Shown here: piece after piece, positions 1-64,000 of the stretch | Numbering within the stretch: position 1 is the stretch's first letter | How the letters are laid out: the number at the start of each line of letters is the position of its first letter | NCBI RefSeq assembly: GCF_053078305.1 | Contig: NZ_CP166879.1 | DNA length: 64,000 bases | Reading direction: 5' to 3' (one strand) | Program-made: the position numbers and the translations under genes | The notes under the pieces: generated by a model | What the model was told of the DNA's origin: nothing | Database searches by the model: none | What the model saw: the letters and a program-made list of their open reading frames with translations, nothing else

Positions 1-126
1 CATTTACGCTAGTTACGCCAATGTGTAATTTGGCCCATTCTCATCGTTATTCGCCCATTTGCCCACATGCACAGTACGGGCTGCACGCTACGCTAATGAC
101 ATCAATACTGTGATGTGGAGCAAATC

Positions 127-903
127 ATGAAAATTACGCAAATTCGTAATGCCACCCAAATTATCCAATACGCTGGCAAAACATTTCTTATCGACCCGTT
201 ACTCGCGCCTAAAGGAAGTTATCCGGGTTTTGCCGGAACGGCACGCGCAGAAATCCGCAATCCAACGGTAGAATTACCGTGCGATTTAACAACGTTACTC
301 AACGTTGACGCCCTAATCGTGACTCATTTACATGAAGATCACTGGGACGAAACAGCCTCCCGCGTCGTCCCTAAAAATAAACTGATTTATGTGCAAAATG
401 AGCAAGATGCTGAATCACTGCATAAACAAGGATTTACACATCTTACCGTACTTACCGATGAGACTAAATTTGGCGATATTACTCTGCATAAAACGACAGG
501 GCAGCACGGCTCCGATCGCACCTATGCAGACCCGGCGATGGCGAAGCGTTTAGGCGCAGCCTGCGGCGTTGTTTTCCAGCACCCGACAGAGAAAACGCTC
601 TATCTGGCTGGCGATACCCTCTGGCGTGACGACGTCGAGGTTACAATGCTAACTTTCCAACCAGAAGTGGTTGTGTTGAATGCCGGATTTGCGCATGTTC
701 TGGGGCATGGCGCGATAATTATGGGAGCAGAAGATATTCTCAAAACACATTTTACCCTGCCAGAAGCGCAAATTGTCGCGACACATATGGAGGCCGTAAA
801 CCACTGTTTGCTGACGCGTGATGCGCTCAAGGAATACGCCAGAGATAATCAAATTATCGAATTTGTGAACGTACCAGAAGATGGTGAAACGTTGACATTC
901 TAA
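127..903 (+). CDS. Metallo-beta-lactamase-fold hydrolase
   Basis: ORF with HLHEDHWDE (HxHxDH) metal-binding motif; GGAG 7 nt upstream of ATG at 127 (track ORF begins at GTG 115). K-12 has mhpR at this position upstream of lacI. Confidence 0.7.
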   Translation: MKITQIRNATQIIQYAGKTFLIDPLLAPKGSYPGFAGTARAEIRNPTVELPCDLTTLLNVDALIVTHLHEDHWDETASRVVPKNKLIYVQNEQDAESLHKQGFTHLTVLTDETKFGDITLHKTTGQHGSDRTYADPAMAKRLGAACGVVFQHPTEKTLYLAGDTLWRDDVEVTMLTFQPEVVVLNAGFAHVLGHGAIIMGAEDILKTHFTLPEAQIVATHMEAVNHCLLTRDALKEYARDNQIIEFVNVPEDGETLTF

Positions 904-922
904 TTCGGAGAAAAAGAGTGTT

Positions 923-1876
923 ATGCGCCCGCTAACTGTTGCCATTATCGCCGTTGCCGGTTTTAGTCCTTTTCACCTTTCCGTACCGTTTATCGTATTT
1001 AGCGAAAAAATGGCGGAGAAAAAACACTTTCACGTAATTATCTGCGCTGAAAAGCCGGGAAACGTGGACTCTGCCGATGGGTTTTCCGTAACCGCCACCC
1101 ATGACTATACCGCAGTCATCCAGGCGGATATTGTGATAATTCCTTACTGGGGAACCATTACACAAAAACCGCCACAAAAACTGCTGGAAGCCTTAACGAC
1201 CGCACGGGATAACGGCGCACAGATTGTCGGGCTTTGCCTGGGCACGTTTGTGCTCGGCTATGCAGGTTTACTGAAAAATAAGCGTGCCGCCACACACTGG
1301 GAGTTCGAGCGTGAATTTCAGGCACGTTTTCCACAAACACATCTGGATATTAACGCGTTGTACGTAGACGATGACGGCATTATTACCTCTGCCGGTACTG
1401 CCGCGGCGCTGGATTGCTGTTTGTATATTGTTCGGCAACATTTTGGCAGCGACTATGCTAACCATATTGCCCGACGGATGGTCGTACCGCCATATCGCAC
1501 CGGCGGTCAGGCGCAGTTTATTGAGCAACCAGTGCCGAAAAATACCCATGATGAACGCATTAATCTCCTGCTGGATTACCTGCGGCAAAACATTGCGCAA
1601 CAGCATGATCTCGACTCGCTGGCGCAGCGAGTAATGATGAGTCGCCGCACATTAACTCGCCATTTTATGAAAGCGACCGGTTCGAGTATCGCCGAATGGC
1701 TTATTACTGAACGCTTACGCCGTAGCCAGGAACTGTTGGGATCCAGTCAATTGCCCGTTGAGCGGATAGCAGCTGAGGTGGGTTTTCTCTCACCTGTGAC
1801 CTGGCGTCAGCATTTTAAATCTCACTTCGGCGTCAGCCCCGCCGAATGGCGCAAAACCTTTCGCGGTATGGCATGA
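923..1876 (+). CDS. GlxA-family transcriptional regulator (DJ-1/PfpI amidotransferase-like domain plus AraC-type HTH)
   Basis: 317 aa ORF; N-terminal DJ-1/PfpI-like region, C-terminal AraC HTH (RRTLTRHF..., PAEWRKTFRG); GGAG RBS upstream of ATG 923. Confidence 0.75.
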   Translation: MRPLTVAIIAVAGFSPFHLSVPFIVFSEKMAEKKHFHVIICAEKPGNVDSADGFSVTATHDYTAVIQADIVIIPYWGTITQKPPQKLLEALTTARDNGAQIVGLCLGTFVLGYAGLLKNKRAATHWEFEREFQARFPQTHLDINALYVDDDGIITSAGTAAALDCCLYIVRQHFGSDYANHIARRMVVPPYRTGGQAQFIEQPVPKNTHDERINLLLDYLRQNIAQQHDLDSLAQRVMMSRRTLTRHFMKATGSSIAEWLITERLRRSQELLGSSQLPVERIAAEVGFLSPVTWRQHFKSHFGVSPAEWRKTFRGMA

Positions 1877-1912
1877 TAGCGCCCGGAAGAGAGTCAATTC
1901 AGGGTGGTGAAT

Positions 1913-2995
1913 GTGAAACCAGTAACGCTATACGATGTCGCAGAGTATGCCGGTGTCTCTTATCAGACCGTTTCCCGCGTGGTGAATCAGGCCAGCCACG
2001 TTTCTGCGAAAACGCGGGAAAAAGTGGAAGCGGCGATGGCGGAGCTGAATTACATTCCCAACCGCGTGGCACAACAACTGGCGGGGAAACAGTCGTTGCT
2101 GATTGGCGTTGCCACCTCCAGTCTGGCCCTGCACGCGCCGTCGCAAATTGTCGCGGCGATTAAATCTCGCGCCGATCAACTGGGTGCCAGCGTGGTGGTG
2201 TCGATGGTAGAACGAAGCGGCGTCGAAGCCTGTAAAGCGGCGGTGCACAATCTTCTCGCGCAACGCGTCAGTGGGCTGATCATTAACTATCCGCTGGATG
2301 ACCAGGATGCCATTGCTGTGGAAGCTGCCTGCGCTAATGTTCCGGCGTTATTTCTTGATGTCTCTGACCAGACTCCCATCAACAGTATTATTTTCTCCCA
2401 TGAAGACGGTACGCGACTGGGCGTGGAGCATCTGGTCGCATTGGGTCACCAGCAAATCGCGCTGTTAGCGGGCCCATTAAGTTCTGTCTCGGCGCGTCTG
2501 CGTCTGGCGGGCTGGCATAAATATCTCACTCGCAATCAAATTCAGCCGATAGCGGAACGGGAGGGCGACTGGAGTGCCATGTCCGGTTTTCAACAAACCA
2601 TGCAAATGCTAAATGAGGGCATCGTTCCCACTGCGATGCTGGTTGCCAACGATCAGATGGCGCTGGGCGCAATGCGCGCCATTACCGAGTCCGGGCTGCG
2701 CGTTGGTGCGGATATCTCGGTAGTGGGATACGACGATACCGAAGACAGCTCGTGTTATATCCCGCCGTTAACCACCATCAAACAGGATTTTCGCCTGCTG
2801 GGGCAAACCAGCGTGGACCGCTTGCTGCAACTCTCTCAGGGCCAGGCGGTGAAGGGCAATCAGCTGTTGCCCGTCTCACTGGTGAAAAGAAACACCACCC
2901 TGGCGCCCAAGACGCAAACCGCTTCTCCCCGCGCGTTGGCCGATTCATTAATGCAGCTGGCACGACAAGTTTCCCGACTGGAAAGCGGGCAGTGA
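1913..2995 (+). CDS. lacI: Lactose operon repressor LacI
   Basis: Protein MKPVTLYDVAEYAGVSYQTVSRVVNQ... ending ...RLESGQ; canonical GTG start at 1913 (track ORF starts 9 nt earlier). Confidence 0.98.
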   Translation: MKPVTLYDVAEYAGVSYQTVSRVVNQASHVSAKTREKVEAAMAELNYIPNRVAQQLAGKQSLLIGVATSSLALHAPSQIVAAIKSRADQLGASVVVSMVERSGVEACKAAVHNLLAQRVSGLIINYPLDDQDAIAVEAACANVPALFLDVSDQTPINSIIFSHEDGTRLGVEHLVALGHQQIALLAGPLSSVSARLRLAGWHKYLTRNQIQPIAEREGDWSAMSGFQQTMQMLNEGIVPTAMLVANDQMALGAMRAITESGLRVGADISVVGYDDTEDSSCYIPPLTTIKQDFRLLGQTSVDRLLQLSQGQAVKGNQLLPVSLVKRNTTLAPKTQTASPRALADSLMQLARQVSRLESGQ

Positions 2996-3008
2996 GCGCA
3001 ACGCAATT
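2983..3008. promoter_or_regulatory. lac operator O3 (auxiliary operator at 3' end of lacI)
   Basis: ggcagtgagcgcaacgcaattaa overlapping the lacI stop, as in K-12. Confidence 0.7.
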
Positions 3009-3010
3009 AA

Positions 3011-3028
3011 TGTGAGTCAGCTCACTCA
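3011..3028 (+). promoter_or_regulatory. CRP (CAP) binding site of lac promoter
   Basis: tgtgagtcagctcactca; K-12 has tgtgagttagctcactca (one substitution). Confidence 0.85.
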
Positions 3029-3043
3029 TTAGGCACCCCAGGC

Positions 3044-3073
3044 TTTACACTCTATGCGTCCGGCTCGTATGTT
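3044..3073 (+). promoter_or_regulatory. lacP promoter (-35 tttaca at 3044-3049, -10 tatgtt at 3068-3073)
   Basis: Matches the K-12 lac promoter hexamers; spacer carries a few substitutions. Confidence 0.85.
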
Positions 3074-3079
3074 GTGTGA

Positions 3080-6192
<3,113 letters not shown>

Positions 6193-6198
6193 TAATAA

Positions 6199-7497
<1,299 letters not shown>

Positions 7498-7562
7498 GCA
7501 ATCAATGTCGGATGCGGCGCGAGCGCCTTATCCGACCAACATATCAGGACGGAATGATCGCA

Positions 7563-8174
7563 ATGAACATGTCGATGACAGAAAGAATAAAAGCAGGCAA
7601 GCTATTTACCGATATGTGCGAAGGCTTACCTGAAAAAAGACTTCGTGGGAAAACATTAATGTATGAGTTTAATCACTCGCATCCATCCGACGTTGAAAAA
7701 AGAGAAAGCCTGATTAAAGAAATGTTTGCCACGGTAGGGGAAAACGCCTGGGTAGAGCCCCCCGTCTATTTCTCTTACGGTTCCAACATCCATATAGGCC
7801 GCAATTTTTATGCAAATTTCAATTTAACCATTGTCGATGACTACACGGTAACGATCGGTGATAACGTACTGATTGCACCCAACGTTACTCTTTCCGTTAC
7901 GGGACACCCTGTACACCATGAATTGAGAAAAAACGGCGAGATGTACTCTTTTCCGATAACGATTGGCAATAATGTCTGGATTGGGAGTCATGTGGTCATT
8001 AATCCAGGCGTCACCATCGGGGATAATTCTGTTATTGGCGCGGGTAGTGTCGTCATAAAAGACATTCCACCAAACGTCGTGGCTGCTGGCGTTCCTTGCC
8101 GGGTTATTCGCGAAATAAACGACCGGGATAAGCAATATTATTTCAGAGATTACAAAGTTGAATCGTCAGTTTAA
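7563..8174 (+). CDS. lacA: Galactoside O-acetyltransferase
   Basis: MNMSMTERIKAGKLFTDMCEGLPEKRL...; the track ORF is extended upstream through a REP element, true start taken as ATG 7563. Confidence 0.95.
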   Translation: MNMSMTERIKAGKLFTDMCEGLPEKRLRGKTLMYEFNHSHPSDVEKRESLIKEMFATVGENAWVEPPVYFSYGSNIHIGRNFYANFNLTIVDDYTVTIGDNVLIAPNVTLSVTGHPVHHELRKNGEMYSFPITIGNNVWIGSHVVINPGVTIGDNSVIGAGSVVIKDIPPNVVAAGVPCRVIREINDRDKQYYFRDYKVESSV

Positions 8175-8276
8175 ATTATAAAAATTGCCTGATGCGCTTC
8201 GCTTATCAGGCCTACAAGTTCAGTGATCTACATTAGCCGCATCCGGCATGAACAAAGCGCAGGAACAAGCGTCGCA

Positions 8277-9458
8277 TCATGCCTCTTTGACCCACAGCTG
8301 CGGAAAACGTGCTGGTGCAAAACGCAGGGTTATGATCATCAGCCCAACGACGCACAGCGCATGAAATGCCCAGTCCATCAGGTAATTGCCGCTGATACTA
8401 CGCAGCACGCCAGAAAACCACGGGGCAAGCCCGGCGATGATAAAACCGATCCCCTGCATAAACGCCACCAGCTTGCCAGCAATAGCCGGTTGCACAGAGT
8501 GATCGAGCGCCAGCAGCAAACAGAGCGGAAATGCGCCGCCCAGACCTAAACCACACACCATCGCCCACAATACCGGCAATTGCAGCGGCAGCCAGATAAA
8601 GCCGCAGAAACCCACCAGTTGTAACGCCAGTGCCAACAGCAAAAGTTTGCGCCGATCCTGATGGCGAGCCATAGCAGGCATCAGCAAAGCTCCTGCGGCT
8701 TGCCCAAGCGTCATCAATGCCAGCAAGGAACCGCTGTACTGCGCGCTGGCACCAATCTCAATATAGAAAGCGGGTAACCAGGCAATCAGGCTGGCGTAAC
8801 CACCGTTAATCAGACCGAAGTATAGGCCCAGCGTCCAGGCGCGGGGAGTAAATACCACGCGAACCGGAGTGGTTGTTGTCTTGTGGGAAGAGGCGACCTC
8901 GCGGGTGCTTTGCCACCACCAGGCAAAGAGCGCAACAACGGCAGGCAGCGCCCACCAGGCGAGTGTTTGATACCAGGTTTCGCTATGTTGAACTAACCAG
9001 GGTGTCAGGGCGGCACCAAGTCCACCGCCGCCCATCAGAGCCGCGGACCACAGCCCCATCACCAGTGGCGTGCGCTGCTGAAACCGCCGTTTAATCACCG
9101 AAGGCATCACCGCCTGAATGATGCCGATCCCCACCCCACCGAGCAGTGCGCTGCTAAGCAGCAGCGCACTTTGGGGGTAAAGCTCACGCATCAATGCACC
9201 GACGGCAATCAGTAACAAACTGATGGCGACGCTGCGACGTTCGCTGACATGCTGATGAAGCCAGCTTCCGGCCAGCGCCAGCCCGCCCATGGTAACCACC
9301 GGCAGAGCGGTCAACAGGGCAGCCACGCTAAAGCTCATTCCGCTTGCCTGGCGCAATTGCGGTAGCAGTGGACCGACGGAGGTGAGCAGTGGTCGCATAT
9401 TAAGACCAATCAGCACCAGAACCAGCAGTATCGTGAACGTCTTTTGATGGTTGCGCAT
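8277..9458 (-). CDS. cynX: Cyanate transporter (MFS)
   Basis: Multi-pass membrane protein immediately downstream of cynS; matches remembered CynX; exact start among N-terminal Met codons uncertain. Confidence 0.9.
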   Translation of the reverse strand: MRNHQKTFTILLVLVLIGLNMRPLLTSVGPLLPQLRQASGMSFSVAALLTALPVVTMGGLALAGSWLHQHVSERRSVAISLLLIAVGALMRELYPQSALLLSSALLGGVGIGIIQAVMPSVIKRRFQQRTPLVMGLWSAALMGGGGLGAALTPWLVQHSETWYQTLAWWALPAVVALFAWWWQSTREVASSHKTTTTPVRVVFTPRAWTLGLYFGLINGGYASLIAWLPAFYIEIGASAQYSGSLLALMTLGQAAGALLMPAMARHQDRRKLLLLALALQLVGFCGFIWLPLQLPVLWAMVCGLGLGGAFPLCLLLALDHSVQPAIAGKLVAFMQGIGFIIAGLAPWFSGVLRSISGNYLMDWAFHALCVVGLMIITLRFAPARFPQLWVKEA

Positions 9459-9463
9459 GGCTG

Positions 9464-9952
<489 letters not shown>

Positions 9953-10624
9953 TTAAAAATAAGGTTGCGCTGCGGTCGGTTGGCGTAGCGGTATGGCACA
10001 AACGCGAGGATTAGCGGCCAGTGGCACAAACTGGCGGGTTGCGCCGTCAAACGCTGCGATGCTGCCGCTTTCAATGTCGTAGACCCAGCCGTGCAGGGCG
10101 ATCCGCCCCTCTTCGAGCGCCAGGCGCACCGATGGATGAGTTTGCAAATTAGCCAACTGAGCAATGACGTTTTCACGTACCATCGCCGCCGCTTTTGACG
10201 GTAAATCGGGATGCGGGCGCGCCTCATTAACGACGCGGGCTGAATCGGCATAACGCAGCCAGTGGGAGACGGCAGGCATATGGTCCATGCACTGACAGCT
10301 GGCAATGGCGGTCATTGCGCCACAGTTGGAATGACCGCAAATCACAATGTCAGATACCCGAAGCGCAGCGACGGCATACTCCACCGAAGCAGAAACGCCA
10401 CCGGGTTCAGGCCCGTAGGAAGGGACGATATTGCCTGCGTTGCGAATAACGAACAGATCGCCAGGCTCACGTTGCGTCACCAGCTCAGGGACCAGACGGC
10501 TGTCGGAGCAGGAGATAAAAAGGGTGCGCGGGCTTTGCTGTGTCGCCAACTGTTTAAATAAGGCTTCCCGCTTCGGAAATGCCTCGCGCTGGAATTTAAG
10601 GAATCCGTCAATAATCTCTTTCAC
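9953..10624 (-). CDS. cynT: Carbonic anhydrase (beta class)
   Basis: [47 protein letters not shown]...; beta-CA motifs CSDSR and HSNCG. Confidence 0.95.
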
Positions 10625-10733
10625 CGTTAACCTCTGTCTGTCTCTGGAATGAGAGGCAGACTACTCGCCCATTGCTATAAGGTAAAAGACTCATTTATGA
10701 TAAGTTCTATTGGATTTACTTATAGGTTGGCGA

Positions 10734-11633
10734 ATGCTCTCTCGACATATCAATTACTTTCTTGCCGTGGCTGAACATGGCAGCTTCACCCGCGCCGCCA
10801 GTGCGTTGCACGTCTCCCAGCCTGCGCTTTCCCAGCAGATTCGCCAGTTAGAGGAGAGTTTAGGCGTGCCGCTGTTTGACCGTAGCGGGCGAACGATTCG
10901 TCTCACTGATGCAGGAGAAGTCTGGCGACAGTACGCCAGCCGGGCGTTACAGGAACTGGGGGCGGGTAAACGGGCGATTCATGATGTTGCCGATCTGACG
11001 CGAGGATCGCTGCGTATCGCCGTCACCCCCACCTTTACGAGCTACTTTATCGGCCCCTTAATGGCGGATTTCTATGCGCGCTATCCCGGCATCACGCTCC
11101 AGCTACAGGAAATGTCGCAGGAGAAAATCGAGGATATGCTTTGCCGCGACGAGTTGGACGTTGGGATTGCCTTCGCGCCTGTGCATTCGCCGGAGCTGGA
11201 GGCAATTCCCTTACTAACAGAAAGTTTAGCGTTAGTCGTGGCGCAACATCATCCGCTGGCCGTCCATGAACAGGTGGCGTTGAGTCGCTTGCATGATGAA
11301 AAACTGGTCCTGCTCAGCGCGGAATTTGCCACCAGAGAGCAAATTGACCACTACTGCGAGAAAGCGGGGCTGCATCCACAGGTGGTCATTGAGGCGAACT
11401 CAATTAGCGCGGTTCTGGAGCTGATTCGCCGCACTTCCCTTTCCACATTGTTACCAGCAGCGATTGCCACACAACATGACGGGCTTAAAGCTATTTCTCT
11501 TGCCCCGCCACTACTGGAGAGAACGGCGGTTTTGTTGCGGCGGAAAAATAGCTGGCAGACTGCCGCCGCGAAGGCATTTTTGCAAATGGCGTTGGATAAA
11601 TGCGCGGTTGTTGGCGGAAATGAATCGCGGTAA
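10734..11633 (+). CDS. cynR: LysR-family regulator of the cyn operon
   Basis: [41 protein letters not shown]...; divergent from cynT; start taken at ATG 10734. Confidence 0.93.
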
Positions 11634-11765
11634 CCACTGACACAATTGCCTGATGCGCTACGCTTATCAGGCCTACGAGTTCAGTGCTCTACGTAGGCCG
11701 GATAAGGCGTTCACGCCGCATCCGGCATAAACTACGCTCGCTTTGTCAACACACTGCCCAGCCGA

Positions 11766-13049
11766 TCACCGTTTGTAATCGATGGCTTCTGGCTGCTCCA
11801 GATATACGGTGGTTTGTGCCGGTTGTGTGCTGGCAATCACCTTGCCGCCACGTACCGAATAACGTACCGGAACCTGACGGCGCAGCGCATCAAATCCATT
11901 TTCAGCCGGCAGGATAATCAGGTTGGCGCTGTTTCCGGCGGCAATGCCGTAATCCTGCAAATTCAACGTTCTGGCACTGTGGTGGGTGATTAAATTCAGG
12001 CCATCGTTAATCTGTCCGTAGCCCATCAGCTGGCAAACATGCAGCCCCATATGCAGCACTTGCAGCATATTCGCCGTTCCCAGCGGATACCACGGATCGA
12101 AGACATCATCGTGACCAAAGCAGACGTTAATGCCGGACTCCAGCATCTCTTTAACGCGCGTGATGCCGCGACGTTTTGGATACGTATCGAATCGTCCTTG
12201 CAGATGAATATTGACCAGCGGGTTGGCGACAAAGTTAATACCGGACATTTTCAGCAAGCGGAACAGGCGTGAGGTATACGCCCCGTTATAGGAGTGCATT
12301 GCCGTGGTGTGACTGGCGGTGACTCGCGCGCCCATGCCTTCACGGTGCGCCAGGGCAGCAACGGTTTCGACAAAGCGCGACTGCTCGTCATCGATCTCAT
12401 CACAGTGAACGTCGATGAGACGGTCGTATTTTTGCGCCAGGGCGAAGGTTTTATGCAGCGACTCCACGCCGTATTCACGGGTAAATTCAAAATGCGGAAT
12501 CGCCCCCACTACATCTGCCCCTAAGCGTAACGCCTCTTCCAGCAACGCTTCACCGTTGGGATACGACAAAATCCCTTCCTGAGGGAAGGCGACGATTTGC
12601 AGATCAATCCACGGCGCGACTTCCTGCTTCACTTCCAGCATTGCTTTCAGCGCAGTTAGCGTTGCATCCGAAACATCGACATGGGTACGCACATGCTGAA
12701 TGCCGTTGGCAATCTGCCATTTCAGCGTTTGCCATGCGCGTTGTTTCACATCGTCATGGGTTAATAACGCTTTGCGCTCGGCCCAGCGTTCAATGCCTTC
12801 AAACAGCGTGCCGGACTGATTCCAGTTCGGTTGTCCGGCGGTTTGCGTGGTGTCCAGGTGAATATGTGGCTCCACAAACGGCGGTATAACTAAACCTTGT
12901 TCGGCATCCAGGCTGTTTTCAGTTATGGGCATCACGCCGGATTGCGCATCAATGGCGCTGATTTTTCCGTCCTGCAGATGAATCTGCCACAGCCCCTCTT
13001 TGCCGGGTAACCGGGCGTTAATAATTGTTTGTAAAGCGTTATTCGACAC
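11766..13049 (-). CDS. codA: Cytosine deaminase
   Basis: (M)[15 protein letters not shown]...HIHLD...; GTG start at 13049 overlapping the codB 3' end. Confidence 0.95.
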
Positions 13050-14298
13050 TGTTAGCCTCCACATGCGTCATTGCTGCTGTCGTTTTACGATTCAAAATCG
13101 GGTTAAGGATCAGATAGCTCAGCGCGCCACCTAATACCGCGTTGACCGGAACAATTCCCGGTAACCAGTGGCCTGCAGCAATCCCCAAGGCGACCGCCAG
13201 AATCGCCACCCAATTGACACTCATCATACGCGTGGTCGCAAAGTGCTCATAGCGGCGACGGTTCATCAGATAGTCGGCAATGATCACGCCACCCACCGGA
13301 GGAATAGCTGCCGAAAGGAAGGTCAACCAGCCGACAAAATTGTTATACAGCCATAATGCGCAGACCGTACCGATAATACCGTTGATTACCGAAAGGGTTT
13401 TGCTCGACATACCGGTAATGTTGGCGAAACCTAAACCCGACGCATAGAGCGCGTTATCGTTGGTGGTCCAGATATTCAGTCCCAGCACCACAATCGCAGG
13501 CAGCAGCAGGCCCTGAGCAATCATCACATCAGAGATATCCGCCATGCCCAGTGCCGCAGCGCCCGCTGCACCGAAAATAAACATCAACGAGTTGCCGAGG
13601 AAAAAGGCCACCATCGCCACCAGTACCGCCAGTTTGGCATTGCGACCAAAGCGGACAAAGTCAGCGGTGAGCGTGCCCGCGCTGATAAATGACCCCACAA
13701 CCAGCGCCAGCGCGACATTGAAATCTAACGGTTGTGCGGGAACGACCGCTTTTAATGCGTCCAGGCCGCCCATGCCGTTAACAGCCAGCCACACGGAATA
13801 ACCGCCAAGGCAGGCGATAGCCGGAACCGCAATCACCGAAAGAACTGTCAGCGCCGAAATGCCAAAGAAGACGGTGACGGTCATCAGTAAACCGGAAACG
13901 GCAATCAGCAAATTAATATCCAGCCCGGTTGCCTTGCCCACCGGAATAGCAAACATCGCCACACCGACGCCAAACCAGCCAACCTGGGTGCCGCCCAGCA
14001 GCAGTGAAGGCAGCCATGAGCCTTTAACACCAAACGAGAAGCGAGCAAGAAGATGAGTGGTCAGGCCGGTTTTTGCGCCAATGTAACCGAGAAATGAAGT
14101 GTAAATACCGAGGAGAAGATTGCCGATGAGAACTGCGAGGAAGAAATCATGATAGCTAAGACCGGTTCCGAGAGTGCCGCCAGTCCACATACTGGCGGAA
14201 AAGAAGGTTAATCCCAGCATGACGAACGTCAATGCCAATACCCCTTTCCGCGCCGACTGCGGGACTGGCCCCTGGCTAAAGTTGTTATCTTGCGACAC
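13039..14298 (-). CDS. codB: Cytosine permease
   Basis: 419 aa membrane protein [33 protein letters not shown]...; upstream of codA in the same operon. Confidence 0.95.
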
Positions 14299-14451
14299 GA
14301 AATTCCCCCTTTTTGCTGTTTGAAACCCAAAAAATCCGCCGCATTCTATTCATCTGAAGATAAAAAGCAATCGTTTTCGTGGGGAAATATATTTTTTATA
14401 TGAATGAGTGCAAAAAGGTGGGGGAAAAATTATCGGTGTAAAAACAGTGGG

Positions 14452-14812
14452 TAGGCCTGATAAGACGCGTCAGCGTCGCATCAGGCAACTGCGCATGGTG
14501 TCGGATGCGGCGCGAGCGCCTTATCCGACCTACGGTTCAGGCCTGTAGGCATGATAAGACGCGTCAGCGTCGCATCAGGCATCTGCGCATGGTGTCGGAT
14601 GCGGCGCGAGCGCCTTATCCGACCTACGGTTCAGGCCTGTAGGCATGATAAGACGCGTCAGCGTCGCATCAGGCATCGGCACACGGTGTCGGATGCGGCG
14701 CGAGCGCCTTATCCGACCCACGGTTCAGGTCCGTAGGCATGATAAGACGCGCCTGCGTCGCATCAGGCATCGGCGCATGGTGCCGGATGCGCCACGCGAC
14801 GCATCCGACAAT
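14452..14812. repeat. Tandem REP/BIME cluster (about 4 units of ~90 bp)
   Basis: Repeated units of ggcctgataagacgcgtcagcgtcgcatcaggc...tgtcggatgcggcgcgagcgccttatccgacctacggttcag between codB and prpE. Confidence 0.9.
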
Positions 14813-14815
14813 ACC

Positions 14816-16702
14816 TTACTCTTCCATCGCCTGGCGGATCTGATCCAACGACGCAGGATCATCAATGGTCGTCAGATCCCCAGGATCGCGTCCTTCGCAA
14901 ATCGCCTGGATCGTGCGGCGCAGCATTTTTCCGGATCGGGTTTTTGGCAATTGCGAGACAAACCAGACGTGCGCCGGGCGGCCAAAGTTGCCAATCTGGC
15001 TGTCCACCAGCGCCATAATCGCCTTCTCTTGCGAATGCGCCACATCACGATCTTCCAGACTGTCGCTCTCTTTCGGAATGACAAACGCCACCGCCACCTG
15101 CCCTTTCAGCGCATCTTTCACCCCAACCACCGCCACTTCGGCAACGCCCGGATGACTGGAGATACTCTCTTCAATCTCGCGCGTCCCCAGCCGATGCCCG
15201 GCAACGTTAATTACATCGTCAGTGCGCCCGAGAATAAAGTGATAACCGTCAGCATCGCGGATGCCCCAGTCAAAGGTGGCGTATACCGGGCGGGAAAACA
15301 GCGACCAGTACGTCTTCACAAAGCGGTCGTCGTCACCCCAGATGGTCTGAATACACCCCGGCGGCAGCGGCCCTTCCACCACCAGCATCCCTTTCTCGTT
15401 GACGCCACACGGTTCGCCGGTGACTTCATTAAGCAACTGCACGTTATAGCCATACATCGGCACGCCGGGGCTTCCCAGACGCGTCGGCCTGTCGTCCAGA
15501 CCGCGAGCAATCGCCATAATCGGCCAGCCGGATTCGGTCTGCCAGTAGTTGTCGATGACCGGCACATCCAGCGTATTGCTCACCCAACTGGCGGTCGGCT
15601 CGTCCAGCGGTTCTCCAGCCAGATAGAGCACTTCCAGCGACGAGAGATCGTGTTTGCGAATTTCAGCGGTAGGGAATTTTTTCAGCACGCGAATGGCGGT
15701 CGGCGCTGAAAACATCCGGCTAACCTGATATTTCTCGACGATTTTCCACCACACGCCGCAGTCCGGCCAGGTCGGTAATCCTTCGTAAACGATAGTCGCC
15801 ATCCCCGCCAGCAGCGGCGCGTAGACGATATACGAATGCCCCACCACCCAGCCGATATCCGAAGCACAAAAGAACACACCGCCCGCTTTGCCGCCAAAAA
15901 TGGTGTCCATCGAGGTCGCCAGCGCCACCGCATATCCGCCGACGTCACGCTGCACGCCTTTAGGTTTGCCGGTCGTGCCGGAGGTGTAGAGAATGCAGGA
16001 GGTTTCGTTGGATTCCAGCCACGCCACCGGTACCCGCGCGCCGATGTGTTGATGGCGCAACGACGCGAAATCGACATCCCGCCCGCTAACGCGCGCCATT
16101 TTCGCCAGCCCACGATCTACCAGCAAAACATGGCGCGGCTGATGCTGCGCCTGACTTATCGCATCGTCGAGCAATTTTTTATAGGGAATGATTTTGCCAC
16201 CGCGCGCTCCGGCATCTGCCGAGACAATCAGCACCGGTTTAGCGTCATCAATTCGCGCCGCCACACTGTGCGAGGCGAATCCCCCAAACACCACCGAGTG
16301 AATAGCGCCAATGCGCGCGCAGGCCAGCAGGGTAATATGCGCTTCGGCAATCATCGGCATATACACCAGCACCCGATCGCCACGCTGCACGCCCAGTGAG
16401 CGCAGCATTGACGCCACCGCGTTCACTTCGTCATGCAGCTGGCGAAAGGTAAAGGTGCGCTCTTCTTCTGTTTCCGAAGAGACGGCAATCAATGCCAGCG
16501 CCTCTGGCTGTTTCTCCAGCCAGCGGTCGATAGCGTTGTGACACAAGTTGGTTCGGCCTTCACAAAACCAACGGGCAAACGGCGGATTGCTGTGATCGAG
16601 CGTTTGCGTAAAGGGCGTCTGCCAGTCAATACGCCGGGCCTGCTCGGCCCAGAACTGCTCCGGTTCGTTAATCGAACGCTGATAAAATTCGCTAAAAGAC
16701 AT
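14816..16702 (-). CDS. prpE: Propionyl-CoA synthetase
   Basis: 628 aa; MSFSEFYQRSINEPEQFWAEQARRIDWQ...; AMP-binding motif YTSGTTGKPKG. Confidence 0.97.
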   Translation of the reverse strand: MSFSEFYQRSINEPEQFWAEQARRIDWQTPFTQTLDHSNPPFARWFCEGRTNLCHNAIDRWLEKQPEALALIAVSSETEEERTFTFRQLHDEVNAVASMLRSLGVQRGDRVLVYMPMIAEAHITLLACARIGAIHSVVFGGFASHSVAARIDDAKPVLIVSADAGARGGKIIPYKKLLDDAISQAQHQPRHVLLVDRGLAKMARVSGRDVDFASLRHQHIGARVPVAWLESNETSCILYTSGTTGKPKGVQRDVGGYAVALATSMDTIFGGKAGGVFFCASDIGWVVGHSYIVYAPLLAGMATIVYEGLPTWPDCGVWWKIVEKYQVSRMFSAPTAIRVLKKFPTAEIRKHDLSSLEVLYLAGEPLDEPTASWVSNTLDVPVIDNYWQTESGWPIMAIARGLDDRPTRLGSPGVPMYGYNVQLLNEVTGEPCGVNEKGMLVVEGPLPPGCIQTIWGDDDRFVKTYWSLFSRPVYATFDWGIRDADGYHFILGRTDDVINVAGHRLGTREIEESISSHPGVAEVAVVGVKDALKGQVAVAFVIPKESDSLEDRDVAHSQEKAIMALVDSQIGNFGRPAHVWFVSQLPKTRSGKMLRRTIQAICEGRDPGDLTTIDDPASLDQIRQAMEE

Positions 16703-16741
16703 AATGCTCTCCTGTTGAACTTACGCCTTACCGCCGTTTAC

Positions 16742-18193
16742 TTAAATGACGTACAGGTCGAGATACTCATTGACCGGCATCTGTTCCAGGCGAGCTCTGT
16801 CGAGAGAAACCTCCAGAATGCGCTGCTGCTGGCGAGTCGGGAACTGGCGCGCGAGATTGATTTTGAATTTATCTACCAGCTTCGGAATGCCATCCTGACG
16901 GCGGCGAGCATGACCAATTGGGTACTCCACCACCACTTCTTCAAAGCGCGTGCCGTCGGTGAACTCAAGGGTTATGGCATTGGCAATAGCGCGTTTTTCC
17001 GGGTCGTGGTAGTCAGCGGTAAATGACGGATCTTCAAAGCAATTGATCTTCTCGCGCAGGGTGTCGATGCGTTTATCTTGCGCAACGTTGTCCTCGTAAT
17101 CTGCCGCCGTTAAGCGCCCGAACAACAGCGGGATCGCCACCATGTATTGAATGCAGTGGTCGCGGTCAGCCGGGTTATTGAGCGGCCCTTTTTTGTCGAT
17201 GATGCGAATACAGGCTTCGTGGGTGCGAATGGTCACTTTTTCGATATCCGCCGCCGTTTTGCCTGCTGCTTGCATCTGTTCATAGAGCGTCATCGCCGCT
17301 TCAACTGCCGTCTGGGAGTGGAACTCCGCCGGGAAGGAGATTTTGAACAGCACATTTTCCATCACGTAAGAACCGTACGGACGCTGGAAGCGGAACGATT
17401 CACCTTTAAAGGAGACGTCGTAGAAGCCCCATACCGGCGCGGTCAGGGCTGACGGGTAACCCATTTCGCCCGTTTTCGCCATCAGTGCCAGACGTACCGC
17501 GCGGGAGGTAGCATCGCCCGCCGCCCAGGATTTACGCGTGCCGGTGTTCGGCGCATGACGATAGGTGCGCAACGACTGACCGTCTACCCACGCCAGCGAA
17601 ACGGCATTGAGGATTTCCTCGCGAGTCAGGCCGAGCATTTCAGCAACCACAGCGGTGGAAGCCACTTTCACTAACAGAACGTGGTCGAGGCCGACGCGGT
17701 TAAAGGAGTTTTCCAGCGCGATGCAGCCCTGAATTTCATGGGCTTTAATCATTCCGGTCAGCACCTGTTTCATGGTCAACGGCGCTTTGCCGCTGGCGAC
17801 CGCGTTGCGCGAAAGCCAGTCCGCCGTTGCCAGAATGCCGCCGAGATTGTCGGAAGGATGGCCCCACTCTGCCGCAAGCCAGGTATCGTTGAAATCGAGC
17901 CAGCGGATCATCGCGCCGATGTTAAATGCCGCCTGGACGGGGTCGAGCTGGAACTGAGTTCCGGGGACGCGCACGCCGTTGGGTACGACGGTGCCCGGAA
18001 CAATTGGCCCCAGCAGTTTTTTACAGGCCGGGTATTCGAGAGCTTCCAGACCGCAGCCGAGCGTGTCGAGCAGGCAGTAATGTGCGGTGTCGTAGGCCAC
18101 TTTAGAGCTGATTTCGTAGTTCATGACGTAATCGACGATATCAACGATTTCACGATCAAATTCCGGGCGGATGTTGTTGATTTGAGCTGACAT
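16742..18193 (-). CDS. prpD: 2-methylcitrate dehydratase
   Basis: 483 aa; MmgE/PrpD family; position in prpBCDE. Confidence 0.97.
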
Positions 18194-18226
18194 TGGGTAC
18201 GTTTCCTTATTGTTATTCGTAGAGGT

Positions 18227-19396
18227 TTACTGGCGCTTATCCAGCGCGACAAACTGGCGGTCTTCCGGTCCAACATAATTGGCGGAAGGACGGATAATTT
18301 TGTTGTCCTGACGTTGTTCGATAATGTGCGCCGCCCAGCCGGTGACGCGGGCGATAACAAACAGTGGTGTGAACATCTCGGTGGGAACGCCCATCATGTT
18401 GTAGGAAACAGCGGAGAACCAGTCGAGATTGGGGAACATCTTTTTGCTCTCCCACATCACCGTTTCCAGACGATCGGCGATGTTGTACATCTTCAGCGAG
18501 CCGCCTTCCTGCGAGAGCTGCTTCGCCACACGTTTGATCACCTGATGACGCGGGTCGGCGATGGTATAAACCGGATGACCAAAACCAATGACCACTTCTT
18601 TGTTTTCCACCCGCTTGCGGATATCGGCTTCGGCTTCGTCTGGCGTTTCGTAGCGTTGCTGGATCTCCAGCGACACTTCATTCGCCCCGCCGTGTTTTGG
18701 CCCGCGTAGTGCGCCAATCGCGCCAATAATCGCGGAATACATATCAGAGCCGGTGCCCGCAATCACCCGACTGGTAAAGGTGGAGGCGTTAAACTCGTGT
18801 TCGGCGTACAGCACCAGCGAAATATGCATCGCCTTTTCCCAGCTTTGCGATGGCTTTTCGCCATGCAGCAGATGCAGGAAGTGACCGCCGATGGAGTCGT
18901 CATCGGTTTCCGGCTGGATACGTTCGCCGTTATGGCTGTAGTGATACCAATAAAGGAGAATCGAGCTAAGTGATGCCAGCAGTTTGTCGGCAATATCCCG
19001 CGCGCCAGAGACGGTATGCCCCTCTTTTTCTGGCAGCGTGCAGCCGAGCGCGGAAACGCCGGTGCGCATAACATCCATCGGGTGTGACGCCGCCGGTAAG
19101 GCTTCCAGCACGGTACGCACGTTAGCCGGTAAACCGCGCAGGGCTTTCAGTTTCGTTTTGTAGGCGGCGAGTTCGTCACGGGTCGGCAGTTTGCCGTGGA
19201 TCAGCAGATGCGCCACTTCTTCAAATTCGCAATGTTCCGCCAGATCAAGAATATCGTAGCCACGGTAATGCAAGTCATTGCCACTTTTACCCACGGTGCA
19301 GAGCGCCGTATTGCCCGCCGGAACGCCAGAAAGCGCCACAGATTTTTTCGGTTTAATGACATGGGTACTGTTTTGCAGGATCGTTGTGTCGCTCAT
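18227..19396 (-). CDS. prpC: 2-methylcitrate synthase
   Basis: 389 aa citrate-synthase family (GFGHPVY, MKQ-type motifs). Confidence 0.97.
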
Positions 19397-19436
19397 ATTG
19401 TCCTCGTCATTGTTATCATTTGTAGGGTCGAGATTG

Positions 19437-19533
19437 TTGTCGGATGCGACGCCATGCGTCTTATCCGACCTACAGTTCAGTACACCCCGTAGGCCTGATA
19501 AGTCGCGTCAGCGGCGCATCAGGCATCGGTTGT
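19437..19533. repeat. REP/BIME element between prpC and prpB
   Basis: gtcggatgcgacgccatgcgtcttatccgacctaca...taggcctgataagtcgcgtcagcggcgcatcaggc. Confidence 0.85.
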
Positions 19534-19556
19534 CGAATACAACCAACGGGCGTTTA

Positions 19557-20447
19557 TTATTTCACCTGGTTACGGGCAAACAGGTCGTCGAGCTTCTCTT
19601 CGTACTGGTAGTAGTTGATGCTTTCGTACAGCTCGTTGCGGGTTTGCATGGTGTCGATGACGCTTTTCTGCGTGCCTTCCTGGCGCAGGACGTTGTAGAC
19701 ATGTTCAGCGGCGCGGTTCATGGCGCGGAACGCTGAAAGCGGGTACAGCGCCATTGCGACATGGGCGCTGCGTAATTCGTCGGTGGTAAACAGCGGCGTG
19801 GCACCAAATTCGGTAATATTGGCGAGGATCGGCACCTGCACCGCATCGGCAAACTGGCGGTACATGGCGAGTTCGGTAATCGCCTCCGGGAACAACATCT
19901 CGGCACCCGCTTCAACATAGGCCTGCGCACGCTCGATCGCCGCATCCAGCCCCTCTACCGCCAGCGCATCGGTGCGCGCCATGATCACAAAATCAGGATC
20001 GGTTTTCGCATCCACCGCCGCGCGGATCCGATCCACCATCTCCTCTTTCGAGACGATCGCTTTATTCGGACGATGACCGCAGCGTTTCGCACCAACCTGA
20101 TCTTCAATATGCAATCCTGCCGCACCAGCTTTAATCATCGATTTCACGGTGCGCGCCACGTTAAAGGCCGAAGAACCAAAACCGATATCCGCATCCACCA
20201 GCAGCGGCAGCGAACAAACGTCGGTGATACGGCGAATGTCGGTCAGCACATCATCAAGGGTAGAAATACCGAGATCGGGCAGCCCCAGCGACCCTGCCGC
20301 CACGCCACCGCCGGAGAGATAAATTGCCTGATATCCGGCACGCTGCGCCAGCAGCGCATGGTTGGCGTTAATGGTGCCAACAATCTGCAATGGATTTTCT
20401 TTAGTCAGTGCAGCGCGAAACACTTTACCTGGGGAGTGTAGAGACAT
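19557..20447 (-). CDS. prpB: 2-methylisocitrate lyase
   Basis: 296 aa; [48 protein letters not shown]... Confidence 0.97.
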
Positions 20448-20492
20448 AGCCCATCCTTTGTTATCAACTTGTTATTTGCGTTGATAAACACA

Positions 20493-20510
20493 AAGCAAGG
20501 GGTGTGCCAC
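20493..20510 (-). promoter_or_regulatory. Sigma-54 promoter of prpBCDE (-24 TGGCAC / -12 TTGC)
   Basis: Plus strand gcaaggggtgtgcca, i.e. TGGCAC-N5-TTGC on the minus strand about 45 bp upstream of prpB; PrpR is a sigma-54 activator. Confidence 0.8.
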
Positions 20511-20685
20511 AATTGCCTTAATAAAATTAAATCTTTAATTTCAATTTGTTAGAGATAAAGTCATGAACTAATCCGCAAATATGCGTTTCAGTTAACGTTT
20601 CAGGCAATGTTTCACCGCGTTTCATTGCAACAATTATGAAACAAGACTAAACCCAATATTCGGTTTCTTAACTTTGCGGTGCGCT

Positions 20686-22272
20686 ATGGCACATCCACCA
20701 CGGCTGAATGACGACAAACCGGTTATCTGGACGGTATCTGTAACGCGCCTGTTCGAGCTGTTTCGCGATATCAGCCTCGAGTTTGATCACCTGGCGAACA
20801 TTACCCCTATTCAGCTTGGCTTTGAAAAAGCAGTGACCTACATCCGCAAGAAACTGGCAAACGAACGCTGTGACGCCATCATCGCTGCTGGCTCTAACGG
20901 CGCGTACCTGAAAAGCCGCCTGTCAGTGCCAGTTATTTTGATTAAACCGAGCGGCTACGATGTGTTACAGGCACTGGCAAAAGCCGGAAAGCTCACCTCT
21001 TCTATCGGCGTTGTCACTTATCAGGAAACTATTCCGGCACTGGTGGCGTTTCAAAAAACCTTTAATTTGCGCCTCGATCAACGTAGCTACATTACCGAGG
21101 AAGACGCACGCGGGCAGATTAACGAGCTAAAAGCTAACGGCACCGAAGCGGTGGTCGGTGCGGGGCTGATTACCGATCTGGCAGAAGAAGCCGGAATGAC
21201 CGGAATTTTTATCTATTCCGCCGCCACCGTGCGCCAGGCGTTCAGCGATGCGCTGGATATGACGCGCATGTCGTTACGCCATAACACTCACGATGCCACC
21301 CGCAACGCCCTGAGAACTCGTTACGTGCTGGGCGATATGCTCGGTCAATCACCACAGATGGAACAAGTACGGCAGACTATTTTGCTGTATGCCCGCTCCA
21401 GTGCAGCGGTGTTGATTGAGGGGGAAACGGGGACGGGCAAAGAGCTGGCGGCCCAGGCAATTCATCGGGAATATTTTGCCCGCCACGATGCGCGACAGGG
21501 CAAAAAGTCGCATCCGTTTGTTGCCGTCAACTGCGGGGCGATTGCCGAATCGCTGCTGGAAGCGGAGCTGTTTGGCTATGAGGAAGGGGCGTTTACCGGC
21601 TCGCGACGCGGAGGTCGTGCCGGGCTGTTTGAAATCGCCCACGGTGGCACGCTGTTTTTGGATGAGATTGGCGAAATGCCGCTACCTTTGCAGACTCGCC
21701 TGTTACGGGTGCTGGAAGAAAAAGAGGTCACCCGCGTCGGCGGGCATCAGCCTGTTCCGGTAGATGTACGGGTCATTAGCGCCACTCACTGCAATCTGGA
21801 AGAAGATATGCAGCAAGGACGTTTTCGCCGTGATCTGTTTTATCGGCTGAGTATTTTGCGTCTGCAATTGCCACCACTCCGCGAGCGGGTGGCGGATATT
21901 CTTCCGCTGGCGGAAAGCTTTTTGAAAGTGTCTCTGGCGGCGCTCTCCGCCCCGTTTTCTGCCGCATTACGCCAGGGATTACAGGCAAGCGAAACCGTGC
22001 TGATGCACTACGACTGGCCGGGCAATATTCGTGAACTGCGCAATATGATGGAGCGACTGGCGCTATTTTTAAGTGTGGAACCGACGCCGGATTTAACGCC
22101 GCAGTTTTTGCAGCTGCTACTGCCGGAACTGGCACGCGAGTCGGCGAAAATTCCCGCTCCACGCTTACTGACACCACAACAGGCACTGGAGAAATTTAAA
22201 GGCGATAAAACAGCAGCGGCGAATTATTTAGGCATCAGCCGGACGACGTTCTGGCGGCGGCTGAAAAACTGA
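20686..22272 (+). CDS. prpR: Sigma-54-dependent propionate catabolism activator
   Basis: [26 protein letters not shown]...; AAA+ sigma-54 interaction domain ([14 protein letters not shown]), C-terminal HTH. Confidence 0.96.
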
Positions 22273-22372
22273 ACTGCCGAATGCAGCGCGAACGCTTTAT
22301 CCGGCATAAATTTCAATAGATGATGATCACCGATAAACTTACGCATCGGGGATGTTTACATAGGGTTCAGAA

Positions 22373-22648
22373 TTACTTCTTCTTATAAATATTTGCCGTG
22401 CCGTGGATCTTATTGTCAGTTTGACCGGAGGTCAGTACCAACACATCAGCCCCTTTTTCATCCGCTTTTTTGATCAAATCCTCTTTCGCATCTGCGGTCG
22501 ACATTTCATTACTGGTTGAAATATCACCTATTTTTTCATATTGCGATTCGACTTTTTCAAATTCCGCTTTAGTCATCAATTCAGCGGCATAGACATTGGT
22601 AACGGCAAACGCTAACGCACCGACTAACATTTTAGAGATTATTTTCAT
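22373..22648 (-). CDS. yahO: Periplasmic DUF1471-family protein
   Basis: 91 aa with signal peptide [21 protein letters not shown]. Confidence 0.9.
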
Positions 22649-22794
22649 ATTACGGCTCCAGAGTTGTTATCACACTATCACCCACCCACATTATTGGGTT
22701 GATTAATAATTAGTTCAGTCAGGGCATAAACGCCAGTAACCGGAAATAAGACACTTTGTGATCTCTCTCGCACCCGATTATTTTTGGTAGAAAT

Positions 22795-23466
22795 ATGATG
22801 CAGTTAGTTCACTTATTTATGGATGAAATCACTATGGATCCTTTGCATGCCGTTTACCTGACCGTAGGACTGTTCGTGATTACTTTTTTTAATCCGGGAG
22901 CCAATCTTTTTGTGGTAGTACAAACCAGCCTGGCTTCCGGTCGACGCGCAGGAGTGCTGACCGGACTGGGCGTGGCGCTGGGCGATGCATTTTATTCCGG
23001 GTTGGGTTTGTTTGGTCTTGCAACGCTAATTACGCAGTGTGAGGAGATTTTTTCGCTTATCAGAATCGTCGGCGGCGCTTATCTCTTATGGTTTGCGTGG
23101 TGCAGCATGCGCCGCCAGTCAACACCGCAAATGAGCACACTACAACAACCGATTAACGCCCCCTGGTATGTCTTTTTTCGCCGCGGATTAATTACCGATC
23201 TCTCTAACCCGCAAACCGTTTTATTTTTTATTAGTATTTTCTCAGTAACATTAAATGCCGAAACACCAACATGGGCACGTTTAATGGCCTGGTCGGGGAT
23301 TGTGCTCGCATCAATTATCTGGCGAGTCTTTCTTAGTCAGGCGTTTTCTTTGCCCGCTGTGCGTCGTGCTTATGGGCGTATGCAACGCGTTGCCAGTCGG
23401 GTTATTGGTGCAATTATTGGTGTATTCGCGCTACGCCTGATTTACGAAGGGGTGACGCAGCGGTGA
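22795..23466 (+). CDS. yahN: LysE/RhtB-family amino acid exporter
   Basis: 223 aa multi-pass membrane protein. Confidence 0.88.
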   Translation: MMQLVHLFMDEITMDPLHAVYLTVGLFVITFFNPGANLFVVVQTSLASGRRAGVLTGLGVALGDAFYSGLGLFGLATLITQCEEIFSLIRIVGGAYLLWFAWCSMRRQSTPQMSTLQQPINAPWYVFFRRGLITDLSNPQTVLFFISIFSVTLNAETPTWARLMAWSGIVLASIIWRVFLSQAFSLPAVRRAYGRMQRVASRVIGAIIGVFALRLIYEGVTQR

Positions 23467-23482
23467 GCAGATAATTTACTCT

Positions 23483-23728
23483 CTACGTAATCAACCTGAT
23501 TTGCCGAATCCCGACCATCGGCGATGATAGCCCCCGTAATGCGTGGTCCTTATTTCCGATAAGTTTACTTGAGTCTTTAGCTTCCCATTTCAGCCCACTC
23601 TCCCCTGTGTGGGCTTTTTTCATTGATCTGACCCGTCCTGAATAGCCAAACAATGGCAATGTTCCACTTTGCAGGGATGATAATAAGGGGATCTGATTCA
23701 GAAGAGTTTTGAAAAGTTGGACCGCCAT
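23483..23728 (-). CDS. yahM: Small protein YahM (uncharacterised)
   Basis: Position between yahN and yahL; an 81-aa product results if the second Met of the 91-aa track ORF is used. Confidence 0.5.
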   Translation of the reverse strand: MAVQLFKTLLNQIPLLSSLQSGTLPLFGYSGRVRSMKKAHTGESGLKWEAKDSSKLIGNKDHALRGLSSPMVGIRQIRLIT

Positions 23729-24140
23729 CGAGGCCTCGAACCCCGTACCATACAACAATCCTGGTTGTCGTCTGCTCTTCCTGATGAGCTAATGGCGGTT
23801 TTTGATATGAGCCTTACAGCATATTTTCTGTCAGGCTTGAGTGCGATGCGTAAGATACAGAAAAGACCCCACACAAACATGATGGAATTATGATTTTTTT
23901 CATATGAATGTCAACCCACACATTCACAAAACATCTGCATGAGATCATTTTTTATACACCGCATGGCTGCGAAACCACTACTGGTGCTTTTTTAAGCGAA
24001 GTGTCGCCGATCACAACAAAATATCGGCGAAAAAAGAGATGGAATGCCAGTTGGCATACAGATATACAGATGAAATGATTACCTGCATTGCGATTCACTC
24101 TCTGGTGGAATAACAACTTGCAGGTGGAACCCTTTCTGAA

Positions 24141-24956
24141 CTAAAGAGTGTAGCGAATTTTAACGTGCTTATTTACAGGATAATATCTGTCACCTAATTC
24201 CTGCACTCTATTAGATATCCATTCATTTAATCGTGCATCATCTCTGTATGTTTTTACGTCCAGAACAGAGAGCAATAACATCACCAGTGATTCAGGAAAA
24301 ACAGGGTAGATATTTTTTAAGTGTAATAATAATCCATGCGCAAGCGCTTGCTTAATGGGCGCGTCTGTCTCCGGAATAGACGACATTTCGCGAAGCCATT
24401 TTTCCACATGCATACACTCTTTCCCTTTAGGGAAAAGTCTCAGCAAAGGCATATGGTGTTCAAGAAGAATACATTTGCAATCTGTTCGCACTGAATTGAT
24501 AAACTGCACTAATTTCTTAAGCCCGGTAAAGCGTCCAGCCTGCACATTTGCTTTAATATCAAGAAACGCATCATCCTGGTCATATACCCAAACTGTCCCT
24601 TTTTGATTTTCAAGTATGCGAAAAACAAACTTAACCGGGTGATCAGGGTAATCCATCCAGTCATAAAATCCAGGGAAATCATTAAACTGCACATTTATGG
24701 TGAGTGCGTTATCGTCTGACCACTCACAGTCTCGTACGGCAGCCATGAGATGAATGAGTTTGTCGTCATCGACTAAATCATCACGACAATCATAAGGATA
24801 ATCATAATATTGTTTAATCAAAACCTTGAATATATCGACACAGGAAACCAGGGAGCTTTTGATATCCTCTGGTAACTGATTGTTTTTAACCGTATTAAGT
24901 ATGCTTTGTTGCGTATATGGCATCAAATTATTGCGCGGAGCTTTTAATGATATCAT
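24141..24956 (-). CDS. yahL: Uncharacterised protein YahL
   Basis: 271 aa ORF in AT-rich DNA; size and position match yahL. Confidence 0.8.
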   Translation of the reverse strand: MISLKAPRNNLMPYTQQSILNTVKNNQLPEDIKSSLVSCVDIFKVLIKQYYDYPYDCRDDLVDDDKLIHLMAAVRDCEWSDDNALTINVQFNDFPGFYDWMDYPDHPVKFVFRILENQKGTVWVYDQDDAFLDIKANVQAGRFTGLKKLVQFINSVRTDCKCILLEHHMPLLRLFPKGKECMHVEKWLREMSSIPETDAPIKQALAHGLLLHLKNIYPVFPESLVMLLLSVLDVKTYRDDARLNEWISNRVQELGDRYYPVNKHVKIRYTL

Positions 24957-25198
24957 CGCGATCTCTCTTAAATAAAAATAAACGTCGCAGATAATAAAGC
25001 TCTAATTAAACCAGGCACTATCAGAAATCGCTCATAACTAACGTGAGAAGTATTGTGTACTGGAGGGAGTTAATTTAACAATTTGAATTTACGTTATAGG
25101 TTTTACTGCTACTTTGATATTATTTCGCTCTCCTTAACTAAAAAGTTAAGTGGAGAGCGAAGTTAATATGTTAAATCACAGGGTATTTATTAATTTTT

Positions 25199-26248
25199 TC
25201 AGTCTGTTAGTGTGCGATTATCGATAACAAAACGATATTTCACATCACCGCGCAGCATTCGCTCATAGGCTTCATTAATTTGATCGGCCCGAATCATCTC
25301 TATATCAGCCACGATGCCATGTTCGGCGCAAAAATCGAGCATCTCCTGAGTTTCTGGAATGCCGCCAATCATAGAACCGGCTATCGCACGGCGTTTCATG
25401 ATCAGGTTGAAAACTTCCGGCGATTTATGCGGTGTCGCAGGCGCACCAACCAGCGTCATGGTGCCATCACGCTTCAGCAAGGTGGTAAAATCGTCGAGAT
25501 TATGTGGCGCAGCTACTGTATTCAAAATGAAATCGAAACTCTTCAGATGAGCCGCCATCTCATCGGCATTGCGTGAGTTAACAACTTCATCGGCCCCCAG
25601 GGCTTTTGCCGCTTCGCGTTTTGCCTCAGAAGTGGTAAATGCCACCACATGTGCCCCCATCGCGTGGGCCAGCTTAATCCCCATATGTCCCAGACCGCCG
25701 ATGCCGACCACGCCCACTTTTTTACCCGGCCCGGCCTGCCAGTGACGTAGCGGCGAGTACGTGGTGATCCCTGCACACAACAAAGGAGCCACCGCCGCCA
25801 GCTGCTCTTGCGGGTGACGAATACGCAGAACATATCGCTCATGAACGACGATCTGTTGTGAGTAGCCGCCCAGCGTATGGCCCGGTTCGTCCGGCGTCGG
25901 CGAGTTATAGGTGCCGGTCATGTGATCACAGTAGTTTTCCAGCCCGTCTTCACACTCTTCGCAATGTTTACAACTGTCGACAATGCAGCCGACACCGACC
26001 AGATCGCCCAGCGCATGTTTTTCTACCTGATCACCAACGGCTACCACACGCCCCACAATTTCATGACCCGGCACGCAGGGGTAAACCGTCCCCGCCCACT
26101 CGGAACGGACCTGGTGGAGATCGGAATGGCAGACGCCACAGTAAGCGATTTCGATTTTGACATCATTCGGTCCCGGTTCACGCCGTGTGATATCCATCGG
26201 TTCAAGTGGTTGTTTAGCGGAATATGCACCAACAGCTTTGATCTTCAT
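25199..26248 (-). CDS. yahK: NADPH-dependent aldehyde reductase (Zn-dependent ADH family)
   Basis: 349 aa; MKIKAVGAYSAKQPLEPMDITRREPGPNDVKIEIAYCGVCHSDLHQ...; Rossmann motif GVVGIGGLGH. Confidence 0.95.
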   Translation of the reverse strand: MKIKAVGAYSAKQPLEPMDITRREPGPNDVKIEIAYCGVCHSDLHQVRSEWAGTVYPCVPGHEIVGRVVAVGDQVEKHALGDLVGVGCIVDSCKHCEECEDGLENYCDHMTGTYNSPTPDEPGHTLGGYSQQIVVHERYVLRIRHPQEQLAAVAPLLCAGITTYSPLRHWQAGPGKKVGVVGIGGLGHMGIKLAHAMGAHVVAFTTSEAKREAAKALGADEVVNSRNADEMAAHLKSFDFILNTVAAPHNLDDFTTLLKRDGTMTLVGAPATPHKSPEVFNLIMKRRAIAGSMIGGIPETQEMLDFCAEHGIVADIEMIRADQINEAYERMLRGDVKYRFVIDNRTLTD

Positions 26249-26334
26249 TGTGTTTACTCCTGATTAGCTATGTGTATTTGGCGACGCCTGATATGTCATC
26301 GCGGCAAAACGCGTCCATTGAATATAGCCAATAT

Positions 26335-27321
26335 TTAAACCACCCGATCCAGCCCCAACATGCCGCGAGCCTGAATGAAACAAAGCAGCAACGTTCCCCA
26401 TAAGGCCATCGTCAGGTAGGGGCTTATACCGAGAATATTGAAGCCGCTTTCAATAATTTGCAGAAGAAACAGCGCCAACACCATACCAATTATCCGCCCG
26501 CTGCCGCCGTCCGGATTAACCCCGCCGAGTACTGCCGCGAGGATTGACACCAGCAAGTACGATTCGCCATAAGAGGCCTTAGCCGAGTTGAGTTTCGACA
26601 TCATCAAAAATGCCGCTACCGCACAAAGCAAGGCGGAAATGACATAAACCCAAATCAGCACCCGACGAGTGTTAATGCCGGAGTAAAGTGTTGCTCGTTC
26701 GTTAGACCCAATCAGGTAAATGGCTTTACCGAGCGGCGTTTTCTCCAGCAATACCCACAGCCCCAGTGCCACTGCGGCAAACAACCACATCGGTAGCGGA
26801 ATACCGAACCATTGCGCATGATTCAACCACAACACCCATGAGGGATAATTGGCAATGGCGCTACCGCCTGTCACCAGAATATTTATCCCTTTGAGCAACG
26901 TCATCATCCCAAGCGTTGCAAGAATTGGCGACACTCGAATACCAGCAATCAATACGCCGTTACATAAACCGATTATCACCGCCGCGCCAGCGCCCGCCAG
27001 TAACGTAGCGACAACCGTAGCAATACCCGGTGGATACTGAGTCGCCACCCACGCCATCACCAGTGAACAGGCGTTAGCAGTGGCTATAATTGACAAGTTA
27101 ATGCCACCGCAAAGCATGGTCACCGCCATAGCCAACGCCAGAATGCCCAGCACGGGCATTTGCGAAGCGACGGACTGGAAATTACTTATCGACCAGAAAA
27201 TCTCCGGCATAGTAATGCTGAACGCGGCAACAGTTAACACCAGCAGGCCGATCAAGTAAAACTCAACGTTATTACGCCACGATTTTTTCATAGCAGACTC
27301 CGGTTCTGATGCTGACTCCAC
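26335..27321 (-). CDS. Sugar ABC transporter permease (CUT2 family)
   Basis: 328 aa multi-pass membrane protein; overlaps the preceding permease gene; absent at this position in K-12. Confidence 0.85.
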   Translation of the reverse strand: MESASEPESAMKKSWRNNVEFYLIGLLVLTVAAFSITMPEIFWSISNFQSVASQMPVLGILALAMAVTMLCGGINLSIIATANACSLVMAWVATQYPPGIATVVATLLAGAGAAVIIGLCNGVLIAGIRVSPILATLGMMTLLKGINILVTGGSAIANYPSWVLWLNHAQWFGIPLPMWLFAAVALGLWVLLEKTPLGKAIYLIGSNERATLYSGINTRRVLIWVYVISALLCAVAAFLMMSKLNSAKASYGESYLLVSILAAVLGGVNPDGGSGRIIGMVLALFLLQIIESGFNILGISPYLTMALWGTLLLCFIQARGMLGLDRVV

Positions 27322-28259
27322 GCCGTGGCACTAATGCTGGCAACGATGATGATGCCGGTGATCAATGTTTGCCAGTAAGACGAGACTCCCAATAAATTTA
27401 GCCCGTTTTGCATCACTGCCAACAACACCACGCCGAGCAAAGTACCGGTTAACGTGCCGCGCCCGCCGAGCAAACTAGTGCCGCCAAGCACCACCGCAGC
27501 CAGTACTGTCAGCTCATAACCCAGAAGAGAATCGGGGGCGACAGTCATCACCGTCCACGACTGCACTACACCCGCAGCGCCAGACATCAATCCCATATAG
27601 CCATAGACGAAAAGTTGCAGTTTCAGCACGCTAAAGCCGATGCGACTGGCTGATTCGCGGTTCCCGCCAAGGGCATAAATTTTGCGCCCTACACTGGTGA
27701 AATTCATGATAAACGCTGTTAGCAGCACCACCGTAATCATGGCGATCAGCGGCAGACCAAGGCCATAGTCATAGCCATCAGCATCGGTGTACTTGAACAA
27801 CATAACCCCCAGCTCAAACCACGGCGGAAAGTCGTACAGCCACACACCTTTACTCAACCATAACAGCAGGCCATAGAAAATATTCAGCGTCGAGATAGTG
27901 ATGATGATAGAAGGCACCCGTAGGCGATTAACCAGTAAGGCGTTAATTAAGCCAAGTAAAATGCCGATGCAGCCTGCCAGTGCAAACGCGACAGCGAAGT
28001 TGCCACCAATTTTTTGCAGCAACAGCACCATGCCGTATTGCGCAATGATGGTCATTGCTGGAAACGAAATATCAATTCCACCGGAAATCAACACCACAAA
28101 CAAACCACAGGCGAGAATAGTCAACATGGCATAGTTATTGGCGAGATCGTACAAATTACCGAATGTCAGAAACTCGTCGCTGCGCCAGGCAAGGCCAACA
28201 AACAGCACCACAATCAGTAATGCCAGCCAGAATTCATGGCGTTTTTTCAGTTCAGCCAT
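27288..28259 (-). CDS. Sugar ABC transporter permease (CUT2 family)
   Basis: 323 aa multi-pass membrane protein; overlaps the ATPase stop. Confidence 0.85.
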   Translation of the reverse strand: MAELKKRHEFWLALLIVVLFVGLAWRSDEFLTFGNLYDLANNYAMLTILACGLFVVLISGGIDISFPAMTIIAQYGMVLLLQKIGGNFAVAFALAGCIGILLGLINALLVNRLRVPSIIITISTLNIFYGLLLWLSKGVWLYDFPPWFELGVMLFKYTDADGYDYGLGLPLIAMITVVLLTAFIMNFTSVGRKIYALGGNRESASRIGFSVLKLQLFVYGYMGLMSGAAGVVQSWTVMTVAPDSLLGYELTVLAAVVLGGTSLLGGRGTLTGTLLGVVLLAVMQNGLNLLGVSSYWQTLITGIIIVASISATAWSQHQNRSLL

Positions 28260-29736
28260 TTACCACCTCCGCAATCCTGGCCTGAGAACTGCTGTCAGGC
28301 AGGAAGCTATGGGTGATCTGACCTTTTTGCATTACCAAAATCCGGTGGCTTTGATACCACGCTTCTTCAATTTCATCGCAGATCATCAATACCGCAATGC
28401 CATGAGCCGCCAGATCGCTGATAATGCCGTATATTCCTGCTTTGTTGGCGATATCAACACCGACTGTCGGGCTATCGAGAATCAACAGTCGTGGCCCAAT
28501 CGCCAGCCATTTGGCGATCGATACTCGCTGCGCGTTACCACCAGAAAGCGTATTCACCGGGAGATGAGGATCAGAGACTTTGATGGTCAATGCCTTGATT
28601 AGCCTGTCCACCAGGTCACGCACTTTAGCTTCACTCAGAAAGCCGAAGCGATCTTTTACCTTGTGAAAAACAGTGCTAATGATGTTGTCTTCAATAGATT
28701 GCGCCATCACCAAACCGCGCGACATGCGATCTTCCGAAACATAACCAATACCGTGGCGGATGGCGTCCTGGTTACTATGCAGTGTAACCGGCTGGCCGTT
28801 GATGAGGATCTCGCCAGCATCCGGTCGGGTCATACCAAAGAGACTCAGACATAATTCCGTGCGCCCCGCACCAAGCAGGCCAACAATCGATACCACTTCG
28901 CCCGCTTCCACCCGCAAGTTAATATTTAGATATTCCCCATGACGACTTAAATTACGCACCTCCAGCACCGGGGTGCTGGATTTTCCCTGCCACAACTCTC
29001 GCACCTGATATTCAAACTCCTGGCCGGTCATCAGGAAACCGAGTTGTTTTGTGGTCATCTCTGCAGCCGGAAAAGTCCCGACCAGCTCACCATCTTTCAG
29101 CACTGAAATACGGTCGGAAACTTCCATCACTTCTTCCAGACGATGACTGACGAAGACCACGCAGATCCCGCGTTCACGCAATTGATGCACCACCTGTAAT
29201 AACCCTTGCACTTCCTGATGGGTCAGCGAAGCGGTTGGTTCATCCATCACGATCAACCGTGCGTCCTGCGCCAGTGCACGGCAAATAGCCACCAGCTGAC
29301 AGCGGGCAATTGAAAGCTCAGAAACGAGTGTATCCAGTGGCAATGTGACGTTAATACTGGTCATTGCCGCCTGCGCCACCTCACGCAGACGACGGCGGTT
29401 AACAAACAGACCGTGGTGATAGTGATTCACGGCGATATTCTCCCAGACACTCAGGTTAGGAAATAAAGAGAGGTCCTGATAAATCACCTGAATCCCCTGC
29501 GCCACCGAAGCGGCGGGTGTCAGCTTTGACCAGTTTTTCCCACCAAGCGTAATTTCCGCTCCCTCATCCGGGCGATAAACACCGGACATAATTTTAATCA
29601 ACGTCGATTTACCACAGCCGTTTTGCCCGGCAAGGCAGTGCACTTCACCCGACATAAAGTCGAGAGAAACATCGCGCAGCGCTCGCGTGGCATGAAACGT
29701 TTTGTTGATATGACGAAGGGAAAGGAAGGTTTCCAT
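28252..29736 (-). CDS. Sugar ABC transporter ATP-binding protein (two fused NBDs)
   Basis: Walker A GQNGCGKST and a second NBD (GLLGAGRTE); LSGGNAQR signature; start taken at ATG 29736 with AGGGGA upstream (track ORF starts at TTG 29751). Confidence 0.88.
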   Translation of the reverse strand: METFLSLRHINKTFHATRALRDVSLDFMSGEVHCLAGQNGCGKSTLIKIMSGVYRPDEGAEITLGGKNWSKLTPAASVAQGIQVIYQDLSLFPNLSVWENIAVNHYHHGLFVNRRRLREVAQAAMTSINVTLPLDTLVSELSIARCQLVAICRALAQDARLIVMDEPTASLTHQEVQGLLQVVHQLRERGICVVFVSHRLEEVMEVSDRISVLKDGELVGTFPAAEMTTKQLGFLMTGQEFEYQVRELWQGKSSTPVLEVRNLSRHGEYLNINLRVEAGEVVSIVGLLGAGRTELCLSLFGMTRPDAGEILINGQPVTLHSNQDAIRHGIGYVSEDRMSRGLVMAQSIEDNIISTVFHKVKDRFGFLSEAKVRDLVDRLIKALTIKVSDPHLPVNTLSGGNAQRVSIAKWLAIGPRLLILDSPTVGVDIANKAGIYGIISDLAAHGIAVLMICDEIEEAWYQSHRILVMQKGQITHSFLPDSSSQARIAEVVNG

Positions 29737-29784
29737 AACATCCCCTGGCAATAAGAATCGGGGCTTTCGCCCCGAAGAAATGGA

Positions 29785-30771
29785 TTAATAAAGTGAGTCG
29801 ATATTGTCTTTGTTGACCAGTAATACCTTATGGAAACGGATAATTCGCTTATCCATATCTACGTCGGCCTTACCCAGATTCTGCATTTCTAATCCAGGTT
29901 TGATCTCTTCACCCTTCAGCAACGTGCTGGCGACGGCTGCGAGTGCGTAACCTGCAGAGGCCGGATCGTAAGTAATCCCTTCGGTGATATCACCACTTTT
30001 AATCAGTGATGCCGCCTGTGAAGGGATCATCATGCCATAGACTGCGACTTTATTTTTCGCCCGTTTCTCTTTCACCGCACGTCCCGCGCCAATCGGACCG
30101 TTTGAACCAAAGGAGACAACCGCTTTCAAGTCAGGATAGGTTTTCATCAGGTCCAGTGTAGTACGACGTGAGTCATTCACACTCTCGGCAACCGGCATGC
30201 GGCGGGTAACTTCATGCATATCCGGGTAATGCTCTTTCTGGTATTTCACCAGCAAGTCAGCCCATAAGTTATGCTGCGGCACGGTCAAACTACCCACGTA
30301 AATCACATAGCCGCCCTTGCCACCCATGCGTTTCGCCATATGCTCAACATATTCAGCGGCAAATTTTTCGTTATCAATGATTTCGATATCCCAGTTAGCA
30401 CTTGGCTGACCGGGGGATTCGTTGGTCAGAACCACAATTCCGGCATCTCGCGCTTTTTTGAATACCGGTTCCAGCACGTTGGCATCGTTTGGCACGATAG
30501 TAATTGCATTAACCTTACGGGCGATTAAATCCTCAATAATTTTAACTTGTTGCGGAGCATCAGTACTTGAAGGCCCCACCTGTGAGGCATTAACACCAAA
30601 GGCTTTACCCGCCTCAACCACACCTTCGCCCATGCGATTAAACCACGGCATACCATCGACTTTAGAAATATTCACCACGACTTTTTCCGCTGCCTGGAGC
30701 GGCGCAGAAATTAGCGCAGCGCCTAATAACAGCGAAGACACCATATTGATAACAAAACGTTTATTCATCAT
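29785..30771 (-). CDS. Periplasmic sugar-binding protein (RbsB/YtfQ-like)
   Basis: 328 aa with signal peptide MMNKRFVINMVSSLLLGAALISAPLQA; periplasmic binding protein type I fold. Confidence 0.85.
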   Translation of the reverse strand: MMNKRFVINMVSSLLLGAALISAPLQAAEKVVVNISKVDGMPWFNRMGEGVVEAGKAFGVNASQVGPSSTDAPQQVKIIEDLIARKVNAITIVPNDANVLEPVFKKARDAGIVVLTNESPGQPSANWDIEIIDNEKFAAEYVEHMAKRMGGKGGYVIYVGSLTVPQHNLWADLLVKYQKEHYPDMHEVTRRMPVAESVNDSRRTTLDLMKTYPDLKAVVSFGSNGPIGAGRAVKEKRAKNKVAVYGMMIPSQAASLIKSGDITEGITYDPASAGYALAAVASTLLKGEEIKPGLEMQNLGKADVDMDKRIIRFHKVLLVNKDNIDSLY

Positions 30772-31021
30772 TTCAGCCTCATTGCAGGGTAGTCAGGAAG
30801 TGTTCGCCCAAATTAGCGCGCTGGAGAGAATGAGAATTTTCGAATATTTTTATGCAGAATAAACAGCTCTATTTCAGGCAGCTATTAAAAATATGGTTAT
30901 AAATATGGACAAAACGGGCAGCAATAATAAGTGTGACATTCATCACGTAAAAAATAGCAAAATAAACAAAATTAGCGATATTTTATGTTTGTGAGCTTAT
31001 TTCGTGTAGATAAATAGTTAT

Positions 31022-31432
31022 CTACACAACGTCAATAAGGGCATATTCTTCAAAGATAACGTCCATTTCTGGTGAATAGCTTCCTTCTGCCTGGAAAAAA
31101 CGACGGTGTTCATTACGCCAATATTCAAGACTGAGGTCACCTTCACCTTCCTTACGGGCAAGCTCCGCGGTGACATCAGAAAAGCGCAGTAAATGCAGGC
31201 CAATCACTCTGATAACACATACAGGCTCACCACGGCTATTTTCTACAATCTTATACTCACCAATCATCGGAAATGCGTTGTCTTCAATACATCCCGCCAG
31301 CGAACCACAGGAAGCTGTTTTAACACCAGTCGCAATCAACGTTGCGAGGTGATCGGCCAACGCGGCTGAATCGCCAAAAGTACAAAAGGAAGCATGGGGA
31401 TATTTTTGTGAGAATTTTTCTTTTATGGTCAT
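31022..31432 (-). CDS. ASCH-domain (PUA-like) protein
   Basis: MTIKEKFSQKYPHASFCTFGDSAALADHLATLIATGVKTASCGS... resembles ASCH/YqfB-type domains; start uncertain (ATG 31432 or TTG 31462). Confidence 0.6.
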   Translation of the reverse strand: MTIKEKFSQKYPHASFCTFGDSAALADHLATLIATGVKTASCGSLAGCIEDNAFPMIGEYKIVENSRGEPVCVIRVIGLHLLRFSDVTAELARKEGEGDLSLEYWRNEHRRFFQAEGSYSPEMDVIFEEYALIDVV

Positions 31433-31730
31433 GGCAATATTTTTGCGATTACGGAAAAACAAATCACATCTTAATTACTGTTGGTAACCATCAGCAAGAG
31501 TATCATTGGTTTTTCGATACTGAATCTTTTTTATCCGAAGCAGGTCACATTTATGGCCTGATAAATACCTTTGTTAAAACTCACTTTTGTGTATTTCTCT
31601 CAAATAATCCCCTGGAAATTATGCCGGGAGATTATAAAGTTCAGGATCATTCATTAGCAAACCATTCCCGCCCCACTCCCTGGGGCTTAAATCTCTTACT
31701 ATTCACCGTTGCAGGCGTTTCAAATGCGCA

Positions 31731-33113
31731 TCAACCTGCCACACTCCCCCACACCAGTTGCCCTTTATGGAACGTTGCGGTTCTCGGCGAGATACGCGCC
31801 ACCGCCTCGGCGGAACAGGAGGCGTCCACCAGCACAAAGCTGGCGTCATCCTGCGCTTTTGGCCATACACGCTCGCCTTTTTCATTCAGCGGCAATACAT
31901 CGCCAGTGGCTAGAAACAGCGAACGGGAGAGGTTCTGTTCGTTAGGACGAATATAGAGCTGCGCGTAGAGATTGGCTTTTTCCAGCATGTCGCCCAGACC
32001 ATAAGGCGACCAGTGGTCGATAACGCTGTCAGTGCCAGTCATCACTTTTACGCCTTTGTCGTGCAACTGTTTGAGCGGCATATGCAGCGTGCCAATCGGC
32101 ACTGTCGAGGCGATAGAAATTTGCTGCACCGCCATCCGGTGCGCCAGTTCATCTACCTGTTGTTCGTTGAGCGTTGCCAGCGCAAAGGCGTGACTGATGG
32201 TCAGCTTGCCCTTCAGCTGTGGCGTTTTCTCTACCGTTTCAACCATATAATTGATGGCCGCCACGCCTGCCGGAGTGGTTTCGTGCAGGTGAATATCGAC
32301 GCCTTTGTCGTAGTCCATCGCAATCTGAAACATGGTGTCGAGGGATTTTTCCATCGCGCCATCAACACTGGTCGGGTCCAGGCCGCCGACATAATGCGCC
32401 CCCGCCTGCATCGCTTCACGCATCAAAGGTTCAGATTTCGACAGTAGCAAACCGTGCTGCGGGAAGGCGACGATTTCACACTCAAAGCCCGCCTGACGTC
32501 GCGCCAGCACCGCCTGCAAATTTTGCAGATTTTTCAGGCCGGAAACCGGTTCGATATTGCAGTGGCTGCGGGCAATGGTGGTGCCTTTCGACTGCAATAA
32601 ATCAATCAGTTTTTCTGCCCGCTCCTGAGTGTACGGTTGCAGCTCCGGCAGCATTTTCTGCTCGAGTTTGATCATGTCCTGGATGGTGGTGCCTGCCGGG
32701 CGATTGAGCGAGCGCCACGGCCCGCCGTAAAAGGTTTTGTCGAGATGAATATGCATGTCGCGGGTGGTGGGCAGCATCAGCTTATCGCCAGCGTCATAGT
32801 GCGGCAGCGTGGCACCCGGGTGCTGCTTATTCTCGCGCAGTGCGACAATTTTGCCGTTCTGAATCTCCACGGTCTGGCGCGCCGTGCGGGTCTGCACCGC
32901 CACGCCATTTTCGTAGTCAAATCCAGTTTCCAGCAGCACGTTGTCGAGATAGTAATGCGGGTCAGTGATTTTCATGGTGTTGTTCGCTTCGCAGTTTGTG
33001 GTGCCAGAGACCGCCGCATGGGCGAGCGGCACAGAGGTACCAAACAGCGCGGCGGCGGTGACCATCTTACCGCTCTGGCTCAGAAATTCACGGCGGCTAT
33101 TGCTTTCTTTCAT
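31731..33113 (-). CDS. yahJ: Amidohydrolase-family deaminase
   Basis: 460 aa with Tat-like signal (SRREFLSQSGKMVTAAALFG); metal-dependent hydrolase motifs (HIHLD). Confidence 0.9.
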   Translation of the reverse strand: MKESNSRREFLSQSGKMVTAAALFGTSVPLAHAAVSGTTNCEANNTMKITDPHYYLDNVLLETGFDYENGVAVQTRTARQTVEIQNGKIVALRENKQHPGATLPHYDAGDKLMLPTTRDMHIHLDKTFYGGPWRSLNRPAGTTIQDMIKLEQKMLPELQPYTQERAEKLIDLLQSKGTTIARSHCNIEPVSGLKNLQNLQAVLARRQAGFECEIVAFPQHGLLLSKSEPLMREAMQAGAHYVGGLDPTSVDGAMEKSLDTMFQIAMDYDKGVDIHLHETTPAGVAAINYMVETVEKTPQLKGKLTISHAFALATLNEQQVDELAHRMAVQQISIASTVPIGTLHMPLKQLHDKGVKVMTGTDSVIDHWSPYGLGDMLEKANLYAQLYIRPNEQNLSRSLFLATGDVLPLNEKGERVWPKAQDDASFVLVDASCSAEAVARISPRTATFHKGQLVWGSVAG

Positions 33114-33122
33114 CTTACGTCC

Positions 33123-34073
33123 TTACGTTTTAATAATATGGGTGCCCGTTTCGCCACGCAGCGCCGCGGGCAGGCATTCCGGCGTGGTGATAATCACTTC
33201 TTTACCGCCCTGTTCCAGGAACGTCAGGCTGGCGATGATTTTTGGCAACATGCTGCCGGGCGGGAAATGTCCTTCCTGCATATAGCGAGTCATGGTGGCA
33301 ATATCCACCCGATCGAGCGCCTGCTGCTCGGGTTTGCCAAAATGAATACACACTTTTTCCACGCCGGTGGTGATCACCAGAATGTCGGCGTGAATTTCAC
33401 GGGCCAGCAGCGCGGTAGAGAGATCTTTGTCGATAACCGCGTCCACGCTTTGGTAATCTCCCGCGTCAGTACGCACCACAGGAATTCCGCCGCCGCCCGC
33501 GCCAATCACCACAAAGCCTTGTTGGATCAGCGCCTTAATGGCAGGTGCTTCGACAATACGTTTCGGTTCCGGCGAGGCGACCACGCGGCGATAGCCCCGT
33601 CCGGCATCTTCAACAAAACGCCAGTCAGGGTTTGCCTTTTGTAGTTCGTCACGCTGGCTGTCACTAAAGAATGCGCCGATGGGCTTGGTGGGATGGGCAA
33701 ATCCCGGATCGTTTTTATCCACTTCCACCTGAGTCACCACGGTGACGGCTTTTTTCTCGCCGTGACGCGCCAGTCGGTTGTTCAGCGCCTGTTGGATCAG
33801 ATAGCCAATGCCGCCTTGCGTATCCGCTACACAGTTCGCCAGCGGCGTTAATGGCAGCCCTTCGCGCTCGTGGGCAATCTCCGCACGGCGTAAATCCAGC
33901 CCGACCTGCGGCCCGTTGCCGTGGGTCAGCACAATGTCGTAATCGGAAGCCAGCATTTCCAGCACCGTATCGGCGACGGCTTTCACCGCCTCCGCCTGAT
34001 GCTCAATCGACTGGCTGGCATTATCTTTGATAATGCTGTTGCCACCAATGGCAACGACCACAAGCTCTTTCAT
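33123..34073 (-). CDS. yahI: Carbamate kinase-like protein
   Basis: 316 aa; MKELVVVAIGGNSI... amino acid kinase fold; GGGIPV motif. Confidence 0.92.
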   Translation of the reverse strand: MKELVVVAIGGNSIIKDNASQSIEHQAEAVKAVADTVLEMLASDYDIVLTHGNGPQVGLDLRRAEIAHEREGLPLTPLANCVADTQGGIGYLIQQALNNRLARHGEKKAVTVVTQVEVDKNDPGFAHPTKPIGAFFSDSQRDELQKANPDWRFVEDAGRGYRRVVASPEPKRIVEAPAIKALIQQGFVVIGAGGGGIPVVRTDAGDYQSVDAVIDKDLSTALLAREIHADILVITTGVEKVCIHFGKPEQQALDRVDIATMTRYMQEGHFPPGSMLPKIIASLTFLEQGGKEVIITTPECLPAALRGETGTHIIKT

Positions 34074-34111
34074 GTTGTTATGTCCGCTACAGAGGGTGAT
34101 GAGGTTATGAC

Positions 34112-34486
34112 CAACGCCAGACTGCCTGATGCGCTACGCTTATCAGGCCTACAATTCTCGCGCCACTCGTAGGCCGGATAAGGCGTCCACGCCGCATCCG
34201 GCAATGGTGACAAATGCCTGATGCGCTACGCTTATCAGGCCTACAAATTCTCGTGCCATTCGTGGGCCGGATAAGGCGTTCACGCCGCATCCGGCAATGG
34301 TGACAAATGCCTGATGCGCTACGCTTATCAGGCCTACAGATTCTTGCGCCATTCGTAGGCCGGATAAGGCATTCACGCCGCATCCGGCAATGGTGACAAA
34401 TGCCTGATGCGCTACGCTTATCAGGCCTACAAATTCTTGCGCCACTTGTAGGCCGGATAAGGCGTTCACGCCGCATCCGGCATGAA
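34112..34486. repeat. Tandem REP/BIME cluster (about 4 units)
   Basis: Repeated gcctgatgcgctacgcttatcaggcctaca...gtaggccggataaggcgttcacgccgcatccggca between yahI and yahG. Confidence 0.9.
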
Positions 34487-34494
34487 CATGTAGG

Positions 34495-35913
34495 TCAGAC
34501 GCCGTAACGTTCGCACCAGCCGAGAATGGCTTTCTCGAAGCAGGCGAATGGTGGATGCACAATGCCCGCGCCAATCATGCCGACGCCCGCATCTTTATGG
34601 GCGATGGCGGTGTTGATCACTGGCAGAATGCCGCTGCTACCCACGCGGGTGATGTCGATTGCCGACGGCACGCCCATAAAACCGAGCAGCGGAATGGTGA
34701 CGTTGGGGTTTTCGCCAAGGGTGATTTCACGCATCTGGCGGGAGAAATCGATAGCCTCTTCCACCGAGCCACCCACCAGCGCGACGATTGCAGGTGCGGT
34801 CGCCATGGCAAACCCGCCAATACCGTAGGTTTCTGTGATGGCGCTGTCGCCGATATCCAGCCCCGAATCTTCCGGCTTATAACCAGCAAACATCGGGCCG
34901 ATCACCTGCTGCGCTGGGCCGGTAAACCAATGCCCCGGCAGGCCGCTGACCCGCAGGCCGAACTCGACGCCGTTACGCGCCATGGTGGTAACGACGGTGC
35001 TGTATTCGATGCCGTGCGCCGCATCCATCGCCGCTTTACACATCGCCATCCACGTCGGGCCGGAGAAGTAGTCGCTGCTGGCGACAAACTCAAACACTTC
35101 GCGCTGTTGCTCGACGGAGTAGCCCGCCTGAATAATCCCCGGCGTCAGCGCCTGAATCAGCAGCGTCGTCCCGGCGTTATTGCGGTTATGGCACTCATCG
35201 CCCATATGCAGCGCCTGCGCCAGCATTAAGCGCAGATCGATCTCGCCGATAATTTTCATCGCGTCGCGCAGTATTGGTCCCTGCACATCACGCATCCAGT
35301 TCAGGCGGTCAATCACGCTCTGGTCGTTAGCGCCCATACGCAAAATCTTCGCCATCTGCTCGCTCATGTTGGTATAAGCGATGTTGCCGTAGGTTTTGTT
35401 TTTTACGATGTGCATAAACATCGAGGCCGAGGTAACACCCGCCATCGATCCCACGCAGTCGTGCTCGTGACACGGCGAGAAGGTGATCTCCCCGGAAGCC
35501 GCCAGTTCAGCCGCCTCGTCGAGATCTTTCGCCAGTCCTTCGAACACCAGCGCTCCGGTGACCGCGCCTTTCATCGCGCCGCACATTTTTTCCCAGGTGA
35601 TCGGCGGCCCGGCGTGAAGAATGGTTTTCGGCGTCATGCCCGGCACCACGTTAATCGCCTGATCAAAACCAATTAGCACCGGATGCGACTGGATAATGCG
35701 TTCCAGCGCCTGCTGGTTAGCGGCGGCGATTTTGTCTGCCAGCGGCGAATCGGCAATGTTATCCAGCGCCTGCACCACCTGCATATTGCCCTGCCCCGGC
35801 GGCGTCCAGTCGAGTTGAGTCACTTCTACATGCTGCTTTTTCAGGTCATCGCTAAACATGGCGATGCCGACGTTAATAACGTTCAATGGTTGGCTAAACA
35901 GTGACTGGCTCAT
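34495..35913 (-). CDS. yahG: DUF1116-family protein (YlbE paralogue)
   Basis: 472 aa; size and position match yahG. Confidence 0.88.
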   Translation of the reverse strand: MSQSLFSQPLNVINVGIAMFSDDLKKQHVEVTQLDWTPPGQGNMQVVQALDNIADSPLADKIAAANQQALERIIQSHPVLIGFDQAINVVPGMTPKTILHAGPPITWEKMCGAMKGAVTGALVFEGLAKDLDEAAELAASGEITFSPCHEHDCVGSMAGVTSASMFMHIVKNKTYGNIAYTNMSEQMAKILRMGANDQSVIDRLNWMRDVQGPILRDAMKIIGEIDLRLMLAQALHMGDECHNRNNAGTTLLIQALTPGIIQAGYSVEQQREVFEFVASSDYFSGPTWMAMCKAAMDAAHGIEYSTVVTTMARNGVEFGLRVSGLPGHWFTGPAQQVIGPMFAGYKPEDSGLDIGDSAITETYGIGGFAMATAPAIVALVGGSVEEAIDFSRQMREITLGENPNVTIPLLGFMGVPSAIDITRVGSSGILPVINTAIAHKDAGVGMIGAGIVHPPFACFEKAILGWCERYGV

Positions 35914-37460
35914 CAGGCTTCCTCCCCTTTGCAGATAAATTCACGCGCCAGCAATCCGGTATTGGTGCTGCTGCTCGCCAGAATCACTCCGGCATCAAGC
36001 AGCATCTGGCTTTGTTGTTCTAACGATGGCGTATCAAGATCGGTACCCAGCACATAGGCGAGAATGATCAACTCGCGTCCTTCGGCAGCGGCGATCGCTT
36101 TCGCTTCTTTGATCGCCTCGATGGTGGAGCCGACCGGATCTTCATGCGATCCAAATCCGAGCACAAAATCCATCACGATCACCGCCACTTCTGGATCGCG
36201 CGCCTCTTCGATCAAGCGACTGATGCGGTTGGTGGGGTCAATCATTGGATGCGGCTTGCCGTTGGTGAAGTCGTCATCGCCAAAGTCGAGGAAGGTGTGT
36301 TTGATGCTGCGGTTGATATCTTTCAGGCGGAATTCCGGATCGGGCTGAATGTTGCTGTAGACATCGCCATGTTTTTCCATCACCGCGAACATGGTTTCGT
36401 CGCACAACGTGCCGCCGCAGAACAGGCCACGAATGTATTTCTGCTGCGGTTGCAGACGCGCACGCACATCCGCAATCAACGGCTGGTTAAGCGTATGCAG
36501 GTCGAGATTTTCCTGTTTCACGCCGGAGAGCATCACCGCTTTTAGCGCCGCTTCTTTGGTGCCGCGAGCAAACTGTAGCCCCTGCTCGTCAACCGGCGTT
36601 TCGCCACGACCGAGGAAGCAGACCACCACCGGCTTGCGGCAGGCGCGGGCGCGTTCCAGCACTTTACGGGCCACCGCAGGCGCGGGAGGTTTTGAAATCA
36701 GCGCGATAATTTCAGTTTGCGGATCGTTTTCCAGCATCCCGATGGCGTCGAGCATCATCAGGCCGCCGATTTTCTCGCTCAGGTCGCGCCCGCCGGTGCC
36801 GATGAGTTGCGAAACGCCGCCACCAAATTCATGAATGCGGACGCTCAGCTCCTGGCTGCCGGTGCCGGATGCGCCAACAATACCGATGTTGCCGCGACGC
36901 ACGGCATTACCAAAACAGAGCGCCGCGCCGTTGATAATCGCCGTGCCACAGTCTGGCCCCATCATCAGCAGCCCTTTTTCGTGGGCCAACTGTTTGAGCG
37001 CCAGTTCATCTTCAACCGAGACGTTATCGGAAAACAGCATCACGTTAAGATCGTTTTGCAGCGCCTGACGCGCTTCGCGCGCGGCAAACAGACCGTTGAC
37101 CGAAATCACCGCCAGGTTACTTTCCGGGATATGCTTTTTGGCGCTGGCAATAGTGGCGTAACGCGCCTCGTGCGAGCCGCTTTGCGCTTTGGTGTTGAAC
37201 AGTTCTTCAATCTCCACCAGCAACTGCTCGTTGTCCGCCCCCGATTTACCATTGATGACAATCATCAGGTCGCCGTTTTTCGCCTGCTCCAGCTCCGGCG
37301 TCAGCAGTCCTAAATTTTTCAGCACACCTTTGTTCATTTCGGTCGCCATCGCCACAAATGCCTGCTCGACGCCGTCGAGTTTATTTGCACGCGTGGAGAT
37401 AGACATCAGCGAGACAGAATCAAAATAGGTATTCGGTTTAATGACTATTTTAACTGACAT
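35913..37460 (-). CDS. yahF: FdrA-like acyl-CoA synthetase (NDP-forming) family protein
   Basis: 515 aa; CoA-ligase/succinyl-CoA synthetase-like fold. Confidence 0.88.
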   Translation of the reverse strand: MSVKIVIKPNTYFDSVSLMSISTRANKLDGVEQAFVAMATEMNKGVLKNLGLLTPELEQAKNGDLMIVINGKSGADNEQLLVEIEELFNTKAQSGSHEARYATIASAKKHIPESNLAVISVNGLFAAREARQALQNDLNVMLFSDNVSVEDELALKQLAHEKGLLMMGPDCGTAIINGAALCFGNAVRRGNIGIVGASGTGSQELSVRIHEFGGGVSQLIGTGGRDLSEKIGGLMMLDAIGMLENDPQTEIIALISKPPAPAVARKVLERARACRKPVVVCFLGRGETPVDEQGLQFARGTKEAALKAVMLSGVKQENLDLHTLNQPLIADVRARLQPQQKYIRGLFCGGTLCDETMFAVMEKHGDVYSNIQPDPEFRLKDINRSIKHTFLDFGDDDFTNGKPHPMIDPTNRISRLIEEARDPEVAVIVMDFVLGFGSHEDPVGSTIEAIKEAKAIAAAEGRELIILAYVLGTDLDTPSLEQQSQMLLDAGVILASSSTNTGLLAREFICKGEEA

Positions 37461-38313
37461 AATTCCCTCCGTAGGTTTGGCTCAGCGCACAACCATCGGC
37501 CATGCCATACAGCATGTCGCAGCCGGAACTGGAGCCAATATGTTTAATTTTTTCTATTGCCTGAGTTGCGTTCCCAGGGATGTCATAAATAATGTTGTGA
37601 ATAAAACGATGAATATTTTCCCGGCAGCGTTGTTGTAATGCGGCTTCCAGCGTTATGGCACTTAATAACGTGGTATTATTTCTGCCGCGTTGCAAGCCGA
37701 GATAAAATTCCTCTTTGTATTTTCCCGCCGGATGCCCGGAAATAAATAAAATAAGTGCCAGACCTGTTAAATAATCATCGGCTGATGGCGTAAGGCCAAT
37801 CCCTAAGCCCATCATACTGGCGACCGCTGAGGCGATATTTTGTTTATCGATTACTGCCTGTATAACTGCCCGTCGTTTAATATGTAATTCTTTATTTAAC
37901 GCCTGATAAAACGGATTATCGCCGCGATAATTAAACAGGGTTTCATTTTCCCCCAGGTGCTGATGAATGATGTCGTGCCACTGTTGCCAGGCGATAAGGC
38001 GAAAATTCACAGCGGTCATTTGCAAGGTTGGGGACAGCCAACGCCGACAACGACTCATCTCTATATGAAGATGTTGACCAACCGTAATACCTTGATCGTC
38101 AAACTGAACCTTATCACCATGCCGGAACAGATCATCAAAGTGAGTGAGTGCCAACCGACAACTGTTTGGCGCATTGTCGTACTCTTCACAAAGCAGCGTC
38201 AGCAACTGCTGGCGAGCCGGGAGTGCGATATTTACCGCTCTGGCAAAGACCTGTTCAACCTGTCCTTGCCCCCGCTGCGCCAGAAAATCCGCATCCGCAG
38301 TTAGCGCCCACAC
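37450..38313 (-). CDS. yahE: DUF2877-family protein (YlbF paralogue)
   Basis: 287 aa; overlaps the yahF start. Confidence 0.85.
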   Translation of the reverse strand: MWALTADADFLAQRGQGQVEQVFARAVNIALPARQQLLTLLCEEYDNAPNSCRLALTHFDDLFRHGDKVQFDDQGITVGQHLHIEMSRCRRWLSPTLQMTAVNFRLIAWQQWHDIIHQHLGENETLFNYRGDNPFYQALNKELHIKRRAVIQAVIDKQNIASAVASMMGLGIGLTPSADDYLTGLALILFISGHPAGKYKEEFYLGLQRGRNNTTLLSAITLEAALQQRCRENIHRFIHNIIYDIPGNATQAIEKIKHIGSSSGCDMLYGMADGCALSQTYGGNYVS

Positions 38314-38352
38314 ACACCGTTTTTCAGGTGTGTTGATAGCAAGCCTCCCGGT

Positions 38353-38958
38353 TTATGCACCTGCGGCAATCAGTAACTGCGCAATCTCTTCAAAGCCCCG
38401 TTCCCGCGCCAGTTCCAGCGGCGTTTTGCCATATTTATCCGTCATGTGCGGGCTGGCCCCGTGTTCCAGCAATAACTGCACAATCGCCTGCTGTTTAATC
38501 CCGCCATCATTAAGCACAATCGCTTCCAGCAGCGGCGTCCAGCCTACATGGTTGGTCTGGTTAACGTTAATTTCCGTATGCGCCAAAAGCTCTTTTACAA
38601 TACTTAAATGGCCTTTTTCACAGGCAGGCGTCAGGCCGACACCGCCAAAACGGGTTACGCAATTAAGATCGGGTTTAGCCGGTAAAATAATTCGTAGTAG
38701 CGTTAAATCATCGTTCAGACAGCTAATTAAAAAAGGATTTAAACAGGTATGATCTTGCTTATTAATATCCGCTCCGGCGTCAATTAATGCCTGAACGCAA
38801 GCATATTGCTGATATAAACTTGCCAGCGTAATTGCCGTTTTCCCCTGACGATCGTAGGTATTAATATCGACACCCAGCGCAAGGCAGGTTTTTACTTTAT
38901 CGATATCACCCTGTTGTGCAGCCAATAAATAGTCGGCAGGTAGATTTTTTATACTCAT
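38353..38958 (-). CDS. yahD: Ankyrin-repeat protein
   Basis: 201 aa with repeated ankyrin motifs (GKTPLELA, GWTPLLEAI, GADINKQD). Confidence 0.9.
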   Translation of the reverse strand: MSIKNLPADYLLAAQQGDIDKVKTCLALGVDINTYDRQGKTAITLASLYQQYACVQALIDAGADINKQDHTCLNPFLISCLNDDLTLLRIILPAKPDLNCVTRFGGVGLTPACEKGHLSIVKELLAHTEINVNQTNHVGWTPLLEAIVLNDGGIKQQAIVQLLLEHGASPHMTDKYGKTPLELARERGFEEIAQLLIAAGA

Positions 38959-39215
38959 TCACATTCCCCTGGTTTTTGTGGCTGTTTTCGATGAATTGAG
39001 AATAGCAACGATAATCTGATAAAAGAACCCGCTTAAATTTAATTCGCCGTATTTCGCCTTTTTGTTGAATGATGTTCAACAATCTTTTCGCAGTGTGCGG
39101 TAGTGCAATATTTGTTTCTTTGACCCGATACCCTTTCACTCAATCAGGTTTTATTTCTCTATAGTCTGCACATGTAAGAGTAGCTTTCGTCCATGTCTAA
39201 CCAGAGGGGAACAAG

Positions 39216-39713
39216 ATGAACGGACTCACGGCAACGGGTGTCACCGTCGGTATTTGTGCAGGGCTTTGGCAGTTAGTGTCTTCACATGTCGGGCTCTCTC
39301 AGGGATGGGAATTATTAGGAACCATTGGCTTCGTCGCCTTTTGCAGTTTTTATGCCGCAGGCGGCGGTAAATCGGGGTTTATCAGAAGTCTGGCGGTTAA
39401 TTATTCCGGGATGGTGTGGGCGTTTTTCGCCGCGCTGGCTGCTGGTTGGCTGGCCTCTGTAAGTGGACTGTCCGCGTTCTGGGCGAGCGTAATTACTACC
39501 GTACCCTTCTCGGCGGTGGTGGTCTGGCAAGGGCGTTTCTGGTTACTGTCATTTATTCCCGGTGGCTTTCTCGGCATGACGCTGTTTTTTGCCAGCGGGA
39601 TGAACTGGACGGTGACATTACTGGGTTTTCTGGCGGGTAACTGCGTGGGGATAATTTCAGAATATGGTGGACAAAAATTAAGCGAAGCGACGACTAAACG
39701 CGACGGGTATTAA
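39216..39713 (+). CDS. yahC: Inner membrane protein
   Basis: 165 aa multi-pass hydrophobic ORF. Confidence 0.85.
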   Translation: MNGLTATGVTVGICAGLWQLVSSHVGLSQGWELLGTIGFVAFCSFYAAGGGKSGFIRSLAVNYSGMVWAFFAALAAGWLASVSGLSAFWASVITTVPFSAVVVWQGRFWLLSFIPGGFLGMTLFFASGMNWTVTLLGFLAGNCVGIISEYGGQKLSEATTKRDGY

Positions 39714-39804
39714 AAGTTATTCAAAAATGATTATCTATCTTTAACCGATACCTCTACAGTCATAGCTGGAGAAATTCATAGTAGATAATGGCGGGAATGG
39801 TTTA

Positions 39805-40737
39805 ATGAACTCAATTTTTACCGAAGAGAATCTGTTGGCATTTACTACCGCTGCGCGTTTTGGCAGTTTCAGTAAAGCCGCAGAAGAGTTGGGTTTAACC
39901 ACTTCCGCCATTAGCTACACCATCAAGCGAATGGAAACAGGGCTGGATGTGGTGCTGTTCACTCGCAGTACCCGAAGCATTGAGTTAACGGAGTCCGGAC
40001 GTTATTTTTTCCGCAAAGCTACCGACCTGCTGAATGATTTTCACGCCATCAAACGTAGCATTGATACTATTTCGCAGGGCATAGAAGCACGGGTTCGCAT
40101 TTGTATTAACCAGCTACTTTATACGCCTAAACACACCGCGCGCTTATTGCAGATACTGAAAAAGCAATTTCCTACCTGCCAGATTACCGTCACCACCGAA
40201 GTGTATAACGGCGTCTGGGATGCGATTATTAATAATCAGGCGAATATCGCTATTGGCGCGCCCGACACGCTGCTGGACGGCGGCGGCATTGATTACACGG
40301 AGATTGGCGCGATTCGCTGGGCCTTTGCCATCGCCCCGGATCACCCATTAGCCTATGTGCCGGAGCCGATCGCCGAAAGCCAGCTGCGTCTCTACCCTAA
40401 TATCATGGTGGAGGACACCGCGCATACGATTAATAAAAAAGTGGGCTGGTTGCTGCATGGGCAGGAGTCAATTCTGGTGCCAGATTTCAACACCAAATGT
40501 CAGTGCCAGATTTTAGGTGAAGGGATTGGTTTTTTGCCGGATTACATGGTCCGTGAGGCGATGACGCAATCCCTGCTGGTTACCCGACAAATTCATAATC
40601 CGCGCCAGGATTCGCGCATGTTACTGGCGACTCAGCATTCTGCTACGGGTCAGGTGACGCAGTGGATTAAAAAACAATTTGCGCCAAATGGCATATTGAC
40701 GGGGATCTATCAGGATTTACTGCATCGGGAGAATTAA
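39805..40737 (+). CDS. yahB: LysR-family transcriptional regulator
   Basis: 310 aa; N-terminal LysR HTH (FTTAARFGSFSKAAEELGLTTSAISYTIKRME). Confidence 0.9.
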   Translation: MNSIFTEENLLAFTTAARFGSFSKAAEELGLTTSAISYTIKRMETGLDVVLFTRSTRSIELTESGRYFFRKATDLLNDFHAIKRSIDTISQGIEARVRICINQLLYTPKHTARLLQILKKQFPTCQITVTTEVYNGVWDAIINNQANIAIGAPDTLLDGGGIDYTEIGAIRWAFAIAPDHPLAYVPEPIAESQLRLYPNIMVEDTAHTINKKVGWLLHGQESILVPDFNTKCQCQILGEGIGFLPDYMVREAMTQSLLVTRQIHNPRQDSRMLLATQHSATGQVTQWIKKQFAPNGILTGIYQDLLHREN

Positions 40738-40778
40738 TCGCTGCCAACCTCCCGATGCGCTGTGAATAGCGGTTTACA

Positions 40779-41876
40779 TCAACCACCTGCTTTCATTACC
40801 CATTCAGAGATAAATTTATTACCCGGTACTGGCGGAGAGTACAAATAGCCCTGCAAAAAGTGAACGCCTTTACCGATCATTAAATCCGCCTGCTCCTGGG
40901 TTTCTACCCCTTCCGCCACGATACTCAGACCAGGCTTACGCGCCAGTTCGACAATATTGTCGACAATATGACCGGATATTTCGTCGACACTCGCCATTTG
41001 CACAAATGACTTATCGATCTTAATAAAATCGACCGGAAACGCCTGCAGATAACGATAGGTCGCATAACCCGTACCAAAGTCATCCAGTGCAAAGGTAATG
41101 TTGTGCTGATGAAGGCTGTCAAATATCGCTCTGGCTTCTGGCGTTACCGGAATAGGGTTACGTTCCGTTAGCTCGAGAACCAGTTTGATTTTATCGTTTC
41201 CTAATTTCTTGACCAGGTTCAGGCATTCTTTTTCAAATCCCGCGGCCAAAAAACAACCCGCCGAGACGTTGATACCAATATGGAAATTATCAGGCAGCAA
41301 ATGTTTTACCGGCATCAGAATATCCGCAGTCTGTTTCATCAGTTGGCGGGTCATTATGACAATAAGACCGGATGACTCCGCCAGAGGAATAAACTGATCC
41401 GGTGGGATAATTCCCGTTTGTGGATGTTCCCAGCGGACAAGCACCTCACAGCCCGTCAGTACCCCAGTCTGCGCGCAGAAAACCGGTTGGATCCACGGTT
41501 TGAATTCGTGGTTTTCCAACGCCAGACTGATGGCTTCAGGCGTGACGATATGGTGACAACGGTTATCAGGGATATAAAAATTATTTTTATTTCCCGTGCC
41601 ACTGATGACTTGCGGATGATATTGAAAAAAGATATCCCGCCAGAAGGTAATATCACTCTGGATGCCTAGTTTTTCATACAGCTGCTTCTTTTGATGTGAA
41701 ATTGTCTTTGCACTGCGATTTCTGTACTGTGAGATTTCTGTAACCGACATTCCCTCCATTAGCAGCTTGAGTAAAAGCCGTTCTTTTTCGGACACGATAC
41801 CAGGCAACGTCAAATTCACCGTTGCCCCGAACTCTTCCAAAAAAACACTCAAATCATGCGAAGCCATTGAACACAC
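40779..41876 (-). CDS. pdeL: c-di-GMP phosphodiesterase PdeL (LuxR-type HTH plus EAL domain)
   Basis: N-terminal LuxR HTH (LLMEGMSVTEISQYRNRSAKTISHQKKQLYEKLG), C-terminal EAL domain (ELTE..., DDFGTGYA); start may be a few codons internal. Confidence 0.92.
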   Translation of the reverse strand: MCSMASHDLSVFLEEFGATVNLTLPGIVSEKERLLLKLLMEGMSVTEISQYRNRSAKTISHQKKQLYEKLGIQSDITFWRDIFFQYHPQVISGTGNKNNFYIPDNRCHHIVTPEAISLALENHEFKPWIQPVFCAQTGVLTGCEVLVRWEHPQTGIIPPDQFIPLAESSGLIVIMTRQLMKQTADILMPVKHLLPDNFHIGINVSAGCFLAAGFEKECLNLVKKLGNDKIKLVLELTERNPIPVTPEARAIFDSLHQHNITFALDDFGTGYATYRYLQAFPVDFIKIDKSFVQMASVDEISGHIVDNIVELARKPGLSIVAEGVETQEQADLMIGKGVHFLQGYLYSPPVPGNKFISEWVMKAGG

Positions 41877-41954
41877 CTTGATTAAATCTTGTGCGCCAGC
41901 TAAATCTGCGAGTCTTCACTCTGACGGATAAAGCTGGCTGCAAGAAAATGACAC

Positions 41955-41986
41955 AGAGAGCCGAATTATCTCCCGTTCGGCTCTCT
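41955..41986 (-). terminator. Stem-loop downstream of the autotransporter gene
   Basis: Perfect 11-bp inverted repeat agagagccgaa / ttcggctctct with 10-nt loop, directly after the ehaA-type stop; flanking runs are only moderately T-rich. Confidence 0.5.
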
Positions 41987-42008
41987 ATCCTTTTACTCAT
42001 TATTCAGA

Positions 42009-45000
42009 TCAGAATTGCCACTTAATGCCAACCATTGCAGAGGTGTCATTATATCCCCTATCGGCAACCTGAACGCCCACATTCCCCCAGACATTCAGGT
42101 TGGCATTTAGCTGTCCTTCCACCCCGGTTTTTATCTCAGCAATATTTCGGGCTCCATCCTGAGTGACGGACACGCCATCCATACTGGTGCTGAAATCCTT
42201 ACTGTTATGCAGCCAGTTCACTTCTACAAACGGCTGGAACTCGCGGGATTTACCGTCATCCATTTTATGGTGGCTCTTCAGCCAGTTTTTTACGCCAAGT
42301 CGGGTTTGAACATTGCCATCACCGTTGCTATGAACGAGGGTTCCGTTGCTTTCGCGGTGCTTATCAGCTTTGACTCCCATCCAGGTAACCTGTGCTTGCG
42401 GCTGAACATACCATTCATTACGCGTTCCCTGGCTGCCATTAAATTCAGCTAATTTGTGTTTGTATCCAGCTTCCAGTGAAGCGGTAAGTCCTTTTGATTT
42501 ATAGGATTCACTTTGTAAGTCATCCCCTTTCACTGTGTTATCAAACCAGCTGTACTGCGCCCAACTGTCGAGATACGCGCCATTACGCGACTCGTCATCG
42601 GCATACCAGGTGGCATAGAGGCCTGTGCTATATCCGTTCACACTCGCTTTTGCACGATAACCGGTTCGCGAGGAAATGGTTTTGCTGTCGCTGTTGCCAT
42701 ATCCCGCCATGACCCCAACATGCCAGCTGTCGCTGCCGTTTTGGCTCCACTGCGCGACATCGCCTCCCAGTTGCAGAACATAGCGATTGCTTTGGGTTTT
42801 CAGCTGGCCGCTGCCATCACGCCATTTATTATGACCACCTTCATGGCGCATCCACATAGTGGTTTGTTTCTGCTCACCCGTCACCATGTCGGTATAGTAC
42901 GTATTACCCAGACGCTCATGCAGACGCGTGGTGAACATGGTATTCGCTGCTGCAAGGTTCGCAATGTAGCTACCCGCCTCCGGTCGCAGGTCATTATCCA
43001 CATTCAGATCCGGACCCGGCGTAGGTGTCGGGTTAGGGTTCGGCTCTGGATTCGGGTTTGGCTCCGGATTCGGCATCGGGTCTGGCTCCGGCTGCAGTTC
43101 AGGAGAATCACTGCCGCTGGTCAGATACCAGTTACCACTATTTGCCCCTTGTCCACGCGCGAGAGTGTAGTCATACGCCCCCGCAACGATACGCCCAGCC
43201 TGAACAAATTCGCCCTCAGACTTACCGTCTACATGGATAAGTTCGATACCGTTAAGGGTTTTCGCACCTGTACCGCCAGCGTTATTCACCGTAACGGCAG
43301 TCGTGCCGCTGGTATCGCCCTCGACAACCAATTTATCGGTTACTGAGTCATCGCCATTCAGTACCGTATTCATTACTAGTTGACCGTTATTACCGTGGTA
43401 GTTCCCCTTCACCACTAACACATTGCCAGCTTGCTGTCCTGACATTCCGGTCATCAGCGTACCGTTGTTGGTCAGATTGCCGCCCAGGGTGTAATTCACA
43501 GACGCAGCCGCTCTTTTTTCAGCGCTATTATTCAACGCCAGGGTACCGTTGTTCTCAACGTTTGCGCTACCCAATCCCTGCGCATGACTTACCAGGACAT
43601 TAGCCGAATTAGCAATGTTCACATTCGCCGTCAGGTTGCTGTTATCGCCCGCGATGTCCAGCGTGCCGCCCTGAATATTCAGCTCTCCGCTCCCCGTTAA
43701 CGAACCGGTTGAAGTGCCCCCGTTGGTAACCGTCAGACTGCCGCCATTTAAGCTCAGCAGTGAATCGGCGCTGCCATTGAGCGTGCCCACGGTCTGGCTG
43801 TGACCATTCATATCCAGTTCAGTCTCTGCCGCCAGACGCAGTTCATGGGTATTACCCAACACGTTATCGTTATTCAACAAAAGCGTCCCACTGCGCAGAT
43901 CGGTAACACCGGTATAGTCGTTGTCTTTGTTAGAAAGCGATACGGTCTGACCCTTCTGGCTGCTGAATGCCAGGTCACCACTGCCGGTAATCTTTGCGCT
44001 GAGATCGGCGGCATTCTCGCTTTTACCGTTAGAGCTCAGCACCAGAGCATCGCTGTCGGTAGCGTGTAAATCAAGCTGGGTCAGGCCGTAACCGATATAC
44101 AGACCGTCATTGTTTACCCCACTCGTCAGACGATAGTCGTAAGTGCCGACGGCCGCTTTTTGCCCATTCTGCTGAATATCACGTTGGGCGCTGCTGGAGA
44201 GGATTTGCCCATTTTTATCCTGCAATTGCAGATTGCCCGCATCGCCCAGAACTTCCGCACCTTGCGCATCAACCAACTTAATGGTGCTGTTACCATCATC
44301 GACTTCAGTGAGCGATAACGCAGAGTCAATATCACGAGATACTGAGCTTACAACGTCACTGTCAGAAACCTGAATCACACCCTCGCCGCGCAAATCCAGC
44401 GTTTTACTAACGTTGACCGTCCCTTCTGTCATCTGTGCACCTGCTGTCAGGGCACCAAAATCAACGGTTCCGCCGGAGAATCCCAAAGTGCTAATAGAAT
44501 GAGCGCCCTTACCCACTGTTACCTGGCTTCCCTGACCCGCAGTGATCCCGCCTCTCTGCAGAAACTCAGCATTCTTTTCCAGGTTAAATGCCGTGTTCTG
44601 GAACGCCAGTGAACCCTGGAACCAGTCTGTATAAGCAAACTCATCGAAGGAGAATTCGTGATTCCCCATGTTTATTTCAACAATGCCTCTACCTTCAAGA
44701 TCGTTATCAAATACCCAATCTTTGTTGGCATTAATTTGCAATTTGCCATCAACATCCAGCTCTGCACGACCGATATTCTTGTCTTCAGAAATAACAGCGA
44801 CAGCACCAGAAGCAACATCAATATATCCGCTGAATGCATAGTTATTGCCGGTCAACTCCACCGTCCCACTGTCGATACTTATTGTACCGTTGCCAGAGAT
44901 CTTATTGGCAAAGGTCATGCTATCGTCAGCCTTCAGGTGTAATTTCCCGCGGTTGGTGATCTCTGCTGTACCTATATTTTGGGTGATCCCTAAAGCGCCA

Positions 45001-45992
45001 TTTTGCTCAATTTTGACTTTACCACTAAAGGCAGAGTTATCCCCGGTTAAGTAAGTCGTGCCATTGAGCGCATTGATATAGCCTAGGCCCTCGCTGCCAC
45101 TGACAATATCCGCGGAAATAGTCGCGTCTTTATCCGTGTGGTTTAAGGTGATTTTCTTATCGGATGTCGAAGCCCACACAAACTCAATTTTTTCGGCATC
45201 AATAATCCCTGCCGCCTTCGCAGCACTTCCTTCCTGTGCACCTAACGCTAACTCAGAGTTGGTGCTTAAACTAATTTTCGGTGCGGATATTTTACCTCCA
45301 TCTGATACGACTAATGTTGTATCAGAACGTTGGTCGTAATAACCCAGGCTAATATGTTCACGAGCATTAACTTCACCACCGTTATTAACCGACAGGAACT
45401 GATTACCGCCATATCCGCCGTAAACGCCCATAAAGAAGGTCCCGGCATTTACCTGACTACCTTCGCCGCTTACATTCCCCTGCGTATAAGTCAGACGACT
45501 GGTGCCCTTAACATGAATTTTGCCGCCGTTGGAGACATTAAAATAGCCTTGATCATGTCTCATGCCTGAGTTTGACTCATACAAATCATCAGCATATAAC
45601 TCGCTGCCAGCATTGGAGACATTCAGGAAGCCCGTACCTTTCAGCAAAAAGTTAAGTGGGCCATTGATTGTTACCTTTCCTCCGGTAATATCCAACCCAC
45701 CACCAGACGCGAGAGTCAGACGCGGACGGGAAGTATCTGTCGCATTGATTACCAGATTGGCATTGTCTGTCACCGTAATACGGTAATCGATGCTCTGGTT
45801 CTCTTTGCCAAAATCAATAGTTTTATCCTGGTTTACGATGACATCATCGGCGAATACCAGAGATGAATATAAACTTATCGCGCTAATTAAAACAGCCCGG
45901 GACTTTTTTCCTTTTACTCTGCTCCCCAGCTCCGAGCAGACGCTCCAACAGTTACGGGACCTGTTCCACTTTAGCCGATATATTTTATTCAT
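42009..45992 (-). CDS. ehaA: AIDA-I-type autotransporter adhesin (EhaA-like)
   Basis: 1327 aa from ATG 45992; extended signal peptide MNKIYRLKWNRSRNCWSVCSELGSRV; Gly/Asn/Thr-rich passenger; proline-rich linker PEPDPMPNPEPNPNPEPNPNPTPTPGP; C-terminal beta-barrel ending ...GIKWQF. No gene lies between pdeL and betT in K-12. Confidence 0.8.
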   Translation of the reverse strand: MNKIYRLKWNRSRNCWSVCSELGSRVKGKKSRAVLISAISLYSSLVFADDVIVNQDKTIDFGKENQSIDYRITVTDNANLVINATDTSRPRLTLASGGGLDITGGKVTINGPLNFLLKGTGFLNVSNAGSELYADDLYESNSGMRHDQGYFNVSNGGKIHVKGTSRLTYTQGNVSGEGSQVNAGTFFMGVYGGYGGNQFLSVNNGGEVNAREHISLGYYDQRSDTTLVVSDGGKISAPKISLSTNSELALGAQEGSAAKAAGIIDAEKIEFVWASTSDKKITLNHTDKDATISADIVSGSEGLGYINALNGTTYLTGDNSAFSGKVKIEQNGALGITQNIGTAEITNRGKLHLKADDSMTFANKISGNGTISIDSGTVELTGNNYAFSGYIDVASGAVAVISEDKNIGRAELDVDGKLQINANKDWVFDNDLEGRGIVEINMGNHEFSFDEFAYTDWFQGSLAFQNTAFNLEKNAEFLQRGGITAGQGSQVTVGKGAHSISTLGFSGGTVDFGALTAGAQMTEGTVNVSKTLDLRGEGVIQVSDSDVVSSVSRDIDSALSLTEVDDGNSTIKLVDAQGAEVLGDAGNLQLQDKNGQILSSSAQRDIQQNGQKAAVGTYDYRLTSGVNNDGLYIGYGLTQLDLHATDSDALVLSSNGKSENAADLSAKITGSGDLAFSSQKGQTVSLSNKDNDYTGVTDLRSGTLLLNNDNVLGNTHELRLAAETELDMNGHSQTVGTLNGSADSLLSLNGGSLTVTNGGTSTGSLTGSGELNIQGGTLDIAGDNSNLTANVNIANSANVLVSHAQGLGSANVENNGTLALNNSAEKRAAASVNYTLGGNLTNNGTLMTGMSGQQAGNVLVVKGNYHGNNGQLVMNTVLNGDDSVTDKLVVEGDTSGTTAVTVNNAGGTGAKTLNGIELIHVDGKSEGEFVQAGRIVAGAYDYTLARGQGANSGNWYLTSGSDSPELQPEPDPMPNPEPNPNPEPNPNPTPTPGPDLNVDNDLRPEAGSYIANLAAANTMFTTRLHERLGNTYYTDMVTGEQKQTTMWMRHEGGHNKWRDGSGQLKTQSNRYVLQLGGDVAQWSQNGSDSWHVGVMAGYGNSDSKTISSRTGYRAKASVNGYSTGLYATWYADDESRNGAYLDSWAQYSWFDNTVKGDDLQSESYKSKGLTASLEAGYKHKLAEFNGSQGTRNEWYVQPQAQVTWMGVKADKHRESNGTLVHSNGDGNVQTRLGVKNWLKSHHKMDDGKSREFQPFVEVNWLHNSKDFSTSMDGVSVTQDGARNIAEIKTGVEGQLNANLNVWGNVGVQVADRGYNDTSAMVGIKWQF

Positions 45993-46523
45993 CACAATCT
46001 CCAGCAATACATCCAAATAAAACCAAGATTGCATAAACAGCAACGCATTAAATGCCATTCCGGTTACTGTTCATCGCATATAAAAATTCAAAAATTTTGC
46101 ATAGCATTGGCAACCACATATCTGAGTATGTAGTTCAGAGGGTAATAAAATAGCAAGTTACTACTGAAAACTTATTTTAAGTTAACACTCTTAACTTTAT
46201 CATTACATTCCCCCCCAGTCTCTAATACCTGCGCATTATATGTATCCGGGAACTCAAATCAACTCAAAATATAAACAAAAGCAGGAGAAATACATTTAAT
46301 ATACAGCCGGTAAAAGTGGTAACTCTTATTAGGTATACAAATATAAGAATCGTCTTATTAATAAATATATAACTCTATAGGACTGAATCCATTCAGCTAA
46401 TACAAAATAAAATCGTTAATTAATAAAATATAAAATCATGAAGTGATACAAGAGGAATTTCAGGATATGACATGACAATCATATATAATATATGCATAAT
46501 TTTTTACAGCGAGTCAATGATTC

Positions 46524-46556
46524 CCGCGCCATATGCAAACATGGCGCGGTTTTATG
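46524..46556 (+). terminator. Rho-independent terminator-like hairpin next to the betT 3' end
   Basis: ccgcgccat-atgcaaac-atggcgcgg (9-bp GC-rich stem) followed by ttttatg. Confidence 0.55.
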
Positions 46557-46565
46557 CAATAACAA

Positions 46566-48599
46566 TCACGCGTCCGGGAACATCACGCTATGGCCCGGCG
46601 CTTCACGATGGAGATGAATAAAGTTAAGGTGCCGCTCGTACTGGTCAAGAATATCGGTGATCACCTGCTCTTTGCTGTAGTCCATCAGGTCGTTGCCCTG
46701 GCTGCCTTCTAACAGGAAAGTTTCCAGCCGGTAGTAAGTCGATTTACCGCTACGTGCGCGGTAGGTAAAGCCCGGCACCGAATATTGCTGCGGCCAAATC
46801 TGATAGACAAAGTTTTGCTCTTCGCCCATATGCACCAACAAATCCAGATGCCCCAACTGTTGTCCCTCTTCCGGCGGCAGGCTTTTTAGCTCCACGTACG
46901 CGCCGCGCAACCGCAACTCCTGCGCCACTTCTTCCATTGCCGGGTAACAGACCGTCTCCATCATCTGTTTAGTGTAACGCGTGCCCGGATAATTCATCAG
47001 GCGCGAGAGACGTTTTTTCCAGCTCAGGCGATCCTGAAGCCCCAGCGGTCGCGGTGCGGTATCGCGGTTGGCACTTTCACGGCGGTAATCTTCTACCTTC
47101 AGAGATTTATACAACCCCGCCATCACGAAGAAGATCACAAAGCTGAACGGCAGCCCCATAATCACCGTGGTGTTTTGCAGCGCGGATATCCCGTTGGTCA
47201 TCAGCATGCCGAGCGTCAGCAGGCCAATCGCCACCGACCAGAAGACGCGCAGCCAGCCGGGGGCGTCGCTGTTGATATCTTTAAGCTGCGAGGTGAAATT
47301 CCCCAGCACCAGCGCCCCGGAGTCCGCCGAGGTCACATAAAACAGCAGGCCAGTAATGGTGGCGACGGAGGCGCTAAAGGTAAACGCCGGATACTGCGCC
47401 AGCAGGCTGTAGAAGCCGCGCTCCGGATGGACCATCGCTTCCTCGGCAAATGCCGCGCCGCCGTGGATGATTTCATACAGCGCGCTATTGCCGAACACCG
47501 AGAGCCATAACAGCGTGAAGGTAAACGGAATAATCAACGTGCCCAGCACGAACTGGCGAATGGTACGCCCACGCGAGATACGCGCCAGGAACAAGCCGAC
47601 AAACGGCGACCATGCCACCCACCATGCCCAGAAGAAGAGCGTCCAGTTATTCATCCACTCAACTGGACGGTCGAAGGCAAAACTGTTGAGCGTCATGCCC
47701 ATAAAGCGATTCACATAGTCGCCAACATTCAGCACCAGTGCATTAAGCAGGAACGAAGTGTCGCCCATAAACAACACGAACAGGATCAATCCCAGCGCCA
47801 GCGCGACATTAAGCTCCGATAACACGCGAATGCCCTTATCGACACCGGATGTCACCGAGATAGTGGCGATTATCACCGACAAGGCGATCAGTGCCGCTTT
47901 TGCCGCCATCGAATCGGGAATATCAAACAGTACGCTCAAGCCATAGTTAAGCTGCACCACACCGATACCGAGCGTAGTGGCAATACCGAAGATAGTGCCG
48001 ATCACCGCTGCAATATCCACTGAGTGACCTATCGGCCCGTTAATCCGTTTACCGAAGATCGGGTACAGCGCCGAGCGGATGGTGAGCGGCAAATTATAAC
48101 GATAGCTAAAGTATCCGAGCGCCATGCCCATCAGCGCATACATCGACCAGCCGGTTAAGCCGTAGTGAAACAGCGTCCAGACCATCGCCTGACGCGCGGC
48201 CTCAATCGTCTGTCCCGCGCCTTCCGGCGGCTGCATATACTGCGTTACCGGTTCGGCTACGGAAAAGAACATCAGATCGATACCGATCCCGGCAGCAAAC
48301 AGCATCGCCGCCCAACTCAGCAGGCTGAATTCCGGTTTGGATTGTTCTGGCCCGAGCTTCACCGAACCAAAACGCGAACAAGCGATACAGACCACAAAGA
48401 CAATATAGAGCGTTGCCGCCAGCAGATAGTACCAACCGAAGGTTTTAGAAACCCAGTCCAGCGTGCGGCCAATCCACAGGGCCGAGAAGTCGCGAAACAG
48501 GATCGTTGTCAGGGAAAACAACAAAATCAGTCCGGCGGAGGTGTAAAACACCACCGGATTGATTTTGTCCTTTTCCCTGCTGTGTGAAAGGTCTGTCAT
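46566..48599 (-). CDS. betT: Choline transporter (BCCT family)
   Basis: 677 aa; MTDLSHSREKDKINPVVFYTSAGLILLFSLTTILF... Confidence 0.97.
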   Translation of the reverse strand: MTDLSHSREKDKINPVVFYTSAGLILLFSLTTILFRDFSALWIGRTLDWVSKTFGWYYLLAATLYIVFVVCIACSRFGSVKLGPEQSKPEFSLLSWAAMLFAAGIGIDLMFFSVAEPVTQYMQPPEGAGQTIEAARQAMVWTLFHYGLTGWSMYALMGMALGYFSYRYNLPLTIRSALYPIFGKRINGPIGHSVDIAAVIGTIFGIATTLGIGVVQLNYGLSVLFDIPDSMAAKAALIALSVIIATISVTSGVDKGIRVLSELNVALALGLILFVLFMGDTSFLLNALVLNVGDYVNRFMGMTLNSFAFDRPVEWMNNWTLFFWAWWVAWSPFVGLFLARISRGRTIRQFVLGTLIIPFTFTLLWLSVFGNSALYEIIHGGAAFAEEAMVHPERGFYSLLAQYPAFTFSASVATITGLLFYVTSADSGALVLGNFTSQLKDINSDAPGWLRVFWSVAIGLLTLGMLMTNGISALQNTTVIMGLPFSFVIFFVMAGLYKSLKVEDYRRESANRDTAPRPLGLQDRLSWKKRLSRLMNYPGTRYTKQMMETVCYPAMEEVAQELRLRGAYVELKSLPPEEGQQLGHLDLLVHMGEEQNFVYQIWPQQYSVPGFTYRARSGKSTYYRLETFLLEGSQGNDLMDYSKEQVITDILDQYERHLNFIHLHREAPGHSVMFPDA

Positions 48600-48727
48600 C
48601 CAGTATCCCCACTGTTATTGTTACCATTTAAAATCAAATTCGTAACAATTAAGACACATTTTATATTGAACGTCCAATCAATAACCGCTTTAATAGATAA
48701 ACAACGCTGATGAATGGAGTGGCGAAA

Positions 48728-49315
48728 ATGCCCAAATTGGGGATGCAGTCGATCCGGCGCAGACAACTGATCGACGCCACACTGGAAGCAATAAATGAAG
48801 TGGGCATGCACGATGCAACGATCGCGCAGATCGCCAGCCGTGCAGGCGTTTCTACGGGGATCATCAGCCACTATTTCAGGGACAAAAATGGTCTGCTGGA
48901 AGCAACCATGCGCGATATCACCAGTCAGCTGCGTGACGCGGTTTTGAATCGATTACATGCACTTCCGCAGGGCAGTGCAGAGCAGCGATTACAGGCGATT
49001 GTTGGCGGAAACTTCGATGAAACGCAGGTGAGCAGTGCGGCGATGAAAGCCTGGCTGGCGTTCTGGGCCAGCAGTATGCATCAGCCGATGCTCTATCGTT
49101 TACAGCAGGTCAGCAGCCGCCGCTTGCTGTCGAATCTGGTGAGCGAGTTTCGCCGCGAATTGCCGCGCCACCAGGCACAGGAAGCGGGCTACGGCCTTGC
49201 CGCGCTGATTGACGGATTATGGCTGCGCGCGGCACTGAGCGGCAAACCGCTGGATAAACCTCTCGCACACTCGCTGACCCGTCACTTTATTACTCAGCAT
49301 TTACCCACCGATTAA
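48728..49315 (+). CDS. betI: TetR-family repressor of bet genes
   Basis: [36 protein letters not shown]...; divergent from betT. Confidence 0.95.
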
Positions 49316-49328
49316 CCGAGGAGACGTG

Positions 49329-50801
49329 ATGTCCCGAATGGCAGAACAGCAGCTTTATATACATGGTGGTTATACCTCCGCCACCAGCGGTCGCACCTTC
49401 GAGACCATTAACCCGGCCAACGGTAACGTGCTGGCGACCGTGCAGGCCGCCGGGCGTGAGGATGTCGATCGCGCCGTGAAGAGTGCCCAACAGGGGCAAA
49501 AAATCTGGGCGGCGATGACCGCGATGGAACGCTCGCGTATTCTGCGTCGGGCCGTTGATATTCTGCGTGAACGCAATGACGAACTCGCAAAACTGGAAAC
49601 CCTCGACACCGGAAAAGCATATTCGGAAACCTCAACCGTCGATATCGTTACCGGTGCGGACGTGCTGGAGTACTACGCCGGGCTGATCCCGGCGCTGGAA
49701 GGCAGCCAGATCCCGTTGCGTGAGACGTCATTTGTTTATACCCGCCGCGAACCGCTGGGCGTGGTGGCGGGGATTGGCGCATGGAACTACCCGATCCAGA
49801 TTGCCCTGTGGAAATCCGCCCCGGCGCTGGCGGCAGGCAACGCAATGATTTTCAAACCGAGCGAAGTCACCCCGCTTACCGCGTTAAAGCTGGCTGAAAT
49901 TTACAGCGAAGCGGGCCTGCCGGACGGCGTATTTAACGTGTTGCCGGGCGTGGGCGCGGAGACCGGGCAATATCTGACCGAGCATCCGGGCATTGCCAAA
50001 GTGTCATTTACCGGCGGTGTCGCCAGCGGCAAAAAAGTGATGGCTAACTCGGCGGCCTCTTCCCTGAAAGAAGTGACCATGGAACTGGGCGGTAAATCAC
50101 CGCTGATCGTTTTCGATGATGCGGATCTCGATCTCGCCGCAGATATCGCCATGATGGCAAACTTCTTCAGCTCCGGTCAGGTGTGTACCAATGGCACCCG
50201 CGTCTTCGTTCCGGCGAAATGCAAAGCCGCATTTGAGCAGAAAATTCTGGCGCGCGTTGAGCGCATTCGCGCGGGCGACGTTTTCGATCCGCAAACTAAC
50301 TTCGGCCCGCTGGTCAGCTTCCCGCATCGCGATAACGTGCTGCGCTATATCGCCAAAGGCAAAGAGGAAGGCGCGCGCGTACTGTGCGGCGGCGATGTAC
50401 TGAAAGGCGATGGCCTCGATAACGGCGCATGGGTCGCGCCGACTGTGTTCACCGATTGCAGCGACGAAATGACCATTGTGCGCGAAGAGATCTTCGGGCC
50501 GGTGATGTCCATTCTGACCTACGAGTCGGAAGAGGAAGTCATTCGCCGCGCTAACGATACCGACTACAGCCTGGCGGCGGGCATCGTGACGGCGGACCTG
50601 AACCGCGCGCATCGCGTCATTCATCAGCTGGAAGCGGGTATTTGCTGGATCAACACCTGGGGCGAATCCCCGGCAGAGATGCCCGTTGGCGGCTACAAAC
50701 ACTCCGGCATTGGTCGCGAGAACGGCGTGATGACGCTCCAGAGTTACACCCAGGTGAAGTCCATCCAGGTTGAGATGGCTAAATTCCAGTCCATATTCTA
50801 A
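49329..50801 (+). CDS. betB: Betaine aldehyde dehydrogenase
   Basis: [32 protein letters not shown]...; ALDH motifs ([18 protein letters not shown]). Confidence 0.97.
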
Positions 50802-50814
50802 CCAGGAGGTTTAT

Positions 50815-52503
50815 TTGCAATTTGACTACATCATTATTGGTGCCGGCTCAGCCGGCAACGTTCTCGCTACCCGTCTGACTGAAGATCCGAATACCTCCGT
50901 GCTGCTGCTTGAAGCGGGCGGCCCGGACTATCGCTTTGACTTCCGCACCCAGATGCCCGCTGCCCTGGCATTCCCGCTACAGGGTAAACGCTACAACTGG
51001 GCTTACGAGACGGAACCTGAACCGTTTATGAATAACCGTCGCATGGAGTGCGGACGCGGTAAAGGCCTGGGTGGATCGTCGCTGATCAACGGCATGTGCT
51101 ACATCCGTGGCAACGCGATGGATCTCGACAACTGGGCAAAAGAACCCGGTCTGGAGAACTGGAGCTATCTCGATTGCCTGCCCTACTACCGCAAGGCCGA
51201 GACCCGCGACGTGGGCGAGAACGACTACCACGGCGGCGACGGCCTGGTGAGCGTCACCACCTCCAAACCCGGCGTCAATCCGCTGTTTGAAGCGATGATT
51301 GAAGCGGGCGTGCAGGCGGGCTACCCGCGCACGGACGATCTCAACGGTTATCAGCAGGAAGGTTTTGGTCCGATGGATCGCACCGTCACGCCGCAGGGCC
51401 GTCGCGCCAGCACCGCGCGTGGCTATCTCGATCAGGCCAAATCGCGTCCTAACCTGACCATTCGTACTCACGCTATGACCGATCACATCATTTTTGACGG
51501 CAAACGCGCGGTGGGCGTCGAGTGGCAGGAAGGCGACAGCACCATTCCAACCCGCGCGACAGCGAATAAAGAGGTGCTGTTATGTGCAGGTGCGATCGCC
51601 TCTCCGCAGATCCTGCAACGTTCCGGCGTGGGTAGCGCTGAACTGCTGGCGGAGTTTGATATTCCGCTGGTGCATGATTTACCCGGCGTCGGCGAAAATC
51701 TTCAGGATCACCTGGAGATGTACCTGCAATATGAGTGCAAAGAACCGGTTTCCCTCTACCCTGCCCTGCAGTGGTGGAATCAGCCGAAAATCGGTGCGGA
51801 GTGGCTGTTTGGCGGCACCGGCGTTGGTGCCAGCAACCACTTTGAAGCAGGCGGATTTATTCGCAGCCGAGAGGAATTTGCGTGGCCGAATATTCAGTAC
51901 CATTTCCTGCCAGTAGCGATTAACTATAACGGCTCGAATGCAGTGAAAGAGCACGGCTTCCAGTGCCACGTCGGATCGATGCGCTCGCCAAGCCGTGGGC
52001 ATGTGCGGATTAAATCCCGCGACCCGCACCAGCATCCGGCGATTCTGTTTAACTACATGTCGCACGAGCAGGACTGGCAGGAGTTCCGCGACGCAATTCG
52101 CATCACCCGCGAGATCATGCATCAACCGGCGCTGGATCAGTATCGTGGCCGCGAAATCAGCCCCGGCACGGAATGTCAGACGGATGAGCAGCTCGATGAG
52201 TTCGTGCGTAATCACGCCGAAACCGCGTTTCATCCGTGCGGTACCTGCAAAATGGGCTACGACGAGATGTCCGTGGTTGACGGCGAAGGCCGCGTGCATG
52301 GGCTGGAAGGCCTGCGCGTGGTGGATGCGTCAATTATACCGCAGATTATCACCGGGAATTTGAACGCCACGACAATTATGATTGGCGAGAAAATAGCGGA
52401 CATGATTCGTGGACAGGAAGCGTTGCCGAGGAGCACGGCGGGATATTTTGTGGCAAATGGGATGCCGGTGAGAGCGAAAAAAATGAGTCGTGATTTGAAC
52501 TGA
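50815..52503 (+). CDS. betA: Choline dehydrogenase (GMC oxidoreductase)
   Basis: ...[23 protein letters not shown]...; AGGAGG at 50804-50809 positions a TTG codon at 50815; the in-frame ATG at 50770 lies inside betB. Confidence 0.93.
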
Positions 52504-53569
52504 CTCAAGAACCGATCAGATTGAGAGTTACCGTTCCAGGTATGGGGACAGAATCGTTATATAAAACATAGGGGTAACTCTCATGCTTCATAGTGACAAC
52601 CTCGCCAGCAAATTCTAAGCGGACTCGTTCAATCTGGCTGATGAAGGTGCTATGAATGCACTGATAAACCGCAGGTGAAATGCCACTCAGCTTAAGAATT
52701 ACGCCGCTAATGTTCCTTGCTATGGTTACCTGTTCATTCCCGCTCACGGTTAGCATGTACGAAAAGGGTTCTTGTAACGAGTACAAAAATAAGTCAGACC
52801 AAAACCACATGGAGCTTTAAACACGGTTCGTATAATTTATTAGCAGCGATTTATTTTTACTCTTCTTTAATTAATCATCATGCTTAAATATTTTTTAGCA
52901 CAAGATTATCGCTTCGCTAACATTTTATTTTACATTCATCATCAATTGATAATAAAAAATTGTTAATAATTTATTGCAAAAAACAAAAAGTGTTGGAATA
53001 CTCTCCATCAAATGAATACATAATAAACAAATTGAGATATACAAAAAGTAAAAACCATTTAAATGAATATTTTTAATTTATGAGCAGAACCCATTAACAA
53101 TGATTTACTAACCACCAGAAAAGTAAAGAACACCTTGCAATAATATGTATTTATAAATTCATATCATTGATATTAAACCAATCTTACTTTCTACCCTCCA
53201 ACTTTATGCATCAAAAAAAACAAAAGTAAAATCAATTAGATACACAACAAGGCAATCTCACAGGAAATGATGTTAAATATCTCAAAACTAATAAAAAATT
53301 ACTAAAATATTAGACGTAACACACATCCCACACGACCTGTCACTCATAGTTTTAATATTTATTTTTTCACATCATAGTAGATAAAAATACGCATTAAAAA
53401 TGACTTGTAGAAAAGCTGCACAATAAATAGTTCATATTTAGTCTGTTGCGTAGAACTACTATTCAAAAAATCTTATTAATGAGATAATGAGATTACATCG
53501 ATAACGTTCTGATGGCAGGCATACTTATCTGGGTGTGCCTCTCTTTTTTACAACTGTACACGGTGGCGT

Positions 53570-54133
53570 ATGACGAGAAAATATCTCACACAGGATGAAG
53601 TCTACAGGCTGATGGATGCAGCCCAGAGCATGTCCTTTCCTGAAAGAAATCGCTGTCTAATTATGATGGCTTTCATTCACGGTTTTAGGGCCAGTGAACT
53701 TCTTGATTTACGTTTATCCGATATTGATGCATCAGGAAAACAACTTAATATTCGGCGTATTAAAAATGGTTTCTCGACGACACATCCTCTTCTTCCTGAT
53801 GAATATAATTTGATCAAGTTGTGGCTTAAGCAGAGGAAGTTAATTGAAAACGGAGTTGAAGGAGACTGGCTTTTTCTCTCCCGGAAACGCCGCCCTATCA
53901 GCAGACAACATTTTTTTTCTATCATTCGTGAGGCTGGAAAACGTGCAGGATTAGCTGTAAAAGCACATCCTCATATGTTACGTCATGCCTGTGGTTTTGC
54001 TCTGGCTGACAATGGTGTCGATACCCGACTACTCCAGGATTATCTGGGTCATCGAAATATCCAGCATACTGTCAGATACACAGCCAGTAATGCTGCTCGA
54101 TTTAAAGGGGTGTGGAAAAAAAAACCTCGTTAA
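53570..54133 (+). CDS. FimB/FimE-family tyrosine site-specific recombinase
   Basis: 187 aa; strong similarity to remembered FimB/FimE blocks (FIHGFRASE, FSTTHPLL, HPHMLRHACGFALADNGVDTRLLQDYLGHRNIQHTVRYTASNAARF); preceded by ~760 bp of AT-rich ORF-free DNA. Possibly ipuA-like. Confidence 0.88.
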   Translation: MTRKYLTQDEVYRLMDAAQSMSFPERNRCLIMMAFIHGFRASELLDLRLSDIDASGKQLNIRRIKNGFSTTHPLLPDEYNLIKLWLKQRKLIENGVEGDWLFLSRKRRPISRQHFFSIIREAGKRAGLAVKAHPHMLRHACGFALADNGVDTRLLQDYLGHRNIQHTVRYTASNAARFKGVWKKKPR

Positions 54134-54145
54134 AACAGTACCTTC

Positions 54146-54423
54146 TGATTCAAAATGTCAGATTCCTACGTTTTCCTCAATTCTTCCATAAAAAAACAGC
54201 CCATTCAATTAAATAAAACACATAACATGTTGATATTTCTCGCTAAAGTAAAATAACCCCATGATTTGAAATGATTAACCACCAAGGTCATACCAGTGAT
54301 TAACTTTCGCTCATATTGTTAAATAACACAAAATTAAAAACAATAAAAATCAAACAAATTAGATTTATATTCCAAGAAAATTAAATATTCAGGCTATTAA
54401 ACCAAACCTGACATTTTGAATCA
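54146..54423. promoter_or_regulatory. Candidate invertible DNA switch (fimS-like) bounded by 16-bp perfect inverted repeats
   Basis: TGATTCAAAATGTCAG at 54146-54161 and its exact reverse complement CTGACATTTTGAATCA at 54408-54423, flanking 246 bp of AT-rich DNA between the recombinase and the LuxR-type regulator. Confidence 0.65.
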
Positions 54424-54462
54424 AAATGTCAGGTTTTGTAGCAATGGCGTGGACGAGTCTGA

Positions 54463-55257
54463 ATGAAGAAGCCTCTGGTTATTATCAGTGCCTGTCAGTT
54501 CACCAGGCTGGCACTGGAGTCTCTCATCCCAGCGGACAGGTATATCGTGCGGGTGTACAGCAACGTCACTACAGAGGTTGAATTCGTTTTAAAAACCTCC
54601 TGTGGCTACCTGTTGGCTGATATCCCTTCGCTTCCTTCGGGGGAGTTAGTTCTTCTGGCTTGTCTTGTCCGCTTGCGGAGTGATGCCGGGCAATGGCAGG
54701 TCTGCCTGACCGGTGACTCCGACTGGTCCGATAATGCTCCTGCTGCAAGTCTGTATAACGGCTTCCCACATATCGGCACCATGCTGACAGCGAGTCGTTA
54801 TCAGAATCAAATTATCCGCTGGTTACTACGTCCTTTACCCGGCGATATGAGTGATTTCTGGCTCCTGACTGCACGGGAGTTAAGCGTGCTTAAGATTCTG
54901 ATGCAGGGCATGAGTTTCAGTGAGATTGCCCGTTATGAACAACGCAGTTCAAAGACCCTGCATGCGATTGCCACACGGGCTTTAATGAAACTTGGACTGG
55001 GAACACTGAGCGATTTCAGGCTGCTCTATACGGGATGCGGTGACAGCAGAGTGAAACGGAATATACGGCTACATGCAAAATATATCGGACAACATTCCGC
55101 TCATCGACTCACTCAGTATGTGCAGAACATGGTATCCGGAATCCTTTATCCAGAGAAAGTTGCCGTTGGTGAATCAATAAATTCTGACGCCATTTCCGGA
55201 AAAGTACTTTCCGGACAAAGAAAAAATATATCTAAAAAAAGACCAGGATTGTTATGA
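54463..55257 (+). CDS. LuxR-type HTH transcriptional regulator
   Basis: 264 aa; HTH LTARELSVLKILMQGMSFSEIARYEQRSSKTLHAIATRALMKLG; starts 40 bp after the right inverted repeat. Possibly ipuR-like. Confidence 0.8.
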   Translation: MKKPLVIISACQFTRLALESLIPADRYIVRVYSNVTTEVEFVLKTSCGYLLADIPSLPSGELVLLACLVRLRSDAGQWQVCLTGDSDWSDNAPAASLYNGFPHIGTMLTASRYQNQIIRWLLRPLPGDMSDFWLLTARELSVLKILMQGMSFSEIARYEQRSSKTLHAIATRALMKLGLGTLSDFRLLYTGCGDSRVKRNIRLHAKYIGQHSAHRLTQYVQNMVSGILYPEKVAVGESINSDAISGKVLSGQRKNISKKRPGLL

Positions 55258-55410
55258 CACAGCAGCGTTGTTACTACCACCCACTGCGGCGCATACGGAC
55301 TCGCTACAGTGTAGGAGCCAAAATATTTCTACTGTTCTGGGCTGCAGGATTGGGAGGCACGCTGTACAGCCTGTACAGCGTGCTGGCGTACTGACATCTG
55401 TGAGGGAAGG

Positions 55411-56172
55411 ATGCGTTTCGTTCTTTTCTGTCCCTCAGGAATTGTACCAGCGCAGTTCGCAGCTCTATCAACCGGTTCTGTCGGCAATGTTACCTGCATC
55501 AGAACAGAAGAGGAGTTACGCAATAAATTGCGGCACAGGCCACAGAATGTCGTGATATCGGCAGGGCGACCTGCCGAATGCGCTGAAATGTGGTTCCGAT
55601 TTTATCGGGATCACTCATTCGTGGTGGTGTTGTGCGTCGCGCCCTTTTTTCTGCCACCGGATGTGAGTATTTCTGGCGTTCTCAAAAACCTGAGGTTACT
55701 GAAACCAGGAATGTCAGTAGAGCATGTCATCAGTATTGCAAATACCTCTGGTGGGTTTTCAGGGCTGAAACATGCAGAAATTTTGCCAGTTATGGACAGT
55801 TACTCTGTCTTTATGAAAGAGGTGAATAACCGCACAAAGACAATCGTCATGTCAGAACGCTTCCCGGAAAAGCAAAAGAAGGTGTTGTCGTTGCTTCTTG
55901 CCGGACACAGCTGGGAATACAGTGCGCAGTTTCTCAAAACGGGGATAAGACAGATATGGCTTGCCGAGCAGTCGCTAAAAAAGCGTTGGGGAATACCGGA
56001 CAGCATGTCATTGCGGGAAGCCCTGCTGCTGAGCAGCAATAAATTTCACGGTGATGGAAATGCATTGGAAAAAACGAATGCCATGACATTGCGTGAAAAC
56101 GGAAATACCAACAGGTATTCCGTGGTGGTAAATGCAGGGACGCAGGTTTTATCTCTGCATAAATATAAATAA
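55411..56172 (+). CDS. Second, divergent LuxR-like regulator
   Basis: 253 aa; degenerate LuxR-type HTH near the C-terminus (EKQKKVLSLLLAGHSWEYSAQFLKTGIRQIWLAEQSLKKRWGIP); no intact response-regulator phosphoacceptor signature recognised. Confidence 0.6.
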   Translation: MRFVLFCPSGIVPAQFAALSTGSVGNVTCIRTEEELRNKLRHRPQNVVISAGRPAECAEMWFRFYRDHSFVVVLCVAPFFLPPDVSISGVLKNLRLLKPGMSVEHVISIANTSGGFSGLKHAEILPVMDSYSVFMKEVNNRTKTIVMSERFPEKQKKVLSLLLAGHSWEYSAQFLKTGIRQIWLAEQSLKKRWGIPDSMSLREALLLSSNKFHGDGNALEKTNAMTLRENGNTNRYSVVVNAGTQVLSLHKYK

Positions 56173-56213
56173 GTGGGAAATTGAAATTAGTTACCAGAAT
56201 GGAGAATTTCTTC

Positions 56214-64000: not shown

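Follow-up and report, generated by a model that had tools for sequence, protein, structure and literature searches.

The segment at positions 13 to 1842 (1,830 bp, unstranded) of the window, the 64,000-nucleotide stretch of DNA analyzed here, is the already described O-island 19 (OI-19) of EHEC O157:H7 EDL933, a known and structurally ordinary feature with two genes between mhpR and lacI. Overall, we consider it very likely that this identity holds together with two further points, namely, that the segment belongs to an ancestral mhp-lac arrangement lost through at least two deletions and that its genes have a SaxA-type/OvrA function, the latter being predicted. In the proposed arrangement, z0443 followed by ovrA/z0442 would form a two-gene operon-like unit with an intact mhpR on one side and lacI on the other.

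The two open reading frames (ORFs) directly upstream of lacI (an ORF at positions 1913 to 2995, plus strand) are both intact and lie on the plus strand in the same direction as lacI, as a sequence-only reading of this DNA had noticed. The calls of an MBL-fold hydrolase and a GlxA-type regulator made in that reading were borne out by Pfam (Lactamase_B_2 in the former; DJ-1_PfpI and HTH_18/HTH_AraC in the latter), and by their Pfam domains neither gene is IclR type. The same reading had located the pair where K-12 has mhpR and had suggested an insertion or replacement at this junction. K-12 MG1655 indeed lacks positions 13 to 1842, and its mhpR end is 76 bp from lacI; however, mhpR itself is kept, and its 3' end, encoding H L R and the stop codon TAG (positions 10 to 12), makes up positions 1 to 12 of the window (plus strand), where RefSeq mhpR ends in near-identical genomes. 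A replacement of mhpR by the two genes, leaving the strain without its IclR-type mhp regulator, has as its sole point in favor that the window begins 12 nucleotides before the mhpR end, so that the gene is out of view. The stop codon inside the window argues against it, as do the genomes that are 98.6 to 99.8% identical over positions 1 to 1903, in which a complete mhpR lies directly left of the segment; each near-identical genome that was inspected has the full 834-nt mhpR and mhpABCDFE on that side. On these grounds replacement was rejected, and we give it practically no chance of being correct.

OI-19 of EHEC O157:H7 EDL933 has been described as an element of 1,834 bp that contains z0442/ovrA, encoding an AraC-type regulator, and z0443 (PMC8565820, PMC10877973). 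The segment in the window resembles it in its position in the mhpR-lacI gap, in its absence from MG1655, in its size of approximately 1.83 kb, in the presence of both genes (z0443 and z0442/ovrA, the latter with an AraC-type HTH), and in their order. Nucleotide identity between the segment and that of O157:H7 F6667 was 98.6%, but the allele is not the O157:H7 one, as the best matches (99.8%) were to non-O157 strains; over positions 10 to 64 kb of the window, identity to complete genomes reached only about 98%. Of 5,426 complete E. coli genomes, 435 (about 8%) contained at least 80% of positions 1 to 1903, and all 435 carriers had the order mhpR, MBL hydrolase, GlxA regulator, lacI. OI-19 has been on record since the O157:H7 genome was compared, and earlier work exists on OvrA.

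The ovrA reading frame crosses the right-hand junction of the segment. When this junction was defined by comparison with K-12, as the sequence-only reading had proposed, the alignment was found to start at position 1843, inside ovrA. Thus, K-12 has neither gene in full, although the final 34 nt of ovrA (positions 1843 to 1876, plus strand; codons 308 to 317 and the stop codon) do survive in its mhpR-lacI gap. The alignment with CFT073 likewise starts within ovrA, at position 1778, and the last 99 nt of the gene (positions 1778 to 1876, plus strand) form a pseudogene remnant adjoining yaiL in CFT073-type (B2) genomes; there, a stretch of 10.48 kb reaching from mhpT to ovrA codon 285, and with it the whole mhp cluster, is missing. 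A short ovrA remnant was found in approximately 4,412 complete E. coli genomes; positions 1778 to 1903 were present in 922 genomes, 435 of which carry the full segment, leaving approximately 487 with the 99-nt remnant. The residues E W R K T F R G encoded by the remnant are conserved among 73 homologues, with R310 and F313 invariant and W309 present in 60 of the 73. In Citrobacter spp., the order is saxA-ovrA-(0 or 1 gene)-lacI-lacZ-lacY, in one genome with mhpR-mhpA-mhpB to the left, and amino acid identities are similar throughout this block (75 to 81, 72 to 80, 78 to 83, and 79 to 81%). Neither of the two derived states can be derived from the other by deletion, because the mhp cluster is still present in K-12, and B2 genomes retain 65 more nucleotides of ovrA. 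The 34 nt of ovrA in K-12, the 99 nt in CFT073, and the gene order in Citrobacter argue for an ancestral full state that has been lost by deletion on at least two occasions. The ancestral mhp-lac arrangement, common to Citrobacter, would then have been reduced by a 1.83-kb deletion in K-12-type genomes, leaving 34 to 38 nt of ovrA, and by an independent 10.5-kb deletion in B2-type genomes, leaving 99 nt, both deletions ending just short of the lacI promoter embedded in the ovrA 3' end. A direct repeat read at the segment ends (CGCCAATG at positions 16 to 23, plus strand, and CGCCGAATG at positions 1840 to 1848) may be microhomology used by the K-12-type deletion, although, being short and imperfect, it gives only a weak hint of this.

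The usual reading of an O island, also suggested by the sequence-only reading, is that a genomic island was gained horizontally and entered an mhpR-lacI junction of the K-12 type. Such a gain would fit the absence of the segment from K-12 and from roughly 92% of the complete E. coli genomes, as well as the lack of the hydrolase gene in all Escherichia species representatives scanned (GTDB-based collection), which confines the observed full state within the genus to a minority of E. coli. It would also fit the diverged copies of the hydrolase-regulator pair on IncY and other plasmids, which indicate that the module can move; however, these copies are just 63% and 58% identical and hence not the source. 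With the right junction inside ovrA, an insertion would demand that K-12 DNA by chance encoded the conserved C terminus of the family, and a second, different junction position would be needed relative to B2 genomes. Moreover, no integrase, transposase, IS element, tRNA, or long direct repeat was found within the segment, and the repeats at its ends are imperfect and only 8 to 9 nt long; its GC content (47 to 52%) is unremarkable, and neither of its two ORFs is mobility related. Its identity to O157:H7 (98.58%) equals that of the flanks (lacZ, 98.50%; cyn, 98.51%), and its gene order is common to Citrobacter. We consider insertion close to refuted and its probability very small. What stands of the earlier suggestion is the 1.83-kb structural difference from K-12, whereas the polarity of that difference points to deletion.

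The stop codon of ovrA precedes the lacI start by 36 nt, and a consensus terminator scan found no terminator between the two genes. The lacI promoter, as known from K-12, comprises the −35 hexamer GCGCAA (positions 1849 to 1854), a 17-nt spacer, and the −10 hexamer CATGAT (positions 1872 to 1877). Positions 1849 to 1877 (plus strand), which we take to be the classical lacI promoter of the lacI/lacIq literature, are identical in sequence to K-12. Both hexamers lie within the 3' end of ovrA, the stop codon of which (TGA, positions 1874 to 1876) is located inside the −10 hexamer.

The first gene of the segment (positions 127 to 903, plus strand) is the z0443 orthologue and encodes a 258-amino-acid MBL-fold metallo-hydrolase of the SaxA family, as assigned by Pfam (Lactamase_B_2) and by a match to PDB entry 6BRM. 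The longest ORF extends from 115 to 903 with a GTG start, but the true start is almost certainly the ATG at 127, because GGAG is present at 117 to 120, this ATG is invariant in a 15-sequence cross-genus alignment, the N terminus aligns from residue 1 with 6BRM, and RefSeq annotates 777 nt in near-identical genomes. The protein differs at four amino acids from that of O157:H7. Identity to 6BRM ("isothiocyanate hydrolase SaxA") was 54% (E value, 2.7e-87) between residues 1 to 258 and residues 1 to 259 of the structure, and H67, H69, D71, H72, H127, D163, and H220, which make up the HxHxDH motif and further ligands, were invariant in 19 sequences, two PDB entries among them. The protein thus combines an MBL fold with metal-ligand motifs and full-length similarity to a characterized SaxA; it shares the fold of SaxA of Pectobacterium and Pseudomonas (6BRM and the related structure 3RPC) and is of nearly the same length (258 versus 259 amino acids). 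In plant pathogens saxA is part of a virulence locus, whereas z0443 is chromosomal and adjoins the lac operon, and its hydrolase activity is predicted.

By sequence, z0443 looks like a SaxA-family isothiocyanate hydrolase that would detoxify plant isothiocyanates, acting as a zinc hydrolase with isothiocyanates (R-N=C=S) as substrates and an amine plus carbonyl sulfide as products. In the EHEC literature z0443 is of "unknown function" (PMC8565820, PMC10877973); its deletion left EHEC virulence phenotypes unaffected, in an experiment that did not address detoxification (PMC8565820). The pair may instead be a conserved enzyme-regulator module whose substrate in E. coli and Citrobacter is another small molecule, with SaxA-like activity as a side activity and OvrA responding to that molecule or to none. 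The names of the NCBIfam and Pfam models are generic, which suits such a view, and expression of z0443 is RpoS dependent (10-fold lower in an rpoS mutant), as would fit a general stress gene (PMC2907692). Yet the full-length identity is to a crystallized isothiocyanate hydrolase and the catalytic motifs are invariant. Furthermore, the food of cattle and humans, in which these strains reside, is rich in isothiocyanates. In addition, saxA is widespread in Enterobacterales, and activity has been reported for representatives of all five clades (PMC7036374). We therefore regard a different substrate as unlikely and retain isothiocyanate hydrolysis as the predicted function. The literature searched, in which just 3 papers mention z0443, contained no link between z0443 or OvrA and isothiocyanates, and a 2025 review on isothiocyanates against EHEC mentions neither OvrA nor a hydrolase. 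Occurrences of the word "isothiocyanate" in EHEC papers mostly seemed incidental (one or two per paper) and probably refer to FITC staining.

The second gene, ovrA/z0442 (positions 923 to 1876, plus strand), encodes a regulator of 317 amino acids that was assigned by Pfam, NCBIfam, and comparison with O157:H7 and is labelled ovrA in some RefSeq records. It contains DJ-1_PfpI (residues 6 to 171) and HTH_18 (residues 233 to 311) domains, that is, the N-terminal DJ-1/PfpI-like domain and C-terminal double AraC HTH of a GlxA-type protein. Strains XJ34 and TR01 share exactly this protein; compared with that of O157:H7 F6667, it differs at one amino acid, with 13 synonymous codon changes versus 1 non-synonymous change. 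Its architecture is that of the GlxA/FtrA/GbdR group of AraC-family regulators. The best NCBIfam model was FtrA (PRK09393; 324.6 bits over the full length), followed by GbdR; OvrA does not reach the FtrA equivalog cut-off (425 bits) and is far below that of GbdR (480), and it is thus a family member and not an FtrA or GbdR orthologue. The nearest solved structure to the N-terminal domain is isocyanide hydratase InhA (E value, about 3e-13), the catalytic Cys of which aligns with Cys105 of OvrA in the motif G-L-C-L-G; Cys105 is invariant in all 73 saxA-linked regulators. InhA is an enzyme of the DJ-1/PfpI superfamily, whereas OvrA is a DNA-binding regulator and not known as an enzyme. OvrA is probably the cognate GlxA-type regulator of z0443, and it might, hypothetically, sense an electrophile through Cys105 of its DJ-1/PfpI-like domain. 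Binding of OvrA to the LEE1 promoter, with activation of ler, has been reported for LEE-positive strains (Liu et al. 2020, as cited in PMC8565820 and PMC10877973); the window itself contains no LEE.

An OvrA-like gene was located immediately downstream of, and co-oriented with, the saxA homologue in 58 of 91 loci; the flanks were unrelated, so that the pair stays adjacent across genera as an enzyme-regulator module while its surroundings change. In Pseudomonas and Stutzerimonas, the OvrA-like gene is instead divergent and upstream of the saxA homologue, in contrast to the co-oriented, downstream position in Enterobacterales; in one locus (L085), an isochorismatase gene lies downstream of saxA. 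In Pseudomonas loci comparable to the sax locus (saxC, saxA, saxB), the regulator flanking the saxA homologue likewise combines DJ-1/PfpI and AraC-HTH domains and is 44 to 46% identical to full-length OvrA. Unlike the sax locus, the E. coli pair has no adjoining saxB-like gene and no sax efflux genes. The Pseudomonas regulator is presumably the published SaxC, and Fan et al. are said to have described SaxC of P. syringae in 2011 as an AraC/GlxA-type protein. One paper calls SaxC just "a transcriptional regulator," and a 2025 SaxA preprint contains no statement on saxC. PHROG matches suggested phage carriage, but the phage collection yielded only distant relatives (30 to 46% identical), Gram-positive or uncultured, and no phage link beyond the IncY plasmids is proposed.

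Upstream of the hydrolase gene, columns that are invariant across E. coli, Citrobacter, Enterobacter, Klebsiella, and Kluyvera delimit a conserved element (positions 29 to 67, plus strand), which by its sequence is a candidate operator for an OvrA-type regulator. A repeat search identified direct repeats within it on the plus strand, TTGGCCCATT at 30 to 39 and TTCGCCCATT at 50 to 59, the latter followed by TTGCCCACA, and the alignment gave a core, GGCCCATTCTCATC, at 32 to 45 (plus strand). The motif was present within 250 nt before the saxA start in 34 of 91 loci (mostly at approximately 90 to 100 nt and in one locus at 204 nt); elsewhere it had 5 matches in 1.05 Mb, and it occurs once in the 64-kb window. 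OvrA would probably act on this GGCCC-N-CATC repeat element approximately 95 nt upstream of z0443. The element is unlike the published AT-rich OvrA site in LEE1 (GACATTTAATGATAATG). A search of the whole window for this 17-nt LEE1 motif, allowing up to 3 mismatches, found no good copy near the operon; its only two hits, at 3495 (in lacZ) and 23243, were not convincingly above chance. A consensus sigma-70 scan of the plus strand upstream of the hydrolase gene revealed no promoter-like site. The sequence CTACGCT at 88 to 94 resembles a sigma-S −10 element and, speculatively, would fit the reported RpoS dependence of z0443.

Tentatively, the observations may be joined in a wider reading that we consider possible rather than probable: OI-19 would be not a "virulence island" but an ancestral module for isothiocyanate detoxification and sensing, homologous to saxA/saxC of plant pathogens, with LEE and lacI coupled to its signal. 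When cattle or humans eat crucifers, OvrA would detect the isothiocyanates taken in with them, perhaps via modified Cys105, and turn on the hydrolase through the candidate GGCCC…CATC operator; LEE-positive strains would, in addition, have ler/LEE expression coupled to this signal. Because the 36-nt gap lacks a terminator, strains bearing the module might also transcribe lacI partly by read-through from ovrA, and lac repression would then be coupled to the signal.

The label "O island" implies gain by O157:H7, whereas the sequence points to separate losses in K-12 and B2, and in K-12 the lacI promoter region familiar from textbooks consists of the final codons of a deleted regulator gene. For z0443, hitherto of unknown function, isothiocyanate hydrolysis is now a specific and testable candidate function, and the likely native role of OvrA is that of regulator of the hydrolase, with a candidate operator. 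If OvrA does respond to isothiocyanates, a compound that is common in food and has previously been investigated for use against EHEC would be linked to LEE regulation.

The left end of the window carries the last 12 nt of mhpR (positions 1 to 12, …CAT TTA CGC TAG, as read from the sequence), followed on the same plus strand by called ORFs for a hydrolase (115 to 903 in its longest form), a regulator (ovrA; 923 to 1876), and lacI (1913 to 2995), downstream of which lie lacZ, lacY, and lacA. The hydrolase most likely starts at ATG 127, because this codon is preceded by GGAG at 117 to 120 and is unvarying in 15 aligned upstream regions from six genera, the N terminus of the protein pairs with a crystallized homologue from residue 1, and the RefSeq gene in near-identical genomes is 777 nt long. 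Both reading frames are intact. Pfam domains were Lactamase_B_2 for the hydrolase and DJ-1_PfpI (residues 6 to 171) plus HTH_18/HTH_AraC (233 to 311) for the regulator, so the sequence-only reading had correctly described an MBL-fold hydrolase and a GlxA-type regulator upstream of lacI. Both proteins also match PHROG families of unknown function (27315, 11275).

When window positions 1 to 1903 were compared by megablast with 5,426 complete E. coli genomes, 435 had the segment entire, and in these the annotation always read mhpR, MBL fold metallo-hydrolase, GlxA family transcriptional regulator; a few records label the regulator "ovrA: OI-19-encoded virulence regulator OvrA." The segment is O-island 19 (OI-19), and thus a known feature, catalogued and partly characterized before. 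In O157:H7 EDL933, OI-19 spans 1834 bp with z0443, of unknown function, and z0442 (ovrA), which has an AraC-type HTH; OvrA binds the LEE1 promoter site GACATTTAATGATAATG, activates ler, and promotes adherence, and deletion of z0443 gave no virulence phenotype (PMC8565820, PMC10877973). The window copy shares 98.6% identity with the O157:H7 F6667 segment and 99.8% with the segments of non-O157 strains such as XJ34. Its OvrA differs from that of O157:H7 at 1 residue (13 synonymous codon changes and 1 nonsynonymous).

The pair had been read as standing where K-12 has mhpR, by insertion or replacement. Replacement was not borne out: the mhpR stop codon lies in window 1 to 12, and complete mhpR and mhpABCDFE are directly left of the pair in island-bearing genomes. 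Relative to K-12, in which 76 bp separate the end of mhpR from lacI, window 13 to 1842 is extra DNA, and the alignment picks up again at 1843. The right-hand junction of this segment falls inside ovrA, of which K-12 keeps CGAATGGCGCAAAACCTTTCGCGGTATGGCATGA, i.e., the final base of codon 307 followed by codons 308 to 317 and the stop codon. Residues E308, W309, R310, K311, T312, F313, R314, and G315 of this remnant are inside the HTH_18 match and conserved in the family, R310 and F313 being unvarying in 73 homologues. The last 99 nt of ovrA are kept in CFT073 and about 487 other genomes (922 minus 435), joined to the yaiL upstream region and recorded in RefSeq as a GlxA-family pseudogene without N terminus. 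Exactly 10,482 bp of the O157:H7 sequence are missing from CFT073-type genomes; the gap opens immediately past yaiL, takes in mhpT-mhpR and z0443, and closes at ovrA codon 285. A 34- to 38-nt remnant was found in about 4,412 genomes and no match in 92. The deletion joint is unusually variable among K-12-type genomes; in strain VG35A2 (locus L004, 2990 to 3080), the 10 nt between the mhpR end and the ovrA remnant differ from K-12 at five positions (TAATGCCGCC versus TGACACCATC), which accounts for 38 instead of 34 island-identical bases in some of these genomes.

One deletion would take the full state to either derived state, and no deletion turns either derived state into the other. Insertion is disfavored because ovrA would have needed completion on two occasions, at different positions, out of DNA already in place. 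No mobility genes were found in the segment, its terminal repeat is imperfect and only 8 to 9 nt long (CGCCAATG at 16 to 23, CGCCGAATG at 1840 to 1848), its GC content is ordinary, and its identity to O157:H7 (98.58%) is like that of the flanks (lacZ, 98.50%; cyn genes, 98.51%). Identity of hydrolase homologues tracks the species tree, with 75 to 81% in Citrobacter, 64 to 67% in Enterobacter, and about 61 to 65% in Klebsiella, Kluyvera, Yersinia, and Photorhabdus. C. rodentium carries hydrolase, regulator, lacI, lacZ, and lacY in this order, with 33 nt between the regulator and lacI; most other Citrobacter species have one methyltransferase gene interposed, and one Citrobacter genome has mhpR-mhpA-mhpB a few genes leftward and prpE after lacY. 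Amino acid identities to the window of the four block proteins (75 to 81, 72 to 80, 78 to 83, and 79 to 81%) are similar, so the block has one history. The hydrolase gene was not found in Escherichia species representatives of a GTDB-based collection; within the genus, the full state was therefore seen in a minority of E. coli only. Given the ovrA remnants in K-12 and CFT073, the lack of mobility genes, the flank-like divergence, and the Citrobacter synteny, the proposed insertion had the direction wrong, and we infer, with strong support, that the full state is ancestral and that the K-12-type and B2-type (CFT073-like) states arose by deletion.

By the classical assignment, the lacI promoter hexamers (−35 GCGCAA, 1849 to 1854; −10 CATGAT, 1872 to 1877) fall in the 3' end of ovrA, the stop codon of which lies inside the −10 hexamer. 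The K-12-type deletion ends 6 nt and the B2-type deletion 71 nt upstream of the −35 hexamer; that both spared the promoter is consistent with selection. No terminator-like structure was found in the ovrA-lacI gap, so read-through from ovrA into lacI is conceivable in island-bearing strains, speculative as this is. LacI of the window has …KRNTTLAPKTQ… near its C terminus (codons about 327 to 333, window 2890 to 2925), where K-12 presumably has KRKTTLAPNTQ, and differs from K-12 at one further, internal residue; AATTGTGAGCGGATAACAATT, the core of lac operator O1, is unaltered.

Three other window segments are absent from K-12. The first (26407 to 31669; 5.3 kb), between yahK and yahJ, encodes an ASCH-domain protein and an ABC transporter for sugars whose binding protein is of the "autoinducer 2" type; its ATPase ORF (28252 to 29751; 499 aa) is intact, but in O157:H7 strain M1300706002 the annotation has an internal stop and calls the gene a pseudogene. 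The second (41880 to 46525; 4.6 kb), between pdeL (yahA) and betT, has a minus-strand ORF (42009 to 46058; 1349 aa) that is autotransporter adhesin EhaA per the best-hit genome annotation. The third (52593 to 58584; 6 kb), between betA and ykgH, holds several ORFs, one of which (56181 to 58511; 776 aa) is probably hyxB, since the annotated features of the best hits for 39 to 64 kb include "hyxB outer membrane autotransporter." Best matches for 10 to 34 kb and 39 to 64 kb among the 5,426 genomes reach 98.1 to 98.4% only, versus 99.8% in several strains for the OI-19 segment, which points to an under-sampled lineage and a mosaic history in the region.

The hydrolase matched PDB 6BRM, "metal-dependent isothiocyanate hydrolase SaxA," end to end (E = 2.7e-87, 54% identity), and a second structure, 3RPC, at 47%; HxHxDH and the remaining His/Asp ligands are unvarying in 19 sequences. 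SaxA converts R-N=C=S to an amine and carbonyl sulfide, and the saxA family is common across Enterobacterales, with activity retained in all five clades (PMC7036374). By this similarity, z0443 likely encodes an isothiocyanate hydrolase. Three papers mention z0443, and no function is assigned to it in any of them; in one, its expression is RpoS dependent (10-fold) (PMC2907692).

An OvrA-like gene lies directly downstream of, and co-oriented with, the hydrolase gene at 58 of 91 loci whose flanks are otherwise unrelated, including E. coli IncY plasmids and one Providencia plasmid. Matches occur in 409 plasmid records (128 from E. coli), and in the E. coli plasmids ranked highest the hydrolase copy is about 63% identical. 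The OvrA-like regulator is 58% identical in pTET-GZEC065 (IncY; L012, 4001 to 5782), the one E. coli plasmid inspected, where an ester cyclase gene follows, and 57% identical after the hydrolase of the Providencia plasmid. In Pseudomonas/Stutzerimonas, a divergent upstream protein has the same architecture (44 to 46% identical), and at the Pseudomonas-type locus L085 an isochorismatase-family gene follows saxA, an order that we take to be the saxC-saxA-saxB layout; saxC has been described as a transcriptional regulator. The closest solved relatives of the OvrA N-terminal domain are isocyanide hydratases, with the catalytic cysteine of which Cys105 aligns; this residue is unvarying in all 73 saxA-linked regulators, and one might speculate that OvrA senses through it.

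Upstream of the hydrolase gene, an element of ~40 nt (window 29 to 67), conserved from E. coli to Klebsiella, contains the repeats TTGGCCCATT and TTCGCCCATT at a spacing of 20 nt. The core of this element, GGCC-N3-T-N2-CATC, was located in the 250 nt preceding the hydrolase start at 34 of 91 loci, mostly 90 to 100 nt away, compared to five matches in 1.05 Mb elsewhere and a single match in the 64-kb window. The element is plausibly the native operator through which OvrA controls the operon; in sequence, it bears no resemblance to the AT-rich site in LEE1 that OvrA is reported to bind. The added value is modest and lies in three points: the polarity argument, how the lacI promoter region of K-12 originated, and a likely function for z0443 that is open to test.

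Follow-up and report, generated by a model that had tools for sequence, protein, structure and literature searches.

BIMEs are non-coding arrays of REP hairpins that alternate in orientation, and their published definitions turn on which REP types are paired, how many copies stand in tandem and what kind of linker lies between them. In a BIME-1, one Z1 REP is paired with one Y REP over a long L linker that contains an IHF site, a BIME-2 is a series of tandem Z2/Y pairs with short linkers, and atypical BIMEs are multi-copy hybrids between BIME-1 and BIME-2 (PMC3333891; PMC1187871). The RAYT protein (TnpA-REP) binds REPs via the GTAG motif and a mismatch in the stem and cleaves at CT, and in vitro it recombines BIMEs (PMC3333891). 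DNA gyrase has a higher affinity for BIME-2 than for BIME-1 (PMC1475751), and the insertion sequence IS621 has as its natural target ATCAGGCCTAC, which makes up the tail in Z1 as well as Z2 REPs (PMC11208160).

Effects of a BIME on its neighbours have been measured for REP325, a six-unit BIME-2 between yjdM and yjdN, which stabilises the upstream message (bioRxiv 10.64898/2026.03.23.713779). The same study found a partly Rho-dependent attenuation of transcription into the downstream gene together with a ladder of hairpin-ended transcripts, no measurable role of REP325 in nucleoid compaction, and REP effects that were context-dependent, in that mRNA half-life was not uniformly lengthened (bioRxiv 10.64898/2026.03.23.713779). 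In addition, where a REP is at most 15 nt away from a stop codon, the gene upstream is reported to be translated less (cited in PMC12306157).

Here we compare two tandem arrays with these systems. Both lie in a stretch of 64,000 nt, hereafter the window (RefSeq assembly GCF_053078305.1, contig NZ_CP166879.1), which is part of an E. coli chromosome and collinear with K-12 MG1655 at ~320-367.6 kb, in reverse orientation and with 96.8-98.4% identity. Tandem Repeats Finder (TRF) placed array 1 at 14451-14791 (period 94, 3.6 copies, 94% matches, score 598) and array 2 at 34123-34482 (period 93, 3.9 copies, 94% matches, score 643). Elsewhere in the window the highest score was 66, and the best scores in 20 dinucleotide-preserving shuffles of the window were 33-54, so that both arrays stand far above chance. 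The coordinates given in a first-pass annotation of this DNA (14452-14812 and 34112-34486) agree with the TRF calls to within a few bases, and its unit size of ~90 bp and unit number of 3-4 were likewise right. As it had also claimed, the arrays are confined to intergenic gaps, array 1 to codB-prpE (14299-14815), where it takes up most of the 517 bp, and array 2 to yahI-yahG (34074-34494), a 421-bp gap within a series of same-strand genes. A terminator scan found no intrinsic terminator in either gap, and the RefSeq feature table of NC_000913.3 lists no REP features for the equivalent stretch of K-12. Our full account of the two arrays, to which we assign a probability of roughly 85%, is that they are BIMEs whose number of units varies between strains in the manner of a VNTR, that they serve as landing sites for IS621, and that they have roles, which we infer, at the level of mRNA and of gyrase.

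Some segments of the window are absent from K-12. A 5.2-kb segment between yahJ and yahK (26406-31670) encodes a sugar or AI-2-like ABC transporter (binding protein, two permeases and an ATPase) and an ASCH-domain gene, and was present in 2,226 of 5,426 genomes. The autotransporter adhesin gene ehaA lies in a 4.6-kb segment between pdeL and betT (41882-46526; 1,408/5,426 genomes). A 6-kb island adjoining ykgH (52592-58585) carries hyxB, hyxR, hyxA and the tyrosine invertase ipbA (fimX type); it was found in 1,930 of 5,426 genomes with a best match of 97.9% identity, which marks the window's copy as divergent. At the left end of the window, positions 1-1842 had no match to K-12 sequence beyond lacI, on the mhpR side.

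REPs were parsed by iterative local alignment to three consensus sequences for E. coli REPs, consistent with those given in PMC11208160. The arrays resolved into 15 REPs of 29-36 nt, each forming a hairpin with unpaired stem positions as is typical of REP/PU palindromes, and 13 of the 15 carry an intact GTAG/CTAC foot, the exceptions being the Y REP at 34262-34295 (GTGG) and the Y variant, here referred to as Y*, at 14688-14721 (CCAC). Every unit of both arrays is made up of two inverted REP hairpins, and the internal palindromes noted at first reading are therefore real. Folded singly as DNA, the REPs gave energies of -6.8 to -11.3 kcal/mol, which 0-2 of 200 shuffles could match; the weakest fold was that of a Z1 variant with the tail ATCATGCCTAC. 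In the window's 10 Y-type REPs, 99% of cells were paired in the expected hairpin, including two compensatory pairs, against 34-42% in a control in which the 3' partners were shifted by 1-3 columns. For the transcribed (minus) strand, RNA folds of the whole arrays gave z-scores of -9.1 and -6.1. When full units of the same array are compared, 87-92 of 93-94 bases agree in array 1 and 88 of 92-93 in array 2. Between arrays the best alignment matched 65 of 75 aligned bases, with gaps and in opposite orientation, and the REP types differ (Z1 in array 1 vs. Z2 in array 2). The earlier description of the units as near-identical thus holds within each array but not from one array to the other. Both arrays fit published definitions, in support of their first identification as BIMEs. 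A CRISPR-like array was considered and rejected, given that the supposed spacers are conserved linkers of 11-17 nt and the repeats alternate in orientation. An assembly artefact was also rejected, as these loci and their series of lengths were found again in thousands of complete genomes.

Array 2 (34124-34481) is a canonical BIME-2 of four Z2/Y pairs, with the structure [Z2(+), 16-17 nt, Y(-), 13 nt] repeated four times by TRF and REP parsing, giving eight REPs. The Z2 REPs, on the plus strand, are located at 34124-34152 (29/29 consensus matches), 34216-34244, 34309-34337 and 34402-34430; the Y REPs, on the minus strand, at 34169-34202, 34262-34295 (GTAG mutated to GTGG), 34355-34388 and 34448-34481. 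All four Z2 and two of the four Y REPs match their consensus perfectly, one of these being the Y at 34448-34481, and the remaining two Y REPs have one mismatch each. The strict alternation of Z2(+) and Y(-), the 3.9 tandem copies and the strain-variable copy number are those of a BIME-2. Its linkers, at 16-17 nt between tails and 13 nt between heads, are short, as in a BIME-2. The array is preceded in the direction of transcription by yahG (34495-35913, minus strand; DUF1116/YlbE family), whose stop codon TGA is at 34495-34497, and the first REP on the mRNA (34448-34481) begins 13 nt past this stop. It is followed by yahI (33123-34073, minus strand; carbamate kinase-like), whose start codon lies 50 nt past the last REP.

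The array is also overlain by an open reading frame on the minus strand (34149-34469) equivalent to K-12 yahH (b0322). That a genuine YahH protein is made from array 2, in line with the annotation of K-12 and many other RefSeq genomes, seems to us extremely improbable. Apart from this annotation, what speaks for the gene is a frame open through the whole array, a property that follows from the 93-bp period, equal to 31 codons. However, the translation is merely a 31-residue repeat, it belongs to no Pfam or NCBIfam family at cut-off and gave sub-threshold chance matches only, and a second overlapping frame is just as open. The reading frame also shrinks or vanishes with unit number and is lost in the ~60% of sampled strains that have two REPs or fewer. 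The yahH ORF (b0322 and its RefSeq homologues) is probably an annotation artefact.

A different kind of product was suggested by Rfam, which returned seven matches to RF02564 (naRNA4) at 61-78 bits against a gathering threshold of 59.5; array 2 contained three of them and array 1 four. Following the original claim for such RNAs (PMC4550694), the units could be genes for naRNA4-type nucleoid-associated small RNAs that condense the chromosome with HU. However, a single Y/Z2 pair of REP325 was the source of the Rfam model, which any REP pair would match; both strands scored above threshold at 14454-14530, and the matches in array 2 are antisense to yahG-yahI. Furthermore, a 2026 study whose authors include the original group reported no role in compaction and ~1-2 RNA copies per cell (bioRxiv 10.64898/2026.03.23.713779). 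We therefore regard this interpretation as very unlikely, and treat the matches as a property of the REP pairs of a BIME.

Array 1 (14451-14809) is an atypical BIME in which Z1 REPs alternate with a Y variant over short linkers and which ends in a truncated palindrome. TRF and REP parsing gave the structure [Z1(-), 13 nt, Y*(+), 11 nt] repeated three times, followed by a fourth Z1(-), 13 nt and the terminal palindrome. The first Z1, on the minus strand at 14451-14486, has one mismatch to the consensus. The other three, at 14545-14580, 14639-14674 and 14733-14768 (the last with the loop GCGCCTGCG), are minus-strand variants with the tail ATCATGCCTAC, which introduces an extra stem mismatch, and the hairpin at 14545-14580 folds at -6.8 kcal/mol compared with -11.3 for a perfect Z1. 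The Y* REPs, on the plus strand, have the form GTCGGATG...ATCCGAC and differ from Y at two stem positions that compensate each other (C>T/G>A). The copies at 14500-14533 (DNA hairpin of -9.7 kcal/mol) and 14594-14627 are identical, and in that at 14688-14721 the tail CTAC is mutated to CCAC. The terminal 28-nt palindrome, GCCGGATGCG-CCACGCGA-CGCATCCGAC (14782-14809; hairpin of -11 kcal/mol), corresponds to two inverted Y-type heads lacking the GTAG tail and was present in all alleles examined. Outside the array, the Y* subtype also occurs as a solitary REP at 7507-7540 in the lac region, where a solitary Z2 with one mismatch is located at 8187-8215, with a perfect IS621 target at 8205.

In composition, Z1 with a Y variant, array 1 resembles a BIME-1. 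Unlike the single-copy BIME-1, however, it has 3.6 tandem units (seven REPs plus the terminal palindrome), and in place of a long L linker it has linkers of 11 and 13 nt without an IHF consensus. A search for the IHF consensus WATCAANNNNTTR was negative on both strands of the codB-prpE gap, and an IHF site was found in neither gap. Its multiple copies, its 11-13 nt linkers and the missing IHF consensus place array 1 among the atypical BIMEs rather than in BIME-1. Its Z1 and Y REPs over short linkers, amplified in tandem and ranging between strains from 1 to 15 REPs, fit that class.

Array 1 stands at the 3' end of the prp operon and ahead of the codBA promoter. The gene upstream of it by transcription is prpE (propionyl-CoA synthetase; 14816-16702, minus strand), with the stop codon TAA at 14816-14818, and on the prpE mRNA the terminal palindrome begins 6 nt past this stop. 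Downstream of it is codB (cytosine permease; 13039-14298, minus strand), which starts at 14298, and between array and gene a sigma-70 promoter-like site was recognized on the minus strand by consensus match only (14386-14414; 9/12 matches). After the last Z1 hairpin the prpE mRNA continues with CCACTGTTTTT (14440-14450, minus strand), whose T run starts ~10 nt past the stem, too distant for the terminator scan to call; this T run might aid termination ahead of the codB promoter.

Unit number was compared across strains with 60 records per locus, evenly spaced down a ranking of ~5,300 matching records (~5,400 complete genomes). Locus length was read from spans and representative alleles were checked by REP parsing. 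At both loci the length alleles step by one unit. The codB-prpE gap measured 236, 329, 424, 517, 609, 705 or 893 bp, and parsing gave 1, 3, 5, 7, 9 and 15 REPs, with ~11 for the 705-bp allele by length. The fractions are rough, as the collection is clonally biased and counts for unfetched rows were inferred from span lengths in ~93/94-bp steps: three REPs (329 bp, the K-12 type) were found in 29/60 records, one REP (236 bp) in 16/60 (~27%), five REPs (424 bp) in 6/60 and seven REPs (517 bp, the window's length) in 1/60, while seven records were longer or unjoined and one lacked the locus. Long alleles verified among strains were 609 bp with nine REPs (strain 042), 705 bp with ~11 REPs by length, and 893 bp with 15 REPs (O157). 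Only two records had at least 99% identity to the window over the codB-prpE locus, and the window's allele of array 1 is therefore uncommon.

At yahI-yahG, parsing gave 0, 2, 6, 8 or 10 REPs and span length gave 4. The eight REPs of the window and K-12 were found in 16/60 records, six REPs in 3/60 (BL21 and Stbl4 parsed), four REPs in 2/60 (by length only), two REPs in 24/60, a larger array in 4/60 (O157:H7, with 10 REPs), and no REPs in 7/60 (~12%), where a REP-free gap of 94 bp contains a different small hairpin. The locus was absent from 3/60 records, and one further record matched through a plasmid paralogue. A yahG/yahI-like paralogous cluster (DUF1116 and carbamate kinase genes) was seen on the 194-kb plasmid NZ_CP160126.1 at 93913-97750, 85.8% identical to the window. 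In a REP-free allele from strain SCU-102 (positions 1125-1218 of the fetched sequence, equal to window 34074-34494), ~55 bp of unrelated sequence takes the place of the BIME and contains the palindrome CCCCTCTCCCC-AGAA-GGGAGAAGGG, a different small hairpin at the same site.

Each array is thus a VNTR-like locus where strains differ by the gain and loss of entire 93/94-bp units. That copy number often differs between strains had been predicted in the first-pass annotation, and the comparison of unit counts with other E. coli genomes that it proposed as a check bears this out: array 1 ranges from 1 to 15 REPs and array 2 from 0 to 10, and the arrays are not identical in all strains. One such change was seen in Stbl4, a strain of the K-12 lineage that is identical to MG1655 over 2,608 bp save for one exact 93-bp unit; 15 flanking positions differ between Stbl4 and BL21. 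The K-12 lineage has therefore undergone a change of one unit with no accompanying point substitution, unless, as is possible in principle, the difference is a repeat collapsed in the assembly. Turnover is not always fast, since the 15-REP allele of array 1 was identical in three O157 strains. With ~12% of records REP-free at yahG-yahI and ~27% having a single REP after prpE, a large array is evidently dispensable. The two loci could be used as typing markers, and possibly offer a natural allelic series relating REP number to the expression of neighbouring genes.

Variation in REP number was also observed elsewhere in the window. A third BIME locus, in the cynR-codA gap, has one Z2/Y pair (11648-11726), compared with two pairs and a 336-bp gap in K-12. 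The prpB-prpC gap (160 bp) contains a single Z1 REP at 19489-19524, and in K-12 four Z1 REPs in the same orientation within 439 bp. The K-12 prpB-prpC gap is an unusual direct Z1 array and a further polymorphic REP locus.

The tails of Z-type REPs are a natural landing site for IS621, an IS110-family element with a bridge-RNA recombinase. The 11-nt target ATCAGGCCTAC, with its CT core, is present in four copies in array 2, one per Z2 REP (34142-34152, 34234-34244, 34327-34337 and 34420-34430), and in a single copy in array 1 (14451-14461, minus strand), only in the first Z1 (14451-14486); the ATCATGCCTAC tails of the other three of the four Z1 do not match it. In contrast to other strains, the window has no IS621 in either array. 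An annotated IS621 was found inside array 1 in 4 of 60 records and inside array 2 in 1 of 60. The suggestion that such arrays are hotspots for IS insertion therefore agrees with what occurs in these arrays in other strains (IS621, 5/120 sampled records). Four insertions were examined, and all were at the CT core of a perfect ATCAGGCCTAC: two in the first Z1 of array 1 (L002 and L019), one in the second Z1 of array 1 (L020) and one in a Z2 of array 2 (L005). The long alleles of array 1 that were examined (9-15 REPs) contained no perfect IS621 target, most simply because the amplified unit shares common descent, being the ATCATGCCTAC variant. Z1 units derived from this variant could render large arrays refractory to IS621.

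The functional roles of both arrays are likely to be those described for other BIMEs, an assessment that draws on the literature and, for array 2, on its sharing composition and intercistronic position with REP325. That such arrays can modulate mRNA stability, as the first-pass annotation suggested, draws on the same literature. Changes in unit number would most likely arise when direct repeats undergo unequal homologous exchange or slip during replication, and/or when RAYT (TnpA-REP) acts on them. In RNA, with array 1 at the 3' end of the prpE message and array 2 in the spacer from yahG to yahI, the stacks of hairpins would stop 3' exonucleases and thereby shield the message upstream of them. 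Part of the read-through into codB or yahI would likewise end there, as measured for REP325. At both loci the distance from the stop codon to the first hairpin falls inside the 15-nt range (6 nt for prpE and 13 nt for yahG), so that translation of prpE and yahG may be damped. At the DNA level, the BIME-2 array is a candidate site of gyrase binding and cleavage.

This last property raises the question of whether the arrays act mainly in topology, as strong gyrase sites relieving supercoiling between transcription units, rather than as regulators at the RNA level. The literature reports that BIME-2 binds gyrase more strongly than BIME-1 and is cleaved in vivo, and array 2 is a canonical BIME-2. 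But array 1 is no BIME-2, and local transcript effects dominate in the REP325 study, so a mainly topological role appears unlikely.

The strain comparison also bears on whether the arrays have any host function at all. They may be selfish or commensal repeats kept by RAYT, with unit number drifting by recombination, a possibility we take seriously even if we give it well under even odds. Their presence and size vary widely in healthy strains, including REP-free and single-REP alleles; the units show mosaic variation, and RAYT cleaves and recombines BIMEs in vitro. On the other hand, compensatory changes preserve the hairpin, both arrays begin no more than 15 nt from a stop codon, the REP-free yahI-yahG allele has a different hairpin at the same place, and REP325 shows measured local effects on expression. 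Drift of this kind is plausible, and is compatible with our account of the arrays as unit-variable BIMEs with probable mRNA and gyrase roles, not exclusive of it.

A bolder extension of the same account is that unit number serves as a fast-mutating heritable dial, the range of 1-15 REPs giving graded expression of the propionate, cytosine and carbamate pathways. If so, each added hairpin pair would give the prpE or yahG mRNA more protection and would further cut read-through into codBA or yahI. We consider such a dial doubtful. The value of the present analysis lies in a better annotation of the region, with one BIME-2, one atypical BIME and yahH flagged, and in recording both loci as VNTRs and IS621 landing pads over thousands of E. 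coli genomes; it matters little beyond that.

Compared with known systems, array 2 is closest to BIME-2 elements such as REP325 between yjdM and yjdN, with which it shares Z2 and Y REPs that alternate in inverted orientation, short linkers, units in tandem whose number varies by strain, and an intercistronic position. That REP325 has six pairs as against four is not a substantive difference, and the BIME of K-12 yahG-yahI is equal to array 2 in architecture and length. Array 1 is closest to the atypical BIMEs, joining the Z1 and Y composition of a BIME-1 to the short linkers and tandem amplification of a BIME-2, and the K-12 codB-prpE locus has the same array with fewer units. Its peculiarities among atypical BIMEs are the Y subtype GTCGGATG...ATCCGAC, the stem mismatch in three of its four Z1 REPs and the 28-nt head-to-head palindrome without GTAG. 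The likeness of array 1 to BIME-1 itself (the RIP/RIB, IHF-binding element) is confined to its Z1 and Y REPs, since BIME-1 is a single copy with a long conserved L linker and IHF site, whereas array 1 is multi-copy with linkers of 11-13 nt and no IHF consensus. More distantly, both arrays resemble the REPIN/RAYT systems of Pseudomonas, in which REP doublets are associated with a domesticated transposase: an inverted REP pair is the unit, and the GTAG and stem mismatch that RAYT needs are present. They differ in that the RAYT gene (yafM in K-12) is outside the window and that the pairs stand in tandem at one locus instead of being dispersed. All of these features fit long-published knowledge of REPs and BIMEs, and as a type the two arrays are already known.

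Follow-up and report, generated by a model that had tools for sequence, protein, structure and literature searches.

Gene Content of the yahK-yahJ Interval

We analyzed a 64,000-nucleotide stretch of contig NZ_CP166879.1 (RefSeq assembly GCF_053078305.1), hereafter called the window. Between yahK (25199–26248) and yahJ (31731–33113), the minus strand carries the genes of a complete CUT2 ABC importer (26335–30771), made up of a binding protein, a fused double ATPase and two permeases, followed on the yahJ side by an ASCH-domain ORF. The genes of the importer are aauA (Z0415; 29785–30771), for a periplasmic D-ribulose/L-arabinose binding protein of 328 residues including its signal peptide; aauB (Z0416-7; 28252–29736 from the RefSeq start, full ORF 28252–29751), for a single polypeptide of 494 residues with two fused ABC ATPase domains; aauC (Z0418; 27288–28259), for the first permease (323 residues); and aauD (Z0419; 26335–27291 from the RefSeq start, full ORF 26335–27321), for the second (318 residues). 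The ASCH ORF (31022–31462, minus strand) comprises 146 codons from a TTG and 136 from the ATG at 31432. All of these ORFs lie exactly where the original prediction had placed them and, as it had stated, no regulator or mobility gene was found within the block.

Reading frames overlap by 4 nt between aauC and aauD and by 8 nt between aauB and aauC, pointing to translational coupling at both junctions. The 48-bp spacer between aauA and aauB holds a G+C-rich hairpin (TCGGGGCGAAAGCCCCGA, 29758–29775, minus strand), which may serve as an attenuator or RNA stabilizer and so keep binding protein in excess.

Profile matches confirmed the predicted CUT2 class and the binding protein-ATPase-permease-permease order, as in ytfQRT-yjfF. 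The hallmarks of the class (TC 3.A.1.2) are present, namely a Peripla_BP_4-type binding protein, a two-NBD polypeptide and BPD_transp_2 permeases, and the precomputed Pfam domains PF13407, PF00005 and PF02653 sit on a 96%-identical locus (L086). AauA matches RhaS/LsrB-type proteins (E = 1e-32 to 1e-39). AauB matches AraG, YtfR and XylG end to end (E = 1e-123 to 1e-126), as it does RbsA, and scores under the equivalog cut-offs of all four; single-NBD families match it in two stretches. Both permeases match RbsC/AraH (E = 1e-46 to 1e-48), AraH being the best NCBIfam match for one of them, as AraG is for AauB. Judged from these scores, the family assignments of the transporter and ASCH ORFs are far beyond chance. 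The RhaSTPQ rhamnose transporter was considered as a candidate and rejected (AauA, 136.1 bits against a RhaS equivalog cut-off of 342.25).

The YtfQRT-YjfF galactofuranose/arabinofuranose transporter of K-12, also of the CUT2 class, has the identical four-gene order, YtfR is the second-best match for AauB, and the system is induced by L-arabinose in published RNA-seq, like Aau (PMC11127945). However, the Aau permeases reach 62–126 bits against YtfT/YjfF cut-offs of 363–535, and YtfQ is not among the matches of AauA.

RefSeq names AauA an “autoinducer 2 ABC transporter substrate-binding protein,” and LsrB structures are distant PDB matches of it (E about 1e-22 to 1e-24), as would be expected of an LsrB-type autoinducer-2 importer. 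That function is nevertheless extremely improbable: AauA reaches 111.7 bits where the NCBIfam LsrB equivalog requires 384, with RhaS scoring above LsrB; the neighbors are yahK, the ASCH gene and yahJ, with no lsrK, lsrR, lsrF or lsrG adjacent; and D-ribulose sits in the AauA crystal structure. The RefSeq product name is misleading.

The Importer Corresponds to the Published Aau System

AauA aligns with PDB entry 9I1M over its full length (711 bits, residues 1–328 on 1–328) with two substitutions (N200D and D201V). This entry is AauA of the “accessory L-arabinose uptake” system of EHEC O157:H7, encoded by Z0415-Z0419 on O-island 17 (Cottam et al., Nat Commun 2024, 2025). The published protein binds D-ribulose with a KD of 1.98 µM and L-arabinose with a KD of 598 µM (ITC), holds D-ribulose in crystal structure 9I1M, and contacts its ligand through Lys37, Trp43, Glu118, His167, Glu196 and Ser223 (PMC12307932); all six of these residues (K37, W43, E118, H167, E196 and S223) are kept in the window protein. 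The published aauC forward primer (atggctgaactgaaaaa...) fits the MAELKK start, and the reverse primer published for the Z0418-9 fragment of aau fits the aauD 3′ end. The window operon shares with Z0415-Z0419 both its gene order (binding protein, fused ATPase, two permeases) and its chromosomal site at the OI-17 position, and nothing functional differs from EHEC Aau.

Because the AauA-9I1M match, the ligand contacts, the primers, the gene order, AraC dependence and L-arabinose induction agree, the importer between yahK and yahJ is, on sequence evidence, the already published Aau (AauABCD) D-ribulose/L-arabinose system. The earlier statement that its substrate is unknown is thus refuted by the ligand published for a near-identical AauA (PMC12307932, 9I1M). 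For the EHEC system, Cottam et al. report that AauA captures α-D-ribulose in the periplasm, binding L-arabinose about 300-fold more weakly; that the channel is formed by AauCD and driven by the double ATPase AauB; and that imported D-ribulose is phosphorylated by AraB and so enters the pentose phosphate pathway. The window importer would do likewise. The importance of Aau for EHEC gut colonization is already published.

Two further CUT2 systems invite comparison. The canonical L-arabinose ABC transporter AraFGH is AraC/CRP-controlled, as Aau probably is, but no Aau subunit reaches an Ara equivalog cut-off, AauA belongs to the RhaS/LsrB type and not to that of AraF, there are two permease genes in Aau, and Aau prefers D-ribulose over L-arabinose about 300-fold. 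The Rbl locus of Citrobacter rodentium also encodes a CUT2 D-ribulose transporter, with its own regulation and a dedicated D-ribulokinase (PMC12307932), whereas the AraC and AraB on which Aau depends have their genes elsewhere. Binding proteins with 58–60% identity to AauA, from Citrobacter amalonaticus, Serratia, Pantoea and others, are probably of the Rbl type.

A Probable AraC/CRP Operator Upstream of aauA

Transcription of aau requires AraC and L-arabinose, a 300-bp promoter fusion being AraC-dependent (PMC11127945), and in published RNA-seq L-arabinose raises Z0417 43-fold and Z0415 26.5-fold. The regulator of aau is AraC acting in trans. Reading the sequence upstream of aauA, we delineated a predicted P_aau control region (30856–30947, minus strand) that contains a predicted CRP site (CGTGATGAATGTCACA, 30947–30932), two predicted AraC half-sites, I1 (TGCCCGTTTTGTCCATA, 30920–30904) and I2 (TAACCATATTTTTAATA, 30899–30883), and a −10-like TATTCT (30861–30856). 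The order of these elements (CRP, I1, 4 nt, I2, about 20 nt, −10) is that of K-12 P_BAD. The spacing from CRP to I1 is 11 nt as against 13 nt in P_BAD, and I2 is a poor match to araI2 (6/17 positions). The CRP+I1 combination has a single occurrence in the window, and none of 100 shuffles contains it; the CRP/I1/I2 arrangement falls inside the 300 bp used for the published reporter.

The CRP site and a TCCATA core are invariant in E. coli, Klebsiella, Franconibacter, Mangrovibacter and Symbiopectobacterium, while the last base differs in Aeromonas (TCCATG). Of 60 Aau-like loci, 34 have the I1/I2 junction motif upstream, against a background of about 0.03 per 480 nt; the group at about 58–60% identity, which we take to be Rbl-like, has such an AraC-like box in 0 of 20 loci. 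AraC and CRP probably act directly on this P_BAD-like operator at 30883–30947, and the same operator appears to accompany the aau cassette in several bacterial families. As far as their available text goes, the accounts of Aau (Cottam et al. 2024, 2025) mention neither the operator nor the neighboring ASCH gene; the present analysis adds where the probable AraC/CRP operator lies and that its conservation spans genera.

The ASCH Gene as a Putative Independent Unit

The ASCH domain predicted for the small ORF was confirmed by a match to Pfam PF04266 (E = 4.5e-22, model positions 5–102 of 103). Taken from its ATG, the gene (31022–31432, minus strand) encodes a stand-alone, YhfF-like protein of 136 residues and is, from the order of locus tags, probably Z0414. 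A sigma-70-like promoter, TTGCTA-18-TATAAT (31631–31660, minus strand), lies upstream as a consensus match (10/12 positions). Since the gene has this promoter-like site of its own and its homologues elsewhere occupy unrelated contexts, it appears to be an independent monocistronic unit outside the transporter module, and no demonstrable link to the transporter or the yah genes was found. Our analysis separates this uncharacterized gene from the transporter.

The window protein matches the structural-genomics ASCH entries 1T62 (E = 5e-19) and 3S9X (E = 1e-15); no chain of YqfB, the N4-acetylcytidine/N4-acylcytosine amidohydrolase, was among its PDB matches at E ≤ 1. YqfB is shorter (about 103 residues against 136) and uses the catalytic residues Lys21, Thr24, Arg26 and Glu74, with a GKTR octapeptide, according to the literature. 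Of that octapeptide, the window protein keeps the GxKT part (G36-V-K38-T39), including Lys38, and an EGEGD acidic motif is present, but Ser41 stands in place of Thr24 and Gly43 in place of Arg26. The gene may encode a small amidohydrolase. A perfect palindrome with a 12-bp stem (31002–31029, minus strand) covers the ASCH stop codon and reaches just 3′ of it; its folding energy is −13.2 kcal/mol (z = −4.3), and none of 200 shuffles was as stable. Lacking a T-run, it might act as a weak terminator or be bound by a protein.

The Importer and the Adjacent yah Genes

The transporter had been proposed as a possible feeder of the neighboring yahJ-yahI-yahGFE cluster (deaminase, carbamate kinase, AllFGH-like), with co-expression as a check. 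The aau and yah genes are adjacent and share the minus-strand orientation, and nothing further favors the proposal, which we regard as very unlikely. Crystallography and ITC show AauA to bind a pentulose or pentose (PMC12307932), and aau is under AraC and L-arabinose control (PMC11127945). When co-expression with yahJ-yahE was looked up in the published RNA-seq, Z0415, Z0417 and Z0418 were among the differentially expressed genes, and no yahE-K gene was among the entries listed in a supplementary file that may be incomplete. Between the units lie a hairpin, a promoter-like site and 250 bp of A+T-rich spacer. Each also occurs without the other: an Escherichia lineage about 10% diverged (L031) has aau without yahB-J, Escherichia sp. 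E2593 has yahB-J without aau, and the aau cassette lies beside yah genes in 0 of 78 non-Escherichia loci. Neither the published expression data nor the gene neighborhoods thus link the importer to the cluster.

Deletion Scars and the Origin of the Locus

As had been stated for K-12, the genes between yahK and yahJ are missing there (strain XL1-Blue), and they are missing from Nissle 1917 as well. Both strains, however, keep the 72-bp 3′ end of aauD (26335–26406), a truncated pseudogene in the RefSeq annotation, together with 50 bp from the 3′ end of the ASCH gene; the K-12 scar also holds the ASCH palindrome in degraded form. Because the aauD and ASCH 3′ ends are retained, the K-12 state is a deletion scar, and the word “inserted” in the original prediction had the direction wrong. 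That prediction had also named the genes' presence at the same locus in K-12 as evidence against it; remnants of aauD and ASCH are there, but not the intact genes. Read from these alignments, K-12 lost the aau-ASCH genes and the window strain did not gain them.

Two deletions can be delimited. Deletion 1 (26407–30918, about 4.5 kb) is missing in K-12, Nissle and Escherichia sp. E2593; it takes aauD codons 1–294 together with aauC, aauB and aauA, as well as the core promoter and both AraC half-sites except for the last 2 bp of I1 (30919–30920). Deletion 2 (31072–31669, 598 bp) is missing in K-12 and Nissle and present in E2593; it takes the ASCH promoter and all of the gene but its last 50 bp, with 22 unmatched bp in place. 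K-12 homology resumes exactly at a G+C hairpin downstream of yahJ (GCCCCAGGGAGTGGGGC, 31670–31686, minus strand). E2593 is an intermediate allele, with an intact ASCH gene, the same aauD breakpoint as the scar, and homologous filler. In the divergent lineage L031, aau adjoins yahK, aauA-D have 90.8–93.2% DNA identity, and a 100-bp ASCH remnant is present; flanking prpR, yahO, yahK and pdeL are 88.8–93.1% identical, so that the divergence of aau is core-like. The suggested survey across strains, run on 5,426 complete E. coli genomes, found one common scar in 2,803 (about 52%) and an intact locus in 2,205–2,213 (about 41%; the aau and ASCH segments in 2,213 each).

The EHEC Aau papers describe the genes as “horizontally acquired,” whereas these scars and divergent-lineage alleles indicate ancestral presence followed by loss. 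An island (“O-island 17”) that arrived, within the window strain's lineage, in a yahK-yahJ spacer until then empty would account for the absence of the block from K-12 and most A and B2 strains (PMC11127945 and our genome survey), for orthologues scattered across genera without common neighbors, and for the A+T-rich ASCH and promoter segment (38–43% G+C). Yet the “empty” sites hold aauD and ASCH 3′ ends, an intermediate allele exists in E2593, and in L031 aau occupies the same site and has diverged to a core-like extent. The block contains no integrase or IS element and no flanking direct repeats, and the sole ARAGORN tRNA call, without Rfam support, lies 2.5 kb away. The aau genes have 48–53% G+C, and about 50–53% is close to the E. 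coli average. We therefore consider such an entry unlikely, and within E. coli the island reading is already contradicted. The patchy distribution of the cassette in Enterobacterales and Pasteurellaceae, without synteny, suggests a possible earlier horizontal gain in the Escherichia stem; a single contig scan for aauA returned one Escherichia representative carrying it, and E. fergusonii and E. albertii lie outside the comparison at this locus.

E. coli and its closest relatives would instead have inherited the yahJ-ASCH-aauABCD-yahK arrangement from their ancestor, and the K-12-type “empty” site presumably arose by loss first of aauABCD with its promoter and then of the ASCH gene. We are confident in the explanation as a whole, in which a known Aau importer with a P_BAD-like operator occupies an ancestral locus, subject to two deletions, beside a separate ASCH unit. 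A broader account seems somewhat favored: Aau would be no acquisition peculiar to EHEC but an old AraC-regulon member whose operator travels with the cassette in Enterobacterales and Pasteurellaceae alike. The ancestor that E. coli shares with its cryptic sister lineages would already have carried it between ASCH and yahK, and about half of E. coli (K-12, most A and B2) would descend from one allele deleted in two steps. If the account is true, D-ribulose uptake gated by L-arabinose is a conserved design of long standing and not a recent “hijack,” and the LEE-aau correlation reflects retention, not gain. The corrected direction of events, K-12 loss rather than gain by the window strain, is a modest addition to the published work.

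At the sequence level, a GGC microhomology is present at both edges of deletion 1. Over the 63-bp filler of the scar, similarity to the region upstream of aau reaches only about 70%, with an alignment score of 35 against 36 for the best of 200 shuffles.

The yahK–yahJ Interval Encodes the Aau Transporter

Five minus-strand genes lie between yahJ upstream (31731–33113) and yahK downstream (25199–26248). These comprise an ASCH-domain ORF (31022–31462; 146 aa from a TTG, or 136 aa from the ATG at 31432, the RefSeq start), the periplasmic binding protein gene aauA (29785–30771), aauB, encoding a fused double ABC ATPase (28252–29736 or 29751), and the permease genes aauC (27288–28259) and aauD (26335–27291 or 27321). 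The coordinates in the ORF list agree exactly with those of the original prediction, confirming that observation. NCBIfam identified the four transporter proteins as CUT2 pentose/hexose importers, with matches to RbsC/AraH, AraG/YtfR/XylG, and RhaS/LsrB; none of the four reached an equivalog cut-off, and the ASCH ORF matched the Pfam ASCH family (E = 4.5e-22). For AauB, PADLOC gave no more than a generic similarity to ABC ATPases, and it returned no match for the other proteins of the block; a defence-system role was rejected on this result.

The binding protein aligned over all 328 residues with PDB entry 9I1M, with two substitutions. That entry is the corresponding protein, AauA, of the EHEC “accessory L-arabinose uptake” (Aau) transporter (Z0415–Z0419, O-island 17) (PMC12307932; PMC11127945); AauA binds D-ribulose with a KD of 1.98 µM and L-arabinose with a KD of 598 µM (PMC12307932). 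All six residues that contact α-D-ribulose (Lys37, Trp43, Glu118, His167, Glu196, and Ser223; PMC12307932) were found in the AauA of the window, and the published Aau cloning primers fit the start of aauC and the end of aauD. After import, D-ribulose is reported to be phosphorylated by AraB (PMC12307932), and a Δaau mutant loses in competition in the mouse gut (PMC12307932; PMC11127945). Therefore, the substrate, previously listed as unknown, is known, and the regulator missing from the locus is AraC, supplied in trans.

Two other assignments of the binding protein were rejected: AI-2/LsrB, because the LsrB model scored 111.7 bits (cut-off 384), and rhamnose/RhaS, which fell under the curated cut-off. 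RefSeq/PGAP names AauA “autoinducer 2 ABC transporter substrate-binding protein,” for window 29785–30771 and in RefSeq records (L001, 8786–9769). This product name is misleading, given that the LsrB score is below cut-off and the crystallised protein binds D-ribulose, and it is probably a systematic misnomer in ∼2200 complete genomes. No publication was found in the literature for 3D02, the structure of the Klebsiella orthologue. The observation correctly rediscovers a system already in print and does not reveal a new kind of system. What is added, as useful annotation, is the deletion scars, an intermediate allele, a conserved AraC/CRP operator, a RefSeq name that misleads, and an ASCH gene that is independent.

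Deletion Scars Point to Loss of the Block within E. coli

The yahK–yahJ spacer of K-12 (XL1-Blue) is 376 bp long and retains remnants of both aauD and the ASCH gene. From the yahK side, this scar consists of window 26249–26406, including the last 72 bp of aauD (a truncated pseudogene in RefSeq); 63 bp of poorly matching filler; window 31000–31071, including the last 50 bp of the ASCH gene and the palindrome at its end (31002–31029, minus strand; perfect 12-bp stem, z = −4.3); 22 unmatched bp; and window 31670 onward. The scar of Nissle 1917 (phylogroup B2) is built in the same way, at 95% identity. Derivation of the 63-bp filler from the aau upstream region was rejected, as the weak alignment (score 35, versus a shuffle mean of 21.6 and maximum of 36) was not significant, and the 22-bp filler matched nothing. 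In the set of 5426 complete E. coli genomes, the block was present in 2205–2213 (the 24000–34000 interval at a threshold of at least 80% in 2205, the aau-specific and ASCH-specific segments in 2213 each) and the scar, at a coverage of at least 80%, in 2803, so that there are essentially two alleles, with the aau-negative allele of single origin.

An intermediate allele occurs in an Escherichia sp. genome (E2593), with the order yahJ, intact ASCH gene, a 61-bp filler homologous to that of K-12, aauD remnant, and yahK. Its aauD remnant breaks at window 26408, as in the K-12 scar. This allele indicates that the transporter would have been deleted first (∼26407–30918, with GGC on either edge) and the ASCH gene later (31072–31669). 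A divergent Escherichia locus (L031, labelled E. coli SCPM-O-B-8794), whose core genes are only ∼89% identical to the window, carries aauABCD-yahK-yahL collinear with it, and DNA identity is 90.8–93.2% for aauA–D versus 88.8–93.1% for prpR, yahO, yahK, and pdeL. There, a 100-bp ASCH remnant is joined directly to pdeL (L031 7347–9656), so yahB–J and most of the ASCH gene were lost instead. In the same L031 region ykgEFG lies ∼1 kb from pdeL, and the ehaA-betTIBA-hyx segment (window ∼41880–59594) is therefore also absent from this lineage.

Taken together, the scars, the two-allele counts, E2593, and L031 point to yahJ-ASCH-aauABCD-yahK as the order ancestral to E. coli and the two relatives compared, E2593 and L031. 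The block had been described as inserted; within E. coli the direction is reversed, as the scars, the intermediate allele, and the L031 divergence point to loss, and the “horizontally acquired” of the literature likewise has the wrong direction within the species. A mobile-element origin was rejected, the block having no mobility genes, border repeats, or supported tRNA. A more ancient transfer, into the stem of Escherichia, is possible: close orthologues are scattered over Klebsiella pneumoniae, Franconibacter, and Mangrovibacter (90–92%), with further ones in Symbiopectobacterium and Aeromonas (82–86%) and in Yersinia, Providencia, and Pasteurellaceae (70–79%); the orthologues have no neighbour genes in common across genera, and no representatives of other named Escherichia species were among the matches of one genome scan for aauA.

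L086, which initially resembled a divergent relative, proved to be a 96%-identical E. coli assembly with many frameshifts. L004 (SFEK01000152.1, “MAG: Bacteroidales bacterium”), a 4.7-kb contig, encodes aauABCD at 99–100% identity to the E. coli proteins and is almost certainly E. coli sequence binned in error.

A Predicted AraC/CRP Operator Precedes aauA

In a 300-bp promoter fusion, L-arabinose was the sole inducer, and activity was lost in a ΔaraC mutant (PMC11127945). The 250-bp spacer 5′ of aauA contains all elements of a predicted control region, P_aau, in minus-strand order from CRP to −10. As read from the sequence, these are a predicted CRP site, CGTGATGAATGTCACA (30947–30932), an 11-nt spacer, a predicted araI1-like half-site I1, TGCCCGTTTTGTCCATA (30920–30904), the 4-nt spacer TTTA, a weaker predicted second half-site I2 (30899–30883), a 21-nt spacer, and a −10-like TATTCT (30861–30856). 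The K-12 araBAD control region has the same element order, with CRP, 13 nt, TAGCATTTTTATCCATA, AGAT, I2, 20 nt, and TACTGT in the genome record. The combined CRP+I1 pattern occurred once in the window and in none of 100 shuffles; the single AraC half-site pattern was no more frequent in the window than expected by chance.

We aligned the aauA upstream regions of E. coli, the divergent Escherichia lineage, Klebsiella, Franconibacter, Mangrovibacter, Symbiopectobacterium, and Aeromonas. All of these sequences have identical CRP half-sites, and all except Aeromonas (TCCATG) share the TCCATA core. A strict regular-expression search for the complete CRP+AraC site failed in Mangrovibacter and further genera in which the site is visible in the alignment; a shorter I1/I2 junction core motif, with a background control (probability ∼0.03), was therefore used. 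Of the Aau-like loci, defined by at least 65% identity, 34 of 60 have this motif within 450 bp upstream of aauA, Yersinia and Pasteurellaceae included, and 0 of 20 loci have it in a 58–60% identity group that is probably Rbl-like; these counts are not independent events because the loci are phylogenetically related. No mention of an operator was found in the 2024 paper (PMC11127945), so the direct AraC/CRP control that we infer for P_aau comes from the sequence; it fits the published genetics.

No Sign of a Link between aau and the yah Cluster

The suggestion that the transporter feeds the adjacent yah catabolic cluster was rejected on ligand, regulation, and gene neighbourhood. The Aau ligand is a pentulose (PMC12307932), and aau is induced by L-arabinose via AraC (PMC11127945). 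Among the differentially expressed genes listed for L-arabinose, Z0417 rose 43-fold, Z0415 26.5-fold, and Z0418 7-fold, but none of yahE–K appears, the only yah entries listed being yahO (−2.1) and yahN (−1.73) (PMC11127945). Moreover, aau occurs without yahB–J in L031 and yahB–J without aau in E2593, and the aau cassettes of other genera never have yah neighbours. A search of the 86-bp aauD–yahK spacer (26249–26334) gave no terminator-like structure, so that in aau+ strains transcription induced by L-arabinose could conceivably run on into yahK; yahK is absent among the differentially expressed genes listed (PMC11127945).

The ASCH Gene Is Probably Independent of aau

The ASCH gene has a putative sigma-70-like promoter (31660–31631, minus strand; 10/12 matches by sequence), just before which a G+C hairpin lies downstream of yahJ (31670–31686, minus strand). 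Related ASCH proteins, 136 aa long and “YhfF-like,” are common in Enterobacterales, and the closest structures are 1T62 and 3S9X. Compared with YqfB, residues read by eye show the octapeptide Lys kept, but Ser for Thr24 and Gly for Arg26; a putative function as a small-molecule or RNA N-acyl amidohydrolase is possible, though rather unlikely. Co-function with aau or yahJ was rejected, as the Yersinia, Kosakonia, and Pseudenterobacter homologues lie in unrelated contexts. An ASCH gene within 10 kb is absent at 77 of 78 non-Escherichia aau-like loci, the sole exception being Serratia inhibens (L082), where a 46%-identical homologue lies ∼5.7 kb past the cassette end. Z0414 (“hypothetical protein”) is presumably the ASCH gene (31022–31432). 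It rose 3.7-fold with L-arabinose (PMC11127945 Supplementary Data); the ASCH gene is upstream of P_aau, so read-through does not account for this rise, which may be indirect.

Other Features of the Window

The yahL gene (24141–24956) lies within a 33–42% G+C patch (23750–25250), has no NCBIfam match, and is absent from Nissle/B2 genomes; in L031 its identity is 80% (protein) and 83% (DNA), versus 89–93% for its neighbours. It is a second variable segment adjoining the aau locus. ARAGORN called a tRNA-Ser(GGA) across the yahM 5′ end (23718–23798, minus strand), probably a false positive; neither Rfam at the gathering threshold nor the RefSeq annotation has a tRNA there.

At 34123–34482, a 93-bp unit that contains a REP sequence is repeated in tandem, 3.9 copies in all, with three Rfam naRNA4 (RF02564) matches; this array is the REP325/naRNA4 element already known. 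The yahH ORF annotated within it is unlikely to be a real gene. A second REP/BIME-like array (94-bp period, 3.6 copies) in the codB–prpE spacer (14451–14791) is ∼74–78% identical to the yahH array, and its copy number is unlike that of strain TUM13936. In TUM13936, the closest complete genome, ∼1.8 kb is missing at the ORF downstream of hyxA and a truncated adhesin pseudogene is annotated; in the window this ORF is intact (56181–58511, plus strand) and encodes 776 aa.

Follow-up and report, generated by a model that had tools for sequence, protein, structure and literature searches.

The 64,000-nucleotide stretch of DNA that was analysed, referred to here as the window, carries on its minus strand a four-gene operon for a sugar ABC transporter. 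The first gene (29785-30771), the orthologue of Z0415, encodes a periplasmic sugar-binding protein (SBP) of 328 residues and ends with a TAA stop codon at 29787-29785. The second gene (28252-29736), the orthologue of Z0416-7, encodes an ABC ATPase with tandem nucleotide-binding domains and is intact in the window. It is followed by the gene of permease 1 (27288-28259; Z0418 orthologue), the start of which overlaps the ATPase stop by 8 nt, and by that of permease 2 (26335-27291 from the start assigned by PGAP; Z0419 orthologue), which overlaps permease 1 by 4 nt. The gap between the SBP and ATPase genes is the only non-overlapping junction in the operon. The ATPase gene starts at the ATG at 29736 and not at the upstream TTG at 29751, as supported by the PGAP annotation and by alignments of 80 orthologues. 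An earlier reading of the letters alone (the sequence-only reading) had named a binding-protein gene and an ATPase gene as the flanks of this gap; they are borne out, the former as a periplasmic binding protein of the CUT2 type and the latter as a tandem ABC ATPase, with the two permeases next.

NCBIfam models assign the system to the CUT2 monosaccharide importers, with an RhaS/LsrB-like SBP, an AraG/YtfR/XylG-like ATPase and AraH/RbsC-like permeases, all of them below the equivalog cut-offs. PGAP names the SBP (29785-30771) 'autoinducer 2 ABC transporter substrate-binding protein'. The protein scores 111.7 with the LsrB model, the equivalog cut-off of which is 384 bits, and 136 with the rhamnose SBP model, the cut-off of which is 342. 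The locus corresponds to Z0415-Z0419 of O-island 17, which has been named Aau for accessory L-arabinose uptake (PMC11127945). Aau is induced by L-arabinose through AraC and is enriched in LEE-positive strains; competitive persistence in the mouse gut requires Aau, which is a fitness determinant of enterohaemorrhagic E. coli (PMC11127945). Since the published experiments tie the operon to L-arabinose, the autoinducer 2 name given to the Aau SBP in the database is probably misleading.

The region matches E. coli O111/STEC chromosomes with 100% identity. Of 5426 complete E. coli genomes, 2219 have the four transporter genes, together with an ASCH-domain ORF, placed between yahJ and yahK, and two of the approximately 2219 island copies are on records typed as plasmids. 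K-12 MG1655 is without the island, and its yahJ adjoins yahK directly. The ORF, of 146 residues in the window (31022-31462, minus strand) and assigned its ASCH domain by annotation elsewhere, lies between yahJ and the transporter genes within the same strain-variable insertion. At the other end of the island, the 86 nt that separate the stop codon of permease 2 from the start of yahK (26249-26334, minus strand) contain no terminator-like hairpin, and transcription of the island may run on into yahK.

The promoter region of the operon (30772-30960, minus strand) contains a sigma-70-like site at 30951-30924 and a candidate AraC-half-site-like TCCATA motif. The latter belongs to the motif TGCCCGTTTTGTCCATA at approximately 30900-30930 (minus strand), close to the sigma-70-like match, which we take to resemble an AraC half-site (TAGC-N7-TCCATA). 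The half-site-like TGCCCGTTTTGTCCATA would be consistent with the published AraC dependence, for which an L-arabinose- and AraC-dependent promoter reporter comprising approximately 300 bp upstream of the first aau gene was used (PMC11127945).

The stem-loop between the SBP and ATPase genes

On the plus strand, positions 29759-29774 are CGGGGCTTTCGCCCCG; these letters form a stem of six perfect G/C pairs around a 4-nt loop and confirm the cggggc-tttc-gccccg element recognized in the sequence-only reading. Since the genes on either side lie on the minus strand, it is the reverse complement that occurs in the transcript, and the loop in the RNA is GAAA; the plus-strand letters given before were right, but UUUC is the wrong loop for the RNA. 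The two genes, previously taken to be 50 bp apart, are separated by 48 nt, counted from the TAA stop (29787-29785) to the ATG (29736). The RNA hairpin, UCGGGGC-GAAA-GCCCCGA, extends from 29758 to 29775 (minus strand) and consists of six G-C pairs and a closing U-A pair around a GNRA tetraloop (29768-29765). The closing pair, T29758/A29775, lengthens the stem from 6 to 7 bp and lowers the calculated folding energy of the isolated hairpin from -12.4 to -14.3 kcal/mol. The transcript is thus ordered ...UAA UCCAUUUCU (U CGGGGC GAAA GCCCCG A) UUCUUAUUGCC AGGGGA UGUU AUG..., with 9 nt between the SBP stop and the start of the hairpin and 21 nt between the end of the hairpin and the ATPase ATG. Directly 3' of the stem is the U-rich tail UUCUUAUU (29750-29757, minus strand), in which 6 of the 8 nucleotides past the 7-bp stem are U, or 5 of 8 when counted past the last G-C pair; the longest run of U is two. 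The Shine-Dalgarno (SD)-like AGGGGA at 29741-29746 (minus strand) precedes the ATPase ATG by 4 nt and is not covered by the hairpin.

Taken singly, the E. coli hairpin is at most marginally non-random. The window contains five perfect all-GC 6-bp hairpins, compared with 4.1 ± 2.3 expected from dinucleotide shuffles. The minimum free energy (MFE) of the 48-nt gap has a z-score of -1.9, with 4.5% of the shuffles folding as well, and in a 76-nt context around the hairpin the z-score is -1.1. A scan of positions 25000-32000 with the covariance models of Rfam 15, up to E = 10, yielded no match at the hairpin, and no second copy of the hairpin was found within the window. Each of the 2217 E. coli genomes that carry the island has a single copy of the 81-nt hairpin region, with an identity of at least 97.5%. 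A common variant in this region is a synonymous change in codon 4 of the ATPase gene; the sole stem variant observed in E. coli lacks the 5' C (1 nt), and its 7-bp stem persists through a U·G pair. As the single-sequence statistics are unconvincing, the case for selection rests on comparative evidence.

Conservation and covariation in orthologous gaps

Twenty SBP homologues were aligned, and the alignment was used to fetch 80 orthologous loci from species-representative genomes. At each locus the SBP stop and the ATPase start were placed by tblastn and the gap was extracted. A core hairpin with a folding energy of -11 kcal/mol or lower occurs at the same place in 65 of 70 distinct SBP-ATPase gaps of Enterobacterales, Pasteurellaceae, Vibrionaceae and Aeromonas, with medians of 10 bp, -16.4 kcal/mol, 13 nt past the stop and 23 nt before the start. 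A clear hairpin is missing in four to five orthologues, namely those of Symbiopectobacterium (L009), Sodalis (L012), Acerihabitans (L018), a metagenome-assembled genome (MAG; L021) and Yersinia aldovae (L034). For 69 distinct gaps the median MFE z-score is -2.27; 40 of them score below -2 and 22 below -3. When length-matched coding windows of the same loci serve as the reference, 52% of the gaps have a better folding energy per nucleotide than the 5th percentile.

The position of the hairpin is shared but its sequence is not. At least eight unrelated stems were distinguished, in E. coli/Klebsiella, Mangrovibacter, Aeromonas, Leclercia, Providencia/Budvicia, Yersinia, Pasteurellaceae and Vibrio/Morganella. 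The stem-loop is CGGGGC-GAAA-GCCCCG in E. coli, CCGGGGCG-CCUGC-CGCCCCGG in Klebsiella, CGGGGCGG-GCGA-CCGCCCCG in Franconibacter, GGUGGCGCCA-AGC-UGGCGCCACC in Aeromonas, CCGCACGCCCU-GAC-AGGGCGUGCGG in Leclercia, AUACGUCCUUGCCG-...-UGGCAAGGACGUAU in Providencia and GCAGAGCCGG...CCGGCUCUGC in Yersinia. Pasteurellaceae contain either AUAUGGGUUC...GAACCCAUAU or ACCGGGUUC...GAACCCGGU, and Vibrio, Photobacterium and Morganella share the form GGGC(A/G)G(U/C)G...C(G/A)C(U/C)GCCC. In the MAFFT/RNAalifold alignment of the E. coli-Klebsiella-Franconibacter-Symbiopectobacterium group, two sequences were one column off register, which created spurious 'broken' pairs; folded singly, each sequence of this group forms a perfect stem of 7-8 bp.

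Some orthologous loci call for separate comment. In the Yersinia/Budvicia orthologues L025, L028, L030, L031, L033 and L034 the gap is 138-287 nt long, with extra sequence inserted after the hairpin. In the Y. aldovae gap (L034) the usual GCAGAGCC hairpin is missing, and the inserted sequence is similar to an ERIC/IRU repeat. A 4.7-kb contig of a 'Bacteroidales bacterium' MAG (L002, SFEK01000152.1) shares 99% identity with the E. coli aau locus, hairpin included, and is almost certainly a mis-binned E. coli contig.

Within the lineages, both partners of a pair have changed together. Double changes were found in five pairs of the Yersinia stem, in seven of the Pasteurellaceae stem and in four of the Vibrio/Morganella stem, with 92-96% of the cells paired; Providencia, Budvicia and Limnobaculum contribute three compensated pairs. 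In Yersinia, Pasteurellaceae and Vibrio/Morganella, the covariation scores were higher than those of all 500 column shuffles and exceeded every control with a slid register by a factor of 1.3 to 3. The cells are not phylogenetically independent; the slid-register controls preserve relatedness, yet they score well below the native register. Among the stem cells of the orthologues that depart from Watson-Crick pairing, approximately 41 are G·U and 2 are A·C on the sense strand. Since G·U falls on the sense strand, the selected structure is an mRNA helix and not a DNA cruciform or an antisense element. The stems are unrelated between lineages and carry compensatory changes, which demonstrates selection on the RNA structure itself. 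These comparisons show a hairpin that has been kept at the SBP-ATPase gap by selection on RNA shape rather than on sequence.

Termination and other explanations

The E. coli element has much in common with a canonical Rho-independent terminator: a G/C-rich stem of at least 5 bp, a short (4-nt) loop and a U-rich stretch behind it. A scan for terminator-like consensus structures scored a match on the minus strand; the match has seven pairs, of which six are G-C, around a 4-nt loop, and its tail is TTCTTATT. It differs from such a terminator in that the U-tract UUCUUAUU is interrupted, with no run longer than UU, and is absent in most of the orthologues. The number of U residues in the 8 nt after the last G-C pair was used as a measure of the tract. 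It replaced an implementation of a d'Aubenton-Carafa-type score that gave +13 for E. coli and positive values for only 3 of 70 orthologues; this score was discarded after the textbook terminators rrnB T1 and lambda tR2 turned out negative. At least five U were counted in 13 of 65 orthologues and at least six in one of 65; a run of at least four U occurs in 6 of 65. The mean of 3.3 U per 8 nt, relative to 2.3 expected from composition, amounts to a modest enrichment. The E. coli tail is the most U-rich among close relatives, the closest of which have two (Klebsiella) and one (Franconibacter) U in 8 nt. Hairpin tails free of a U-tract are CTTAACCA in Klebsiella, CGCTAACA in Franconibacter and AAGCAAAA in Limnobaculum.

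In RNA-seq experiments, L-arabinose induced Z0415 26.5-fold, Z0417 43-fold and Z0418 7-fold (PMC11127945). These values are fold-changes and not abundances, so that the larger value of the ATPase gene (43-fold) than of the SBP gene (26.5-fold) is uninformative on absolute levels. As the downstream genes are co-induced with the SBP gene, and as the AraC-dependent reporter was derived from the region upstream of the first gene, the hairpin is read through in vivo and is not a full stop; located inside a co-induced operon, it terminates transcription partially at most. The fall in induction from 43-fold (Z0417) to 7-fold (Z0418) might reflect polarity from a nonsense codon in the ATPase gene, which in TUV93-0 is interrupted by a stop at codon 259 (PMC11127945). 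The ATPase gene of the O157:H7 strain Z1723 (L001, 7365-8849) is likewise annotated as a pseudogene with an internal stop.

It could be argued that the hairpin is purely a leaky Rho-independent terminator and that an excess of SBP arises solely from the polymerases that stop there, without any stabilisation of the transcript. Besides the consensus match and the U-rich tail of E. coli, this explanation can draw on the clostridial SBP-downstream stem-loops, all 16 of which terminated to some degree when tested (PMC9045158). Arguing against it are the poor U-tract of E. coli, the retention of the hairpin in orthologues that have no U-tract and the finding in the same clostridial study that folding energy also affects the stability of the SBP transcript (PMC9045158). 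Pure termination is therefore considered unlikely. Because the hairpin persists without a U-tract in the orthologues, termination is regarded as only partial in E. coli and not as the conserved function.

The hairpin might instead terminate, or mark the 3' end of, a small regulatory RNA derived from the 3' end of the SBP mRNA, similar to SroC, which comes from the gltI-gltJ spacer. Known sRNAs that originate from 3' ends or spacers, such as SroC, share this geometry, and a hairpin with a U-rich tail could bind Hfq. With a spacer of 48 nt, however, any sRNA body would have to fall within the coding sequence; the U tail is short and broken up, Rfam contains no match and the orthologues conserve nothing but the stem, all of which makes an sRNA very improbable. 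A bolder version, in which the stem-loop ends a stable RNA derived from the Z0415 mRNA that serves as a trans-acting, Hfq-dependent regulator or sponge, and a milder one, in which the element works free of termination in most gamma-proteobacterial orthologues, are together a long shot. If a trans-acting RNA were made, the sensing of L-arabinose would be linked to other regulons of EHEC, paralleling SroC; if the milder version were true, the operon family would provide a clean natural system in which protection of mRNA 3' ends is separated from termination.

A translational role, by which the element masks the ribosome-binding site (RBS) of the ATPase gene or blocks coupling so that ATPase translation is lowered and the mRNA unchanged, is highly improbable. 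The gap does uncouple SBP from ATPase translation, whereas the downstream genes overlap, and in a suboptimal fold CAUUUCU, 5' of the stem, pairs with the SD region AGGGGAUG to give a composite structure of -17.3 kcal/mol. The outer helix of this structure, however, contains three G·U pairs, spans a 12-nt internal loop and lacks conservation. Over 69 distinct orthologous gaps, the mean pairing probability of the SD was 0.57 in the native sequences and 0.66 when the upstream sequence was shuffled, and only 13 of the 69 gaps had the higher value in the native form; for E. coli the two values are 0.59 and 0.69. Since the SD is less paired in native than in shuffled gaps, an RBS-sequestering operator was rejected. 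If anything, the self-contained hairpin prevents interference of the G/C-rich spacer with the RBS.

Equally little speaks for a chance palindrome or a functionless remnant of a REP/BIME- or MITE-like mobile repeat: all-GC 6-bp hairpins do occur at the chance rate (5 versus 4.1), the z-score of the gap is only -1.9 and Rfam gives no match, but an element present a single time in each of 2217 E. coli genomes does not qualify as a dispersed repeat, the approximately 35-nt REP consensus bears no resemblance to the hairpin, the sole stem variant of E. coli still forms 7 bp through its U·G pair and chance cannot account for a hairpin that recurs in place in 65 of 70 gaps and shows covariation. REP elements are imperfect palindromes of approximately 35 nt that are present in hundreds of genomic copies and are often paired. 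Membership of the REP/BIME family was rejected because the hairpin region is single-copy in each of these genomes.

A proposed 3' end behind the SBP cistron

A stable stem just after a cistron is a classic barrier to PNPase and RNase II. In the malE-malF case of Newbury et al. 1987, a REP/BIME stabiliser of the malEFG transcript is said to guard the mRNA upstream of it against 3'->5' exonucleases, and binding protein is reportedly made in large excess as a result. The aau hairpin is likewise an intercistronic secondary structure after a binding-protein gene, and its function is proposed by analogy; it differs from the malE-malF REP in being a unique, perfect hairpin of 18 nt that occurs a single time in each genome. 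Selective RNA processing and stabilisation (SRPS) rests on such stems, and the malE-malF case is cited as an instance (PMC8219983). Stem-loops after 5' SBP genes set the ratio of SBP to translocator transcripts through premature termination and through stabilisation of the SBP transcript (PMC9045158; PMC8219983). They carry fewer U residues than canonical terminators (PMC9045158, Wu et al. 2022) and are found after the SBP genes of at least 15 importers of E. coli K-12, among them araF, mglB, xylF, alsB, ytfQ, hisJ, livK, oppA, dppA, pstS, ugpB and malE (PMC9045158).

The aau element agrees with the class of Wu et al. 2022 in being a single G/C-rich stem-loop with low U content right after the first (SBP) gene and with no antiterminator, and all SBP-first CUT2 paralogues (araFGH, mglBAC, xylFGH, alsBAC, ytfQRT-yjfF) possess one. 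It differs in the shorter stem, of 6-7 bp and -14 kcal/mol, compared with -17 to -25 kcal/mol of the listed elements. Among the clostridial stems, one of 5 bp hardly terminated and the optimum was approximately 11 bp (PMC9045158), so that 6-7 bp lies at the short end of the stems that were functional in that study. The aau operon does not appear in the K-12 list because it is absent from K-12. In position, stability, strand, conservation and, according to the literature, read-through, the aau hairpin corresponds to the SBP-downstream stem-loops; it is a previously unlisted member of this known class in an operon that has already been described. The stabilising (SSL) and stabilising-plus-terminating (STSL) stem-loops of SRPS are also intra-operonic and intergenic, and their folding energy sets the relative transcript levels (PMC8219983). 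An STSL is recognized by a discontinuous poly(U) tail with a U content above 5, and the prediction of SRPS was validated in Gram-positive bacteria (PMC8219983). By this rule the E. coli element would be an STSL and most orthologues SSLs, although the authors call their predictor not applicable to E. coli.

Based on these observations, it is proposed, with a probability of roughly 0.7, that the stem-loop forms and protects a 3' end after the SBP cistron and thereby raises the level of SBP mRNA over that of the ATPase and permease mRNA. In this model, the cis-acting stem-loop on the aau mRNA, transcribed from the AraC-dependent promoter, would give rise to a 3' end just past the SBP cistron by two routes. 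In the first, leaky intrinsic termination, the 7-bp stem and the weak U-tract UUCUUAUU would stop a fraction of the polymerases in E. coli. In the second, transcripts that are read through would be cut downstream by an endonuclease and then trimmed by 3'->5' exonucleases, which would stall at the stem and leave a stable monocistronic SBP mRNA, in the manner of selective RNA processing and stabilisation. The excess of SBP mRNA would in turn yield an excess of binding protein over the ATPase and the permeases. How the two routes divide the work we infer from the comparison of stem and tail: because the stem is conserved and the U-tract is not, definition and protection of the 3' end are taken as the common function, and partial termination is taken as a lineage-specific addition. 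As the stem begins 9 nt past the stop (median of the orthologues, 13 nt), a terminating ribosome would cover its 5' arm, and such cover could make termination sensitive to how closely translation trails transcription. The three overlapping translocator genes are presumably translationally coupled, with the SBP gene alone set apart.

The sequence-only reading had considered the element to be the classic intercistronic arrangement by which a periplasmic binding protein is expressed more highly than the membrane components. This view gains support from the anatomy of the operon, the conservation in 65 of 70 gaps, the compensatory changes and the published precedent. Judged by anatomy, conservation and precedent, a raised ratio of SBP to translocator is the most likely outcome in the aau operon.

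The aau hairpin leaves current concepts of SBP-downstream stem-loops unchanged. Given the reported role of Aau in the fitness of enterohaemorrhagic E. coli, an understanding of what determines the subunit ratio of Aau would have some practical value, for example in cloning or heterologous expression of the locus. For the family, the aau gaps illustrate selection on RNA shape over sequence, in that one position is occupied by at least eight unrelated stems, usually with no U-tract. This suggests that the role shared by these elements in Gram-negative bacteria is the protection of 3' ends rather than termination.

Follow-up and report, generated by a model that had tools for sequence, protein, structure and literature searches.

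Homology and gene context of the yah cluster of Escherichia coli suggest a carbamoyl-transfer cassette related to allFGHK and probably serving a different substrate

The genes yahJ, yahI, yahG, yahF and yahE, found in the 64,000-nucleotide stretch of DNA analysed here (the window), raise the question of which metabolic task is served by a set of proteins composed like the fdrA-ylbE-ylbF-carbamate kinase set of the allantoin pathway. All five open reading frames lie on the minus strand at positions 31731-38313, exactly where a preliminary description had placed them, in a region that matches annotated E. coli chromosomes bearing the yah gene names at 98-99% identity. Full-text literature searches brought up no work on what the yah genes do, and the cluster thus stays functionally unassigned, as that description had called it. 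We give a probability of about 0.55 to the reading that yah is a catabolic cassette built like the allS/allFGHK branch and like the arginine and agmatine deiminase pathways, acting on a different substrate.

Each of the homologies named in the preliminary description is borne out. YahG (34495..35913, minus strand), described as a DUF1116 (YlbE-like) protein, matches Pfam family PF06545 'AllG' (E=1e-88) and is 45% identical to AllG (E=5e-120) by direct BLASTP against the K-12 proteins, the basis of all identities between yah and all given here; it has ~55 additional N-terminal residues compared to AllG and matches PDB entry 3clq, an uncharacterised protein (E=3.6e-196). YahE (37450..38313, minus strand), the DUF2877 (YlbF-like) protein, matches PF11392 'AllH' (E=4.8e-28) and is 25% identical to AllH (E=3e-10). 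The AA_kinase protein YahI (33123..34073, minus strand), a carbamate kinase homologue, scores 649 bits with the carbamate kinase subfamily PRK12352 and 346 with the ArcC equivalog model, slightly below the cut-off of 358; its identity to AllK is 38% (E=2e-57), and the GGN, HGNGPQVG and DKD motifs line up. YahF (35913..37460, minus strand), the FdrA paralogue, comprises CoA_binding and Ligase_CoA domains, reaches 493 bits with the NCBIfam FdrA subfamily (cut-off 433), is 39% identical to AllF (E=4e-103) and has its closest solved structure in an FdrA entry (3dmy, E=3e-83). YahJ (31731..33113, minus strand) is an amidohydrolase by its matches to Amidohydro_1/3 and PRK06846 (712 bits). Judged from the alignments, the similarity of YahF, YahG, YahE and YahI to AllF, AllG, AllH and AllK is far beyond chance. 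The resemblance itself is not new, for Pfam and RefSeq already name the families AllG/AllH. What had been presented as a proposal for the all cluster is now experimentally shown: AllFGH is an oxamic transcarbamylase (PMC11326118) and AllK/YbcF a catabolic carbamate kinase (PMC9843812), with biochemical proof of both dating from 2022-2024, and allFGHK is activated by AllS and ArcA (PMC11326118, PMC9843812, PMC12535856).

The domains of YahF, related to succinyl-CoA synthetase alpha, have also given rise to an older annotation as an NDP-forming acyl-CoA synthetase, still reflected in the RefSeq name 'acyl-CoA synthetase FdrA', by which the cluster would activate or cleave an acyl-CoA and YahI would act on another acyl phosphate. 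We consider this highly improbable: AllF, the nearest characterised relative, acts within a carbamoyltransferase, the neighbouring genes include none for an ATP-grasp beta subunit, the catalytic phosphohistidine segment of succinyl-CoA synthetase alpha is a gap in the aligned YahF, and YahI keeps the carbamate kinase motifs.

The unit that we read as a carbamoyl-transfer cassette exceeds the boundaries first drawn for it; the five named reading frames stand, whereas yahD, yahB and the REP array at the permease site had been left out. The full arrangement is yahB / yahD-yahE-yahF-yahG-(REP array)-yahI-yahJ. The conserved first gene of the operon, yahD (38353..38958, minus strand), encodes a cytoplasmic ankyrin-repeat protein that matches the Ank_2/Ank_4 families and in which no signal peptide was found. 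Divergent from the operon is yahB (39805..40737, plus strand), encoding a LysR-type regulator with HTH_1 and LysR_substrate domains that is a paralogue of AllS (39% identity, E=3e-73). Between them, yahC (39216..39713, plus strand) encodes a small DUF1097 membrane protein, and the AT-rich, 257-bp divergent intergenic region of yahC and yahD (38959..39215) is the presumed control region. Packing is tight, with overlaps of 11 bp between yahE and yahF and of 1 bp between yahF and yahG and a gap of 9 bp between yahI and yahJ; a scan of the cluster found no terminator-like sites on the minus strand. The genes yahDEFGIJ have been regarded as a possible operon (PMC4765031), and all six reading frames are intact in the window.

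The earlier statement that the cluster is conserved can be put in numbers. Of 5426 complete E. coli genomes, 4623 contain at least 80% of an 8-kb query that spans the cluster, nearly always at 95-99% nucleotide identity, and synteny of the cluster extends to 80 further species of Enterobacterales, Aeromonas and Orbaceae. Across these species yahG is 85-99% identical (77% to the Brevibacillus homologue) and yahD 66-97% (55% to that of Brevibacillus), while yahB is syntenic and 74-98% identical in all loci reaching far enough upstream; yahE is the fastest-evolving member. The gene set recurs in Brevibacillus, Psychrobacillus, Paenibacillus, Oceanobacillus, Trichococcus, an Enterococcus-like contig, Bosea, Janthinobacterium and Pasteurella, where single genomes lack one gene or another. 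In the Firmicutes and Bosea a PucR-type regulator takes the role of yahB, and Ank+TPR versions of yahD occur in Bosea, Paenibacillus and Trichococcus. Pairwise identity among the yah-type G subunits of Gamma-, Beta- and Alphaproteobacteria and Bacilli is 64-90%, and does not exceed 48% to AllG or to the corresponding protein of an APEC island. Sequence comparison thus places the yah type in a separate, old clade, sister to the enzymes that complete allantoin degradation.

These relationships bear on the idea that YahEFG and YahI are simply a second, isofunctional pair of oxamic transcarbamylase and carbamate kinase, working on oxalurate from a source other than allantoin (e.g., oxidised purines or imported parabanic acid). 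Such a function would be in keeping with the common make-up of the two systems, in which a non-classical transcarbamylase of FdrA-like, DUF1116 and DUF2877 subunits goes together with a carbamate kinase encoded next to it and with LysR regulators related to each other. Oxalurate, as a small organic anion, would also fit the SLC26-like fold of the ancestral permease. We nevertheless hold it to be unlikely. Strong conservation of the yah clade across phyla, set against its distance from AllG, is typical of distinct specificity. The genes are arranged as H-F-G...K in yah but as F-G-H-K in all, and yah shows no linkage to an allD-like dehydrogenase or to allantoin genes. The conserved ankyrin protein and the Tat-exported deaminase lack counterparts in the all system, yahD being found neither in the all cluster nor in the APEC island cassette, and yah ancestrally had a permease of its own. 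Furthermore, MG1655 deleted for allFGH makes zero oxamate although yahEFG is present and intact in that strain, so that yah fails to replace AllFGH there; yah could, however, merely be unexpressed under the conditions used. Given the separate clade and the lack of oxamate, the substrate of the yah cassette is probably not allantoin-derived oxalurate.

YahJ belongs to the AtzC/CodA deaminase branch. Its closest solved relatives are 6nbo, AtzC (N-isopropylammelide isopropylaminohydrolase; E ~1e-29 with the AtzC chains) and CodA (cytosine deaminase), with which it shares the ligands of a mononuclear-metal amidohydrolase (HxH, H, H and D), the HxxE/D motif (HxxE in YahJ) and a substrate-anchoring glutamine (Gln219); the deaminase catalytic set is thus kept, yet in a multiple alignment the identity of YahJ to the CodA encoded in the window is just 23%. 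Unlike AtzC and CodA, it possesses an N-terminal extension of ~60 residues and a twin-arginine export signal, MKESNSRREFLSQSGKMVTAAALFGTSVPLAHA|A. The Tat motif is found in 74 of 74 YahJ orthologues checked, these being the enterobacterial loci with a YahJ hit, and YahJ figures on a list of Tat substrates (PMC7549933). Because of this signal, YahJ is predicted to act in the periplasm, apart from YahEFGI. A deaminase is a recurrent partner: YahJ-like enzymes accompany the cluster in Pasteurella, Bosea, Trichococcus (two) and Oceanobacillus (three), and the Brevibacillus and Psychrobacillus clusters include an NCS1 permease together with a CDA-fold deaminase.

Between yahG and yahI the E. coli cassette deviates from most others. 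In 58 of the 80 loci a 516-aa permease of SLC26/NCS2 fold, here called permease X, is encoded between yahG and yahI; its AlphaFold model (pLDDT 81.8) shows the UraA/SLC26 7+7 fold, which would fit a nucleobase carrier and a small-anion carrier alike. Permease X is absent from the window, where no remnant of it was found and where its site is filled by a REP/BIME array of four ~93-bp units (34123..34482, formerly 'yahH'); the gene has been lost in E. coli to the array. The REP content of this gap has been recorded before (PMC11551758, PMC4765031). Among the 80 loci, yahC (PF06496, E=1.2e-26; its translation hydrophobic and polytopic) occurs solely where permease X is lacking and permease X solely where yahC is lacking, a few loci ended by contig ends showing neither. 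The permease-less, yahC-bearing variant is common to Escherichia, Pseudocitrobacter, Kluyvera, Klebsiella, Raoultella and C. amalonaticus, with YahG 94-99% identical.

The permease-less E. coli version may be crippled. Taken further, yah in E. coli would be a cryptic, decaying remnant, deprived of its pathway since the array replaced the permease and kept by inertia. The traceless disappearance of the permease, the BIME in the gap, the standing of the yah genes in the y-ome with no phenotype found in the literature searched, and the separate gain of complete permease-bearing cassettes on plasmids would all agree with decay. The intactness of six reading frames and their presence in most E. coli genomes do not, nor does the sharing of the permease-less variant by six taxa at the YahG identity just given, which argues for purifying selection. 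Ribosome footprints cover the X002/yahH reading frame in the yahG-yahI gap of EHEC (PMC4765031), and a yahJ deletion mutant competed slightly less well in mice (competitive index 0.70, p=0.02). We therefore find decay a doubtful explanation. The plasmid-borne copies, carried on conjugative plasmids, have the composition LysR-Ank-H-F-G-X-CK, and a mobile cassette of these genes alone suggests that the core is self-sufficient.

Based on homology and gene context, from which all of its steps are drawn, the catabolic cassette may be envisaged as follows. YahJ, exported folded via the Tat system, would hydrolytically strip an amino group from an amidine-type carbon in the periplasm; as judged from its relatives and conserved catalytic residues, the small, nitrogen-rich compound attacked is probably a heterocycle resembling cytosine, ammelide or guanine. 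The product would be taken up, in most genera by the dedicated permease X and in E. coli conceivably by YahC in its place, a role for YahC that is a guess. By analogy to the paralogous AllFGH, YahE-YahF-YahG, probably joined by YahD, would move the terminal carbamoyl group of a ureide to phosphate, and YahI, from its family and conserved motifs, would convert the carbamoyl phosphate and ADP to ATP, ammonia and CO2. The AllS-like YahB is the putative regulator of the operon. If so, the cluster gains ammonia and ATP from a urea-like compound. That five genes (those for YahF, YahG, YahE and YahI, along with the YahB/AllS pair) are paralogous to an experimentally defined system supports the scheme. 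Several observations count against it. The core includes no conserved ring-opening hydrolase, so that a heterocycle deaminase is not an obvious source of the terminal ureido group needed by a carbamoyl-phosphate-forming enzyme. YahE is missing from Enterobacter-type clusters, whereas full AllFGH activity needs AllH; the Janthinobacterium cluster and the plasmid cassette have no YahJ; and the Enterococcus-like and Trichococcus loci showed no carbamate kinase within 10 kb. The transfer and kinase reactions can each run in reverse, and the AllFGH assay used carbamoyl phosphate and oxamate; YahI might therefore make carbamoyl phosphate from carbamate and ATP for YahEFG to carbamoylate an imported amine or amide, for example in detoxification or modification. 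The permeases, ammonia-releasing deaminases and PucR- or AllS-like regulators form a catabolic context, no conserved exporter or biosynthetic partner accompanies the cluster, and we give this synthetic direction very little credence.

The logic proposed for the catabolic cassette has precedents. In the arginine and agmatine deiminase pathways, a deiminase acts before ornithine or putrescine transcarbamylase and carbamate kinase. Removal of an imino or amino group, phosphorolysis of a ureide to carbamoyl phosphate and ATP formation by carbamate kinase would be shared, while the yah transferase is of the three-subunit AllFGH type and not of ATC/OTC fold, the deaminase is a putatively periplasmic member of the amidohydrolase superfamily, and an antiporter is lacking. 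YgeW and YqeA are reported as a transcarbamylase/carbamate kinase pair in anaerobic purine/urate degradation of E. coli (bioRxiv 10.1101/2025.04.24.650524; PMC12507026); a carbamate kinase paralogue and a carbamoyltransferase within heterocycle catabolism are the common elements, whereas YgeW is a classical single-gene enzyme of ATC/OTC fold and locus and partner genes differ from those of yah. The E. coli pan-genome holds a third cassette of LysR, DUF2877, FdrA, DUF1116 and carbamate kinase, located on an ExPEC/APEC genomic island adjoining tkt1 (PMC3349570; GR29 in PMC12928451). It is about equidistant from yah and all (F 40-42%, G 46-48%, K 39-48%), and its partners are a cysteine (isochorismatase-type) hydrolase, an 'allophanate hydrolase-related' protein and an NCS1 cytosine-type permease, without ankyrin protein or YahJ-type deaminase.

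Lastly, the 'extra transporter' pointed out next to the cluster is real in that it is present here and absent from this site in K-12, but no link to the cluster was found. The interval between yahJ and yahK, just 377 bp in K-12, a strain that lacks the ASCH gene, holds in the window a minus-strand block (26335-31432) composed of an ASCH-domain gene (31022..31432; PF04266) and a four-gene CUT2-type ABC transporter (26335..30771), the latter made up of a Peripla_BP_4 binding protein (29785-30771), an ATPase (28252-29751) and two permeases (27288-28259 and 26335-27321). The binding protein is LsrB/RhaS-like, yet under the equivalog cut-offs; the ASCH protein shows no similarity to YqfB. We read the block as an accessory insertion, probably not part of the yah system; outside E. 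coli the two do not move together, and the block adjoins yah in none of the 80 other species. It occurs in 2212 of 5426 E. coli genomes (41%), orthologues of the transporter follow codBA in Providencia and stand alone in Yersinia, and a promoter-like site (10/12) lies upstream of the ASCH gene at 31660-31631.

The yah cluster is best seen as a separate variant of the AllFGH-plus-carbamate-kinase kind of system, with an ankyrin component, a presumably periplasmic deaminase and an ancestral permease of its own. In the window, which is 98-99% identical to annotated E. coli genomes by nucleotide search, the minus strand carries yahD (38353-38958; cytoplasmic ankyrin-repeat protein), yahE (37450-38313; AllH-like), yahF (35913-37460; AllF/FdrA-like), yahG (34495-35913; AllG-like), yahI (33123-34073; carbamate kinase family) and yahJ (31731-33113; amidohydrolase), and yahC (39216-39713; DUF1097 membrane protein) and yahB (39805-40737; LysR-type regulator) are divergent from these. 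The genes are tightly packed, with overlaps of 11 bp (yahE/yahF) and 1 bp (yahF/yahG) and a gap of 9 bp (yahI-yahJ); the 421-bp gap between yahG and yahI holds a REP array. A consensus scan of 30700-39900 for promoters and terminators returned counts at or below shuffled expectation and was uninformative, except for one 10/12 promoter-like site 5' of the neighbouring ASCH-domain gene. The GC content in and beside the cluster forms a mosaic, at 55-58% over yahF-yahJ (32000-37000), ∼48% over yahD/yahE (37000-39000) and ∼45% near the ASCH gene (30000-32000). The preliminary description had placed the cluster at 31731-38313, exactly the span from yahJ to yahE, and the conserved unit is larger, taking in yahD, yahB and the site of permease X, a membrane protein missing from the window. 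Its family assignments are borne out throughout: YahG is DUF1116/YlbE-like (PF06545, now 'AllG', E=1e-88), YahE DUF2877/YlbF-like (PF11392 'AllH', E=4.8e-28), YahF an FdrA paralogue (CoA_binding and Ligase_CoA domains, NCBIfam FdrA subfamily model passed), YahI a carbamate kinase homologue by family match and 38% identity to AllK, and YahJ an amidohydrolase by domain match. Given that RefSeq and Pfam labels already carry the AllG, AllH and YlbE names (YahE is the 'oxamate carbamoyltransferase subunit AllH family protein', YahG the 'YlbE family protein'), the resemblance is real but already in databases, and the finding as first noted is a restatement of current annotation. The cluster was rightly called functionally unassigned, as we found no functional study of yah genes in the literature searched, and the AllFGH and AllK papers nowhere mention the yah paralogues.

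Direct BLASTP comparison with the K-12 allantoin-pathway proteins upholds the proposed likeness to the fdrA-ylbE-ylbF-carbamate kinase set at 25-45% identity, namely 39% for YahF-AllF (E=4e-103), 45% for YahG-AllG (E=5e-120), 25% for YahE-AllH (E=3e-10) and 38% for YahI-AllK (E=2e-57). YahF, YahG and YahE are three co-encoded homologues of AllF, AllG and AllH by Pfam, NCBIfam and BLASTP, and an operon link to a catabolic-type carbamate kinase is provided by yahI, downstream on the same strand. YahI matches PF00696, aligns its GGN, HGNGPQVG and DKD motifs with AllK, and scores 649 bits against the PRK12352 carbamate kinase subfamily (cut-off 266) and 346.2 against the ArcC equivalog TIGR00746, slightly below the cut-off of 358.25. 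YahB, the cluster's own regulator, shares 39% identity with AllS (BLASTP, E=3e-73), which makes the regulator a fifth paralogous pair between yah and all. The carbamoyl transfer by such a set, only proposed for the allantoin regulon in the preliminary description, has since been demonstrated: AllF, AllG and AllH co-purified as oxamic transcarbamylase and oxamate production requires all three genes (PMC11326118), the catabolic carbamate kinase is YbcF/AllK (PMC9843812), and the allF operon is activated by AllS and ArcA (PMC12535856). YahEFG and YahI might on this likeness be taken for a second, isofunctional oxamic transcarbamylase and carbamate kinase, the former interconverting oxalurate plus phosphate with oxamate plus carbamoyl phosphate. 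An allFGH deletion in MG1655 gives zero oxamate from allantoin with yahEFG present (PMC11326118), a result consistent with a different yah substrate, but one that taken alone could mean that yah is unexpressed. Orthology to AllFGH does not hold, YahG being 64-90% identical to yah-context proteins of four bacterial classes versus 45% to AllG and 46% to the related protein of the APEC island; nor does placement in the allantoin regulon, the K-12 yah cluster lying ∼200 kb from the all locus with no all gene among its neighbours. The older annotation of YahF as a succinyl-CoA synthetase or NDP-forming acyl-CoA synthetase is not supported, only the CoA_binding and Ligase_CoA folds being common. In the phmmer alignment of YahF with 2yv2 the 'Ghagai' segment, which is the phosphohistidine loop GHAGA, stands opposite a gap in YahF, and no gene for a partner ATP-grasp β-subunit occurs in the yah cluster.

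A distinct yah type is also seen in its distribution. Scanning one genome per species found 475 YahG relatives, and the locus comparisons use the best 80 of these, all from Enterobacterales, Aeromonas or Orbaceae and with YahG 85-99% identical. The conservation noted beforehand is confirmed by tblastn of all window proteins, which recovers the syntenic set yahB-yahD-yahE-yahF-yahG-(X)-yahI-yahJ across the 80 loci, with yahD and yahB in every one whose contig reaches far enough. According to gene-context look-ups, AllH/AllF/AllG-like clusters recur in other phyla, usually together with a carbamate kinase, an ankyrin or ankyrin+TPR protein and a PucR or LysR regulator; they occur in Brevibacillus, Psychrobacillus, Paenibacillus, Oceanobacillus, Trichococcus, an Enterococcus-like contig (the source of PDB 3clq), Bosea, Janthinobacterium and Pasteurella. 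No carbamate kinase was seen near the two Lactobacillales clusters (Enterococcus-like contig and Trichococcus). The E. coli proteins are closer to their Brevibacillus homologues than to the all paralogues in the same cell, with 77% versus 45% (AllG) for YahG, 67% versus 38% (AllF) for YahF and 59% versus 38% (AllK) for YahI. Twelve yah-context G subunits share 64-90% mutual identity, AllG and the third E. coli paralogue at most 48% (14-sequence matrix); the neighbour-joining tree of these 14 G sequences splits yah-context, AllG and APEC-island groups cleanly, and the F and K proteins show the same pattern by identity. On these sequence comparisons the yah type is a separate, old clade. YahG is unusually conserved among its members. 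YahE, where present in the 80 loci, is the fastest-diverging member, at identities of 35-64%. In the loci of Enterobacter, Leclercia, Lelliottia, Silvania, Huaxiibacter and Aeromonas cavernicola (e.g., L047:7649-8454) yahE was found neither between yahD and yahF nor elsewhere in the ∼20-kb loci, searched to E=10. AllH is required for full AllFGH activity, and the YahE of these Enterobacter-type clusters could possibly be encoded elsewhere in the genomes.

A third cassette of E. coli lies in the ExPEC/APEC island, where it adjoins tkt1 and comprises a LysR regulator, an NCS1 cytosine-type permease, an 'allophanate hydrolase-related' protein, carbamate kinase, DUF1116, FdrA and DUF2877 proteins and a cysteine hydrolase. 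It is about equally far from the yah and all cassettes. The three LysR regulators, YahB, AllS (L003:296-1222, in the K-12 all locus) and that of the island (L096:2797-3702), are mutual paralogues at 33-39% identity, hence the duplicated unit included its regulator. The E. coli pan-genome, judged by this paralogy, contains three 'LysR + H + F + G + carbamate kinase' cassettes, old paralogues that differ in their accessory enzymes, a pattern that points to different substrates. If the role considered here holds, the AllFGH-type transcarbamylases would be understood as a family of several specificities (all, yah, ExPEC island) rather than as an enzyme of allantoin utilization only.

The closest solved relatives of YahJ are 6nbo ('N-isopropylammelide isopropylaminohydrolase', uncharacterised), AtzC and cytosine deaminase. 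In an alignment with the CodA of the window (11766-13064) and five cluster-linked homologues, the metal ligands H121 and H123 (HxH), H275 (strand 5), H308 (strand 6) and D362 (strand 8) are invariant; the HxxE/D proton shuttle is kept, with 'HLHE' in YahJ opposite 'HCDE' in CodA; and Gln219, the counterpart of the substrate-anchoring Gln in the CodA FPQEG motif, is invariant as well, with AtzC aligning over the same motifs. Having both the metal ligands and the HxxE/D element, YahJ has the features of a deaminase of the CodA/AtzC branch. Its N-terminus, MKESNSRREFLSQSGKMVTAAALFGTSVPLAHA/A (slash, cleavage site), is a textbook twin-arginine signal: it reads SRREFL...AHA/A, with the S/T-R-R-x-F-L motif, a hydrophobic stretch and an AxA cleavage site. 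The Tat motif is present in 74/74 YahJ orthologues of the 80 loci and also in the Pasteurella and Shinella homologues. YahJ has been listed among Tat substrates, and a strain deleted for yahJ was mildly impaired in mouse competition (competitive index 0.70, p=0.02; PMC7549933). With the Tat signal on YahJ and no export signal on YahD-G or YahI, the site of deamination is most likely the periplasm, with the remaining proteins working in the cytoplasm. Elsewhere the deaminase varies. Trichococcus and Oceanobacillus have two and three YahJ-like enzymes, respectively, both Trichococcus copies starting without a signal sequence, and Brevibacillus and Psychrobacillus have an NCS1 permease and a small CDA-fold deaminase instead. 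That two unrelated deaminase folds occupy the same position argues for deamination as a real step of the pathway.

Permease X, a polytopic membrane protein of 516-526 aa, is encoded between yahG and yahI in 58 of the 80 loci (e.g., L023:11537-13087, L047:11422-13002 and L076:11675-13237). The Citrobacter and Providencia proteins are 85% identical, and homologues in Firmicutes, Alpha- and Betaproteobacteria share 65-81% identity with X. Its sequence had no match in Pfam, NCBIfam or PDB, even at an E of 10. An AlphaFold model built from 26 homologues (pLDDT 81.8, pTM 0.80) displays the 7+7 inverted-repeat UraA/SLC26 fold, and the top Foldseek matches, SLC26Dg, SVCT1, BicA, prestin, UraA, AZG1/2 and UapA, are about equal at TM-scores of ∼0.45-0.56. 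The modelled fold fits membership in the UraA/SLC26 clan and suits a nucleobase or a small-anion carrier alike. Databases name X 'xanthine permease', 'regulator' or 'hypothetical'. Since the fold search cannot split anion from nucleobase carriers, the first of these labels is not to be trusted, and we rejected it as a sign of a purine substrate. X is absent from the loci of Escherichia, Pseudocitrobacter, Kluyvera, Klebsiella, Raoultella and C. amalonaticus. At its place the window has a BIME of four tandem ∼93-bp REP units (34123-34482), once annotated as 'yahH', the REP content of this gap having been noted before (PMC11551758, PMC4765031); no remnant of X was found in the window. Contig truncation aside, the loci without X among the 80 are those with yahC, an exclusion that may reflect functional replacement or a single historical event. 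In Bacilli, the AllG-like gene is followed by that of another polytopic membrane protein, ∼390 aa long and likewise lacking a Pfam match (L092:11198-12379; L093:11485-12669). The copies from the Enterococcus-like contig and Trichococcus share 68% identity, and proteins of similar size at the same place in Psychrobacillus and Oceanobacillus (L100:11685-12848; L101:11489-12658) are probably of the same type.

Of 5426 E. coli genomes, 142 have the gene for X, in most cases on a plasmid, within an IS-flanked cassette of LysR-ankyrin-AllH-FdrA-YlbE-X-carbamate kinase that is devoid of yahJ. Copies lie on the IncFII plasmid p24A16CRGN010_A (L097:4107-12540) and on the chromosome of strain TUM9803 (L098). 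The cassette is at least 99% identical in 70 PLSDB plasmids, mostly conjugative, from E. coli and K. pneumoniae, and its proteins are nearest to the Citrobacter type. That only this set is kept suggests regulator, ankyrin protein, H-F-G, permease and kinase as a self-sufficient unit. Large conjugative plasmids from poultry, pig and human isolates carry a complete cassette. In Providencia rettgeri, yahJ is closely followed by three genes, for a nucleoside hydrolase, a LacI regulator and an MFS transporter (L076:15843-19348), and a related trio (57-82% identical) is beside the mobile cassette in the TUM9803 chromosome (L098:15169-18699).

Starting from the observed gene content, paralogy, clade structure, Tat motif, catalytic residues and permease loss, we infer all Yah activities and model the pathway on AllFGH/AllK and on the arginine and agmatine deiminase routes. 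Periplasmic YahJ would deaminate an amidine-type nitrogen compound; the product would be imported, ancestrally through X; YahE-F-G, probably with YahD, would shift its terminal carbamoyl group onto phosphate; and YahI would yield ATP, ammonia and CO2, with the operon under presumed YahB control. In its full form, to which we give a probability of about 0.3, the proposal is that the cassette of regulator, ankyrin protein, H-F-G, SLC26/NCS2-fold permease, carbamate kinase and variable deaminase might represent a widespread, undescribed ATP-yielding route of 'ureide fermentation'. The substrate class would be new to AllFGH-type enzymes, for example an acyl-urea that amino-pyrimidines or triazines give rise to (allophanate, biuret, ureidoacrylate, ureidomalonate); the complex would have YahD as an obligatory fourth subunit; and the route would extend from Bacilli to Enterobacterales and spread by conjugative plasmids, the permease-less chromosomal copy of E. 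coli relying on YahJ in the periplasm and on a different carrier. The pathway is weakest in its chemistry: formation of carbamoyl phosphate calls for a terminal ureido group on the substrate, the conserved core is without a ring-opening hydrolase, and the partner deaminases look heterocycle-type. Creatinine/N-methylhydantoin, ammelide/cyanuric acid, cytosine/uracil, guanine/xanthine and oxalylguanidine were each considered as substrate and none was adopted, because each requires a ring opening that the conserved core does not encode. Should the ureide route hold, some seven K-12 genes (yahB-yahJ) would gain a concrete, testable role. ATP formation linked to carbamoyl phosphate is useful to gut and urinary-tract bacteria as a source of energy and nitrogen when they grow without oxygen. 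The proposal offers a clear and testable hypothesis for a y-ome block, and will be no surprise to the specialist.

The extra transporter noticed next to the cluster is present beside yahJ and not in K-12, where 377 bp separate yahJ from yahK; its connection with yah did not stand. The block consists of an ASCH-domain gene (31022-31432) and a CUT2-type ABC transporter (26335-30771) whose binding protein is LsrB/RhaS-like, below equivalog cut-offs. It occurs in 2212 of 5426 E. coli genomes, is separated from the yah cluster by a ∼270-bp gap with a promoter-like site, and lies beside yah in none of the 80 loci from other species. Orthologues sit elsewhere: that of Providencia stuartii, whose binding protein shares 79% identity, comes immediately after codB-codA (L094:7034-14485), and that of Yersinia stands alone. 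We therefore rejected the idea of an ABC transporter serving the yah cluster, and the block is probably an unrelated accessory insertion. A link of the ASCH protein to cytosine chemistry, as a YqfB-like N4-acetylcytidine amidohydrolase, was likewise dismissed for want of detectable similarity to YqfB. As a curiosity only, the ABC block adjoins a CodA-family gene twice, namely codBA in Providencia and yahJ in the window, where codBA itself is located at 11766-14298.

Follow-up and report, generated by a model that had tools for sequence, protein, structure and literature searches.

The span 42009-46565 is almost certainly occupied by ehaA, the single gene of O-island 15 (OI-15, S-loop 24) of enterohaemorrhagic E. 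coli (EHEC), present as an intact, slightly unusual allele on a non-K-12 E. coli chromosome. The sequence is NZ_CP166879.1 (GCF_053078305.1); the window, the whole stretch that was analysed, is 64,000 nt long, and ehaA lies on its minus strand. With its classical type Va domains, its identity to EhaA and the published length of OI-15, the finding is already known: this is the OI-15 adhesin gene in the chromosomal place where it is normally found. ehaA/OI-15 has been in the literature since 2008, RefSeq names the gene automatically and the EhaA β-domain is a standard surface-display tool. The gene finding itself adds nothing new; the fresh point is a putative control region upstream of ehaA that matches that of pdeL, a side observation that could matter modestly.

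Identity, start site and surroundings of ehaA

42009..45992, minus strand: ehaA coding sequence, intact, 1327 codons plus stop (translation; identity to Sakai ECs_0362 and to ES5)
45993..46058, minus strand: 22-codon in-frame ORF extension, probably untranslated leader (Shine-Dalgarno, RefSeq start, ESPR alignment)
40779..41867, minus strand: pdeL, c-di-GMP phosphodiesterase and transcription factor, 362 aa, starting 141 bp past the 3' end of ehaA in the same orientation
41883..46525, no strand: block of 4643 bp without a megablast-level K-12 counterpart (blastn against MG1655)

The ORF list entry, 42009..46058 on the minus strand, encodes 1349 aa, while the internal ATG at 45992 gives a protein of 1327 aa with the N-terminus MNKIYRLKWNRSRNCW. 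No Shine-Dalgarno sequence was found at a proper distance from the ATG at 46058 (aaccggaATG), whereas the one at 45992 follows a GGAG motif at a distance of 6 nt (GGAG-N6-ATG). The gene starts with MNKIYRLKW in each annotated RefSeq record examined, and the ESPR model alignment begins at residue 1 of the 1327-aa form. These features point to 45992 as the translation start and agree with the original prediction that the 22-codon extension is probably not translated.

The O157:H7 Sakai protein ECs_0362 (Z0402) is likewise 1327 aa long, the length that the original prediction gave for EhaA, and the two share 1304 of 1327 residues (98.3%) with no gaps. The proposed comparison with Z0402 thus gave high rather than low identity, and the reading frame, whose disruption had been raised as a concern, is intact in the sequence. 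The RefSeq-annotated ehaA of strain ES5 ("autotransporter adhesin EhaA") is 99.9% identical at the nucleotide level. No EhaA model scored above its cut-off in the NCBIfam profile search, so the family assignment is based on pairwise identity with the O157:H7 protein; nothing that contradicts it was found.

Of the 5426 complete E. coli genomes in RefSeq, 1388 carry ehaA at near full length, and K-12 lacks it; 58 of 60 rows sampled from the ehaA matches carry the RefSeq name EhaA. Because an intact 4-kb gene is kept at 95-100% identity in about 1400 genomes, nothing in the ORF observation depends on chance. The present allele type is rare: identity reaches 99% or more in only 10 of 1424 matching records.

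The span consists exactly of ehaA and the entire betT-ehaA spacer. betT (677 aa; NCBIfam NF007399, 1314.8 bits) ends at 46566, and the order betT-ehaA-pdeL is identical to that of Sakai, with 98.25% nucleotide identity across 9.8 kb of collinear betT-ehaA-pdeL-yahB; the adjacency to betT that the original prediction gave for O157:H7 is therefore borne out. The long AT-rich upstream region that had been described (45993-46565) measures 573 bp at 31.6% G+C, against 49.7% for the ehaA ORF, 50.8% for the window and 33.9% for the K-12 counterpart spacer; O157:H7 ehaA has the same 573-bp region. The block unalignable to K-12 equals in length, to the base, OI-15 of EDL933 (379203-383845, 4643 bp), whose sole ORF is ehaA/z0402 (PMC8565820).

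A putative control region shared with pdeL

46381..46397, minus strand: Cra-box-like palindrome GCTGAATGGATTCAGTC, 17 nt (consensus match)
46235..46262, minus strand: sigma-70 promoter-like site TTGATT-N16-TATAAT (10/12 consensus match)
41955..41986, minus strand: 12-13 bp hairpin, weak or leaky terminator candidate, 23 nt past the ehaA stop

We tentatively propose, with less than even confidence, that ehaA, where present (about one quarter of E. coli), heads a Cra- and PdeL-activated, H-NS-silenced ehaA-pdeL transcription unit, and that the K-12 pdeL promoter is the same promoter after loss of ehaA in a divergent lineage, the loss haplotype having spread by recombination.

The Cra-box-like site matches 11 of 12 positions of TGAAWCGWTTCA, the operator consensus reportedly being that of Ramseier et al. 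in 1995, and is the only near-consensus site in the 64-kb window; ACTGAATCCATTCA at 46382-46395 matches RSTGAAWCSNTHHW on the plus strand with 0 mismatches. The identical 17-mer lies upstream of K-12 pdeL, once in every ehaA-positive locus, in E. whittamii and in three of four ehaA-negative loci. The promoter-like site predicts an ehaA transcription start near 46228 and a leader of about 236 nt, and its block AGTTGAT.TG..TT....AT.CATATAATGCGC is invariant in ehaA-positive E. coli, in E. whittamii and in the K-12 and Nissle sequence ahead of pdeL, and is kept in E. albertii. Both the 17-mer and this block stand unchanged inside ehaA-positive and ehaA-negative spacers that have otherwise diverged by about 50%.

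The K-12 pdeL (yahA) promoter thus has the same 17-nt Cra-box match, a near-identical -35/-10 block, a spacing within about 4 bp and a likewise AT-rich setting. Here, by contrast, the elements lie in front of ehaA and pdeL follows another 4.1 kb on, and the sequence between and around them is only about 50% alike. The K-12 pdeL promoter region is described as Cra- and PdeL-activated, H-NS-silenced and c-di-GMP-sensitive, with the PdeL boxes CDB and CIB, and Cra binding and Cra-dependent expression are reported (bioRxiv 10.1101/2021.10.01.462762). We infer that the reported K-12 Cra site is the conserved 17-mer.

Because the Cra-box match and the promoter-like site are kept base for base upstream of K-12 pdeL, the sequence suggests that ehaA is under Cra/PdeL/H-NS control, and H-NS repression is plausible by homology with the silenced K-12 promoter. 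Transcription of ehaA would start from TTGATT-N16-TATAAT near 46228, about 160 bp downstream of the Cra box, and pdeL may be part of the same transcript, the 141 bp between the two genes holding only a weak hairpin. Given the homology of both elements to the DNA upstream of pdeL in K-12, ehaA is probably not expressed during growth in rich laboratory medium and is turned on together with pdeL.

It is also conceivable, although we hold it unlikely, that the shared Cra box and promoter are relics, that the hairpin at 41955-41986 terminates ehaA transcripts, and that pdeL has a promoter of its own, leaving ehaA outside Cra/PdeL control. The hairpin is stable (stem about -20 kcal/mol), and its stem is invariant, with a variable loop, in E. 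coli, E. whittamii and E. albertii; if it were an effective terminator, pdeL would need its own, unrecognised promoter. A distance of about 160 bp between the Cra-box-like site and the predicted start is, moreover, far for direct activation, and no paper linking ehaA with pdeL or Cra was found in the literature searched. However, the U-tract begins 6 nt beyond the stem rather than adjacent to it, and no sigma-70-like site was found on the minus strand of the 141-bp spacer. The exact conservation of 17 nt and about 30 nt in AT-rich DNA diverged by about 50% argues for selection on both haplotypes. In addition, the reported positive autoregulation of PdeL acts on boxes beside the Cra site, which here lies upstream of ehaA (bioRxiv 10.1101/2021.10.01.462762).

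If shared control of ehaA and pdeL is real, the bistable, c-di-GMP-sensing PdeL switch of K-12 would drive heterogeneous adhesin expression in EHEC and other wild strains, and expression would be tied to gluconeogenic (Cra-active), low-c-di-GMP conditions. The likeness of the control regions would offer an explanation for the regulation of an EHEC colonisation adhesin. The PdeL authors ask whether PdeL controls anything beyond its own gene (bioRxiv 10.1101/2021.10.01.462762); ehaA is a concrete, testable candidate answer.

Age of the ehaA locus

41538..41882, minus strand: divergent 5' part of pdeL linked to ehaA (70-90% identical to K-12; the remainder of pdeL 96-100%)
46524..46549, minus strand: betT terminator hairpin, inside which the upstream junction of the variable block falls

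Two details of the original prediction, the empty position in K-12 and the island, need correcting. K-12 carries about 820 bp of unrelated AT-rich sequence at this position, with yahV and the pdeL promoter, so that the locus is a replacement polymorphism, which includes the first ~330 nt of pdeL. Nor does the locus look like an insertion: its G+C content is normal, and the tandem is common to E. whittamii and degraded in E. albertii. E. whittamii has the Cra box, the promoter, ehaA (92% amino acid identity) and pdeL in this order, and in E. albertii the promoter and pdeL are present together with remnants of ehaA.

The 5' segment of pdeL points the same way. Over nt 1-330, pdeL of ehaA-positive E. 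coli shares 92% identity with E. whittamii and 89% with E. albertii; its identity to the K-12 type is only 80%, and that type is itself about 80% identical to all three. From nt 331 onward every sequence agrees with the species tree; in the first 330 nt the ehaA-positive strains do so too, and the K-12 type is the outlier. From these two outgroup species we infer that the ehaA-pdeL arrangement is the older state in Escherichia and that the ehaA-less K-12-type haplotype is a later replacement. The K-12-type 5' end could also have become an outlier through fast divergence after a deletion, rather than by import.

An improbable alternative makes OI-15 a pathogen-associated island that EHEC and related lineages gained by horizontal transfer, through insertion into a betT-pdeL spacer that was empty and K-12-like. 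ehaA is absent from K-12, is present in only the 1388 complete genomes counted above, has an AT-rich flank and appears among O157-specific loci as OI-15 / S-loop 24, "selectively acquired". Yet the K-12 sequence leaves no empty target, and the marks of acquisition are lacking: no tRNA gene was found within 36000-52000, no repeat at the block junctions (41883/46525), and no integrase, IS element or mobility gene at the ehaA locus, where the neighbours are core genes. The cargo is not deviant in base composition, as the ORF lies near the window in G+C and only the non-coding upstream part is AT-rich, as it is in K-12. The tandem in E. whittamii, its remnants in E. albertii and the grouping of the pdeL 5' segment of ehaA-positive strains with these species, apart from the K-12 type, likewise speak against acquisition. 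If the ehaA-pdeL arrangement is indeed the old one, OI-15 would be an ancestral Escherichia locus and not an acquired virulence island, a warning that a sequence called an "O-island" because K-12 does not have it can be ancestral and lost from K-12.

Domain architecture, export and family placement

45846..45992, minus strand: ESPR-type extended signal peptide, aa 1-49 (Pfam PF13018)
43113..45845, minus strand: passenger domain, aa 50-960, secreted adhesive part (PATR repeats, 5KE1; function from the EhaA literature)
45093..45692, minus strand: hypervariable passenger stretch, nt 301-900, aa 101-300 (differences to the Sakai allele)
43161..43478, minus strand: type 1 autochaperone, aa 839-944 (Pfam PF18883 (AC_1), E 3.6e-28; IcsA autochaperone structure 3ML3, E 1.3e-28)
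43008..43112, minus strand: proline-rich linker, aa 961-995, PELQPEPDPMPNPEPNPNPEPNPNPTPTPGP (sequence; low-complexity Pfam match, aa 963-999)
42012..42992, minus strand: α-helical linker and 12-strand β-barrel translocator, aa 1001-1327 (4MEE, PF03797, TIGR01414)

Judged by its predicted domains, EhaA is a classical monomeric type Va autotransporter, with a signal peptide, a barrel with helical linker, and a passenger with autochaperone. The conserved extended signal peptide and the proline-rich linker of the original prediction are both in place, the former matching PF13018 over residues 1-38 (E 9.6e-10), with cleavage after SLVFA placed by eye. So too is the AIDA-I-like barrel expected of a 1327-aa autotransporter of that family: the translocator matches the AIDA-I β-domain (PDB 4MEE, E 2.7e-92), PF03797 (E 7e-46) and TIGR01414 (412.7 bits against a cut-off of 16). 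Within the passenger, aa 734-966 match the IcsA passenger structure 5KE1 (E 2.2e-27), and the N-terminal 730 aa give weak PATR matches only. The domain order is that of O157:H7 EhaA, from which this allele differs by 23 amino acids, 14 of them clustered in passenger aa 148-278; the hypervariable stretch holds 60 of the 84 nucleotide and 14 of the 23 amino acid differences to Sakai, and the same clustering is seen against the ehaA alleles of 042, O104:H4 and EC21Z-147.

In the standard type Va pathway, the protein passes through Sec, the barrel is inserted by BAM and the passenger emerges C-terminus first. The 1327-aa precursor would accordingly cross via Sec, led by its ESPR-type signal peptide; the C-terminal ~330 residues would form the α-helix and 12-strand β-barrel, inserted in the outer membrane by BAM, through which the passenger (aa 50-960) would be threaded outward, C-terminus first. 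The autochaperone (aa 839-944) would then nucleate the passenger β-helix, which would remain on the cell surface.

O157:H7 EhaA is reported to make cells aggregate, to promote biofilm formation and to mediate adhesion to bovine terminal-rectum epithelial cells (PMC8565820; citing Wells 2008, Yin 2009), and an ehaA deletion mutant to adhere less in pig ileal loops (citing Wells 2008, Yin 2009). Surface display and a role in aggregation, biofilm formation and adhesion are carried over to the present allele from this orthologue and are to be read as probable.

That the gene is instead another AIDA-I-family member (AIDA-I itself, YfaL/EhaC, MisL/ShdA-like or the ECSE_1600 family) is practically inconceivable: the corresponding NCBIfam models match the C-terminal third, but with 763, 510, 340 and 232 bits they fall far short of the curated cut-offs of 2335, 1297, 1200 and 1459 bits, and they align in the translocator or autochaperone region only, and the full-length 98.3% match, to EhaA (ECs_0362), rules this out. 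AIDA-I proper (NF033176) reaches 340.5 bits against 1200, with only aa 1001-1327 aligned. AIDA-I of diffuse-adhering E. coli has the type Va architecture, ESPR signal peptide, linker and barrel in common with EhaA, but its passenger is unrelated in sequence, and no aah-type heptosyltransferase gene lies next to ehaA, whose neighbours are betT and pdeL. EhaA has been placed together with IcsA/VirG and MisL/ShdA in the "Group 8" autotransporter adhesins (PMC9289746). Its autochaperone and C-terminal passenger are homologous to IcsA of Shigella (3ML3, 5KE1), whereas N-terminal passengers and host targets differ between EhaA and this group.

ehaA and its product

By sequence and position, the autotransporter reading frame beside betT is an already known gene, RefSeq-named ehaA, and every element of the original prediction's description is present at the coordinates that it gave. 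The reading frames concerned, from the ORF list, are:

46566-48599, minus strand: ORF upstream of ehaA, 677 aa (BetT)
42009-46058, minus strand: ORF of 1349 aa containing ehaA
40779-41876, minus strand: ORF downstream of ehaA, 365 aa (PdeL)

The 1349-aa ORF reads MAFNALLFMQSWFYLDVLLEIV-MNKIYRLKWNRSRNCWSVCSELG... at its N-terminus. Its internal ATG at 45992 follows a GGAG motif at a distance of 6 nt and yields an ehaA product of 1327 aa; upstream of the ATG at 46058, sequence inspection found no properly spaced Shine-Dalgarno sequence, so that the 22-codon extension is probably untranslated, as had been supposed. On the betT side of the gene lie BetT (NF007399, 1314.8 bits), BetI and BetB, and on the opposite side the EAL/LuxR-HTH protein PdeL, then YahB. 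The upstream region (45993-46565) is long and AT-rich, as predicted, with 31.6% G+C as against 49.7% for the ehaA ORF and 50.8% for the window.

At the equivalent position in O157:H7 Sakai lies ECs_0362, also of 1327 aa, which bears out the length and the betT adjacency given for EhaA in the original prediction. The two proteins share 1304 of 1327 residues with 0 gaps, an identity that is far from low; the window copy is intact, and its surroundings are collinear with Sakai over 9.8 kb at 98.25% identity. The locus is known as O-island 15 (OI-15) in EDL933 (379203-383845), with ehaA/z0402 as its single ORF (PMC8565820), and as S-loop 24 in Sakai (PMC2323221).

A Pfam search, done on two overlapping pieces of the protein, and the translated sequence gave the following architecture:

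aa 1-38: ESPR, the predicted conserved extended signal peptide (Pfam)
aa 839-944: type 1 autochaperone (Pfam)
aa 961-995: proline-rich run, the predicted linker (translated sequence)
aa 1046-1305: autotransporter beta-domain (Pfam)

Among solved structures, residues 1001-1327 match the sequence of the AIDA-I translocator 4MEE (E 2.7e-92); there are further matches to 3ML3 and 5KE1, which show the autochaperone and passenger of IcsA. NCBIfam matches to AIDA-I, MisL, ShdA, YfaL and ECSE_1600 fall far under the cut-offs and are confined to the C-terminal third; this places it in the AIDA-I-type group as none of the named members. In type Va secretion, the precursor passes the inner membrane through Sec and BAM inserts its barrel; the passenger leaves by way of the barrel or beside it and folds outward from the autochaperone. 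Published accounts place EhaA at the cell surface, with roles in aggregation, in biofilm formation and in adhesion to bovine terminal-rectum cells, and report lower adherence of an ehaA deletion mutant in pig ileal loops.

The window allele is uncommon, with only 10 matching records at least 99% identical and most at 97-99%. Relative to Sakai, 60 of the 84 nucleotide changes fall within nt 301-900, and this segment also accounts for 14 of the 23 amino-acid changes (aa 148-278). Against the alleles of 042, O104:H4 and EC21Z-147, too, divergence peaks in this segment, where it is about as large as that from E. whittamii. Variation concentrated in this way is typical of the tip that a surface adhesin exposes, and may reflect mosaic recombination or diversifying selection. 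In some other genomes ehaA is interrupted by IS1, IS3 or IS5, or by a stop codon within the gene.

The window has a second autotransporter gene, also intact, about 10 kb away from ehaA (56181-58511, plus strand; 765-776 aa, TIGR01414 beta-barrel). RefSeq names it hyxB among the matches listed from 1566 genomes carrying the sequence, and upstream of it are the tyrosine invertase gene ipbA/fimX, hyxR and hyxA (53570-54133, 54463-55257 and 55411-56172). Strain ES5 matches the window at 99.9% identity around ehaA; at the hyxB position its annotation shows just an adhesin fragment of 498 bp.

Two haplotypes between betT and pdeL

When the segment 41800-46700 was compared by megablast with 5426 complete E. 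coli genomes, its flanks were found in 5189 and the entire segment in 1385, the full matches being annotated "ehaA: autotransporter adhesin EhaA | betT | pdeL". The ehaA ORF by itself, at 80% coverage or more, was present in 1388 of these genomes, and the K-12-type spacer was found in 3656. The original prediction described the K-12 site as empty. Indeed, ehaA is missing from MG1655, but the site is occupied by an 874-bp betT-pdeL interval containing the small gene yahV; its match to the window is limited to 40 bp at the start (the betT terminator) and 14 bp at the end. The non-alignable block spans 41883-46525 of the window, and its 4643 bp are exactly the published length of OI-15; at the level of megablast, no homology to K-12 was detected within it.

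The divergence continues into pdeL. Over its first ~330 nt, the window and K-12 share only 70-90% identity, as against 96-100% in the remainder of the gene and in the flanking genes, so the two haplotypes differ over approximately 41538-46525:

40779-41867, minus strand: pdeL of ehaA+ strains, especially divergent at 41538-41867

At the protein level, 23 of the 24 differences lie within residues 1-105 of PdeL, and this divergent N-terminal part has led RefSeq to give the protein of ehaA+ genomes the less specific name "EAL domain-containing protein". The 23 differences map to the extreme N-terminus and the HTH-EAL linker, with 1 in the other 257 residues. Functional studies of PdeL have all used the K-12 allele.

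Age of the arrangement in Escherichia

OI-15 is usually described as an acquired island (PMC2323221), and the original prediction likewise called it an island. The locus does not support the reading as an insertion, as no tRNA, integrase or flanking repeat was found there and the same ehaA-pdeL tandem exists in E. whittamii. In a survey of one genome per prokaryotic species, E. whittamii carries a full-length ehaA orthologue (92% amino-acid identity) followed by pdeL, yahB and yahC, and E. albertii a degraded ehaA, with pdeL after it and the same promoter region before it. No homologue of PdeL, BetT or YahB lies within the flanks (up to 3 kb per side) of the EhaA-like paralogues in Trabulsiella, Citrobacter, Yokenella and Leminorella, which indicates that the coupling of this autotransporter to pdeL is genus-specific.

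Over the 5' part of pdeL (nt 1-330), ehaA+ E. coli shares 92% identity with E. whittamii, 89% with E. albertii and only 80% with the K-12 type; the K-12-type alleles stand at ~79-80% from all other sequences compared. From nt 331 to the end, E. coli alleles are 96-99% identical to one another, and the corresponding values are 93-94% for E. whittamii and 82-83% for E. albertii. With two outgroup species, we propose with moderate confidence that betT-ehaA-pdeL is a vertically inherited Escherichia arrangement and, with the same confidence, that the K-12-type segment is a replacement via homologous recombination with ends at the betT terminator and inside pdeL. The picture of an empty site filled by an island is thereby corrected, and the evidence for an ancestral ehaA haplotype, if it holds, inverts the usual description of OI-15.

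In E. whittamii (NZ_JACSQI010000015.1, positions 1-2400 of the extracted locus), a 66-bp remnant of the betT terminator lies upstream of ehaA and betT itself is absent; other ORFs occupy its expected position, so that the bet operon seems missing or moved. Another apparent carrier, the 5.1-kb contig JAIJJM010000200.1 of a "MAG: Collinsella sp." with a 99%-identical ehaA, was rejected: it is 98.8% identical to the E. coli ehaA-pdeL segment and is almost certainly an E. coli contig mis-binned into a Collinsella (Actinomycetota) MAG, a contaminant of the public record.

A proposed transcriptional link between ehaA and pdeL

Conserved motifs upstream of ehaA were exposed solely by word-7 blastn and MAFFT. 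Aligned with the region upstream of K-12 pdeL, the ehaA upstream DNA shows two sharply conserved islands in AT-rich DNA that is otherwise ~50% diverged:

46381-46397: Cra-box-like GCTGAATGGATTCAGTC, whose complementary strand is a perfect match to RSTGAAWCSNTHHW
46262-46235, minus strand: promoter-like AGTTGAT(T/C)TG..TT....AT.CATATAATGCGC, with TTGATT-N16-TATAAT; the best sigma-70-like site in the region

RSTGAAWCSNTHHW is the Cra operator consensus, and neither the 64-kb window nor the 14-kb K-12 locus contains any other near-consensus Cra site. The two islands do not vary among five ehaA+ E. coli, four ehaA- E. coli and E. whittamii, except for a single substitution at the Cra-box edge in one strain, and their spacing is constant to ~4 bp. 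E. albertii keeps the promoter block, its contig stopping short of the Cra-box position.

The promoter region of K-12 pdeL is reported to have one PdeL box overlapped by a Cra site, a second, distal PdeL box, and sites for H-NS; in these accounts Cra and PdeL activate it, H-NS silences it and high c-di-GMP turns it off, which makes it a bistable switch (bioRxiv 10.1101/2021.10.01.462762; PMC5052742). The ehaA upstream region has the same Cra-box match and promoter block, and both elements precede ehaA in ehaA+ strains whereas in K-12 they precede pdeL. Because it is the sole consensus match, the 17-mer is presumably the published K-12 Cra site; a full-text literature search with a 15-mer for the published Cra/CDB/CIB sites or the pdeL start returned no match. 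In K-12 MG1655 (331802-331888, or 7803-7889 of the 14-kb K-12 locus), the stop-codon end of the 24-codon yahV (7803-7877 of the locus) overlaps the 17-mer (7873-7889), and the ehaA haplotype has no yahV counterpart.

On the other side of ehaA, pdeL begins 141 bp past the stop codon on the same strand, and neither a consensus scan nor inspection by eye found a separate pdeL promoter in this spacer. The spacer contains a hairpin (41955-41986) with a 12-13 bp stem. Across E. coli, E. whittamii and E. albertii, the last of which has a degraded ehaA, its stem is invariant and its loop varies. The U-tract starts 6 nt past the stem, and the hairpin, as read from its sequence, is non-canonical as an intrinsic terminator; it may act as a terminator, as a stabiliser of RNA 3' ends or as a processing site. 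A permissive-threshold Rfam scan of 38000-50000 gave only a match of this hairpin to a miRNA family (E 0.61), dismissed as chance, and no known RNA element in the 573-bp ehaA leader.

We propose that a promoter under Cra/PdeL/H-NS control would drive ehaA, giving a leader of ~236 nt, and that read-through from ehaA would account for at least part of pdeL expression. Such a promoter would explain the AT-rich region upstream of ehaA; H-NS control of the gene, which the original prediction suggested, may be expected by homology. The model offers a specific, testable candidate for a regulatory link between ehaA and the PdeL c-di-GMP switch. No paper mentioning ehaA together with pdeL/yahA was found in the literature searched, the original 2008 EhaA paper lying outside that search.

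A 14-nt inverted repeat (13 of 14 positions complementary) pairs 46419-46432 with 45979-45992, its arms being TATATTTTATTAAT, ~440 nt upstream, and the first codons of ehaA, ATGAATAAAATATA. It may have arisen by chance, the DNA being AT-rich, or serve as a site for binding or looping; a similar motif, ATATTTTATT, is conserved upstream of K-12 pdeL.
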